64,000 bases of DNA, from positions 44,522,401 to 44,586,400 of the forward strand of contig CM120641.1 in NCBI GenBank assembly GCA_051362555.1. Reading direction: 5' to 3'. Within the stretch, counting starts at the first letter, position 1, and each line of letters starts with the position of its first letter. Origin of the DNA: Lingula anatina (taxonomy: Eukaryota > Animalia > Brachiopoda). A model generated the notes under the pieces. It was not told where the DNA came from and did no database searches. It worked only from the letters and a program-made list of their open reading frames with translations. The position numbers and the translations under genes were made by a program. Positions 1 through 64,000 of this stretch are shown here, one piece after another.

Positions 1-729
1 AATCAGCAGCTGAAAAAGCGGCTTGTTGCTGATCTGTACGGCCAGATGTAAGGTGCTGTACCCGTCTGCGTCCTTCTCGTTCAACAATTCTGGGGCTGCC
101 GCTAGTAGGAGCTCCGCGCACCGAACGTTCTCGGTCTCGGCGCAGTAGTGGAGGGCCGTGCGTCCCATTGCCTCCTTCTGTGTCACCATTTCTGGCTGAG
201 TGAAATGAGGTGTAATCGAAATATTACAAATTGGCAAAAAGTGTAAAATTAAGCTTGAATTATAAATGTTGATAAAGCACGGAAAAGTTAATGGTAAATT
301 TAGAAGTCCATTGGTGTATTGGTTTTCGTGTTACGTTGCTCGTACGGTGGTGGATTGAATTGCAATAGATTAAAGCCAGTTAAAATGCCGAGACAAGGCC
401 CACTGTCACTGCCACAGGCTTATCTTAGTTCTCACTGAAATGGTCGTAAGCCCAGGTACTTATCAAAAACCATAGGATAATAAACTTTACATATCAATTT
501 ACAAAAGTATTTACATCTTTACTGGGTAGATCTACAGTTTTAAGAAATGGGGCAAAATTATCAAACTGCCCGATATAAAATCATTCCGTAAACCTGATAC
601 CGTTAAACGATGCCGATATTTTACCTTATTTTTGATGCAGTTTTTTACTTGGGCGTCGTCCCCGGCCTGACAAGCCATCATCAGGGGTGTGGCCCCTGCA
701 GGGGGTCCTTCGCCATCGGAACTAGACAT
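1..729 (-). CDS. Ankyrin-repeat protein, 5' part (runs off the window start)
   Basis: Exon 729-625 (ATG; MSSSDGEGPPAGATPLMMACQAGDDAQVKNCIKNK, GT donor) joins in phase 0 to exon 195-1 (PEMVTQKEAMGRTALHYCAETENVRCAELLLAAAPELLNEKDADGYSTLHLAVQISNKPLFQLLI). TPLMMA, GRTALH and GYSTLHLAV are ankyrin motifs. An acceptor (ttgcag) just upstream of the ATG suggests earlier exon(s). Confidence 0.85.
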
Positions 730-775
730 TTCCTGCAACGGCAATGAAGTGATTGTCAGGTCTTGATTGGCAACG

Positions 776-777
<2 letters not shown>

Positions 778-855
<78 letters not shown>
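778..855. repeat. Compound microsatellite (CT)n-(TG)n-(GA)n
   Basis: Read directly; the CT and GA tracts are mutually complementary. Confidence 0.95.
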
Positions 856-856
<1 letters not shown>

Positions 857-3800
857 AAAGAAAGAATACTGAGGGCAGCATCAGCAAAATATGATTTTTT
901 CGAACACCCGCATCATATTTGATTTACAAGTTATGGGCACAAAACTTAGATTTTTAGATAAACAGTCTCTAGCCTGGTAACATATTCTATAATTTGAGAT
1001 TATACCTTCTGTCCTTGAAGTAAATCTCCTCAACCGAAGAGTCAAATCACGAGGGTTTCAGCTATTATCTCCCCTCTTTTAGAATGCAAATATTGCTTGA
1101 CTACTTGGGGATTTTCTGTCGTTACATACCTGGACACTGTACATTCTACTCGACATGTGAAAATAACTTTACACAGTACAAATAACACTATTTAACTATG
1201 TCAACAGTTGACTTTTACCATAGTAGATAACATTGCATGTCAAATCTATGGAATATCCAAGGCAACGGTCTGATTGTAGTCTATAAGCCTGATTATCAGC
1301 AGTGGCACATAGCACAGAGGAGAAACATTGTAAGGTACCGAAGTGTAACAGTCATAGGCTTCGTTTGCCGGAGATAAACTATAGATTTGAAACCAAGAGA
1401 TAAATGTTAGATTCCGGATGCAGTGTTGAAACAAAAAGCATACAAGATTAAGCCCAGTAAATCTACGTTTTGACATAGACTAGATACGTTGTAAGTTATC
1501 CGCCGACGTGTTGCGACTAGCAATGAAATCCCCGAGAAAAGTCAGAAAACGTGTGATAATTTTTAGTATGAAACAAGGCTTACGGTTTTTTGCTGTGCAC
1601 ATGCTTGGTATGTTCTGATTAAAAGAAAAATTGATTGTACTTCTATAAAAATCTATACAGATTGTCACGTCTTTTATGAAGTGTTGCGATATGTGTGTCT
1701 TTTCCACATGTGGTTCACATTGTATATACGCAGTAGTTTACAGAGCCTACAAATGTTACCTTATTTAATGCCCAATAAATTATCATTAAAGTCATTCATG
1801 GAACTTGCTTTCTTTAATGAAATTACTATGGTTGTTTACTCCTACTATTGAAATTAAAACTTCCAGTCACAGGCTTTTGACATTTGGGCAGCTGCCATCT
1901 AAATTCTATATCCTCAAGACCTTCCTTGATAATGACTTTTTGGAAAGTTGAATAATGTTACCTGTCCTTTGGCCGCTTTATTTCTTATAGCACAAATCTC
2001 AGAGGGAACTAAATATATGAAATTACCTTAAATTTCGTAGACGTTCAGAGCTGTCATCCGCCTCCTTCTACCTGCAGAACTCCATCGATATCACTAAGGC
2101 AGCCTGCATTGACACCGGCCAGAGCAAACAAAGCTGGTATGGATTAATACCTAGTGTCTTACTTAGTCCCTTACTGACGGCACGCCATTGATTGGAATGT
2201 TCAGGCCCTAGCGGATCAAGCGCGGAGGCTAGGGACGTATGGTATATATACATACACAAGGATACTAAAAATTGAAGTTATTTCGCAAAAAAAAATGCTT
2301 CACTATAGTGTGCGGAAGACTTACCGGCCGATCTATTCCGCTGTCACGGGTGTTGTTCAACTATGTGCGGTAATGTTATGTTATGTCAGCCTTCGCGTAT
2401 TTAACATAACACAACTGTTTGTGGCGGCACAACACTCTGAAGCATAGCATCAGCCCTTGCTATGTATATATGTGTGTAATTATTCCTGCTTTCAATCACG
2501 TTCCATACTAAAAGCCACACATATTGATACGATCTGCACTGGAAATTTCTGTGGAACACAGGTGTATCGCAAAAGCCAGTCAATCAGCGATCATTAACAC
2601 AGGTTGAATAGGAGCTAGAAGAATAGATTTTCACTACTGTGCTTCTGTCGTACAAGCTCGCGTGTGTGGACTGAAACACGTCAGTAAACATGAGGCTGAA
2701 TTCTGCATGCTTTCACTGATTTTCAGTGTCAGAGGCCAATGTGTCAACATTAAACAGGCCATTGTGTGGGAAACATTCACAGCCATATTATGTACATTAC
2801 CGTCGCTAGGTGTTTGTTTTTCGAGCAAATATATTGCTATAACGGGCGCATTGTAGTGAGGACTTAAATTCCTTAATGGGACACCGTTTTAGTAGCTTTC
2901 ATTACAAGAGCTTTGCGTCTTTTTGTGCATTGAAGGGTTTTGTCAATAATATTATATATAGTTACCCGTCGTTATTTATAAACTGTATGCGGAGCTAGCA
3001 CGCTTCTCATGTTTTTTATAAGGTGTTAAGACTTTTAGTACGATAACATAAACATTATGCATGTTTGGGCATAAACTCTAAGACAACGCAAATTGCCGTT
3101 GCTCTAAAAACATTCTTGGGAGCAACCAAATGCGTTTTGATCTTCTCTGTCGCAATTATAACTGGGTAACTCGAAAAATTTACAAGAACATATCACGTCA
3201 AACAAATCCAAATTTTGATATCACCAAAATTATCGTCGATAATACAAATTAATTTGTGTCTTCATAATAAGATATGCTAACATATAAGAATATTGATCTA
3301 ATAGCTTTTACACCATTAATGAATCGCTCAATACAGAATTTGTAGTAAATAACGTCGGAATTCAGTTTTTTTTTAGTGCTACAAGTATTTGTAACATCAT
3401 TAAAATATGATCAATTGGTAGCTTGCGTTCTTGCATACCGTCTCAAGCGTCCTTTTTTTAATTAGCATACAAGCCCAAGCCTCTTCAAGGGGTAGATACT
3501 TTTTAATACAGTTATACAAAACTGGAATAATCTGCATGAAAGAGGTTTCGGAGGTCTGGAAAAAGGTTATTATGCAAGAAGCTACAAAATGTTTATGTCC
3601 GCCATCACTGGTATTTTCCTTATTATCATTATATCATATATATCGTGGAGGGGGGGGGGGGGGCGGATGACAATTTTATATCGTGAAAATCATGACCGGT
3701 AGACATGCATAACAATATGACGAGGCCTATTGTAGATTCAAGAATGGTGGAGATATCTTTGTGTGGATGCATATCTCTGTCTCATGATCATTGTCTGACC

Positions 3801-4572
3801 TTTCCCAACCAAACAGGTCAATGTTTGTCCCAGATCCAAGCGTTATGTAACCTTCCTCTCCAGAAAACATATGCATGTTCAGGGCAACAAAATAAGAAGC
3901 GCATATTTCAGCTAATTTTATTAATTTGTTTACAAGATGTATATTCATGTAAAGTGTGAAGTTAAAATAATGTCCGAGTATAATCAAATATATATATATA
4001 CCCGACATCTGTGTTTTGTATCATATGCAAAACAAGCCTGTTCTGCCGGGTTTGGCGTGACTCCAACGAGCCGACAAGAGATTGTCCCTCTCACACTGTT
4101 CACATAATACAAAGCCGTATGAACACAGCGTCTGGAGTGAAGAAAAAGTCATCAGTTGGAACTACCTTAACTACATGATCATGAGCGCGGTGGTGACAAA
4201 TTACTTAAGAGAACATCTTCCTTATAGCACTGCCGTCTTAATAGTAGTAATTACGGTTGTGCTGCTGCGTTCGATTTTGATGAAATTTGTGGGAAATCCA
4301 ACTTTAAAGAAAGACTTCCTATCGCACACAGAAGATGTCGACCCAACGGTCTCGAACGGGGAAGATGCAGGTGACTCGATACACAACGATCACAGTGGTG
4401 ACGATGACGCTCCACAGGTTGCTTTCAATCCCCAGTTTTATTCCAAGTCACAGATGATCGAGCGCGCCCGGAGGTTTTACGAAAATATGAACGCTCGGAG
4501 GTCCGTGCGGAGTTTAAGTCCTGAGCCCGTCCCTTTGGATGTGATACAAAATATCATTCGAACTGCAGGTAA

Positions 4573-5056
4573 TGCCCCTTTTTCACACAGACCACGAATC
4601 CCACGAATGGCCATGAATTGACAAATTTCACGATTCGTGGTTGAATCGTAATTAGTTCGTGAAGTTCTTAACAGATTCGCATATATTCGTAGTCAGTTCT
4701 TGCACTTCTTGACCAACAGGAATTGGTGGCAAAAACTTTGATGCCCCTATTTCACACAGACCACGAATCCCACGAATCGCCAGAAATTGAAAATTTCAGG
4801 ATTCGTGGTTGAATCGTAATCAGTTCGTGAAGTTCTTAACAGATTCGTATATAATCGTAGTCAGTTCTTGCAATTCTTGATAAATCTTGCGATTCCAGCC
4901 GAATCCCACGAATATTCGTAACACTATCGTACCTGTATCGTAACTGAATCGTGAGCGTGTCGAATTAGACCAGAAAATTGGCAAAATCTCACGAATCCTG
5001 AAATTTGTCAATTTCTGGCGATTCGTGGGATTCGTGGTCTGTGTGAAATAGGGGCC
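4573..5056. mobile_element. PIF/Harbinger-like MITE (family A) with duplicated left end
   Basis: TIRs (t/g)gcccctatttcacacagaccacgaatcccacgaat..., ~65 bp for the inner unit 4742-5056. TAA on both sides (4570-4572, 5057-5059). Empty site caggtaacagacagg is seen in IYD copy 3 (13748-13762). Confidence 0.88.
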
Positions 5057-6630
5057 TAACAGACAGGTTGGGAATCATGGGGAATGTTTTGGAGTTGGGC
5101 AGGGAGTTAAAAAAACGCAAATTTTCACTAAATGCGACTACAAGATTTAACCTCTGAGATGATAACTTTAAATAAATAGCATTTTCAAAAGTCGCTTGAT
5201 ATTTTATAAAAAATGCACCCTGTGAGCTTATATGTATATTGTTTTATACAAGACCACACGATTTGCTTGACTCGACGTATTGAACAATGAATAGGACCTT
5301 ATTCGTGATCTTTCGGTTAATATTCGTGAGGTACATGTAAAAGACCAGTCCCCAACGTTTGCCCTATACATTCATGTTGTTTACCCTTCGTTATCAAAAA
5401 GGCTAGGCAACAATAGCCTTTTACAACAAGAAAAGAAATATACGAATTAGAAAATTAAAAAGAGAGAGTCAATGAATGAGTGTAAGAAAGAAAGAAAAAT
5501 ATTTAAAGAAAGGTTGGGGAGAAGAAAAATACACTGCATTTACTGACTACCGCAGTGAGTGTTTTGTACAGGCAGTTATCTCTCACCAAGCATCTTCCAA
5601 AGATAAAGTTAGCAAATAATGAACAGGTTGTTAAGCAAAATCCTGTTTTATGGATTTTTTTATTCAGAAAAAGGTATTGATAAAGAAGAACCCGTCAGTT
5701 GCCCTGTTGCATGCTACACACATCCTCGCCCCTACGCCATGTAGACATCGCCGAGATCGCGTTATGACATGTGTCATGCCAAAATATATGAATGTACGTT
5801 GCTAAAATAGATAATTTTTTATTGGGCGATAATATTTTATTAGCACGAAGGTGTAAAATTAAAATCAATCTCACTTCACCCCCTTCTTTTTTACTATCCA
5901 ATTATGATTACCATGAACTTTGTTTATATTATTTAAGGGTGTTTTAAAGCTCAACTATCACAAATCATGCTGCTTTTTATTCTTGTTAATCACCAGACGT
6001 ACTTATTTTTGCGCATGTGCTTGCTGAGCCTGTGCAGTTCTAATTGTTAATAACATGCCTCTCTTATTGCACATTGTTAGATGTGATGAGCAATGGACAG
6101 TAGGCAAAAAATCCTCTAACATAAACAATAATCCTCTTTACAAAATATAATGGCTGTTAAAAAGATTTCTGGTGATAAAGTATCAGGAAAGGAGGACCAA
6201 GGATTGGATAGTCGGACAAAAATGCCATTTGCCCCAAGAAAATTCAAATTTTACGCTGTGCACCTTTATGCTAGCCATCAAACTCACTGTTTGTGAAAAT
6301 GCATGTCAAGGTGACCCAAAACGACATCTAGTTGCCCTTAGTGTTTTACAGACAATAAGCACGGTATCACGTGTATATAAGTTACATATATGATTTTAAT
6401 ATCTATTATATGTACTACTATAAATAGTATATGTATTTTTTTTTAAACGTAAAGAAAAGTGCTTCCGTATCAAATTTCCGTACAACATATAAATTTATGT
6501 TTGTGTGACTACACAAACGAGTAACTGGGTAGTGCCACGTGTGTGTTGTACCCAGCAAACATAGAACATTGTTATAAGTAAGCATAGCGTTAATATAACC
6601 AAATAACGTTATGTTAGACTTTTTGTTCAA

Positions 6631-6668
6631 AATCCCCGAAGAAGGCCAAGGGACCGAAAGCTCGGATT
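6631..6668 (+). ncRNA. Minimal type I hammerhead ribozyme motif of Penelope-like element type, with a core mutation
   Basis: AATCC-CCGAAGA-AGGCCAAGGGACC-GAAA-GC-TC-GGATT: stem I AATCC/GGATT, CUGANGA box with U4>C, imperfect stem II, GAAA box and palindromic AGCT stem III. Confidence 0.6.
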
Positions 6669-6901
6669 GTATTTAACAACTATATTGTAGATCTTTTTAG
6701 GTGCATCAATATATATACTTCTATTGCTAACGTTATAATAACGCTCTGTAATACACGTCTTTGCGTGTGTGTGTGTGTGCGTTTGTTTTAGTACCTATAT
6801 CCGGTATCCGGCAAAGGACGCCACCGTTCCAGACTTAAAGAAAAAGAACTAAATAAAATCATGGTACTTTTGGACTTTAATTTGTGTGTTTGTGTTGGGT
6901 T

Positions 6902-6932
<31 letters not shown>

Positions 6933-7407
6933 GGGTTACGTGCTATGACTTGCTTTGAGTAATGTCTCTCTCTAAGGTTTTGCTTGTGAATACTAATTTA
7001 TTGGCTTTAAAGCAAAGTTTCTACAACTAATTATCGTGCTTCATTATTTTTCATTTTATCAAAGTTTATCTGCTTTATATCTATGCTAAAAGCCCGATGA
7101 TGTATATGACATGAGCTCTTTCCATCAAACCCTGTCGCTTGGTATCATTAAGGGCGATAGGATCATTTTTAATCACAGGAATAAATAAATAAAAACAAGG
7201 ATTTTCAGTACCTTCATTTTTTATCGATGTGTTTGCATTTTGTCAATAGTGAGCAAGGATCCTGTGAAGCTTATGAAATGTTTTTTAAATATCATTTAAT
7301 TAAGCCGCTCTTGTACTACAATGTTATGCAAAAAATAAATAATGTTAAAATACGATGTAATTCCCTGATCAAACAACCCTTCACAGTATCGAGACTACCC
7401 AACTTTT

Positions 7408-7830
7408 CTGTATTGCATCAATATCGTACGGGAATGGCGCGACTATTACGTTAATTTTCATTTCTACAGTTGTCTCTCAAGGTTCATACAGGAACTATCA
7501 TTTATATGAATAAATAACAAAGAAAAAGGACAAAACATATTCCATAAAACTCTGTATTGCATCAATATCATACGGGTATGGCGCGACTATTACGTTAATT
7601 TTTATTTCTACAGTTGTCTCTCAAGGTTCATACAGGCACTGTTATTTATATGAATAAATAACAAAGAAAAAAGATATATTTCATGAAAATCTGCATTGCA
7701 TCTTTATTATAGCGGTATAGCGTAATATTACGTTTATTTTCATTACATTTCTACAGTTGTCTCTCAGAATTCATACAGGAACTATCATTTATATAAATAA
7801 ATAACAAAGAAAAAAGACAAGATATATTCA
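7408..7830. repeat. Three tandem copies of a ~140-144 bp unit upstream of IYD copy 2
   Basis: Units start at 7408, 7552 and 7691 (ctgtattgcatc...ctacagttgtctctca...aaataacaaagaaaaa). Confidence 0.9.
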
Positions 7831-8232
7831 TTACAAACGTTGTATTTTAACACATTATTGATACAGCATGAGAATAATATAAGAAAATGATATCCAAAAG
7901 TTCATTCTCCATTGTCTGCAAATTATTTTCTACATTCAGGTTAAAAACAACTTCATTGGAAATATTTTTGACAATTTGCTTAGTGATCAAATCAAACATT
8001 TTTCATTGACAAAAAACGACGGAATACAACCCCTTTCCGATGATAATAGCAATTTCAGGTACTTTTCAAGCTAGGGTCACAACATGGATTCAAGGAGAAA
8101 GCTTTAATTCAAGCACTTTTCAAGGCTGAATGAACTCGGTCTCTCTCACGTAGTTCTCACGTGACCGTACCAATACATTTACAGCTTGGAGATAAAACGA
8201 TACAACCTGTATTACATGATAAGATTACAAGT

Positions 8233-11200
8233 ATGAGAGCTCTGGTAACGAATTATTTAAGGGAACATCTTCCTTATAGCACTGCCGTCTTACTAGTAGT
8301 AATAACGGTTGTGCTGCTGCGTTCGATTTTGATGAAATTTGTGGGAATTCCAACTTTAAAGAAGGACTTCCCATCACACACTGAGGATGTCGACCCAACG
8401 GTCTCCCACGAGGAAGATGGAGGTGACTCCAAACACGACGACGACGATCACAGCGGTGAAGATGACGCTCCCCGGGTGGCTTTCAATCCCCAGTTTTATT
8501 CCAAGTCACAGATGATCGAGCTAGCTCGGAGGTTTTACGAAAATATGAACGCTCGGAGGTCTGTGCGTAGTTTAAGTTCTGAGCCCGTCCCTTTGGATGT
8601 GATACAAAATATCATTCGAACTGCAGGTAACAGAAAGGTTGGGAATGTATTGGAGTGGGGCAGAGCGATTTAAAAATACCCGCACAATGCCTTTAATTGC
8701 AACTGCAAGATTTTTCATTTAACATATCACAGATTTAACGTTAAAGCTTTTTTTAAAGTCAAGCCATATATCAAAATACATGTCACAGGCCAGATCACTG
8801 AGTTTGGCCTATCTATATTGCTTTATCTAAGACCATGGGATTTATTAAACTCGACTTATTGCAGTTAAAGAACCCACCATAATCTGTGGTGGTTAATATT
8901 CTGGAGGTAAAAAGATTTGTTTACAGAGCTTGATTCAGGTTTTTTCCTTGGATGAGTGAAAGAGAGAAAGAAAAGTATTGAAAGGAAGGTTGTGGGAACG
9001 AAAAAACATTTACTGAATACTTCGGTGAACATTTTGTACCGGCAGCTGTCTCTCACTAAATATTTCCTTAAGATACATTTAGCAAATATTGAACTCTTTG
9101 TAAAGCCAGATCCTGATTTCCAACATTCTTGATTTAGTTAGGGATATTTATGAAGAAGATCAGCCCGTCTGTTGCATGCTCTATCTACTCAGTATACTAA
9201 GTATAAACTACATGTATATAGCTATAAACTATATGGTGTGTTCACCTCGCCTCCCCTGCCCCCATTATAGATACACGACGCCCTGCAGACCTCGTTGAGG
9301 ACATTATTTGACCTGTGTCGTGCCAAAATATGTACGCTGCTAAAATACATGTAGATACTCTTTTTATTATGTTTATTTGCACGAGCGTGTAAAATTAAAA
9401 CCATTCTCATGCCACCCGTTCGTGTTCACTTCCCTAAGGTCATTATTAACATTTTCCTTATGTTTTGAAAAAAAGGTTGGCAAACCTAGCTCACATTTTG
9501 CTGCTTTACATTCTTGTTAATCGCCAGGTGTGCATGATTTTTTCACGTGCTGTCATTATCTGCATTTCACTTAAGGTGATAGCCCGTTGCACTGGTGCGT
9601 TTCCGATCTCATTCTTTCAGGTTGCGATACACAGTGCACAGTGCACTTCTTTCCGTAACCTTACTGAACTGAAAGATTTTTTTCTCCGATAACAATAAAT
9701 TCGTGATTTCAAGTTTGGAGGTAAAAAACAGGAAAATGTATACATCTTTTGTAATGAATAAATAATTTTCAAACACACTGTCTGTGTGCATGTACGTCAA
9801 GGCGACCCAAAAAGACATTTTGACCCCATTTCCATAGATTTTACAACGATCTATCCCTGTGGGGAGTCTCACTAGATTACGGTCAGCTTAGCCGGCTGAA
9901 GCGGCTGCCCCGCCTACTGAAAGCTGTAAGGGGGTAATGAACTGTGGTGCGCGCTCGGCTTACTGCAATTTAGCGTGAACCCCCAGGGAGCTAGATCGAT
10001 CTTAATCTTAATCCCTGGATCGATCTAATCTCTGGGAATACACCCTTAGTCGATGCCCCTAGAGTTTTACAGTAAAATGAGGAAGTTTTATACACGAAAC
10101 AAATAGTGCACAGTCCTGAGGGGATAGAAAGTTCCCGATGAGATGGAACGGGACCCAACGAGAATGTTAAGCATAATGGGTGTGAGTTGCATGTTTGTAT
10201 GCGTGTGTGTGTGTGTGCGTTTGTTTTAGACCCAAATTCCATAGATTTTAGATCGATCTATCCCTGTGGGGAGTCTCACTAGATTACTGTCAGTTTAGCC
10301 ATCTTAAGCGTCTGTCCCGCCTACTGAAAGCTGTAAGGGGGTAATTAACTATGGTGCGCGCTCGGCTGACTGCAATTTAACGTGAACCCCCAGGGAGTTA
10401 GGTCGATCTAAATCTTAATCCCTGGATTGATCTAAATCTCTGGGAAAACACCCTTAGACTGGGTTCCCATACTTAGATCGATCCATCTGGATCGACCTAA
10501 CTCCCTGGGGGTTCACGCTATATTGCTATCAGCTCAAGAGGCTTAAATGTCTATCACGCCTACCAAATCAGCCAGGGGTAAAGATAACTACTCCCTGACA
10601 GTTTTACTAGGCGTGAGAGACGTTTAAGCCGTTTAGTTTGATAGCAATTTAGTGAGACTCCCCAGGGAGTTAGATCGATCCAAATATCTGTGAGAATTGT
10701 CCCTTAGTACCTACTCTTTTTAGTGGCATGGTCATTTATCTACAACATGATATGATGGATATTAAATCGACATCTTCCAGGAACGTCTCCTAGCGGCGCC
10801 CACACAGAGCCCTGGACATTTGTAGTGGTCAGTAACAAGGGGATAAAAGCTCAAATCCGGCAAATCGTGGAGGCGGAAGAGGAGATAAATTATAGGAAAC
10901 GCATGGGAAATAAATGGGTGGAGGACTTGAAGAAGTTAAAGGTCAACTGGGAGAAACCTTACCTGGATGTGGCCCCATATCTTATTATAGTGCTGAGACA
11001 GGCTTACGGCCTCGGTGAGAACGGAGAGAGGAAGACCCACTATTACAACGAGATCAGCGTGTCCATCGCGGTGGGGCTGCTGCTCGCGGCCGTTCAGGTA
11101 ATAACGTCCATCTGTCTGCGTGGTACTGTGAAGAACACGTGAGTTAAAATATGTTTAAATTCTGCAGTATCCGATATTTGTTAACGATTGTGTTATATAC

Positions 11201-11430
11201 GACTCAGTGATTAGAGAATTAAGCCACACCTTTCTTGTATTCAGAACGCTGGTCTTGTGACAGTGACCACCACCCCAATGAACGCTGGACCAGCACTGCG
11301 CACGCTGCTGGGACGTCCCGTTAATGAGAAGGTGGTGCTGCTGTTACCTGTAGGGTATCCGGCAAAGGACGCCACCGTTCCAGACTTAAAGAGGAAAGAA
11401 TTAGATAAAATCATGGTGCTTCTGGATTAA
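8233..11430 (+). CDS. IYD: Iodotyrosine deiodinase copy 2 (3 exons, 298 aa)
   Basis: Exons 8233-8626, 10781-11097 and 11245-11430 total 897 nt in frame. Motifs: N-terminal [61 protein letters not shown] (nitroreductase-fold IYD). Confidence 0.95.
9822..10045 (-). mobile_element. MITE family B (~225 bp, Harbinger-like), copy 1
   Basis: Near-identical to 10229-10453, 44147-44371 and 60859-61083; imperfect TIRs containing agatcgatc. Empty site in IYD copy 1 intron (~6314-6350). Confidence 0.88.
10229..10453 (-). mobile_element. MITE family B, copy 2
   Basis: Flanked by TTA (10226-10228) and TTA (10454-10456). Confidence 0.9.
10457..10703 (+). mobile_element. MITE family B, diverged subfamily, opposite orientation
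   Basis: Shares gatcgacctaactccctgggggttcacgcta and gtgagactcccca with family B; flanked by TTA (10454-10456, 10704-10706). Confidence 0.82.
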
Positions 11431-13356
11431 GACGTTTTATTAGTATGTGTGTGTTTGTGTTTGTTTAAGGGGGAGGGAGGGGGAGGACATCGTTAGACTT
11501 GCTTTGAGTAATGTCTTTCTTAGGTAAGGCTTGTAAATACTTATCTATTCGGTTGTATGCTTTTTTTCTTCAACTGATAATCGTGCTTAATTATTTTTTC
11601 ATTTTATCAAAGAATATCTGCTTTATATTTATTTGACATTTGTCATATGAGCACTTTTTAACAAATCGTTTGTCAGTTAACGTAATAAAACACGGAATGA
11701 TAATTTTAATCAGGGCAATAAATAAGTGAATACAAGAATTTTCGGTACCTTTATTTTTTCAACGATGTGTTTGGATTTTTTCAATAGTTAACAAGAACCC
11801 TGTGAGGTTACCAAATGTTCCTTCATATCTTTTTCATTGCATTTTAGTTTACATTGCCCAGCATTAAAAATATATGTACATATGACAATAAATACAAGGT
11901 TCAAATGATCAAAATGAAGTTTTTCTTAAAAGCAAAATACATCATTCAATTTAGCAACTTTTATGCAACTAAGTAATACAAAAATAAATAAATAATGTCA
12001 AAATACAATGGGATAAATAATATAGCTAGAACATCCACTCACACTTTATGCAATCTTTATGTAATGGTTGCATTTCACTTTTTCGCACATCCTTCAACTC
12101 AGATATGTGGATTTGCTCTTTTTGCATGTAAGTTCAATTTTGTTATAATGATTAAATGCATTATCATAATCACATGCCTTTACAATTTCAATGTATTAGC
12201 TCTTTGGTGTTATTTGTGATGTATATACACGTGATTTTATTCAATAAAAAGATGCCCATCCATTCACAAGAAACGACAGTTCTAAACCAATTGCATGGGA
12301 CATGTAACACACGGTATGTCGAATTCTGGTTAATCGTTATTTTAAGGGATATGATCAGGAATGCCATACCACCTAGGGCTACACCCCCCGACCCCCGACC
12401 CCCTCAATGGACCCACAGATTGAGTTTTCACTAGATATTCACGGATATGTCAACACTCAGCTGACCTCATATGCTCCATAAAAGACTACCACCCAACCTA
12501 GCAAACCCTTTACAGAAGACTATACATGCATGTGCTGCCCTATGCAGTCCATGTTCGAACTATAAAATATCGAACCATTGGGCCATTAATTATTAGAAAT
12601 TCGAACGGGACAGTGAATCATCAAACACAATATGAAACTTTTGTATACAACACAACACCGACTTCGGTCCCATCACAATCGGTGTACACCTCCCTAATCC
12701 AATAAGCCTTCGTACTAGCGAGACGACCGAACTTCTCTGTTATGCCCCATTATTAGAACGTAGATCTAAGGCGCGACTATTATGTGATTAGTTTTTATTA
12801 CGTTCCTATTACAGAATAATTGTGGCTCGGGGTTACCAGGAACTTTAAAAACCTATTCAAAGGCTTTTAAAGACTTTTGCTGCTCTTTTTAAGGTTTTTT
12901 AAATGTAAATGTAATGCCATGTATAAGAGTAAATAAAAAAGAAAAAAAAGACTAGTAATATTTTACACAAATTTTGTATTTTAACACTTAGTTATTAAAA
13001 TAATAAAACCAAATGATGCCCTTATGGGTATTTTCCACTTCTGTAAATTATTTTCTACATTCAGGTTAAAAACAATAGGATTTAAAATATTTTTGACAAT
13101 TTGCTTAGTGATCAAATCAAACATTTTTCATTGACAAATACGACGGAATACAAGCCCTTTTCAGTGATTATAGAAATTTCAGGTACTTTTCAAGCTAGGG
13201 TCACAACATGGATTCAAGGAGAAAGCTTTAATTCAAGCACTTTTCAAGGCTGAATGAACTCGGTCTCTCTCACATAGTTCTCACGTGACCGTACCAAAAC
13301 ATTTACAGCTTGGAGATAAAACGATACAACCTGAACTACATGATAAGATTACAAGT

Positions 13357-15863
13357 ATGAGCGCTCTGGTAACGAATTATTTAAGGGAACATCTTCCTTA
13401 TAGCACTGCCGTCTTACTATTAGTAATTACGGTTGTGGTGCTGCGTTCGATTTTGATGAAATGTATGGGAATTCCAACTTTAAAGAAGGACTTCCCATCA
13501 CACACAGAGGATGTCGACGCAACGGTCTCCCACGAGGAAGACGGAGGTGACTCCAAACACGACGACGACGCTCACAGCGGTGAAGATGACGCTCCCCGGG
13601 TGGCTTTCAATCCCCAGTTCTACCCCAAGTCACAGATGATCGAGCGAGCTGGGAGGTTTTACGAAAATATGAACGCTCGGAGGTCCGTGCGGAGTTTAAG
13701 TTCTGAGCCCGTCCCTTTGGATGTGATACAAAATATCATTCGAACTGCAGGTAACAGACAGGTTGGGAATGTTTCGGAGTGGGGCAGAGCGATTAAAAAA
13801 ACACGCACAATGCCTTTCATTGCAACTGCAAGATTTTTCATCTAACAAATCACAGATTTAACGTTAACGCTTTTTTTAAAGTCAAGTCATATATCAAAAT
13901 ACATGTCACAGGCCAGATCACTGAGTTTGGCCTATCTATATTGCTTTATCTAAGACCATGAAATTTATTAAACTCGACTTATTGCCGTTAAAGAACCCTC
14001 CAAAATCGGTGGTGGTTAATATTCTGGAGGTAAAAAGATTTACAGAGCTTGCTTTAGTTTTTTTCCTTGAATGAGTGAAAAAGAGAAAGAAAAGTATTGT
14101 ATGGAAGGTTGTGGGAACGAAAAAACATTTACTGAATACTTCGGTGAACATTTTGTACCGGCAGCTGTCTCTCACTAAATATTTCCTTAAGATACATTTA
14201 GCAAATATTGAACTCTTTGTAAAGCCAGATCCTGATTTCCAATATTCTTGATTTAGTTAGGGATATTTATGAAGAAGATCAGCCCGTCTGTTGCATGCTG
14301 CATATACTCAGTATATTAAGTAGCTGTATAGCTATAAACTATATATCTATAAACGCCCTGCAGACCTCGTTGAGGACATTATCTGACCTGTGTCGTGCCA
14401 AAATATGTACGCTGCTAAAATACTATTTTTATTATGTTTATTTGCACGAGCGTGTAAAATTTTAATTTTAAAAATCATTCTCATGCCACCCGTTCGTTTT
14501 CACTTCCCTGAGGTCATTATTAACATTATCCTTATGTTTTTAAAAAAAGTTTGCCAAACTAGCTCACATTTTGCTGCTTTACATTCTTGTTAATCGCCAG
14601 GTGTGCATGATTTTTTCACGTGCTGTCATTATCTGCATTTCACTTAAGGTGATAGCCCGTTGCACTGCTGCGTTTCCGATCTCATTCTTTCAGGTTGCGA
14701 TACACAGTGCACTGAATAACGCTTTCCGTAACCTTACTGAACTGAAAGATTTTTTCTACAATAACAATAAAGGCATGATTTCAAGTTTGGAGGTAGAAAA
14801 CAGGAAAAGTATACGTCTTTCGTAATAAATAAATGATTCCCTCGCTCCCCCCTCCCCCCTCCTCCCCAACCGATGTTACTAGCCAACAAGAATAACGGGA
14901 GGTTATATGGTGTATTCTCAATAAACAATGTAGCGAGCGTAGGATTTTAAACACACTTCTCGTTGAACTTATCTGAAGACAAGCAAATATGATATACGTA
15001 AATAAAAGTGCTACCGCATCACGATTTTTCGTGCTACAGATTTATTTGTACAAAAACATGTAGCATAATGTATATATGTGAGTTGCATGTGTGTGTGTGT
15101 GTGTGTGTGGGTGGGTGCGTTTGTTTTAGTACCTACTTCTTTCAATAACATGGTCAATTATATACATTATACATATGCAATTTGACATGATGGATAAACA
15201 CGCCATCTTCCAGGAACATCTCCTAGCGGCGCCCACACAGAGCCCTGGACATTTGTAGTGGTCAGTAACAAGGGGATAAAAGCTCAAATCCGGCAAATCG
15301 TGGAGGCGGAAGAGGAGATAAATTATAGGAAACGCATGGGAAATAAATGGGTGGAGGACTTAAAGAAGTTTAAGGTCAACTGGGAGAAACCTTACCTTGA
15401 TGTTGCCCCATATCTTATTATAGTGCTGAGACAGGCTTACGGACTCGGTGAGAACGGAGAGAGGAAAACCCACTATTACAACGAGATCAGCGTGTCCATT
15501 GCGGTGGGGCTGCTGCTCACGGCCGTTCAGGTAATAACGTCCGTCTGTCTGCATGGTACTGTGAAGAACACGTGAATTTAAATATGTTTAAATTCTGCAA
15601 AATTCTCTTTCTGTTAACGTTTGTTTTATATACGATTAATTTATTGGCGAATTAAGCCACACCTCTTTTGTCTTCAGAACGCTGGTCTTGTGACAGTGAC
15701 CACTACCCCAATGAACGCTGGACCTGCACTGCGCACGCTGCTGGGACGCCCCGTTAATGAGAAGGTGGTGCTGCTGCTACCAGTAGGGTATCCGGCAAAG
15801 AACGCCACCGTTCCAGACTTAAAGAGGAAAGAATTAGATAAAATCATGGTACTAGTGGATTAA
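13357..15863 (+). CDS. IYD: Iodotyrosine deiodinase copy 3 (3 exons, 298 aa)
   Basis: Exons 13357-13750, 15214-15530 and 15678-15863; same lengths, phases and motifs as copy 2. Confidence 0.95.
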
Positions 15864-16053
15864 ACATCTTTCATTTCTTAATTTACTTCGGGGAAGTCGT
15901 TTAATACCACAATTTTAGGTTATTTTAGGCTTTTACTTAAACAATATTTGTATTTGAATATTGCTGTTTATTTCTTTGAACATCTATTTACTTCGTATGG
16001 AATTGTTAAATTCACCATTGCATTTATCTCTACATATGTATCTTTCAACCAAT

Positions 16054-16184
16054 GTTTTTTCTCTTCGTTTTTTCCTCCTTCTTTTCTCCTTTTCTCCTTT
16101 TTTGCCTTTCCTTTTCCTTTTCTCTTCTTTTTTCTTTCTTCTTTCTTCTTTCCTTCCATTCTTCCTTCCTTCCTTTCTCCCCCC
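16054..16184. repeat. Low-complexity polypyrimidine (C/T) tract
   Basis: Almost purely C and T; explains the spurious F/S/P- and K/E-rich ORFs here. Confidence 0.9.
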
Positions 16185-17135
16185 TAATAATAATAATAAT
16201 CTATTCAGCTTTTATAATTTTAACATTTTAACATTTTTCGCTGTCTAAGCTACTTCTAACACTACCCTATTATGCTTACATCACAAAGGTAGATAATTCT
16301 ATATAATAAAGGATAAAATATCTATCAAATAAGGAGCGGGGACTCTTTTGTATAGTAACTGAGTTGATTGATATGGCCTCGTTTTAATCTAAAAAGAGGA
16401 GAAAGTAATGTAAACGGTGGAGAGCAATGTAAAAGTTTTAACGGAGGGGAAGAAAATGTAGAAAGTGTAGTTAGGAAAATACAATAAAAAATATAAAGGA
16501 ACATGAAAGTTGCTTAGTTCTTACCTCGCGTAATCAGTGAGATAAAGTCATACCATCATCACACAACTAGAAGAAGACGTCTTTATCCGATTACTATTTG
16601 CTTTTGTTACAGGTTACAACATTGTGCTTTTCGACTACAGGGGTATGACGTTTGTGTTAGCAAACATTTCTTATCCTGAGCTTGGACATAATAACATTCC
16701 TTTTTATGTCCAAGTCCTGAGCAATCCAGTGACAGAGGAAATACCATGAAATGATTCAAAGTGAAATTTCATTATATTGTGGTGAAAAAAAAATGACATC
16801 GCCTAGAAGTGAAGTTAATAATGAATAGAAAATGTGTTGTACACTTAGGTCTTTAGAGTATTAAAAAGGGAATTTACCGCTAAGACGAATTTTCCGTGAA
16901 AAAAAAAGGCAATTTTCTCTTCACGGATTATTGCTTGACACGTCCCTGCACCTGTATTCGATGTCTTATTCCATTTTTGATTTAATACTTTTAAATGAAT
17001 GGACAGTCAAAGCAACAAACGACATTGCCTCGGGGTCACACAAGAAAATGGCAAGGTGTTTTGTACCGTGACCCAACCCCTGCGATAATTTGTCTCATTT
17101 AACGCTCACTTACGGTTCCTAATCTGTCGTAGAAC

Positions 17136-17232
17136 CCCAGCATTCGGATCACGTGGCTAGCACGTTGCTATGACGTTATAATCTGGTAACAACGTTCCAG
17201 CCACGTGATCCGAACGTGACGTGTTTGCTGGG
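17136..17232. mobile_element. 97-bp foldback element with CCCAGCA termini (EnSpm/CMC-like MITE)
   Basis: cccagca...tgctggg termini with AC on both sides; internal inverted repeat ttcggatcacgtggct / agccacgtgatccgaa. Confidence 0.55.
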
Positions 17233-18397
17233 ACATAATGTTTTCCTCTTTTAATGAAAATGTTCTTAGTATGTTTTAGGACATTCTTAAAGACGGCCCC
17301 AGAACAGTTGTCGAACTGTTACATTCATTACAGAACAACAATAGAACTGTAAAAAACTACACCAAATGTTTTAGAATAGATTGAGAACAGTAAGTGAATG
17401 TTAAATGAGACAATTTTTCGCAGTTGAATGGCGTGAATAATACAGCCGCTGCAAGCTGGCTATGCCTACCCGAGGAGACTGAGGAGATAATAACAACACG
17501 CTTCAGAAAAACTTTCATCTGAAAGGTTTTATTGTCTTTAGAGTCTGATTTAGAAAATATAAGAAGCTTTACAGGATGTGAATATGAAGGTGGTGGGATT
17601 TTCAACCACATGGAGCGAACTTTCCGTAGAAATTCATTTTGGCGGGAAAATCCCGTGGAGTTATCCTTTCATTATACTGGCCTTAAAGGTATTAGTTATA
17701 CCGAAAGAGAGATTAATTTCGATTAAATATAAATAATGCATTTGCTTAATTATATCTTAGAACCAGGTGGAAGTGGTGCTGCGAACTTGACTGCCAAAGG
17801 GGAGTTAAACCTACAATGGCACCAATTCATAGTGCACATGGATGAAAAATCATCATTGGATACGCGAGCAATAAACCTCGAATCGGTTTTCCGAACGGTC
17901 CCCCATGTCACATAGCGCGCTATTCACACAGGTGGTGCAATCCTTCTGTCACCCCACCTTCGTATCCGACTTCTTTCACGGAATTTTGTCAGCAACAGCT
18001 AGCAAGCACAATAATCAGTCGCACTTCCACTCGAGATTATGATGTGACCTATTTTTTTCTATAAAGCTGCCATTTCATGTATTTTTTGGTAACCTTTCTC
18101 TTAATTGAGACGGATAAAGATGAACAACCATTAACTATTTTTGCCTTTAAAGTAATCTGAAAGGATTTTGTTTCATAATTGACTAAGAACAAAAAAATTA
18201 TTTCTTGAGATATCTCTCTTTTACTCACAGTCCAGTATACAGCCCACAACAATTTTAATAGATAGAAAAATACCATGAGCATCTTATTGAAAAGAAAAGA
18301 TTAGTATATCTTCTGATTTTGTTTCACCTATTTTTAGCAAAAAAGGGGTGGCTTGTGTAGGTAAAAGGGAAATTGTATGAGTTTTCTCTCGAACTTT

Positions 18398-18871
18398 CGA
18401 GGTACGATCAAAAGTTCTCGGCTCCTTGTACTTTGGAATACCTAGGAATGAAAAGTTGGCTATTCCTTTTCAATATAATCTCCCTTCATCTTGATGCACT
18501 TTATCCATCGCTGTTCTAATTTACGTATCCCTTCGAAAGTGAAGTCTGGTCCCCCAACTACTAATTTACTGCATCTATGACACCTTCATTGCTTAGTTTT
18601 CAAGTTTTGGGAACAGAAGTCAGAAGGGGCTACATCAGGAAGAATATGGGGGATGAGGAAGAACTTCGAAGCCGCATTCAGTCGCAGCAGCCCTGGCAAC
18701 GTGCGACTGTCCTGCAAGAGCACACCATTCGCGTCTTTACAGAGACTTCCTGTTGCAATAATAAGCGTTAGAATTCTATTCTCTCAACCAATGACCTTCA
18801 ATAATAAAAAATTATCGACTGATTTGGATCGTCTGCCAATATTAGGCCGAAAACTTTTTGATCGTACCTCG
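18398..18871 (-). mobile_element. Internally deleted mariner (Tc1/mariner) element
   Basis: TIRs cgaggtacgatcaaaagttctcggc and gccgaaaactttttgatcgtacctcg followed by TA. Minus strand carries a decayed transposase C-terminus with stops and frameshifts: ECGFEVLPHPPYS/PDVAPSDF (YSPDLAPSD motif) and FEGIRKLEQRWIKCIKMKGDYIEKE*. Confidence 0.92.
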
Positions 18872-19062
18872 TACATTAAGTTACACATGTTAATACACCC
18901 CGAGTAACAAGGGACTGTTATTAGGCCTATAGTTGTATCTCATAATGATTCAAAGACACACAACAATAAACAACACAGTAACCAGAAAATGGGGATAAAA
19001 TAAAACAATCTGTTTCCGTTGGTGTTCAGTTTTCTACAGTTTATCGACTGGAGATAAAGGAT

Positions 19063-20445
19063 TTAAATGAAATTGTTTTCTGCAGTTTGGGAGGAACTAT
19101 CTCTACGCAGACAGCAATTTGCAATATCGTGAATTAATGAACTAAGCCTTTTCCTAAACACGTAGGACCTCAGTGTATATATGTAAGGATTAGAGCATGT
19201 ATTAATAAATATAAATGAACATGCAAATACACTGATAATATACTGATTTATATCAAGACTTGACGATTGTGATTTGAATATTATATAAGTGATGAGAAAA
19301 GGCAACATACTTATTAAAAATATAGCCAATAAAATTAAACTAGAAAAAATAACTTGCTGGTCTTTCTGTATGATTTTTACGTAGTGCATGTCCGAACCCA
19401 TGTGCACCTCCATTACGTCGGTTGTTTCCTGTGCTATTATATCTATGGTGTCAGGGTTCTCGTTGCCTCTTGTCCATCGAACTTGAGCACTCATGTTGTT
19501 TTTTCTTTGGAAAAATTGCGATACATCTGTTTGCTGCGAGGTGGAACAAGATGGCACTCCTGGCAGTCCCTGGACGTCTCTGGCTGGAATGGCTTCTATT
19601 GCGGCTGGCGCATTTCCTGTAGATTTTGGTACATGAGCACAATGACTTTGTTGATCCTGTCGTGAGACACACTCTAAAGGAGTAAAAGTCGGAGAAAGTG
19701 ATTCGTCTGTGCTGTTGCCACCTTCCGCCATAAACGTGTTGGCGACATTTGCAGATACTGTATGTATGGAATGTCCAGTGTAATAAGGTTTTACCAACTT
19801 GCGTTGCTTTAAAATTTTTTTCACGACTGACAAGTAAGATAATATTGTTACTGTAACGCAGATCATCACAAATGTGTAGCCGATTTTAAATAAAACACCA
19901 GCAGGTTGTTTCCCGTCCTTCAAACATTGCAGGGGGATCACAAATTCACTGTTAGACTCGGAAACAAATGCAAAACATATGATGCCTAGAATCCAATGTG
20001 CAGTTAAACATATTTTGAAAATATGCCTTGGGATAGTCAGAGCAGGCTTGTGAAATTTTGCTGCTCGCAGGACACTTATGCTGGCCAAAATAACGATATT
20101 CATAAATGTCCCCAGGGCTAAAACACGCCCTACAGAGCAATTGATAGAAAGTGTTGATTCATCCCATGACCAAAGTGTCATAACGAATAACGGGCACCCA
20201 ACGAAGGACATGAACAGATCCACTAGTGCTAAGTTAATGTGGAATGAATTCCACCATGTTCTCAGAGACGGAGTACTTCTTGTGATGATAAGAACACAAA
20301 TGTTACCGAACGCTCCAAACACTGCCAATATAGCTGTAAATAAAGTCGCGGTGATGTGTGTCCATCTTGTTTCATCAAAAAATCCTGGCTGATTCCACAA
20401 GTTACTGTTTTCTGTTACGTTGTATTCACTGGATGAATTCATCAT
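19063..20445 (-). CDS. Intronless orphan class A (rhodopsin-like) GPCR, 460 aa
   Basis: Seven hydrophobic segments, N-terminal N-glycosylation sequons, TM1 GN, TM2 NLALVD, Cys at the top of TM3 and in ECL2, long ICL3, TM7 NPYIY, helix 8 FRKRL and a CC motif. Confidence 0.9.
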   Translation of the reverse strand: MMNSSSEYNVTENSNLWNQPGFFDETRWTHITATLFTAILAVFGAFGNICVLIITRSTPSLRTWWNSFHINLALVDLFMSFVGCPLFVMTLWSWDESTLSINCSVGRVLALGTFMNIVILASISVLRAAKFHKPALTIPRHIFKICLTAHWILGIICFAFVSESNSEFVIPLQCLKDGKQPAGVLFKIGYTFVMICVTVTILSYLSVVKKILKQRKLVKPYYTGHSIHTVSANVANTFMAEGGNSTDESLSPTFTPLECVSRQDQQSHCAHVPKSTGNAPAAIEAIPARDVQGLPGVPSCSTSQQTDVSQFFQRKNNMSAQVRWTRGNENPDTIDIIAQETTDVMEVHMGSDMHYVKIIQKDQQVIFSSLILLAIFLISMLPFLITYIIFKSQSSSLDINQYIISVFACSFIFINTCSNPYIYTLRSYVFRKRLSSLIHDIANCCLRRDSSSQTAENNFI

Positions 20446-21491
20446 TATGTATATTGGTAGTGGTATGTTTTGCCGTTTTATATACTGGTTTGGCTAAGAA
20501 GGAGGACGTCAGTCTAGCCCTGTGAAATACGGATCTCATTCGAAGATTTGTTATCCCTCTAATACGTTTATTGAGCACTAAATGATATGAATACATTTGC
20601 AGGCTCTCCAGACTACATTATTCACAACATATATAAGGATATATCACACATTTATATATGTTTTCATATGTAGTATGCAAAATTGCACATTTGTTAATGC
20701 ATGTTAAGCTATAAGATCAATTATGCTATTCACAGCATTATCATCAATTAGTGGCTGTGATGTACTAAATTGCAGGTGAACTACACACACTGGACAATAG
20801 AAGTGTCACCCCTACTGAACCAATACTTTTGGGGGGAGATAAATGACTGTGGAATGATATATTCCTGGTATCATTTTATTAACATCAAATTTCACAAAAA
20901 GACCAACAATACAATTCCATGGTACAGCTGTTTTATACTCATTGGTCACATTATATGTAGACCAGGCATTACAACTTTGATTATTCTGATTCAGGGGATG
21001 GCACTTATATTGTGCAGTGTGTGTATGTATTTTAACAGCAGTCTTTACAAATTCTGCTATTACTTTGAGACTTTTTTACAGGGTGGATTAAGGAGAATTG
21101 ACAATATCTGACCACTGTCCTCTAGACCCACTACATTGATTTTCAAGAGTTCATCATGCATTTGTTGCCTTTCAACATTGTATTTTGTACATTCCGCGAG
21201 GAAGTGTTTTCCATCCTCTATGCAGTTGCAAGCTTTACATTTTCTCGCATCAAATGGAGTTTAAGGTTATGTGTATCAGTGTAATAGGCTAGTGGCTTGG
21301 GATAAAGGCAATAGTCTTAACGACTGGATTCATTTCGGATTTAAATCTGGGGTTAGTACTGCTTTCTTTAACTTTGAAAAACACCTATGCGATTAAAATC
21401 TCGAAAGTTGGAGATTTTCCTGTCAATATCATCAGAAATAAGCATTCTAAGTTTGTCAGCAAAGGGTCAAGAAATCAATATGATAATTGAA

Positions 21492-21743
21492 CAGTGGCGG
21501 ATTTAGGGGGATGTCAGGGGGGGGTTCTGACCCCCCCCCCCCCCCCCCCACACACACACACCTTCGATTTCTGAAATAAAATCACACCAATGGTCCCCTC
21601 TTGAAATTAGAATTTTGACTAGTTGAATTATAGTTCTAAATCGTACCAGATGGCACCGTTCACCCTCTAAATTACCAAAATTTCCAAGGCCCTTCAGCAG
21701 GCCCCGAACCTCACGCCAAGGGGACGGGTCGGCTTCGCATCCG
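21492..21743 (+). mobile_element. hAT-like MITE (family C), right end truncated
   Basis: Starts cagtggcggatttagggg and aligns by eye along its length with 63492-63738, but lacks the right TIR. Confidence 0.75.
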
Positions 21744-21754
21744 TAGGAATATTT

Positions 21755-22285
21755 TTGTAAAATCTTTCTTCTAATTGCCCATTATTACGCTTGGTAGTTT
21801 ACTTTATTATTTAATTGAAATTTATCTGCTTATCTCTGTATTTGATATTATTTGAGTACTTTTTTAACAAACCTACTGTCAGTTGACATAACACAGCACA
21901 AAATTATGATCTTTTTTTTTAATCACGAAGATGAATAAATTAAAAAAACCAAGACATTTTTAGTAGCTTTATTTATTCGTCATTGCGTTTTCACCTTTTT
22001 TTTCTATGGTTAACAGGAACCCTGTGAAGCTTAACAAATGTTTCTTAAACCCTTTCTACCGAGGTTAACATTGCCCAGCAGATAAAACAATGAAAATATG
22101 AAGATTCATACAAGTATTAAAAGATCAAAATAAAGCATTCAGTTTTCCTTATTAGCAAAGCATAAAATTCAATTACACAACTTTTGTGCTACTCTGTAAT
22201 ACAAAAAAAAAAAAAAAACAATGTCAAAATAATTTAGTAAAATAAAAAAGCTTACCCTACAGACCATGGCAAGAACACCAACTCA
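21755..22285 (+). repeat. Diverged paralogue of the IYD 3' flank (matches ~11560-12040 and, in part, ~7020-7340)
   Basis: Shared colinear blocks: atctgctt, tttttaacaaa, tgtcagtt, gttaaca.gaaccctgtga, caaatgtt, acattgcccagca, gatcaaaat, caactttt, gtaatacaaaaa, aatgtcaaaata. Confidence 0.82.
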
Positions 22286-23728
22286 CCACCCTGAGATTAA
22301 AAGTTTGAAAATTTCCACACACCCCCCATCTCTCTTTTTTTTAATAAAAATAACCAAAATAATAAATAAAACAAACTTTCAGGCAAATAGCCACTTCTGT
22401 ACATAAAAGGGGAAGTTTCAAGACCTTGACACCTGGGGTGATGAGCTCAGGTGGATGGCATTTGCTTGTTTTGAAGTCTTCCATGTTATATGACAAAATG
22501 CTGGCATGTTAATTCAACTACCCTGTAGGCTGTAGGCTACTTATCTAAATTGAAGATGAGTTATACAACAAATGATGATAAAAAGCAATGACTATACAGT
22601 ATTAAGATAAATATATAATATGTAAATATAAAAATGTTGATTTCCTTGGCATTAAGCTAAAACAGTATAAAACCATGCACTTTAAGTGTCTTTTACTGTA
22701 TCAAAACCCTGTTTTGATTAATTGTATAATACCTTTCTTAGGCTTGCGATGTTATATACTTTTACTCTGTTACATTTGTATTGCAATAAATTTAGTAAAG
22801 CAATTATAATATATTTTATCAAAATCAGTTTTGATTTAACTATGATATATGAAATATTAAAAGACTTAAGAATGAAAAATATGCTGTTGTTATAACATTA
22901 CATGACATGTATCAATACAATGTATTATGTTTTCAAGCACAAAAGAGTATTTTTTTTTTCAAATGCAACTTAATTTCAGTTCTTAAGACACAAAGAAGAC
23001 CATGCACTATCCTCTTTTATATTCACTACAAAAACATCACTATGACTCACATATTTGCAATGGTATGTACACTGATTTTCTTTTAAAATATATCATTTTA
23101 ACATATTATTATAAGTGACTAGATCCTACATAAGTAATGATTATTTACCCGATTGTCTGACTTAAAGATCTATTGCAATAAATATGGTCATGGAACCCAC
23201 AAAACCCAGCAGGGAAGACCACATGGAATTGATATCAATACCACAGAGAAAATAATTTTGTGACAAAACTGCACAAGAGTTGACCATGTTCAGGGCTGCC
23301 AACATTACAGTACTCAAAATGCGTAGTTCTATTGTTAAACATGTTATTAACAGTACAATAACACCTGAAAACAAAAGGAATTGATACTAAACAATGTGTA
23401 TAATACAGGGGAATATGCAGAGTTGGCAACCCTGTATTTTTGCACCTTGAAAGTTTGACTATTATATGCTGTGATTATGGTTTTTTCTATTTTTTAAGAA
23501 TTATATACAATTTTAGATATTTCAATACCATTAAAAAGCCATCTCATCAAAAATATTAGAACAGATATCAAATCAACCATTTTGCTTGTATTTTACTCCT
23601 GTTGTCAAGTGGACTTTTTCATATTGGTTTGCCCACTGGTTACTTGAAAGGCTTTAGGTATAACCCTGATCCAGTGTTTATCATCTCTCTTCAATTCTTG
23701 TTACCAAACACATTATGGCCAACATTGC

Positions 23729-26700
23729 TCTGAAAGGGAAAATAAAAAACCATCAATATTTCAAATATTTGTATACATGTATGTTTATATCTTATCTTTC
23801 TCTAAAAATTCACCCCCCCCCCCCAAAAAAAAAAAAAAAGGTGACTAATACTTCGCCAAAGGTGGCTGCTTTTCTCTAGGGTCCCCTATGACATCATTTT
23901 TTTATTTTATAGAACTTACTGACAAGAAAATAAAAATGGTTATCGAAATGGCTGATTACACCAGTCAAGGCTATGCCATGACCTCAATTGATAACCAGTT
24001 ACATGCTATCAAATGTTGTGAGGTTATAAGGGCAAAATTTGATAATTGTAGCAAAAGGTACAAGATCAAAAGAGTGTTTACTTGTTAAAATGCTCAATCT
24101 ACAGGTAATGGTTACTAATGGTTATCCAGTAACCTATTTTTTTTTTTAATCTATTTCTTTTGTATCTTTGAGTTTTCAAACATCCAATCTTGAAATATTG
24201 AGGTACACATATTTTCTGTCTTTTTCTTTATTTACCATGTATAAGATTTGTACTCCTCAATACACAAAATATATGATATCAAAACAATAGATGTCAGCAC
24301 TGTTCAACTGAACTCACCATTTTCCCAGAAGTGCCAGCAGCATTGTCTTGTACTCTCCTCCACAGTCGCCCTCTATACTCTGTGCCAAGCTGACTCCATA
24401 GAGTTCTGCATACTTTTGCTTTATCTCAGCCAGGTCAATCTATGTGAAAATGTTAGAGGGTGACAATTTAAGTCTGTGGCAAAAAAAAAAAAAAATAAAA
24501 AAAAAAAAAAAATAATAAATCAGTCTTGGAGACACCTGGGTCTAAGAATCTACTAGCCATACCAGGAACAGTAGTCATAAACTGAGAAAAAATTACAATA
24601 TTTAACTTAACAGCATAAGGTTATGAAATCTATGTGAAAAAGAACATTTTTTGAGGTGGAAAATTTTTACCTTACATAAATTGTAACTCTTACAAATAAA
24701 TTGTGTACAAATATGAATATACATGCAATTGTGAATGACTCAGTTTCTGCTATTTTTATCATTGAAAGTATGAAAGGTTTAAGCACAATTTACCTCTGAT
24801 CTGGAGACTATAATTCTGATCAGCATTTTATCATTGGTCCCAGCGCTATCTGTCAAAGCTGAATGCAAACGTTCGGCATAGAACTGTATGGGGTCACTCA
24901 GTGCACAAGCTGTAAAACAAACAAAAAACAAGAGCTTAAAAAAGTTAAACAAAATAATGAACAAACATACAGATAAGTTCAAAACTGAAAAGGCATCCAA
25001 ACATAAAAAATAAATATACAAATAAAAATATTGAAAATACTAGCATTTACCACAATTTAAATTTTAATAGCTCAATAATTATGCATTTCATTTAGAAAAA
25101 AAACATGAAAATGTAGCTTTTTCAAATGCAGGGCTCACCTAACGCAATGTAGCCTTCCTCAGCATCCCCCACCATTGCTTTTTTAATACCCTCTGTTATG
25201 TCATGGCCTGCTAGCTTCTTGTAGGCAGCAAAGGTGGCCCGAACCTGAGCACGACTTCTCTTGGTCAAAACATTCCTGAAGTTGGCATCTGACAGATCAA
25301 GTGTGGACTCTGCTTCCTGTTGTAAAACAACATGATAACTATTAAATGTGGATTCTTGCATAGGATATCCAAGCCTGCTTGAGATTTCTTCTACCCCCCC
25401 CCCCCCCCCCCCCCAATCTTCAAGCTATGAGCTTAGCATTTTTGTAATGTTATTTTCATTTGGGTTTTTGATTTCAAAGATTCAGTAAGATATTAAGTTT
25501 TAATTATGCCTAACAAAATAAAATTCCCATCAACCCATGTCTCACAAATTTATGCAATTGTAGCATAGAGAGTGCATTCCATCTGTTGGATAATCTAAAT
25601 CTTGATACCAATTGACTATTTTCCAGCAAATATAAAATGTTCCCCATGGATAACCACATAGTTTCTATATCATATCTACAGGCTCATACATGATCTGTAC
25701 CTTGTAAAGTAATGCTGCATCCTTCTCTGCCTGTGTCTGGTCAACTTTATTGCTCTGATCTCTCTCAGCCTCCAACAGTTCAAGCAGCAGTGTCTGGAAG
25801 CCTCCACTTGTGTCATCTGCTATGACAGAACTCAGCTCTTTGCCATAAGCTGAAAGGGAAACAACTGTGAAATGAGCTCTGTGTCTATCTATATTCATCG
25901 TATTTTTTCTAAGTCATCATATTTTCTCTAAGACTGGTTTATTATGAAGCGTAAATGTGAGAATTAAGCTCTTCCTATACTACCTGTATGACAAGTATAA
26001 TAAAGGTGAATAAACAAAATTCTGATGCAGGATTGTTATTGAGGAGTTTTATTTAAAATTATCACATCTAATACATGAAATGTGAAGAGGTATCATGAGC
26101 CCTTGTTTAGGTGTCTCTGCAAATCTTCAGAAAGCCAACCCTCTCAAAAGATTGCCTTCATTCCTTACCTTTCTTGTACTGTGCCTTGATAGCATGTAAT
26201 TGTTTGGGACTCCTAGTGGCCAGGATACCTATCAGAACAGCTTCCCTGGTCCCCAGCCCCTCCACCGCATCATGAAGACAGAAAGCGTCAAACTCTGTGG
26301 GTGTCTGTAGACAAGCCTGGACAACTTCCTCAAGATCTCCCGTCAACTCCCAGTTTAGTTCTTCAATCAAATTCTAAAAAAAAGAAATTTATAACAATAT
26401 AGCTTTCCCTTTTTATTTATCATAACATTTTTGAAGATGTCAGCCATTAGTCTGAAACAACAGATTATAGATTTGGTGTCAGATTATAAGAAAAGTTGAA
26501 ATTTCTCAGATACAAGTCTGATCAGGAATAGTGATTAATTTCCTGGTTGTACAAGATTATTTTGCCATCGTCCTCCACCTAGTAAATGTCAAATTTGACT
26601 TGTCTAGTAATTTCCTGAGGCATGCTAATCCCACAGTTTTTCCAGTGCTTACCTTCTTATATTTCTCTTGATATTTTTTCCTAATTTGCTGCCTTTGTTC

Positions 26701-29700
26701 ATTGCTCCTGGATGACAGGATGTCTATTAATGGTTTCTCATCTGTTCCAAATCCCACCACAGCCTCTCTTATCGCCTCCACATCTCTCAACACATCAAAA
26801 TTTTCATATGGATGAACAGTACCACGGTGATCAGACCCAGCCTTAGAATTGGGAGAACCAGACTGACTTTTCTTGTCTTTGTGACCCTTATCCACATGTT
26901 CCTTTTTGCTTTTGCTGTGGTCTTTTGTAGTTTTACCATGAGGAGGGTTACCCTTGATGCTGGACTCCTTTTTGTGATCTGCAACACGTTTAGAGTGTGG
27001 GATCTTTTTCTGGGGTACTGCTGCTGTGGCGACCATGGCAAATTTTCTGAATTTGGCAAGTGCAGCCTAATGGACAGAAAAAACGTTTCAAGACCCTTAG
27101 CAATCACATGTATGCTTCCAAATCCACTTATATAGTTATATAAATATGATTTACTTCTATAATAAATGTTAAAATTTACTATAACATCTTCAACTTTTAA
27201 CAGATTATTAAAATAAACACACCGTGTCCACCTATTAATATTGAAAATTGAATATAGCAAGTGAAATTGCAAAGATGTAGAGGAAGATGGATAAGACAAC
27301 AAGTTTAAATATAACACAAATTAATGGAGAAATAAGTTAGCACACATAAACAGTGCATGTTAATAATCACTATCTACCTTTCCGTGAGGTGTCAGGCGAG
27401 TTGCGAGCTCCAGTAAAAGTTTGACTGCCTCTCCCTTACAGCGGTACTTAATGTCATCTACCAACTCCACACTGTACTTCTTTTTGTACAGTTTACGAAT
27501 AGCAGGCATGTCAACCTGGACAAAAATAAAGTGATATGTATTCAGATTAAAGTTCCATCAGTGTTTACCAATCAATCATAACTAACATTTTTTTCTCAAT
27601 TTATAACATAAGCTTAGTGCATTTAAATATTTATAGAAGTTCTAACAAGGCTAATTAAAAAAAAATTTTCTTTCAATTTATTCAACACACCATGCAGCCA
27701 GAAAATGATTTTCAATATCATCAATAAATCATCATTGGTGTTTATAATTTTGTTTTCATTTTTTAATCAAAATATTTTTATGCGTTTATAATTTAATGGA
27801 AATTATGATTATTCCAATTTTTCAAAGAATTTTTTAAAAAATTATGCATGCAGTACATATTTCACAAGAACTTCTGACCAGTCTTTTAATTTCTAGCTTC
27901 TTATCAAAAAAAGTAGCACACGTCACAATCATACTTCTTGTCGGTAAAGTATTTTCACTTACAAGCAAACAATTTCAGAGAAGTAAATTGTCAATTACTC
28001 ACATCAGCCCTGTCCAAGAGCATTCTAATAAATTCTGGATCTTTGTGACTCATCTGATCATGTAGTCTTTCAACATAAAAGGCATGAGGTGTTCTCAGGA
28101 GAGTGGCTGGAATATAACATGGCACATATAAGAGAGAGAGAGAGAGAGTAGAGAGCGAGAGAGAGCGAGAGAGATTCACTTTCTGAAAGAAAAAATCTCC
28201 AGTTTTCTCTTTTATAAACTATCTTCAAATTTTAAATGAAATTACACTCTTAAAAATTCAATTCATTAGATCAAATTATAGCTATAAATCAGTGAACCTT
28301 ACAGTGTACTAATAATACATGATATGATTTTACAGATGAACAACTCATATCACAAGTTTCATTATTATACTGCTAAGCTTACCCAGTGTTTTCACAGCAG
28401 TGGTGAAGTCTGTGTCTCCACAATCACTGGCCACAGTATCAGTAAGGTCCTTCTCCCCTGTCACCTGTATAAACACACGGGAATGGTCAGGGACAGCATG
28501 AACTAAAAGCACTGCCAATATTACAGTACTCAGAATGTGTAGATCTATTGCTATTTGAGGTAAGATTTAAAGATTAAAAATCACAAGTTTCCTTTTTATA
28601 AATTGTAATATTTAGCAAGATTTCTTACATTTTTGTAGGCATGCAGTGTGGCCCGTATCTGGTGCAGACTTCTCTCTCCCAGTAACTTCATGAACTTGCC
28701 ATTGTCGTTCAGCCAGCGACCATCACCAGACTAAAGAAAAATATAGAATAAAAATATAAAATGTTAAGGAAAAAAAAGGTTATCCTTTCACTTCCACCCA
28801 TCTCCTGTGTCTACATATATAACATATCTGTGGTAGGGATTGGGTAAAAGTTTTCAAGGTGAAGTTGAGGTGACAAAGAATATGGAAAATCAAATCAAAA
28901 AGATGAAGACCAAGAAAAAGTATCAGGAGAGAGAGGAAACATTGCAAAAAATAAAATGTGAAAATTTCTCCTGTGGTATTAATTTATAATTCTGATCAAA
29001 GTGAAGAAAATATAAATTGTGAGATCATTTCATTTCAAATGTGAATGGTGCCATTTTTCCACAGAAAGCACAATAAGCTATACGCAACACACAGCCATAC
29101 ACAAACATCACTAAAGATCTAACACTTTTATTCTAGTACATGTATGTGAACTAAATATGTTCACCACACAGTGACATAATACAAGGCGTACCTTAAGTCT
29201 GGACACATAGATAAAATGCATATTTTAAATACAAAAATCTCATCCTTATCTAATTAAGATATTAATAAATAAACTATAGCATGGCTATTCCTATGTGTCC
29301 AGATTTTAAAGACCCTGAGTATAAATATATATCTATAAGAGCAAAAACCACACATATCCTACCTGCTGGTCTGCTGACATCTCAATATAGGAGGCAGTGT
29401 TCTCACCAAAACTTACAACAGTCAACTGAAAATACAGTTTTACATACAGCACTGACTATGTAGCAATAACAACATCTACAGCAACAACAACAGCCACAAT
29501 TATAAAGATCCTGACAACAATGCAATGTCACAAAAAGGATCCATAAAGCAATCATGCCATATCAAAAACAACAAATAAACAAAAAGACAAACAAACAAAC
29601 ACCAATGCTTAGGCATTTCAGAATTAATCAATGAATGAAGAAGGCAATATGCAATCAGCAAAAAGTTAAATTTTTGAAATTCAAGCAAAAATCTCAGGTA

Positions 29701-32700
29701 CAGGTGCTATCTATTTTGATACCTATTCTACTATTAATATTCCTAACACACTAACAAAAATAGCCTAAAAAAATACACAAAAATTAAAATGAATCATTTT
29801 GCAACTTTTCTCTTTTAAACAGATCATAATGTAAATATTACGCTTAGTAACAAGTGATAAAATATAAGCTAGACTGATTTACTTCCCCATACTGACAATG
29901 TGTAATCACTGCTTTTTCTATTTCATATCTGTGACTTAATCATGGTAAATCTTAAGCATGCTCAATACCAATGCTAGGAAATAAAGTAATGTTTTCTTTA
30001 ATTACTTCCAAATACAACCTAGACATACGCATTAATTATCATACGTCAGAAGTCATAATTCATGATTTAGCGTCTTGAAGTCTTTGACAATATCCACTGA
30101 AAGACATGCCATAATTCTAGACAGCAAGCACATGCACCTAGACAAGGCAAGATGTGTTACAAACTCTCTAAGTCTGTTTTCTGCCCATTACATATATACT
30201 ACATGCAAAACTACAGTTGTGTTTACCTCGTGCAGTTCATTTGCATCGTTAAGAGCCAAATCATCATCAACAGCTTCAGATTCATTGCGCCCCTCCTAAA
30301 GAGAAAAAATTAATTTCACAAACTGTATGGTTTATAGAATGAAAGAAATAAAAAATAGATAAAATGGATATAAAATTTTTTAAATAATTCACTAAACATA
30401 TTTTAAGGTGGCAAACAATTACCATAAAATCGTTGAGAGAATCAACAGAAATTTGTTTTTTTTTTGGTTATCATTATTTTCAACACATTGTCTGTTAATT
30501 TTTGTGTAGATTGTGACCTTATACTTATCACTTACTTTTGATAGAGTAAGTAAAAACAGCTGAACATGTTTATCAAAGGAGTCCTTGATGTCCTCCTCCA
30601 CTGTCTTGTCATATTCTGGAAGCATGAATAAAATGTTAATCAACTTCTACCACATTTGTTTTTTGCTTGTTTTATAATTTTCTTGAATAGAACACTAAAA
30701 CAAATCATAACATGAAACAAAAAGCACTGCCAAGTGAAGTTAAAATAAAAATAACAAGGTTAAAATGTCAGCTTCCTTGTTCACAAGAAAAAAATTACGA
30801 AAACGTAAAAGCATTACCATGAAAACATTTCCAGAGTCAAGTAATAGCAAAAATTACAGCAAGTATAATATTTCTGTCTTCTTTAGTTCCAGAGCACACT
30901 TACTTTTCCTATATGTTTCTCTCAAAGCACTCAGTTCTGCATTACTTCTCATTACCATCATCTCGACAACACCTCCAACATCTTTGGTCTGTTAAGAAAA
31001 ATGAAAAAAAAAAAGAAATATAATACTGTAGGCATACATTTGGCATACAATTTTAGACCTATACTCTACAGTTGATGACATCTGTACATACAACTCTAAA
31101 AACCCTGTGAATAGCCATTTTCCCCTATTAAAATGGTAAAAACATCAACTTACTGCAATTCGTTTGTTCAGGGTTTCAGCATCTGCAGCATCCTGTTCAG
31201 TGAGTAAGACATCAATCATGAGATAATATGCACTGCCCATCAGAGCCTTCAGCTCACCCTCAAGATCCTTGAAAGAAAATACACAATACTTCAACAGAGG
31301 TACTGAAACTTTGCTGCTTTACTGCTACTCTTAAAGCTTACTTACTTATCTTCAGACAAAGTACATGTAATCAATCAGAAGTCCTGCTGATATTAACTGT
31401 ACTAAATTGGGACAAACCAGCTCTAAAGGAAACAGGCCTTATTTCTTTCAACTTTACACATACAAAGTAACCCAGGCTCTAGCTCTCTAAGGAATAAGAA
31501 GTTGTTAAACTTAACAGAAAATCTTAAAATCTGATCTCTAAATTCACTTACCAATTCATAGTTGGCTCTAAATTTATTTTTCACAATATTTCTATGTCCA
31601 CAGGTTCTCCTCAACATTGTCTTTATCATTACTTCATCACCATTTTCTGAAGAAAATCAAAGAACACTTAAATGAGGAAAATTTGAAAAATGGTTGACCA
31701 CAGTGTAAGAAGAAAGAAAATGGCAGAACAGAAACTTATGGAGAGATGAAATGAAGGGCTGAAGATCAAAATAGATGGCGTGGGAGACCCTAAACCTGCC
31801 TCATGGCAGACAAACAAGACACAGAGAGTCAAATATGTATTACACTTGTATTTAATAATTCTTTTATTTAATTATTCTACAATAATTTCAGAAAGTTTCT
31901 GGAAAGTACTTACCAAGACCTTTAATGGCCCTGAATAAAAGTTTTGCATCTTCTTCAACAGGAGAATCAACCTACAAGACATCAAAAAGAAGTTTTACTA
32001 CATGTAAAAAACTTTTAAAATGGAAGCTTGCTGAGACTGTCCAAACTCCTTCAGAAATTCAATTTCCAATACAGAGTGCACACTCTCATACTGTGTTACA
32101 AATGAATTCATTTTTTAATGTCACTTTCAATCTTTATATAATTTTTAGTACTACCAACCTGTGCCCCTTTCTGTTGATAATCATATGCAAAAATATTTTT
32201 CACTCACAAAATGCTCATTCAAATAAACTGAAGTGCAATCAACTGTGTTTTAGCACTTCATTTGCATTCTTTAAACACACCTTTTCCTTTGCTTCCCCAG
32301 TCAACCTTGGCAATTTTGGCACTGATGATTCTTTTAGAGAGTCTTGCTTTGAATGTGTCCTTCTTGAAGTAGCTCTCTGGTCATAAAAGAGGAGTGAAGA
32401 AATATATAAATACATCTTTTTTTATCCTTTTACTGGATTTAAAATGGAGATGACCTTGCAGCCTCATCACTAGCACTACTACATGCACTCTATTCATCTA
32501 TGACCAACAGATGTCATCATGATGAAGATACAATGACTTTTTTGGAAATCCAATGAAAGAATTTTTAGAAAATCATACCAAATATATAATATAGAAAATT
32601 TAAAAATGAAAATACATTAAAGTAATTCTACCTTATATTACAGAAAAACAAGATGAAACAATGTTATATATTGGAATACCAAAATAATATTGTACATATG

Positions 32701-35700
32701 TTACAAGACAAAAAAGATGTTTCTTACCGATGATGGAAAGTCAGATCCTGCTACTGATTCCTCCTCCTTAAAAAAAAAATGAAAATTTTACATATATTTA
32801 AACTGGTGAAGTCCAGATAAAAAAAGGGACGATAAAGGCATTTGTTTAGGCAGTCACTAACCCTTTATCCATCTCTCTTTAGGAACCCAGTAAATCTTGA
32901 ATATCTACAATGTAACAGAATAAGCCCAGTCAGAGATCCAACACTTACTAGACTTCTTCGTGGACTCTTCCTTGGGGTAAGTCCTGGAGCATAGTCCTTA
33001 GTGGTATGATTGATCATACCCAAGAGGTAGTTGTGCTTTTTGTCTTCTTCCTCCTACAACAGAGATCTTTATTCAGTTTTTCTATAACAGTTTAAGTGGT
33101 AAAGTTGACATAATCTTACTACCAAAAAATTGAAGTTTTAATTTTGTCTTCAATACAGCAACATTTTTAATCATCAAATACTTTTAGTATGATATTTTTT
33201 CTTTTGCTTTTCTTAATGACATCCATCACAAAAAGCTGCTCCTCATTTAGACTTATTAATCTAATGCATATTTTGCTACAACAAGTAAAGCAAAGTGTAA
33301 GGCGCTGCAACTCACCCATTTTGCAATTTTGTACACTGGTTTCACTTCATTCAGGCTCTTGGCTATTCTAATATTTTCATTGGCTATCTTCTGTTGTTCT
33401 CTATCTCGCATTCCTCGGTTTAAGCTTTAATATAAAAAATAAAATAAGATTATTCTTGGCAGATCTAAGTATTTGTCATGAACTATGGTCCCACAAGCAC
33501 AAGTAGGGAGGCACACATAATTATTGACAACAGACATTTTTAAATGCTTACAAGTTTATTATCATTAAAAGAGATAAATTAGTGAAAGAAGATATCTCCT
33601 ATCATAAATATTGTATATTTTGAAAAAATAGTTTTAACCTTGCTGTTTTAAAAAAACAATGTAAATACTGATGCACAGCCATACTTTTTAATAGAACTAT
33701 TTTTTAAGAACCAAATAAATAAATTACAAATCTACTTGCAAAACTGATGCTAAAGATTTTCTTTCTTTTAATCAAAATTTCCCACAACTGAAATGGAACA
33801 TGCCATACTTCAAAAAAAGACCCATTTGCCCTTCCTATTAAGTGTGATAAATTACATGGCCCCACAGAAGGTTTTGAAATTAAATAATGGGTGTTGGAGA
33901 TTGACATAACACATGTAAATAGCGTAGTGCACAGTAGGTTTTCCTTCCATGTCTTGTAAGGTCATTTAGCTGTGGTACTTACTGCAATATTTTATCCCTG
34001 CAGCATTCAAGAATAAGCAAAGTACTAGAGACACCATAAGGCAATGAAATTATGTGATGTGCACTAATACAAAGTAAGAGTGTATGTCACATAAGTGTTG
34101 TTTCTGACTTACAACATGACGAATATTGATAACAAAAGAACTAGATAGTGTACCTGACATTTATACATGCCATGCATGTAATATATCTGGATTTTTTCTG
34201 GACAAAAAGTTTTCCAGTTATGCTTTTAATAAATACAAAATAACTTTCTTCTATATATTTTTAAGTAGTGTAAACTGCTAATTTTCCACTCTTATTATCA
34301 TTAATCTAAAGTTTCTGATACTGAATAATATGTTATGTCGTTAATAGACACTTTGAGATGCTAAACATTCAAGTTAGTGTAAAACAAACAAACAAACAAA
34401 CAAACAAATAAATAAATAAATAAATAAATGAATAAATTAAAATTGTTTAAACATTTTTCAGCTCACCTCTTGGACTCGTAATCGTTCCAATTATCCAGGC
34501 GCCCCCTACTGGTCATAATCCAGGACATTTTCTGGAGAAGGAGTTCATTATCGTTGTCTATCTTCGCCTGGCGATCTTCTTCGAGCTGTGTTAAAACAAT
34601 ACTTCAAAGTATATCATCAACAGGAATAACTGTGTGAAAATTCCTGACAATACTTATTAATGGACTCCTGTGCAGTATCAGATGTCACTCTATCTGACTA
34701 TTAGAAAGAATTGATTCTTTTCATTGTGTCCTGCAAATCACATTTATCCTTTCTTGATGTGTTTTATTCCATAATCAATATACCATGTACCGCCTACAAC
34801 ATGAACAAAAAATGCAACTCATGATTACTTAAGGGCTTTTATCTGTCAGATACAAATTTTGAGAACTATATATGATAAATAATGTAAGTTTTTAGTCTGT
34901 ACCTGTACTTTCTTTAGTCTGAGGGTCAGGTGAGGTTGTTTCTTTGGAGGAGTGGTATCAAGACCAGATTTCATAGAATGCATCTGGAATGAAAAAATTG
35001 CAGTGTGATATAAGTGCAAAAAAGATATCAGTTTTGGCTGAATAAAAGCAAAATTCAAAATATTCAGTATTGCATGTATAAGTTAATGAAAAATATTACC
35101 AGACAGTCAATAGAGATAATATACATTCATTATTTTTGAAATTCTCATCTGGAATTACAATGTCTGTAAACAGCATCCATTACATGGTAATAATCTATGA
35201 CATTGCCACGGTAAGTCAGATATATACAGATTCAATCAAAGGTGTGTACATGTATTTGAAAAAGTATGTTTATTTTTTTTCTGACAAGCACCATTCATAT
35301 ATCCTTCAATAGACTCCTTTGGTTATGTTATCTTGTAACCTCAAAAAGTGTTTAAAAAACCTTATAATATAAATAATTTCTGATATACCCCCCTTCCTGT
35401 CATGTTGAAGATATTGTATTTCTTACACAGACAGCAGAGCTTTATGCCATGTTATGAATTTACTCATATAAATTACTGAAACTTGATCTTTTCAATGGGG
35501 GAAAAAATTGCGAATTTCTTAAAATTAGAACATTCTTATTGAGTGGTAATTAAAAAAAATTAAAAATTAAAAAAATTAATAAATAAAGAAAAACAGTTAC
35601 TCTACTGTTCTATTCTATGTAGTAAAAGAACCACAAATGATATATAGAAAGAGAATTTTGTGATTATCAAATTATGTATCTGAAAGTTTGATCATTTTTC

Positions 35701-37411
35701 CCCCATTGAAAAGATGTAATTACTGTAAGAAAATTAATATAGTCAGCACTTGTGACTGCGCATACTACCACAGTGCACTGAATACTTTTATTACACCAAT
35801 AATCCCCAATTCATTAACTGCTGCACAGAAACAAGAGTCTTTCCATCTTTAAGCATGAGAAACTCTACATCAGCCTTTCCTGTACAGCACAACACTGAAG
35901 TGCCATCTGATACGGATTAGTGCCGATCGATCAATAGGAAACTTCCTTTTTTTATTCAGGAAATGTATATACTTATATGATTTATGTAGTTTAATAATAC
36001 ATTTTTGATGTTTTAGAAAACAAAGATCTAAAAGGGAAGCAATGAGGATTCAACATTAAGCATTTCTGGCATAGCTTCACTGTTTTTCTATAGCCTAAAC
36101 TATAAACTGACGCCTTATTTTTTCAACCACCTAATTTCACCGCTATGAAAATGCCAGATTATAAATGAACAACATGTAGCCTAATATTAATATTCTAATA
36201 AGTACATGTGAATTTTTCACTTTACTGGACATGGTAATGTGACCTTATGTACAAGTTTAAGCTGTGAAGTTCAGACAATTGCCCCTTGTGCTGTTTGACC
36301 TACAAATATAGGTCCCTATTAAGTCGATTAATTCAATAAAACAGTCTGCTATTTAAATTGGTGATTTTTCACTTACAGAGGTTTCTATTGAAAAGTTGGA
36401 CATTTGCAAACTTGAAATGTCTACAAATTTCTATTTGACCCCAGATTCAATACATGGCACTTTATTAGACTTGTTCGTTTGATTTGTGCAATAGCTAACA
36501 GCTTGTGCTTGGGTAGGCAAGGGCTGAGCAAACCTAGCACACAAGCACTTGAATGTGCTAAAATCCCTGATCAAACCCTTCTTCCACTCATAATCATGTC
36601 CTCAAAATGAATTTAAAATGGGTTTCAACACACCTTTGAAGGCTTTATTATGCAATTAAGTTCATTGCTTTGGGAAGTTAACAGATTAAACCACAAATTG
36701 ATATGACTGAAATACAAATAAACCTGTCAATCAAAGAAGGATTTTTAAAATGAGTTCTGAATAGCTACATACATATGTGCTAGCTTATAAGACTTTTACC
36801 TATCAAAGAAAATATATATACCAAACATATTGCATGCAACAAGGGCTTTTACCCGAGTTGCTTTAAGCAAAATATTTACTGCATATCTGCATTCATCTCA
36901 CTATGGTAGCAAAGAGGCAGGTATACTTCCATGGCCACAGATTGATTTTATTTCATTAGATATTCACAGACATGTCCCTAGTTAAATGATGGAACTTTTC
37001 TGCACTCACATTAGTAAAAAAATCCCAAAATAATCTGTGATCCTAGTAGAATGTACATGGACACAGAGGTTGACAGTACTGAAAATTTCATTTCACATAC
37101 TTAATTAATATGAATACATTTTAATATAGTGTGATTTTTTCATGTGGTAGGCCTTTCTTAGAAAGTCCCTGAAGAATTTTAAAAGCACTGAGGACTCACT
37201 GTTCATTTGACTTTTGTGTTTTCTGTCCTCCCCCTTTTTCTTGTGTTGTTGGCAGATGCATATTTAAAAGTTACCCAAGTGCATTAATTAAACATACCTT
37301 GTCCATGTGACTTTTGTACTTTCTGTCCTCCCATTTTTTCTGTAGTAGTTTGCTAGGAACGGCAAAACCAGGCCCTTGCCGTGGCATGGCGAGACCTGAC
37401 GTCAGCGGCAT
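23729..37411 (-). CDS. CFAP97/KIAA1430-domain plus eight-repeat (double-core) annexin fusion protein, ~924 aa, 24 exons
   Basis: Exons: 37411-37298, 34983-34903, 34585-34467, 33424-33316, 33053-32949, 32766-32728, 32376-32281, 31971-31914, 31646-31552, 31267-31154, 30988-30904, 30615-30536, 30295-30227, 28730-28629, 28464-28383, 28106-28003, 27515-27378, 27066-26653, 26373-26169, 25849-25701, 25316-25139, 24909-24794, 24439-24318, 23729. All GT-AG and phase-compatible, 2775 nt, no internal stop. N-terminus KLLQKKWEDRKYKSH...DTTPPKKQPHLTLRLKKVQLEEDRQAKIDNDNELLLQKMSWIM...SLNRGMRDREQQKIANEN matches the CFAP97D-type pattern. Annexin motifs include GFGTDE, GLGTRE, DTSG and IVSRSEIDL. Confidence 0.82.
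35486..35715. repeat. 21-bp perfect inverted repeat enclosing ~190 bp (possible MITE)
   Basis: atcttttcaatgggggaaaaa ... tttttcccccattgaaaagat. Confidence 0.6.
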
Positions 37412-37935
37412 CAGAACTGAAGACTTTACTATTCCTCCCAGCAGCCACCTGTAAGGAGAATTAGGGATGTTAACATTTACATGTGTGTTTTACCTATATT
37501 TAACTAAAAAGCACACAGTCTCTCTCTCTCTCTCTGCATATGTATGTGAGGGTGAACAGGCATGTGACTTTGTGTAATACATGATGCATTTTACATCAAA
37601 ATAGAGCATTTTTTATTGTTTTGCTGATTACAATATAAAAATTTTAATTCAACCACATGATACATTATCTTATTTATTTATGACAGCTTTTCCAATACCC
37701 CTCATCAAATGAAACATTAAGTGCAATAAATGAGTGAAATAAAAAGCATCTCTAGATAACATTCAGTACGTTTAAATAGAACCTTTATTAAGTACTAAAG
37801 ATCTTTAAAAAAGTGTAGACAGAAAGGCAGCAAAGCTCCATAAAATTATTCAGACAAAGCACGAAATCTCCAATCTGATTTTAACATTCCAGGTACATTA
37901 CAGTGTAATCAACAAAGTAAGCTACTAGTATTCCC

Positions 37936-37949
37936 ATCACCATGGCAAC
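37936..37949. promoter_or_regulatory. Candidate RFX X-box
   Basis: ATCACCATGGCAAC vs consensus GTTRCCATGGYAAC (2 mismatches), ~0.5 kb upstream of the first coding exon of the CFAP97-annexin gene. Confidence 0.45.
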
Positions 37950-40662
37950 AAGGCCTTCGCTTCATTACCACTACCTTTCTCCCAGACTTGGGGTAGAGAG
38001 GCGGGGAATGAAGGGTAAATGACACCCTGACTTTGTGACAATATATTTCAACTAAAAAAATCCTAATACATCAAATCTAAAAATTTCAGTTTAAACTCGT
38101 ATTTCTTTAAGTGATAATTGAACATCAACTTATATTTTAAAATCTATTTGGATTTTAAATTTCTGAACATTACCATATGGTGATTTTGATAAAATTCTCC
38201 TATTCACTGAAATCAAACTGAAATTCCAAAAGTGAATGTATCAACCCCTCACCTCCCTCACCATCATGACACAGAATCGTGTTGAGTAATCTCATAAGCT
38301 TCAGAATGTCACATTACTCTGATTAATGAAAACAGTTTGTGACTTAATGGTGGATACCACACTGGCTCCATATCCAATAACCCATCACATTTTTCAATTA
38401 CACACAGTATTCACGGTCACAAATATCAAATTTGGCATGAATCTGGGGCTGCTTTCACAAAGAAAGTTAAGACCAAAATTTAGCTCTTCCTCAATTCAGG
38501 ATAAACCAACAAAGCAAACACATTCTATTTTAACATTGTAAACTGTAGTTAAACATTATTAATGGGGATATTTTTGTATGATATTATGCATACCATTATT
38601 TAAGCACTTGTGAATAAAGTAGCTACATCATTTGACAGGACAGTGTACATAAAAAATTCAACATCCTCATGAAAAAAGTGGAAAACTAATAAATCTGTTG
38701 ACTGGGTCAAACAAAATTCTCATGCAACAAAAAGGCAATATTTGTAACAATAGTCTATAATATGCAATACTAATTATTGCCCACTTCGTTATATATACTT
38801 GTATTTTGTATTTCTTTGATATTTCAAAATGAAGAAAGAACAAACATGTTAATTTTGAAAAAATATATACACTTCCTTTTGGAAAAAAGTGTTTTGTTTG
38901 ATATTGCATTGAATTTAAAATATAATGTTAACAAAATCTAGCAATTTAATAGAAGAAAAAAAAAAGATACAACTGAAAAATGTTCTTTTGTGTATTTGTG
39001 AATAGCCTACAATATGCATTGGCCCAATAAGTAAAACTTGACAAAACAGACACCAAATGAATGTCAAATGAACCTTAATTAGGCTTACCATGATCCTCTA
39101 ATTATTTTCAGTTGCAATTAGATTAATTGGCTTTCGATTATGTCAATTTTATCTCTTTAAATAGGCCTCTGGCCATAAATCACAAGTGACAATAATTTAC
39201 GATACATCATGATAATATGTGCGATAGCAACAAATGATTATAGGTATATAAATAAAATTAATTGGCTACAATTAAAGTTTCTAGGAACTTTCTAAAAAGT
39301 AAATGCGCATACCATTACTTAACGTCTGAAACGCCCCAAAAGTCCAAAAACTTACCAGTTAAATTTTTTGTTAAATCCAAAGAACGGTAATGGACAGAGC
39401 TGACCGTTTCCTGCTATGCTATAGCTTAATACTGATACAGTTTACTTTATTCAGGCATTTGAATAGCCACCGGCTTGTTAAAATAATATTTGACTGCCTA
39501 GTTACCGACCACGCACATGTTTACGAAGTACCAAACTAGACCCAACTTGACCAATACATTAATTTTGTGCAAGAAAAGTTAGCTTACCAGCCTTTTAGCT
39601 GCCTTTTGAACTTAGGTATCCGCTCATTATCGCAATTACGGTAGGCAACGACGAACAAAGTTTTCTATTGATCTTGGATAACTTTTCCCTAAACACTGAC
39701 GTCAGATATATCTAAAATAAGGAATGTAATAAAATTTAAATGAATTTACTTTATAATATGTTGATCGAGGTATGTATTTATTATGTTTTTTTGCCAAAAA
39801 TATTTTTTGATGACAGCAAATCTGAATTTAATGTTTGTTTTAATTTTTTCATTTGTGCGGTGCTGGTACCATCTTACGGTGAATTCTTTAATTTGCCATA
39901 GAAACTCTTCTGCTTTAAAAGAGCCAAAAGGTACCCCCTGCTGTCTGCTAAACAAATCACATCCAGAAATTATGCTTAATTTCCAGGACCACGTCATCAT
40001 ACAACAGTATTGAATTTTGAAGTCAGTTCTCCCATCTTCTTTTGGTCGTATAACATCCAGGTGAGGTTAAAGTTAAGCAAAAACAGCGTTAAAATCACAC
40101 GACTCTTAGGTGACCTCATTTTTTGCATGCGTGACCTCGATATCTTTTGAAGCGTGTGCCGCTTTCTTATCACTCTCTCAAATCAAATATGCAAGTCACC
40201 TGTCACAAGTGGCTGAAATTGCAGCGATGAAGCGGCTGATTAGGATTTCTTAGAGCGCTTTCAACACTTATAATTGTTCTTAAGTAGAGATGCTTCTTTA
40301 AATGGATGTAAACGTGTATAGCAGGAGAAAGGATCGGGATTCGGAGGAGGAAGACGACCTGGACACAGTAAGCGGAACAGTATTTTATGATAAATAATAG
40401 TATAACCAAACAGTTCTACTAATGTATTTTTCTTTAACGACGTAGGCAAGTGCTGTTTGACATGCCACAAGAGAGATCGGTCACCTAAAACATCGGAGTA
40501 ATTCCAATGTATGTACTAAGTGTACAGACTGCAGTACAGTGTACTGTACTGTGCACGCAAGGGCCTGCCGTCACCAGTTTCGACAATGAGAATACTAGTA
40601 TGCGCAAAACCAATGACATAATTTGATTTTATTTAATACATTTTCAGAGGACCAGTGAGAGA

Positions 40663-43600
40663 ATGAAGTCCCGATCTTTCCTGCCTCGTTATGTAAGTAT
40701 TCAGGTAGTTCATATTTATTTATCATTCTTTGCTTTCGGCTTCATATCATGCCAGACATTCCAATATTACAGTGTAAGGGTAGTACATGTACATTGCTGA
40801 GAGCCATGTGCTATACCAATATAATAAAAATATTTCACAGTAGCTTGCCCTACAGCTATCCTAGCTCCCATCTGTATGACCTACATGCATACACCCAGAG
40901 CAGATTTTGAGTCCTGATATCACACCAGAAATCATATCAGTCCATAAAAATTTTGTGTTAAATATGTCACCAAAAATCGCAATACCTACATGTAAATAAT
41001 TTACTTAAAAACATGCTATGGCTTATGTAATTATCTGTGAATTAGTGCATGGTTGTTATAAGCACATCTATGGGGTATTCAAGTACTTACTGTCATGGCT
41101 AATGACCTCTTCTTTTGAAGATACAGACTCTTTGACTAAGAAATTATGTATCTTTTTTCTAGTGAGGCGGCCCAAATTGGCCCTCAGGTCTAAAATCTAG
41201 TAAAAAAAAAATGTCAATTTTATTGAATGCTGAGGCCAATGAAGCTGTTGGATAAATTGTAAGCTTTTTCAAAAAAGGGAAATATTATTTCATGCTCCAA
41301 AGATATATATGCACTTTTGCCTAAGAAATGTCAGTGAAAAATCTTAAGTTAATTCAACAACTTACTACTAGCAAAAGCTTTTCACATTTATTTGCGGAAT
41401 GACTCATTTATCAGAGCTGATCTATATACAGATAAAATACTTATCTTGGTATGTTTCATAATTTTTTTTTTTTTCGGTTACAATTTTGATCAAAGAGTAA
41501 AAATTATTGTCAAAAAAAAAAGCATTCTTGGTGAAAAATAATCCTTGCCTATTCATGTTCACTGTACATAATCTGTTAAAGTACTTGACATTTATAACAG
41601 ACTGGTGTTAATGCCAAAAACACTTAAAGAATACTTAAAAGTCATAAAGATTTCAATTAATGTCAATTCTAGTAATTTATGAAAAATTCTTGGCATAAAT
41701 GTCTTGAGGATAAACTGTTTACTTCTCATAAAGTTTCACTTAACAAATTCCTTTGACGTTAATACAGATACTATACACTATGTGTATCTCATTAAATTCA
41801 GTTAACTTTATTTTTCAAGCATATTTTTGTAAAGGGAGGCAGTACATGCTGAAAAATCAAAACTCAGGATGAGTTTAGATAAAAGGGATAACTACAGATT
41901 TTCATTTTCAGTTTTTTATGTATGCATTTATGATAGTTATCTTTTATTGTAGAGTGCAGATGTTCTCCACCGTCTACAAAGCAAGGGTAAAGGTGGCAAC
42001 ACTATGCTGTACATGGTGGCAGGGATATTTGCCTTTGGGATATTCCTCACAGTGGTCAACATATATGAGCTGAGGAAAGTTCAGGTAGACAGTGGCCCTG
42101 GAGAGAAGAGTGGCAGGAGAAAGCAGCATGTGGTCTGTGTATGGGGGAAGAATGTAAGTAGGAGTATTTTCATCAGATACTGTGATTGGAATTGTGGTGT
42201 TTGGTCTGCATTTGGAGTGGGGGCAGGAGGGGAGCTCAGGTGGGATTGTTGTTATAGTGTCAGCCTGGGGGAAGGGGATGACCTGGGTTTGGCTCTGTCC
42301 AAGATATTGTTCCTATGGTGTAGAGGGGAGTAAAGATTATGGTAGTGCTGGTTATTGAGAATGGTGCCACTTAAATGTATGCCAGTAATAGGTTGTATGC
42401 ACATCAGGGAGGTTAATCATATCTGGAACCTTATATTCAGAGCCTTAGAGACTAAGTATAAATTCTAAACCAGACAAAAATTATTTATTGAGAATATAAC
42501 ATCAACCTTTTCCTGTCATCCTCACATACTGTTTTATTTTCTCTTGTATGGTTTTTCTTTAGCTCCGACCATTGACAGTAAAGGTTAGGAATAGTTGTCA
42601 AGATATACACATCTTTTTAAAAAAATTATGTGTGGACATACAGTGCCTGTTCAATAGATGGTTACTATGACATTGCTCTATGTGGAAAGAGCAACACTGT
42701 CAGAGTAACCATCTATCAACAGACAATATTAGAGGTTCAGAAAGGTTTTGTTATATGTTATTTTTAGATATTCATCAACTCCTTATTGACATACATTAAT
42801 TGACATTTATATAATTGAATTTTTAATTTGATAACAGAATATCATTTTACAATTAAATAATTGATATGGCATTGCTTTTATCATTTTGTTTATTTATTCA
42901 CCAAGTGTTTAAAAAGTTTGATTTTTAGAAATTTGATGTTAACGTTTTGAATTAGTTTTTACTCAGCTTAAATTTGAATTAATCTGACGTCTGTCATGAA
43001 GCTCTGCCAATGGAAGTGAATCAAGATTTGAAGTAGAAATGTTATCAGTTGTGGAACACAAGATGAAATGATATTTATAAGTTTTGATTTGATATCTTGA
43101 CAGAATATTTGATTATTAGATATTATATGCTTGAAAAGTATTTAGCATTGTCATACACCTAAAAACATAATGCAAATTTCTTAAAATCTTTGGTCCAAGT
43201 AACTGAAAGTAATTGACCTTTATTATTTTATTAAGGAATAAATGAATCATGCATATTCTAGAATAAGAACAAAAGGAAAAATCTGTTGTTAGTTAGGGCT
43301 CTTTTACAGCATGATATGTCTAGAGAATTTCAGCTGAGTTTGCTTTTCATTTTTGTAAATGGTGTAGGTTTATATGCACAATTATCTGATTAGTATTTTT
43401 ATTCTTTCAGCAAAAGACTGGCTACTTAAAGCATGTGTACAATGTGTTTGAACGCATCGGTTACTCCATAGGAACAGACAGAAATGTCTGGGATGTGCTC
43501 TGGTCACATGACTATCCTTTTAAAGAATTTGAATCCCAAATCAAGAATCTCCAGCCACACCAGAAGGTATAAAATAAATTTTATGTTATGTTTTTAAAGC

Positions 43601-43832
43601 TCAAAGGTTTGGAAGATGTATTAGTGGAACTTGTTTTGTAAGTGTTGTAACTTGACCATCATATCCAAAATGGTTTTATTTAATAAAAGTTGCATCCTTT
43701 TTACTTTTTAACATCTCTTGACAAGCAAAAAGAGACAGCATGATAGAAAAGATGAAATACACTATTTTACATTCATAATTAAGTTTACATAATTTTATTT
43801 GTAACATTTTATTTATTTATATTTTATCTATT

Positions 43833-43875
<43 letters not shown>

Positions 43876-46800
43876 TTTTTGCAGGTGAATCACTTCCCAG
43901 GCACTGGGTATATCACAAACAAGGTGAACCTTGCTACCTCAGACATCTGGTTTATTCCCAAAGCCTTCAAAATGCCCCAGGACAAGCCTCTGCTGCTAAA
44001 ATATGTAAGTATAATACAGTGAAACTAGAAATTCATAATGGCTCTGTACTATATTCTGTCCATAATTCTTTCATGAGATGAACAAAAAATACACATTTTT
44101 AAGGAAGTGAAAAGGAAAATGCAGTAGCCTTATAACACTAGTCTAAGGGTGCATTCCCAGAGATTTAGATCGATCCAGGGATTAAGATTAAGATTGACCT
44201 AACTCCCTGGGGGTTCAAGCTAAATTGCAGTCAGCCGAGCGCGCACCATGGTTAATTACCCCCTTATAGCTTTCAGTAGGCGGGACAGATGCTTAAGCCG
44301 GCTAAGCTGACAGTAATCTAGTGAGACTCCCCACAGGGATAGATCGATCTAAAATCTATGGAAATGGGGTGTAAGAACAAAAATGATGCTGTGATATTGT
44401 TCATTAGAAGGTTTCATTAAAGAGTTCCATTATGTGTGTTAGTCACCTGGTTACTATAAAAGCTTCAATCTATAGAAAGAAATAAAAAAAAATATTGCAC
44501 AAAAATGTCATTGTCTTTTGGTTCATCTTCAGTAGATGGTCACAGCAATTACGGAGAACAGTAACTGGAGTTTTAGCTGTTGCTTGAACGAACTAACATA
44601 GTAACATTCTAAATGATGAAAATGCCACACTTACAGATAAGTGCAGATAAAAGAAGGGATGTTATATACATATATTTTTTAATATTTGGAAATTTTATTT
44701 GTTATCAATGCCAGTGATAAACAAGTTGTTGGTTGATTTCAGAGTGGAGAGCATCCACAAAAAATGTGGGTCCAGAAAAGTAACAATCACAGAGGAATCA
44801 AAATTAAGAAGATATCAGGTATTATTTGTCTTTACTTTGTAATTTATTTTCAGTACATGAATAATAATAATAGTAAGAGTAGTAGCTTGCTTATAAGTGA
44901 AATTTGCATTCTCCTGCAAGCATTTTTATTTTAAATTCAGGAAGTAGATACATACCTGTTTGTACTAATATTGGTTACAGTACCAACTGTTGGTTGTTGG
45001 TCCATTATTTAAATGTCTTTTTCAATAATGCTGAGTGTAACTGTACATTGTAGGTTGCAGTTTTCATTAAAATGTCAATTACATTTAGTAAGTAAAGCCC
45101 ATAGTCTCTAGAATGCATAATGATGCATACATTGTATATTATTATGCTTTTTTATATATCTCTTAATTATTTATCTCTTTATTTTGTTGCAGAGTAACAT
45201 TAAAAACAGAGATACATGGATGCACCACTGTAATTTTTTTGACTGTTGGTTATTGTAAATGTAACAGCAGTTATGTTTGTGTGATGGCAAATCTTGATTA
45301 CAATTTCAGACCTAGACTTGTCATCAGGTGGGACTTTTGTCCAGGAGTTTGTTGATAAGCCATTTCTCATTGATAGAAGGTTAGTTTGAGATTAAAGATA
45401 GGAAAGTTGCATAGAAAACTTCGGAACAATAGTAACAACTTTTGGAATGAGGATGTTGTAGGGTTTATTAAATAGTAACATATTGATTTATTAAGGTTGA
45501 TTTTCAATTTTATTCTGTGGATGTGATTGTTTTTTCTGTACTCTCCCCATGTGTAGAAAGTATATATATTTCATAGATGCATGACTTCATGCCACATTAC
45601 AAAGACACTTATGCCAAGTAATTTTGATTAAATTTTGAGTTCCAGCAGTGTATGAAACTGTCTGTATTCCACTGCAGTAAACCAGATTTCTCGATCAGTT
45701 AAAAAAAAAACTGTTAATGCTATGTTGGTCTTAAATGTTAGACTGGAAGTAATAGTTTAATTCAAGTCAAGATAAATATGTATTGTCCAATACAAAATTC
45801 AGACCAGCTTTCCATATTTATTTCCTAACAGGAAGTTTGACATTGGCATCTATACCACACTTACCTCCATAGACCCTCTCAGAGTGTACATTCTGGACAG
45901 TGAAGTGCTTATAAGGTGACATTAAATGTTTTATACACATATTACTATATACCATCAGCACTATCAACAATCTTCATAATAGACTGTCATATTTAGTTGT
46001 GCATCCTTTGGTTAAGTAAGATCACAATCAGCTTGAATTATACTCTCTGGTAAAGTATGTTTATATCTCCAGCTACTGGAAAAAATATTACAATTCTAAT
46101 GGAATTACACAATTGATAAAAACTTCAAAAGAATATGAATATTCTTATATTTGGTCATGGTAAGACAAAGTTCAGAATAAAAAATCATTGTTTATTATTT
46201 AAGGCATATTTCTCCGTTTCTCAGGTTCTGTCCCCAGGATTATTATCCCTTTGACCCTGAGAATGTAGACAAATACGTGGTGGGAGATGACTACACCCCC
46301 ACCTGGCAGGTAGGAGTGCTGGAAATAACTGATGTTGCTTGTTTGAAGTGGAACATTCCTCTGTATAATTTAATCTTATATAATTTATGCCCATTTTGTT
46401 GAATTTGAAATTTATCTTTACAATGTATGTTCATTTTCATTAGTCTTCTTCTTATAACTATTTGTTTCACTGTGCAAATTTGGGGTCACAATTTTTTTTT
46501 GTGCTAGAGATGGATTAATGAATAGATTAATTAGCTCTGATTTCACAGCCCCTATTCCAAGCACAGTATGGTAAACTGTAGCTTGACCCCTGTGGTCACA
46601 GTTTGACAAATTACTTCCATAATTGTGTGGTACAAACTTCAGAAGACTTTGATAATCTTATTCTTTTATCACTTTCAGATGCCAAGTTTGAAGAATATCT
46701 ATGAGCAGAATGCTCACACTCACAAAGAAACAATAAGCACATACCTAAGACAGCATGGTAATTTATTTAATTTAATTTAATGATATGATATTGATTTGTG

Positions 46801-49477
46801 TGATAAATCCCTTTAAATGTTTGCAAGTTATTATACATTGTAATTCATGAATTTGAGCCAGCTTTAAGAATATATTAATGTCCACTTATAAAGGAAAAAA
46901 GTTTTTATTTTGTTAAAAGTCATGAAAACAACACCATTTACAGTAATACTGCAGTTTTGATGCACTGCATCATATACTGCTGACATTTGGTTGTATGTTT
47001 AGAATATATCTGAAATTACAGCATGATCAATTGGTAATTAAATGTATTATATCATCATCTGAGTATTTTTGCTTTTTCTACTGTGGCACAGGGCGCAATG
47101 ATACCAAATTGTGGGATGATATAAGGCAAGCCATCATGGAGGTATACATATCAAAGGAACCTAATCTCATTGGAGCAGCTAAGTCATACAAGTCAACAAG
47201 GTGAGTTTACAAAAAAACTTTTTTATTGTTTGAAAGTAAGATTTGTATTACAGGTTTTATTTGGAGATCTTTTGGTGATACATTTTGCTCAAAAATAATT
47301 GTACATAAATTGCTCTTTTTTTCTTTCAGAAATTTCTTTGAAATGGTTAGATTTGACTTTGTGGTGGATGAAGATTTGCATATATATTTAATGGAGGTAA
47401 TTATTTATTTGAAATGTTTAGACCTTTTTTTTTTTTTTGAAAGTTTTGTCTTTATTTTTAGCGTCCTAATTTAATTTGAAAGATGTTTTTTTTTACTATT
47501 CCCTCTTGATGTGGACATTATTGCAGACATCTAAAATTGCTTTGTAAGCCAAAACACTAATACAAATTATCAACATCTGCTGATAGAGAACAGTCAAATC
47601 TTTTTGTGCAGTCTGTGGCATTAGTTACCAGTGAAAGGGAACCCAACTTGCCAGTGATCTAACAAATATATTTTAGAGGGACTAGTCAGACCAAACTAGT
47701 GTAAATGTCATTATAGATTATGTACTTATCATCATCAAATCTATGGATGTCATCTTTGGGCTTGTAAGTTTCTTTATCTTCTATTACAAGTTACCTGTGA
47801 ACTAAAATGTTTCTTGCACAGCATGTATATGTTTATTATTTAGATTGTATTTTATTTCTTAATTGATCTGTTTTCAGGTGAACATGTCTCCCAACTTGTC
47901 TTCGGGTCATTTCTCCCAGAATAAACTACTTTATGAGCAGGTGGTGTTTAATTTGCTAAGTCTTGTGGGTGTGGCTAGGGGAGTCACCAATAGCATCTAC
48001 CAGAGGTAAGAGAAAAACTTATTAGAAAACCTATTAAGATTGTTAGACATCCTGTTGAAATGATATTTTTTGCTTTTTTCTTTAACTGGGAATATTTTAT
48101 CTATCAGTGACTTGGAGAATTATTATGATGAGGATGCAGCATTGTCTTTGTTAAACTTTCAAAATCTATTTGATATTAAGAAAAATATACATATATCAAT
48201 TTTTATTACTATTATTATTAATTTTTTGTTTTGTTTATTATTCAGCTATACTGATGAGATCAACATGCAGGTGTCATCCAAAGATGTCCAAGTGTTCACA
48301 GAGACCTGTTTGTCTCCTAAGTGCCAGAGAAGTTGTGAGGACATGGTATGTCATGTATCAGGTCTTTTGAAAAATTATAATAATGTATTCTTTTGTATAT
48401 AATGGCATACTGAATTATTGAGTTATAGAAATAAAATTCTCTCTCAGGGTTGTACAGACACTGATAAATCTTTTGGCAGGACATCTGTGGGAGACAGGTT
48501 GACACTGCCATTATATGTAGTGGGGTTTTAAGTTGATTTTGAACTTGAATTGAGGACCATTTTGATCCAAAAGTGGAATAAAAGTAAGTTGTCATTAGAC
48601 AATCCATTCACTTTCCACAGAAAATTATGTGCATACACAGTTAACTCATTTCTGCTGGTCATAGGTTTGTGCCTTTTTCTGGTAATGCACGATTAACACT
48701 TTTTCTTGTGGTTTGTGATTGCGCATGCATCACTGGAAATAGGCACAAACCCATGACTGGCAGAAATTTGGTAACTGCTCTTTGTCTCATTGTCAGTGGA
48801 AAAATGAATTAGATAGTGGATTATCTTTCATGAAAGGTTGTCAATAAACATTAAAATTTATGGAAAACAAGCAAAGCTATATTTTTTTTCACATTATTAA
48901 GTTGGTCATAATCTTGCATTCTAGGAGTGTCAATTGTGTGAGAAATGCCTGACATTTGACATGAGGCTGACACTACAGTTGGCATATATGGAGCATGTAG
49001 ACAGGCGGAACTGCAGGAGGGTTTTTCCTCCTCCAATGGTAGTAAAAAAACATAATAAATACACTTTTTAGAATTGATATCAGTTTGTGGATATTCTTTA
49101 CCAGAAACATGATAACAGTGATATCAGATGTTTATAGCACTGAAAAAATTGTATTTCTTAATGTTGAACTATATTTTTGCATACCGTAACCAAATTGACA
49201 CTTTGGTATCAGATGAAACATTAAGATATAGTTTTAGATGAGTAATATCTGATTTCCCAGCTAGAATGTTATTTTATCTTTCATTTTAGTGACCATTCTT
49301 ACAAAAGTAATTTAATTATAATTTCCATTTTCTTATGTATTTCAGACACAAACTGAAGCAAAATCATGGCACGAATCAAAGGACACTTTATACATGAAAA
49401 GTCTCAATACTAAAAACAAGTTGATGCATAGATGGTTCAGGGGAAAATGCATCATGGATCCATCTTGGTGCCAATGA
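40663..49477 (+). CDS. TTLL15: Tubulin-tyrosine-ligase-like protein, TTLL15 family, ~516 aa, 15 coding exons
   Basis: Exons 40663-40692, 41953-42153, 43411-43566, 43885-44004, 44743-44818, 45310-45379, 45832-45915, 46225-46309, 46679-46757, 47092-47200, 47330-47396, 47878-48005, 48246-48345, 48925-49038, 49346-49477 (1551 nt in frame). Motifs: WDVLW, VNHFPG, WVQKSNNHRGI, VQEFVDKPFLIDRRKFDIG, FEMVRFDFVVD, LMEVNMSPNL, WFRGKC..D..WC. Confidence 0.88.
42647..42722. repeat. ~75-nt intronic hairpin
   Basis: atagatggttactatgacattgctct - 8-nt loop - agagcaacactgtcagagtaaccatctat. Confidence 0.7.
44147..44371 (+). mobile_element. MITE family B, copy in TTLL intron
   Basis: 225 bp; TAA on both sides (44144-44146, 44372-44374). 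Confidence 0.9.
48605..48809. mobile_element. Foldback/MITE-like long inverted repeat in TTLL intron
   Basis: Core arms of ~52 bp (48638-48688 vs 48726-48777) with outer arms attcactttccac / gtggaaaaatgaat. Confidence 0.65.
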
Positions 49478-49489
49478 GGAAGATAGCTC

Positions 49490-49795
49490 AGGGGCCTGAT
49501 TTGTAAAACAGCTTAAGTCAGTCTTTGCCAAGATTGCTTAGAATATTAGATGACTAAGTTGCATTTTGCAGAGAATTTAGTACAAGGCTGCTCACCTTTT
49601 TTAGCCTTTTTCTTGGTCTTCACCACAAGAGCAAATTGTGATTGTCTTGGCAGTTATTAGTATTCTTAGTAAAACTCATTTATTTTGAGTCAGTTTTTGT
49701 ATAATGTACTTGTCTGTAAAGTCAGTTTTATGAAGTGAGTTGTCTGATTGTCTAAGCTATGGCAAAACTTAGATTGTTTTGTGAAACTGGTCCCA
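49490..49795. mobile_element. Degenerate MITE at the start of the TTLL 3' UTR
   Basis: Imperfect TIRs ggggcctgatttgtaaaacagcttaagt..tttgcca and tggcaaaacttagattgttttgtgaaactggtccca. Confidence 0.5.
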
Positions 49796-52700
49796 TTTTA
49801 TTTGATGCAAAATACCTCATCCATTGTTCTGGTGATCTTGTAAAATATCTCTTGAAATACTCAATTTTAATGCCTTCCAGTGTAGAAGACTGCTGCACAT
49901 TGGTTTTATAATAGTTTCATCAGTCAACAGCTAAGTCAAAATTATTGTTCTCCAATATTGTGACCCAGTGTTTCACACAGCTGAAGAATTTTTTTTTTCT
50001 GAATTGTAAACTTGTTACATGGGCATCTGCATAATGGTTTTATTACCCGTTGTGGACCTTAAAGAAAATGAGGGGGAAAAAGGATAAAAGGTGTCCTAAT
50101 GTCCATATGTTTCATGATGATTGGCTTGTAACACTTTTTTTTTAAGTTGGACATGGACCCAAGTAGTTGGAACTTCTTGATGGACCCAAGGACATTTTTA
50201 TATTGACTGAAAATATTTTAACATTTCCTGAGATTCAGTTTCAGATTTCACTATTTTTGGTGTTTAAAGTGGGGATTATTTTGATCATGAAGAAGTATTC
50301 CACTTTTCTGATGGGATTTTTATTCACTAGCATAACACACACAAACATTTACAAGTGAATGTAAGTTATTTTCTAGGTTATATTATAATATATTGAAAAT
50401 GATTTGCTTGTGTTTTAGGTCCCAGTTTCGCATTTTATTAAGTCCACTATGCACAAAATATGATAACAAGAGCAAGATCTAAAAGCAAGGTCACATAACA
50501 TAGAGATTTCAAGCATTTGATTCCAATGTTTTTTATTGCAATTTTAGAACCAATTACTTTTCATTAGTTGAAAAGTGATTCTATTTGGTGCTGTATCTTT
50601 ATACTTTTTGATAGGGTTTGTGACTCACAATTGTGATATTTTTTCTTGACTCCAAAGTACTTTTTTAATAAAAAAAACAACATGGAAAGAGATCTGTAAC
50701 ATGCTCATGTTCTTATATTTTAGTCCCACAAGGTCACATAGTTAATTAAGTGTCATAGTACTTCTATATGTAATAGAATTCCTAGCAGTATAGTAGCTTA
50801 TTATACTTTTTCTGTGGGAGTGCATTTTCCCCAGAGACAGATTTTACCATGTTTAAGGGTATTTCCATGAGGAGCATTAATTCCATTTTGGAATACTTTT
50901 CTGTTTTCATGTAATGAAAAATTGAGGTATAAGGGTTGACTGTTACAGGGTTAATGGTTTCTTGTTTTTATTTCATTCAAAAAAATCATTTTTTGTACTT
51001 TTAATTACCTTTCATTACTGTCAAATAAAGTTGTACAGTTAAACCTCATGTTAAAAATCTTCTCATTTCTGAAAGTTGTTACATGAATAATGATATTTAC
51101 TTAATCTTTTGGAACTGTTTAAATATAGTAATAAACAAAAAATTGATAATTTGTTATTTTTTTTAATTCAAGAAGCTACATGAAAAACATTTCTCCATAC
51201 ATATTTGGGACTGAAAGGCCTCTTGGTAGATGGCACCAACAAGCCACATGCTTTAATGTTCAGGTACACTTACCAGAAATGAAACACTCAATGAAGAACT
51301 ACACAAAAGGTCTACAAAAAGCACTAACATACTTAAACTAATTTATAATTATCTACTTTTGACTCTTGCAATGTTGCCTTCTTTGTCCTAACTATTCATC
51401 TAAAAAGTGTTTAAATACAAGGATTATGCTCATGTCAAGAATGATGTTGTTCTCTAGATAAAGAAAAAAGGGCTACTGGCTTTAATGATCTACACTACAG
51501 TATTTTTCTTGAGTCAGAAAACATTCTGCTCAGTCAGTTTTTACTTTCTACATCCTGCAAAGCAAAAATGATTGTTCATATTCTTTACTGAAAATACATG
51601 GTAAAATAAGCCCATATTACATTACCTATATATCCATGTAAACATACCAAATCACAATATTTGAAGCCCGGCAATCCCATTTGACTTCAAGCAACATTGG
51701 CACAATGGAATATTTTGCCTTTTTTTCTTTGTAACCTCCTCTTCATATTTCCCTGATATTCACACTTAGCTACTGTAATAAATGAGAGAATAACAAACAA
51801 CTACTTTTAACAGAAACTCGGTTTACAATGCACGTTAATTTGTTGGACCGTTTTCATGCTTCTCACAGGGGGGCTTCTCATTTTATCCCATTTAAATAAT
51901 AATATTTTTTTAGTTTTTTCAGAGAATATCAGAAATCAAAAATCTATCCACAATTTTTTTAAAACTTATAAAAATTCTGTATCATAAGCATTTTTACTTC
52001 CCCAATATTTTTTAGCAGATAAAGCCAATCTACTAAGAAAAAAATGCTTTCTGGGACTGAAAATATTTTATAGGTATTTCTTTTTTTTTTTTTTTTGTTT
52101 TGTTTTTTACAAGATAAAAATTTCCCAACTGTGTAACCTGCTCCAGCTTAAACAGTTATGACTGAACCTTGCTGACCATTAGAGTGAAGATTGACAACAC
52201 ACAGCATGAAGTGTTTTAATGAGGAAGTTAATGTCATTTTCCCCTCATAAGAGATCGAAAAGAAGAATAATTTGCCAAACCCCCTCATCCTGGTTATCAA
52301 TTATATTGGGGGAAAATGAAAGTACTTCACCAACACTGACAAAATAACTAATACTATACATGTATTTTGCTCTAACAAAACATTTGGGATAACATACAAC
52401 CTCAGCCTTATACAGTAGACACTAACATTGCCACATTAACACAAACCACTAACAGTCCACTGTACATTATCACAAAAAGTTCAGCAGAACATTTAACAGG
52501 AAATATACCAGGAAGTGCCAAGACAAAAATACTCCTGAATTTCCAACAGCCAAAGCCTAAAACCTCGATGTTTAAGATTATAATGGTGTTTATGGAGCCT
52601 GTGAATAACACTATCTCCATATACTAAAGCCAGGTAGATTAGACCTTCATCACTGGCTAATTATACCATTTTGATACCGTATTGTAGCTGTTACAGTAAT

Positions 52701-53532
52701 GAAAAGTACATTTTCTATGATTTATAAATATACTATATACAGTCCATTAGTTCAACATTCTATGTCTATTCTGACAAGCATCTACTCTCTACATCTACTT
52801 CTACATTCATCAAGGCAAGTTTTCAACACAGACAATCAATGGTATTATTTAAGCAATATACAATGTACATAGACAACCTAACATTCTCAAGGCAATCATG
52901 GTACACATCTATTAATGTACAAACAATATCTATTCCTATCACTTTGTATTAAGTGCAACTAGAAGCACCGTAGGTAAAACATATGTGCAAGTGCTACGAT
53001 GACTTATTTACAAAATATAATTCTGTCAGATTGAAAGCATAAAGACCACATTCACTGTTCATGACATGAATATTACACTGAACTTTTATGAAATGGTTGC
53101 ACTTCATTATTTTGCACTGGTGAAAAAAAATTAATGCCCTGAACTCTTCTCTTCTCTTCTCAGAACTAGTGCCAAAATTTTAAAGCAAATTCATACTCTG
53201 GTTGGAAACTTGACCAAAGCCAAATACAACATGTATAACATACATTATTTCTCTTTATATTTTTGGCAATTTCATGTGTACAACAATGAGCAAAGGTTGA
53301 TACACTGAACCACTGTACATAAGACAAAATGATAATGGGAAAAAGAGTAAAGATGTTTTTACCTTTTGATCAAAACAGCCACTTTGTTGACTGTAGTTTT
53401 TGATTATTGACCGTATTCCAATTTAGGGTAGTTTTCACCATTTTTCTGACTTTGGAAAGGGTTACATATAATGATGAAATTCTAAAGATAAACCAATATT
53501 CTTCATTAAAATATATAAACAATTTAGGTATT

Positions 53533-56500
53533 TCATCTTTTTGATGGAGGTATTAAATGATACGGTAACTCAGGGGGAAGATCATGTCCATCTACTTTAA
53601 TAGAAATCAAGTGTTGAGCCAGAGCCCATTCATCTTCATCCAACATGCCATCCTTGTCCACATCTGCCAACTTCCAGATCTTTCCAAGAACATTGTTGGG
53701 TAGCTTCGATTTAACCATCTCTGACTTAGCTGCAGCTCCAGTGATTTTTCCATTGATGGGTCCAAGTCGTTGGAATACGTCATCGTAGTCGTGTCGTTCT
53801 TTATTCACGATCCATTCCTCTTCACCTCGTCCTGCATCAGCTCCCTCCCCTCGGCCAATTCCAAAGGGGCTCTCATTGTACGCCTCGAAAGCTCCGCCTT
53901 GTACACTGGGCTGCTCTGCCATCTCGGCCTCTTCATGGGGTATCATCTGCATGAGACGCGCTATGTCATTGGCCAGCATGAGGTCCACATTTTCAACCAG
54001 CTTCGGCTTGAAGGAGTGGAATTTGGTGAAGTCATGGTGCTCTAGTTGCTCTCGCATGCGATTGATATCCGGGAAGTCGCCGGGCGAGATTTGGTATTCG
54101 CGCTGAATGCCATTGTAGATCTGGTCAAGGTTCTTTATAAGCTCCTTCTTTTTGCTGTCCTTGCCAAACATGGATGGCATCTGTTTTCTGAGTTCACTTA
54201 TGATGTAAGAGTGCACCTGAAATGACAAATATATATACTCTTTTAAACTTATTTATAACATGAAAGACAAACATTCATCAGCACTTGAACATGAGGTTAT
54301 GTTGGGCTGAACGCCACCTACAAGCTCACATATCCAAATATTGTGTCTGGACAAGTTGATAAATTGGGTTGATATCATAGTACTGGTCATCAATCTACCA
54401 TTATGTGCAATATATAGTATATCAGTGCCAGAGGGGGAGGGGGCACATGACTGAATACTACTGATATATGCATAATAAATACAGCAGCAGTGATGAGAAC
54501 CTGATACTGCAAATCATGTGTATTTCACATGCATCTCTGTAATAGAGTCTACAATAGTCTGAAAAGAGTATATGTGTGTGTGTGTGTGTGTGCATACATG
54601 GGTGCAAAGCACAAGTGGGCATCACAAACACCTTTCTGATAAGTATTGCTCATTTGTGTGGTGCATGCATTTTTGCCAGATACATGTACACCATGCCCTG
54701 CTCATGTTCAAGTTCTGCCATGATATTAGTCATTTTACATTCCTAAACCTCAAGTTGGAACTTCCTCCTGCACACAGTCATTACATACATCCCATTTTGT
54801 GTCGTAATTTCTGGATTAAATATCACAGTTCAACTGTTGCAGCATGTATATGATACAATGAGCCTTTTGTAGACACTGATTGCCTAGATATTCAACTAAA
54901 GGTAACCATAATGGCACAAGGCATGCAGGACGAGGGCGGAGGTTCCAGCAGGTGGGCTGGGGATGGGGGAGGAAGGGGAGATGGACAAACTATCCTTTGG
55001 GCCAGGAAAACATCTACCCTGAATCAATACCATTATGGTAAAAAGGTCCATTTTTTCAGGAAGAGCCTGAAATTGCTGGCTTCAGGCCCAGGCACTATAA
55101 CATAAAGTCATATGAAGCCTAAATTACCACTATATTTCACTGTGTGGTGGAATGTGCAACAGCTTTCCACGGTTATATGTGGTGGAGTTCATAAAATAAT
55201 CATGATCAATATAATTTGTGAAATGATCTTTATCAAGATTTTATGAGGTTTTCTGATGTATATTGTATTTAAAAGTAAATTGAAAAATAGTTTACATTGT
55301 AAATTATAAGGCTAAATATATTTTTTGATAACACAAGTTATCTTGATATATTTATCTCATGTTTATAAGATATCGTTAATAACTGATACCAAAATATAAA
55401 CATTTTGTCCTGTGATTCCTTAGTTGAGACTATACTATGTGTTGAATGCAAACTAGTGGTTTCACACTATCCCTACTAGACAACATGCAGCCTATATACC
55501 ACATATGACCTTCACATGTTTTACAACACAGTCATCACATCCTTCACATATCAAGACCATTTCTCTCATATTTTTCTCAAGACAAGGAATTGTCTTCATG
55601 TTTTTAATTCACCTCAACAGTTGTCAGCTTGACAACCATCGGATAGTATGAATAATTTGAAAATATGCTGACGAAATAGTTCATTGTAATAGCTTTATAT
55701 AGATGTATCTAATTCTCTGTATATAACTCATGGAAGCAAGTGCAAGGAAGATGTTAATGTTGGTGAATTTGGGCTCAGATAACACCCTTCTCCATGCAAA
55801 CCAGAAAATGTCACTTATTACAATTACAAATACAAGATTCAACCAACACAGAATCAAACATACAAAGAACAAAGCATAACAGCCTAACTCGTCTCACTGC
55901 AATTAAGGGTAGAGGGAGGGATATAGACCAGCCAGATAGGAAAACATAATCATGAAGCTACTAGATCTATTACTCCTGACTCCTAGGAAAGCTATAAATT
56001 TCATTTGGCTATCATGGCTTGTTTGCTATGGAAGTGTTCAAGGATTAAGAATACTGGTACACTTTCACATCCAAAACATACACAATTTAGTGCAAGTTTG
56101 GGTCAAAGAAGCCAGTTTTGTTTCTACGATTTCTGTCTACTTTATAGGAAATCAGCACAGTCATGTGAGATTATGTGCTTTCATATCCAGATTGGTCTAT
56201 ATCCCTGCTTATGCTAATGGTCTTCATTTCCTGGAAAGCACATTGTCATCATTTCCACAATTTCTATCATTCGCTTTCCAAACTGTACAGCTATATTATA
56301 CAGTGCATTAGATGACATTTTCCAGGCCAGCATTTTGTCTGGATTTTATCAATAGGAAGAAGTACCAACAATCCTACATAGTTCAATGAGATCCCACGCC
56401 CTTTCAAAAATACTAATATTTTGAATAGCTACAACACTGAGAAAATCTTGTAGTAGGTACTACTGGGAATGACACAGTACTAGTACACACATACTTAGGA

Positions 56501-58512
56501 AACAAATGATACCTAATTGAATCTAAAGTATTTGTGTACTGGGGGCCAAAAGAACCCTTAGGATGGTCCTCCTATAAAATTCTATTGTTCCACTATTGGG
56601 CCCTACCTTAATGATAAAATACATTTCAAGCACCAAAGTGGGAAAGTTTGATCCCTCTGAAGATAGAAGATCAAAATTAGTTGTTGTCTATGGGGCAGAT
56701 TATGATTTTAAACTTGGAAAAACAAAAAATAAAGGCTCAGTTGCTCTGCATTAAGACACAGAATAAAGCAAATATTAAAAACTTTATTTTCAATACTTAT
56801 GAAAGGGAGGAAGATTCCCAGAAGGAAAGAAATCCCTACTGACTGTTTAAGATTTAGTGACACACTTCCTGATCCTAGCCAGAGCATCAACTTCTATTTT
56901 AGTACAGACATCTACCTGAAGTTTCAGTATCATATGATTATTAAAAACATTTACAAGAATTCTGAAAAAAATTATAAATTAGTCTGTACAAGCTGGCTGA
57001 AAATTTAATTTGTAATCCTGATCAATTGAAAAAATGATACCACTGTTTACATAAGTAATATAACCAAATAGGTATGAAGTATGATACAATATATATATAG
57101 TACAAGGTAACATCATAACCTTAACTGTTCCATTAATGAGTATTATAGTTAATCTTTAAATATCCATGATATCATTCTTGAGGGAGACCTGATTAGATAA
57201 GCAAACAGGTTAATGATAGAGCACATGCTGTCCTAGTTTAGAACTGAAGTGGTATTATGGCATAGATCATAGGATCCTCTTAAGGCACTAATAAAACAAA
57301 AAATGAACCAGGAAGAAAGATTAACTTTCCCTATGAATCATGTTTAATTTTTAGAGGGGAAAACCTTATCAACATAGAAAGTCAAAAGACATTCAAGTGA
57401 CAAATAAAAAATGATAAAGGTATATTCACTCTGTGATGTTAGTTACAGGTCCAATGGAACTACATGACAGATTTGGCAGTAGTAAATTTGAAACATATTC
57501 AGTCACAAGTCCAATCAGGCTAGTAGAAATTTAAGCAGTTATTTGAGTTTCTTATAATATATAGTTATCTGTATAATTTACCCTAAAAAATACCAACCTT
57601 TGCCAAACGTGCCCGCTTTATCAGGTCATTCAACTTTCTAAGCGCTGCATTTCGAGGGAGGCTCTGCAGATCCTTAAAGAGATCTTGTTCTTCTAGGTCA
57701 AACAGCTTCCTGTTGGTGTCGTACTGCAGAGGCTGGTCCCAGTATGAACCAATATACACCCTGGCCACTTCTGGAGTGTTGATCACTTTTCCCAGCGACC
57801 ACATCAGAGCTCCATAAACACGCATCAACTGCTGAGCATTGACATGGTCGGCCTTGTTCAGCACAATGCGGACTTTATCCTCATATCCTTTTAAGTGAGA
57901 TATGGCCCGCCGAAACTCATCGGAAATGTCAAGTTTGTGAGCGTCAAAAAGAAGGATGATACGGTCCACTCTCTCAGCAAACCATTCTAAAACACCTGCA
58001 AAATCATACCCCCTGTCCACGCGCTGTTTCTCCCCTGACAAAATACCTGGGGTGTCCACTATTGAGATGCTCTCAAGTACAGAGTTTTTGACGGTGGAAC
58101 ACTGAAGCCGGTTTAGGAATGCATTCCCGAATTTTGTCAGAGGTCGAAATTGCTTCTTTGGGTCGACCACTAGGGCATTGCCTGGCGTCACACCTTCGTG
58201 GGCGCCGTGCATCACAACGATAAATCGATCGGTCGTGGGTTCGGGACCAATGCGCATTCCGGGAAATTCCTGCTCAAGGAGATACTTGATGAACGTGGTT
58301 TTACCTGTAGAGTACTGCCCGACTAGAAGGATCATAGGGTTTGCTTCAAAATCTGGGTCATCAAGCTGAGGGGAGTGGAAATCATGAAATTTGTACTGTT
58401 CTTCCAGGGGCAGAAGTTTCGTTTTGTATAACTTCTTCAACCCGTCGACCACGGTGGCGAATACCTCCGGCTCTTTCTTTCGCCGTTCGTCTTTCCCTAT
58501 CCATGACCACAT
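53533..58512 (-). CDS. EHD1: EH domain-containing protein (EHD1/3, Past1/RME-1 type), 2 exons, 532 aa
   Basis: Exons 58512-57598 and 54216-53533 join in phase 0 (LAK|VHS). P-loop GQYSTGKT, GPEPTTD, DTPG, NKAD, and a C-terminal EH domain (KIWKLADVDKDGMLD). Confidence 0.96.
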
Positions 58513-58830
58513 TTTGTTTGGAGTGTTTCTATGTGCCTATGCCCCGGTTTCAGAATTCTTGTGACTTGTCTGAGTTGTCGGCTTGACTCACCTAAGCGGA
58601 AGTTGACGCCAAAGATCAATGCGCATGTATTTTGACCCAATTTAAGTGGTCTGATATTTTGCGACACAAATTTAGTCTTTGACGAAAAAAATGCTACTTT
58701 ATACGACATCATACGTTTAACCTGTCAATAATATAGCAATATTTCTTATAAACAGTCAATGTGAAATCATCTTGCAAATCCTTTTCCCGCGAGAAACACG
58801 TGCCAGATGACGTCATGAATGTTTTGGTAA
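58513..58830. promoter_or_regulatory. Bidirectional promoter between EHD and YPEL5
   Basis: CpG-rich interval between divergent genes with TGACTCA (58584), CGGAAGT (58597), TGCGCATG (58620), TCCCGCGAGA (58785), CACGTG (58797) and TGACGTCA (58808). Confidence 0.65.
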
Positions 58831-59614
58831 GGGAGAAGTTGGATCAGCTGGAGCAGCAGACTCTACACTCGTTCAGAAAGTTGACCTCTCTATAAGTACT
58901 GGAATTAAATAGATGCTATACATTGAGCAAGTGGAACAAATAAGTCAATTTTATAACCAGAGCTTTGTCAACCAAGGGTAGGTGCATAACCAACTGTGTA
59001 CATGCTCAGTGAAAATTGTAAACAAACGACCGATGTTGAGTTGAACTATCAAGATGGCGATGGCCTTTTAATTTTGTTTAGATTTGCCATTGTTTCAATA
59101 ATGCAAGGAATATGACAGGGTAAGACACTGAAAAAACATAAACACAGGGCGCTTTAATGTGTACGTTAGAAATTCTGATCAATAGAAAAATACGCTCGGT
59201 TTGTACTTGACAAAGTGTCTGGAAAAACAACATCCATGAAATCTGTCAATTATTTATGCATTCCTGTAAATTCTGTCTTATTTATTTGTTAAAACTAGAC
59301 CACTTAGGCCACACATTCTAAACCATTGGAGGCCTGTTGTTGACATTTTCATTGATAAAAAAATAATAGTGTAAACTTTCAGAACATATTTTTTGACAGT
59401 CAGAAATGACAAATCACATGTGATTGCTCCAATTTTATAAACAATTTTGTCCAAAGTTTTATTTCTCAACTCTCACCTGTTTGCAGTGTTTGGGGTGTTT
59501 GCTTTTGTAAGATCTCTAGAAATTTGAGTGCTGTGATGCTGCTAGTCATGTTATTACAAACTTAATTTTCACAAGCCTTGTGCTTAATTGTGCCATTCCC
59601 TTTCAGTTTTCAAA

Positions 59615-59986
59615 ATGGGGAGAATATTCCTGGATCACATAGGTGGCACACGGCTGTTCTCTTGCGCCAGCTGTGATACCCCACTGACCAATCGTGCTGA
59701 GTTGATCTCCACAAGATTCACTGGAGCCACAGGAAGAGCTTTCTTGTTCAACAAAGTTGTTAACCTTAATTACAGTGAGGTTCAGGACAGAGTGATGCTG
59801 ACAGGGCGACACATGGTCCGAGATGTTTCGTGCAAAAACTGTGATGCAAAACTTGGCTGGGTGTATGAGTTTGCCACAGAGGAAAACCAGCGTTACAAAG
59901 AAGGGAAAGTAATTCTAGAAAGAGCACTAGTCACAGAGAGTGAAGGCTTTGAAGATCAAGGGGGAAATGACAATAATAATACGTGA
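59615..59986 (+). CDS. YPEL5: Protein yippee-like 5, 123 aa, single coding exon
   Basis: [20 protein letters not shown]...[12 protein letters not shown]...[16 protein letters not shown]...YKEGK with two CxxC motifs. Acceptor at 59606; likely upstream exon ends at 58977 (GTAGGT donor). Confidence 0.96.
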
Positions 59987-60858
59987 TTGTACCCTGCAGT
60001 GACAGCCGAGATGAATACAGAAATAAGACAGTGCTGTTACTTGTCTGTCTATTTACAGAACTCTGGGTAACTGGAAGACCTTTGAACTAAACTGATTGTT
60101 TATATCAGGTAAATTCAGCTTACAAGACTCTATACCATGTGACCCAACAAACTGGAGTGGTTGAATGATGGACAAGTTAAGATCAGAGTGTGTGTTGTAC
60201 CATAGCATCAGCATTTAGGTGCACTTGCTATCTTGCAGAAATAACATGTTCAATGCAGCTTTAGCAGAAAAGTGACTGGATTCTACAGCTAAATCAAGAC
60301 AGTTTATATTCCAGTGATCTAAAATGCCAAAGGAATACATTTCTTGTTGTTATTGGCCATCTTTCCATTGAATTTTACATGGAAATGTCCTTCCTCTTTC
60401 ATTGATAATAAATTACGAATAATTTTTCAATTGTGAGTAAGCTGCAATGTTCCTTAAACCAATAAGCTGAGGCATTGATGAAAAGATTTGACACCAGACA
60501 TGTAAAAAGTTTGGGAGTTTTTCAGAGTTATTAGCCCAGTCTGACTATTGGAAGTTTTATCAGTTGTTTTACAATAATTTCCATTATCAATGGATTTCAT
60601 CTATTGATCTGTAAGTAACTAGGAGACTAGAAAGCATGAGCTGCTGACTGTATGGAATGATTAATCTTCAGATCCAAAAGTGATTGGAAATGAGCAACAT
60701 TGGGAAGATTCTACGTAAACAGTTATGTTAGTCATCTCACAAGGCAGACACTTTTGAAAAACTGGAGAGGATTGATGTGGCAGTGTATATATTTAAAATT
60801 TTGGAAACAGCAAAATGAACTTTTATTGGTAGTCTTGGAAAATGGGAATTCAGTCTTT

Positions 60859-61083
60859 GGGTGCATTCCCAGAGATTTAAAACGATCCAGAGATTTAGAT
60901 TTAGATCGACCTAACTCCCTGGGGGTTCACGCTAAATTGCAGTCAGCCGAGCGCGCACCATAGTTAATTACCCCCTTACAGCTTTTAGTAGGCTGGACAG
61001 ACGCTTAAGCCGTCTAAGCTGACAGTAATCTAGTGAGACTCCCCACAAGGATAGATCGATCTAAAATCTATGGGAATGGGGTC
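60859..61083 (+). mobile_element. MITE family B, copy downstream of the YPEL5 stop
   Basis: 225 bp, TTT on both sides; near-identical to 44147-44371. Confidence 0.9.
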
Positions 61084-62358
61084 TTTGATATTGATGATTG
61101 CAATTGTGGTAGACAATGGAGAAAGTGAAAACAAGTCATTTGTTAGAAAGTATATTGATGAATTGATGAGAGAAAATTTCTAAGTCATTGTTGGCAAGAA
61201 CCGTCCTGCAAATTCAATTAATGGATATTTCAATACAAAATTATAAATGGTGATTTAAATATTGTCCTTTAACACGTGTTATGATTGATTATATTAATAT
61301 CATAAGAACTTCACATTATACTTCTATGCTTAAGCAGTAAAACAGATATAGAATATTTAAAAGAATTAATGTCTTCTTTCATTCGAAGTGAGAGCATGAA
61401 CCTCTCTTACTTATTGGTTAATTTATCAGTGTGTTGGAAGAAACGTCTTACGTTCTACTGGACTTATATGTTTCTAAGGATTGTGTTCAGAAGTTTGTAT
61501 TTAAAGCAAATATTCAAAATTGCATGTAAATTGTGTTTTAATCAGAAATTAAAAAGAGCTTTCGTTTTTCGTTCTGCGATGCAAAGGAACATCCCTGCTT
61601 GGGAAAATACACGGGGTAATCCCCTTCAGTAATATAAATAAACGGAAAAGACGCAAAATGTTACCGATAAAAGAGATTTTCAGGAATGCATAGGTCACAA
61701 TTACCAAGTTTTGAAAAAAAAAAAAAGAGAGGAGGAGGCGCTTTATCATTATCCATAATGTTTTGCTGTTAGAAATGAGCTCTTCGGGATTTTTCTTGCT
61801 AACATTTCATTTACACATCAGTTGCGATCGATCATCTGTCGCAACTACAGCAGTTGCGTTAGGGAGCACACTAGTTCTACTGATTGCCACCGACTTGGGG
61901 TCACCTTTCATCATCCCGAGTTTTGGGTGAAAAGGTGCATTTTCACGGGAGAAGCAGCCACTGGGTGCTGACAATGAAAACTCTCGGAATTCTGGAACCA
62001 TAAAAGCTAGAGACCTTATTTCATAAAAGCCATCTTTTATTATCAAAAATAAAAAAATACTTTTTTACCTGACAAATTATGGTGTCCCTTAGACATAGTC
62101 ATATTTGTTCAAGATTAAGAAATTGGTAACACCACTTTATTCTAAGGCAGGTCAAGGCATCCAATTGCACGTTTCAGTTAATAAGAATGAAATTAATTAA
62201 TAAGAAAAAAAATAAAGATATAAAGAAAAAAACTGCACATCGTCTCTACTGATTTAAATCTATCCAGGTAAGTGACAAAATCATTATCCTTCGTTTCATT
62301 ATGAAACCGATATTTGTTCTTCTTTCTTCCAAAAGGTTGTCTTCATATCAGTCTGTCT

Positions 62359-64000
62359 TTAGGTAGCACGTGATGACTTCAAACACTTGGCTTTTACTGT
62401 AGATTCGGCCACATCATCCATTGAGTTGGCTTGAATGCTCTTGTCAATTCCTTGCAACTTTGCAAGGAAATCTTTGACGCTGGCTGCATACAACATCTTC
62501 TGTTTAATTATAGCATTCTCAGGACTCCTACGAAATAAAACAATGGACTTGAGTAACATAATCTTCCCCAATATCCAAAAAGGAAGTTTACTATTAATTA
62601 ACAAATGCATACACGTTTAAGTGTTTAAGTTTAAGTGTCAGAAACCAACATTTCTCCTTAGCTGATATTATTCATTTCTCTGATCAGTATGAACAAAGAT
62701 CTCCCCCTGCACCATTAAACACTTCTTGTCAAACAAGTAAAAAAAATTGGCTCAATAAAGGCATGGGCTTGAATTAAAAAAAAAAAAGCTATACAAATGA
62801 AAAAAAATTAATAAAAATAGTTAAGTACACCATAAGAGTTCATAAATATGAAAACTTCAAAATTATTGAGATATAATTTATCATTTAACTAGTACAGTCA
62901 CAGAACTGCATAGCTCATTGTAGGAGAACAGTGATGCAGGATGAGATTTAGCAACAAGAGGATAAATAAAAATTAATTATTGTAATTTATTTTAACAAGC
63001 AAACAATGACACATTTAATGCACCTTATCAATTAAGCTATTTATTTGAATATTGACTAGAATACATAATGTAAATAAAAAAAGTTGACTACGTATTAGAC
63101 GGGGTATATATATATTTTTAGCAGAAGAAGCACAGATTAATTGAAGTTCATTAAGATTTATTTTTCTCGTAAATGTATTATGGTATTATTACTCACCAGC
63201 TGAAAAAAATAATAGAGCTCTTCCACGTTGAATTTTCCTGTGTGTACCCATAGTCAAAAAGAGCGTAACAGCACTCTCTTTTTTCTTCTGTATCTCTTAG
63301 GTAATCAAGGAATTCTTGATAGGCCTTATCTGCAATACAATTTAAACATATGAATGTGGGAATCCAATGAACAATTAAGTTATGTTATTTTTTTGTTGTT
63401 TTAATCAAAAACATATGATCGGAATTAAATATCCAAGTTTTATCATTGTCAGAGACTACGAGTAAATACACTGTACAAGATGCACTACACTCAGCAGCGT
63501 ATTTAGGGGGGTGTCGGAGATCCTGACCCCCTCTTCGATTTCTGAAAAAAACTCACATCAATGGCCCCCTCTTGAAATTAGATATTGACTAGCTGAATCA
63601 TAGTTCTAAACCGTACCAAATGGCACCGTTCGCCCCCTAAATACCAATAACTTTTTGGGCCCTGAACCCCACGTCAAGGGGGGGGGGGGGACGGCTTCGC
63701 ATCCGCGGATCCCCCTTCAACTCCTGCATCCACCCCTGTACACTGTTTGCACAAATGAATGTCCACGCTATGTTACCCATATCAGTACTTATCTTTCCCA
63801 ATACATATACTTCAAAAGCAGTAAAGGGGTACTTATTTGTAATATGTTAAAAAGCTACTTAGTAGTTTCAACAAACCTTGTTCTTCCTGATCTTGTTGGC
63901 CAGAACTGCAGCTAGTACGATCTACACCTATCGCTGAGAGGGCCTTGCCATTATGGTCTACGATTTTAAAGATGACATAGGCATATTTCTTATTCATTTT
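62359..64000 (-). CDS. ADF/cofilin family protein, 3' part (5' end outside window)
   Basis: Exons 64000-63877 (KMNKKYAYVIFKI...), 63329-63197 (YQEFLDYL...CCYALFDY...IIFFS) and 62527-62359 (WSPENAIIKQKMLYAAS...IQANSMDDV) are phase-compatible; WSP..A..K.KMLYA.S is the ADF-H signature. Confidence 0.9.
63492..63738 (+). mobile_element. hAT-like MITE (family C) in cofilin intron
   Basis: Termini cagcagcgtatttagggg ... ctcctgcatccacccctg; TACACT on both sides (63486-63491, 63739-63744). Confidence 0.78.

Follow-up and report, generated by a model that had tools for sequence, protein, structure and literature searches.

A CFAP97 domain joined to two annexin cores in Lingula anatina: a candidate calcium-dependent link between doublet microtubules and the ciliary membrane

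The minus strand of the 64-kb window, that is, the whole stretch of Lingula anatina DNA analysed here (64,000 nucleotides of contig CM120641.1), carries a gene (37411..23729) in which an N-terminal CFAP97/Hemingway domain is joined to two annexin cores. The gene yields a single spliced mRNA. By analogy with related proteins, its product may be a doublet-anchored, calcium-switched tether between doublet and membrane; we give this reading a probability of about 0.5. What is new here, as judged from aligned sequences, is that the first core keeps the annexin fold without a GxG[TS] loop in 7/7 species, whereas the second core keeps one to three such loops.

The initial 24-exon model had AG/GT at all introns and a single open frame. 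Correction with RNA joints from seven of the nine runs listed for the species (three studies) produced 25 exons from ATG to stop (Table 1). The 945-aa product is identical to L. anatina XP_013394581 at 934 of 945 positions. The gene, its strand, its end coordinates and the order of its domains, as given in the initial annotation, agree with the open frame and the RNA joints; the proposed open frame stood, and the exon count did not, as there are 25 coding exons and exon 14 (29425-29363) had been missed. All seven runs contain reads from the gene, and 21 of the 24 introns are seen as read joints. Intron 28383/28106 is backed by loose-end reads (3+8+7), and intron 26653/26373 by one 2-read row. 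Intron 31154/30988, which adjoins a skipped poly-T repeat, is absent among the listed read joints. Three junctions had been singled out for checking, and all are present as RNA joints: 32949/32766 (3, 4, 7 and 0 reads in runs X2, X3, X5 and X8), 27378/27066 (9, 2, 6 and 5 reads in X1, X4, X7 and X2) and 32281/31971. The last joins the final exon of the CFAP97 side to the first annexin exon and confirms the proposed fusion (9, 14, 0 and 4 reads in X2, X3, X5 and X8). Neither early-ending transcripts nor separate mRNAs for the two parts were found among these data.

Table 1. Features of the CFAP97-annexin gene and its surroundings (positions in the window)
Feature	Positions	Strand	Basis
5' untranslated exon, donor GT at 39587, upper end approximate	39588..39700	-	loose-end reads
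X-box-like 14-mer, inside 5' UTR intron	37936..37949		3 mismatches to consensus
Coding exons 1-4 (37411-37298, 34983-34903, 34585-34467, 33424-33316), CFAP97/Hemingway (KIAA1430) domain	33316..37411	-	Pfam, RNA
Exons 5-7 (33053-32949, 32766-32728, 32376-32281), end of CFAP97 helix and Ser/Pro/Lys/Arg-rich spacer	32281..33053	-	RNA, structure model
Fusion intron between CFAP97 side and annexin side, 309 nt, phase 0	31972..32280	-	spliced reads
Exons 8-18, first annexin core (aa 227-545), four repeats	27378..31971	-	profile and fold match
Exon 14, 63 nt, in frame, 21-aa insert in repeat 3 of first core	29363..29425	-	RNA joints
Lys/His/Ser-rich inter-core linker, aa 552-631	26827..27066	-	sequence and structure model
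Exon 19 (3' part) to exon 24, second annexin core (aa 632-945)	24318..26826	-	profile and loop scan
Exon 25, final base of stop codon and 3' UTR	22000..23729	-	model and reads

The proposed KIAA1430/CFAP97 N-terminus is well supported: PF13879 (Hmw_CFAP97) scores 68.2 bits on the protein at a curated cut-off of 25.6 and covers model positions 1-99 of 100. The Pfam match spans aa 35-129, and homology extends to about aa 146-155. Lone exons 3 and 4 match the same model with E 4.3e-5 and 0.016, respectively. Met9 (37387) aligns with the starts of the orthologues. Five of the six PDB matches listed for the domain are CFAP97-family chains of doublet-microtubule structures (8snb_4T, 9v10, 8otz, 9e2g and 9e78; E 1e-27 to 7e-11), the best being 8snb_4T (E 1.1e-27, aa 19-146); the sixth is a ribosomal protein (E 0.55). 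CFAP97D1/CFAP97D2 and the sea-urchin chain 8SNB_4T resemble the Lingula protein in the domain itself, in its N-terminal position and in the predicted helical structure. However, the solved homologues are chains of 158-231 aa without annexin, whereas in the Lingula protein annexin cores and linker add about 720 aa to the domain. Conservation is highest in the CFAP97 part, with a mean pairwise identity of 50% among five sequences (37% and 47% for the two cores).

The seam side of the doublet faces the membrane. CFAP97D1 is counted among the external doublet MAPs in excerpts of PMC11779644 and PMC13406575. The excerpted text of PMC13066092 associates it with TSSK6, itself located external to the seam. 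The TSSK6-CFAP97D1-EFCAB3 module of mammalian sperm likewise combines a CFAP97 domain with an EF-hand-type protein on the doublet exterior; however, these are separate proteins, with an EF-hand instead of an annexin, a kinase and, in that excerpt, no membrane-binding part. The partners of CFAP97D1 there are a kinase and an EF-hand protein and not the membrane, which counts against a tether. The spacer that follows the domain in Lingula (aa 161-226, 66 aa, rich in Ser, Pro, Lys and Arg) has low model confidence. Its length in orthologues ranges from 38 to 747 aa; this fits a fixed-length strut poorly and also counts against a tether.

Eight annexin stretches were found by Pfam over both cores, in agreement with the eight repeats proposed initially. 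The first core matches solved annexin cores end-to-end by profile (E about 1e-46) and by fold (TM-by-target 0.7-0.77), and is predicted by modelling to retain the annexin fold. No GxG[TS] loop was found in it in any of the seven species, an observation that counts against a calcium-switched tether. In repeat 3 of this core the acidic cap is kept in six of the seven species together with an aromatic loop residue, and therefore one non-canonical calcium site is possible. Invariant columns number 36 of 319. The 21-aa insert encoded by exon 14 is absent in the six non-Lingula species aligned. The inter-core linker (aa 546-631) also has low model confidence; its Lys/His/Ser-rich composition is as initially described, and its length is about 86 aa rather than about 75.

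The second core matches a solved annexin with E 2e-77. With type II calcium sites scored as GxGT-(38x)-D/E, repeats 5 and 6 have a strict GxGT loop and an acidic cap, repeat 8 has a near-canonical loop with the cap, and repeat 7 has none. Between one and three strict GxG[TS] loops are present in each of five species out of five. The excerpt of PMC3795353 defines the type II sites of annexins as sites for calcium together with phospholipid. All five intron positions compared are common to both cores (5/5), and therefore the cores arose by tandem duplication.

The best PDB match of the annexin part, by both sequence and fold, is vertebrate annexin A6, which also has eight repeats in two cores with a linker. 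However, annexin A6 (one fish sequence) lacks a CFAP97 domain and carries GxG[TS] loops in each of its cores, whereas the Lingula first core lacks the loops, the head is not short but comprises 226 aa with the CFAP97 domain, and the inter-core linker is longer and modelled with low confidence. The best tree, in which the outside annexins were an A6 and a single other sequence, places neither core with a half of A6; with this same small sampling, the AU test did not reject such grouping (p-AU 0.26 and 0.085).

Predicted proteins of four annelids and two molluscs (Lamellibrachia, Ridgeia, Capitella, Owenia, Gigantopelta and Ylistrum) show the same CFAP97-annexin fusion; with the brachiopods, the architecture is predicted in three phyla. 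The database names of these proteins are "uncharacterized", "annexin A6-like" or "A13". Word-based searches, in which 7, 105 and 7995 candidates were scored, returned 1, 4 and 10 matches, respectively, three of the last being plain annexins. The Ridgeia and Capitella records end before a complete second core (the latter carries a partial flag). The calcium-binding half is therefore seen in five of the seven species, which again counts against a tether. In the ESM Atlas, among clusters of at least 50 members, only ordinary annexin clusters matched. No published account of the fusion was found among the listed titles, abstracts and excerpts of the literature on annexins with CFAP97/KIAA1430, cilia, octads or lophotrochozoans; in PMC4300403, annexin and KIAA1430 are separate genes in a table for the Nematostella apical organ. 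The combination, initially considered undescribed, is so in this literature; in databases it does stand, as unannotated or misnamed predictions.

The closest functional analogues are the alpha-14 giardin of Giardia and annexin 3 of Spironucleus. According to the excerpt of PMC4863580, lipid binding by annexins of diplomonads involves calcium, and the proteins are located around the outer doublets; these two combine acidic-lipid binding with tubulin or outer-doublet association, the calcium dependence of acidic-lipid binding being demonstrated for Spironucleus annexin 3. However, they belong to a different lineage, and no CFAP97 domain is reported for them in that excerpt.

If the protein is a tether, the CFAP97 helices would dock on the outer doublet surface, as those of the sea-urchin, mammalian and trypanosomatid homologues do, and the flexible linkers, which measure at most about 24 nm (66 aa) and 31 nm (86 aa) when extended, would supply reach. 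The first core could serve, independently of calcium, as a spacer or as a scaffold for partners. The second core would grip acidic lipids of the ciliary membrane during ciliary calcium transients, and this grip would hold or reseal the membrane on the beating axoneme. The tether suggested in the initial annotation is strengthened on the doublet side, where homologues are present in doublet structures, but canonical calcium loops occur in the second core only. More tentatively, and with somewhat less than even odds, these proteins may be lophotrochozoan-wide doublet-to-membrane linkers with CFAP97 at a defined site of the outer face, a "dead" spacer or scaffold core, a calcium-only membrane clamp and a second, independent origin of eight-repeat annexins.

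Outside the transition zone, the hold of the membrane on a beating axoneme is poorly resolved, and so is the action of ciliary calcium on this link. One polypeptide that combines a domain of a membrane-binding class with an anchor of a class structurally proven on the doublet surface is a direct candidate for it. The fusion is conserved in annelids and molluscs, and therefore can be tested in trochophore larvae, gills and sperm. If true, the lophotrochozoan-wide reading would name a genetically testable molecule for microtubule-membrane bridges of the ciliary shaft. The conserved core without canonical calcium loops and the misnamed family also add to the picture of annexin evolution.

One possibility, which we consider unlikely, is an axonemal calcium sensor without a membrane tether, in which CFAP97 would position the cores next to a kinase or the dynein arms and tune beat or arrest. 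At the same low level of confidence, it could be a covalent counterpart of the sperm CFAP97D1-EFCAB3-TSSK6 module. On the doublet, CFAP97D1 groups with a kinase and an EF-hand protein, which points this way; so does the first core, conserved without calcium loops like a protein-binding surface. On the other hand, type II sites bind phospholipid as well as calcium, and long variable linkers fit reach better than a fixed motor-side position.

Membrane repair is an annexin function, and a rather doubtful alternative is that CFAP97 parks a stored factor in the cilium, whose cores act briefly on wounds, deciliation or vesicle release. The anatomy would be identical to that of the tether, and variable linker length would be immaterial. 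However, nothing positive sets this alternative apart from the tether, and it does not account for a first core that is retained without calcium loops.

It is improbable that CFAP97 has been co-opted for cytoplasmic microtubules, linking vesicles, for example in secretory or mineralising tissue. The presence of reads in all seven RNA runs examined is consistent with such a role, and so is the expression of mouse Cfap97 and Cfap97d2 in several tissues (excerpt of PMC7444823). However, all five significant structural homologues are CFAP97-family chains in axonemal structures, and the domain, strongly conserved here, is tied to ciliated species (excerpt of PMC3982993).

Finally, it is barely credible that neighbouring genes were joined by prediction or rare read-through: run X5, with 20 reads in total, covers three joints of the CFAP97 side with 2-7 reads but lacks any read of the fusion joint, and no long read among the RNA data spans the transcript, but the fusion joint occurs in three of four runs at normal depth (9 in X2, where the flanking joints on either side have medians of 5.5 and 6), the middle bin of the fusion intron (32062-32232) has zero depth in 4/4 runs, the first annexin exon has no start codon at its head, and six further species, from two other phyla, are predicted to have the same fusion. 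The same zero depth led to the rejection of a CFAP97-only transcript that would end within this intron. Four additional variant spliced reads of this intron were seen in X8.

Exon 14 is joined on both sides in X2, X3 and X8 (30227/29425 with 6, 15, 0 and 3 reads in X2, X3, X5 and X8; 29363/28730 with 26, 45, 0 and 1), and no joint skipping it was observed among the listed RNA joints. The deep reads at 28730/29363 suggested an internal start at this exon. This was rejected, because the upstream joint 30227/29425 is used and depth is zero above 29496, and because joint depth is uneven gene-wide, without a step.

A nearby X-box had been taken to fit ciliary expression. By the X-box consensus, the window contains three sites with at most three mismatches at an expectation of 2.45; the 14-mer at 37936-37949 is at chance level and lends no support to this suggestion. 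As for the transcript ends, the 5' untranslated exon is indicated by four loose-end reads at 37443 (X7), which align to 39583-39602 (20 nt, 3 mismatches); read depth in the nearby bin 38936-39500 is low. The 3' UTR reads extend at least to 22000, the edge of the stretch examined for reads, and all of them down to this point probably belong to the CFAP97-annexin transcript.

The CFAP97 domain and the annexin repeats are joined in one RNA, as the initial annotation had proposed. The fusion intron 32281/31971, between the last CFAP97-side exon and the first annexin exon, is spliced in 9, 14, 0 and 4 reads of RNA runs X2, X3, X5 and X8, respectively, and its middle contains no reads in any of these four runs. 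The fusion joint in X2 has depth 9; the median joint depth in this run is 5.5 on its upstream side and 6 on its downstream side. The sole run with no fusion read, X5, has 20 mapped reads in total, with 2-7 on CFAP97-side joints. An artefactual fusion is hardly credible given these spliced reads.

Seven of the nine listed runs were mapped, in two separate mappings: X1, X4, X7 and X2 on 22000-39500 (15 of 26 joints among those listed), and X2, X3, X5 and X8 on 28300-33400. First mates over exons in stranded libraries lie almost all on the plus strand, in agreement with minus-strand RNA of the fusion gene. The 24-exon minus-strand frame proposed initially is open throughout (924 aa) with AG/GT at all introns, but lacks one exon; no joint skipping this exon was seen among the joints listed for X2, X3, X5 and X8. 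The corrected gene has 25 exons and encodes 945 aa. Listed read joints support 21 of its 24 introns; of the remaining three, one is backed by loose ends and one by a two-read row. Intron 31154/30988, adjoining a skipped repeat, is absent from the listed joints. No long read in the mapped runs covers the whole gene. Within the first coding intron, region 35513-35720 carries plus-strand reads rich in loose ends in each of the runs X1, X4, X7 and X2, probably from a transcribed repeat located elsewhere.

The domain assignments hold. Pfam places Hmw_CFAP97 at residues 35-129, with a score of 68.2 bits where the cut-off is 25.6, and finds eight stretches of annexin, four repeats in each half. The CFAP97 part matches five CFAP97-family PDB chains, the best being 8snb_4T (E 1.1e-27), followed by 9v10, 8otz, 9e2g and 9e78. 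We take these entries to be cryo-EM structures of doublet microtubules from sea urchin, mammalian sperm and trypanosomatids. One window exon used as a query retrieved a Lingula anatina RefSeq protein with both PF13879 and PF00191, whose cluster includes a second Lingula record, XP_013394581 (945 aa); our model differs from it at 11 of 945 positions. The initial annotation knew of no description of the combination. It is already in databases as a predicted "uncharacterized protein"; no published description was found in a search mostly of titles and abstracts, with few subscription papers and no supplements, so the fusion may be mentioned in a table of domain architectures or in the supplement to a ciliary proteome. 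The words "fusion", "octad" and "eight" are absent from the available portion of PMC3795353. Two Lingula RefSeq loci, LOC106170869 and LOC106162028, are about 97% alike and probably represent uncollapsed haplotypes; in one of their two proteins, P0001 (the other being P0002), the exon-4 start differs and the C-terminus is aberrant.

Each annexin half forms a complete core. For the second, the match to solved annexins has E 2e-77. The first aligns with solved cores over its whole length in a profile comparison, and its predicted structure has TM scores by target of 0.7-0.77 with annexin structures. The full-length model (pTM 0.38) has confident cores and low-confidence linkers, and thus does not give the domain arrangement. 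Calcium loops were scored by the type II motif G-X-G-T-D-38X-D/E alone (excerpts of PMC4863580). By this motif, the first core lacks a GxG[TS] loop in all seven species, and the second has one to three strict loops in five of five. Repeats 5 and 6 of the Lingula protein have strict loops and repeat 8 has a near-canonical one; repeat 7 lacks a loop. Since first-core repeat 3 retains its acidic cap in six of seven species, one non-canonical calcium site is possible there, judging by sequence.

Each of the five second-core introns has a counterpart in the first core that matches it in alignment column and in phase, which argues that an annexin gene already carrying introns was duplicated in tandem. 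A 15-row tree places all first cores together (100/100) and all second cores in a group of their own (98/98); duplication and fusion are thus older than the divergence of brachiopods, annelids and molluscs. In the best tree, neither core falls with a half of the single fish ANXA6 included, but such a grouping is not rejected. The protein lacks two features of ANXA6 and ought not to be catalogued under that name; it is a CFAP97-domain family member, and an annexin by its second core.

Fusions with identical domain order are predicted in Lamellibrachia, Ridgeia, Capitella, Owenia, Gigantopelta and Ylistrum. The search that retrieved the first three gave four matches from 105 candidates, all fusions; the one that retrieved the last three gave ten from 7995, seven fusions and three plain annexins, and further checks confirmed the architecture. 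These are gene predictions, transcript evidence being that of the window gene; the Ridgeia and Capitella records stop short of a complete second core. Among five full-length proteins, pairwise identity averages 50% for the CFAP97 part, 37% for the first core, 47% for the second core and 25-28% for the linkers, which span 38-747 aa (first spacer) and 61-90 aa (second). The 747-aa spacer belongs to the Ylistrum protein P0008 and contains about a dozen 13-residue tandem repeats at about aa 500-700; this expansion may be genuine or an error of gene prediction.

The seam of the A-tubule is probably close to the outer junction, facing the membrane. External doublet MAPs include CFAP97D1 (PMC11779644, PMC13406575, in part), whose associates are TSSK6, external to the seam, and EFCAB3 (sections of PMC13066092), and axonemes break upon loss of CFAP97 family members in mouse and fly (parts of PMC7444823, PMC10425847, PMC3982993). 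We favour, at about even odds (0.5), a doublet-anchored, calcium-switched membrane binder, a reading that goes beyond domain content. The CFAP97 helices would dock on the doublet's outer face, flexible linkers would reach outward (up to about 24 and 31 nm if extended), and a calcium rise would cause the second core to bind acidic ciliary lipids, the first serving as a calcium-independent spacer or scaffold. Diplomonad flagellar annexins bind lipids and are located around outer doublets (PMC4863580, in part); the fusion protein would work alike, but via a fused dedicated anchor. One possibility, clearly less probable, is an axonemal calcium sensor resembling the CFAP97D1-EFCAB3 pair; slightly less likely still is a parked repair or shedding factor. 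A non-ciliary role seems improbable. Separate genes for annexin and KIAA1430 show enrichment in the apical organ of Nematostella (portions of PMC4300403), a weak hint that their functions meet in cilia. An X-box had been held to fit ciliary expression of the fusion gene; with three X-box-like sites within three mismatches against 2.45 expected, it lends no support. The initial observation is confirmed with one exon added, and the calcium-switched binder interpretation partly supported.

Among the neighbouring genes, region 4061-15572 looks like a tandem triplication of one gene, presumably iodotyrosine deiodinase-like; three of its five ORFs match nitroreductase PF00881.

Features of the fusion gene and its neighbours
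Feature	Position	Strand	Remarks
Near-identical first exons (three)	4061-4618, 8134-8670, 13258-13842	+	within 4061-15572
Matching downstream exons (two)	10756-11139, 15198-15572	+	within 4061-15572
GPCR gene	19066-20493	-	single 476-codon open frame, rhodopsin-family match; next gene downstream of fusion gene
Last exon, fusion gene	24318/23729	-	last intron splits stop codon; almost wholly 3' UTR
Added exon, fusion gene	29425-29363	-	63 nt, in frame; joints 6,15,0,3 and 26,45,0,1 (X2, X3, X5, X8)
Untranslated exon, fusion gene	end near 39588	-	RNA reads
Exon with hydrophobic segment	41953-42330	+	gene directed away from fusion gene
EHD-family ATPase gene	53536-58536	-	
Yippee-like gene	59588-59983	+	divergent

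The exon with the hydrophobic segment has no Pfam match; the promoter of its gene may be a stretch of higher G+C content at about 40100-40700.
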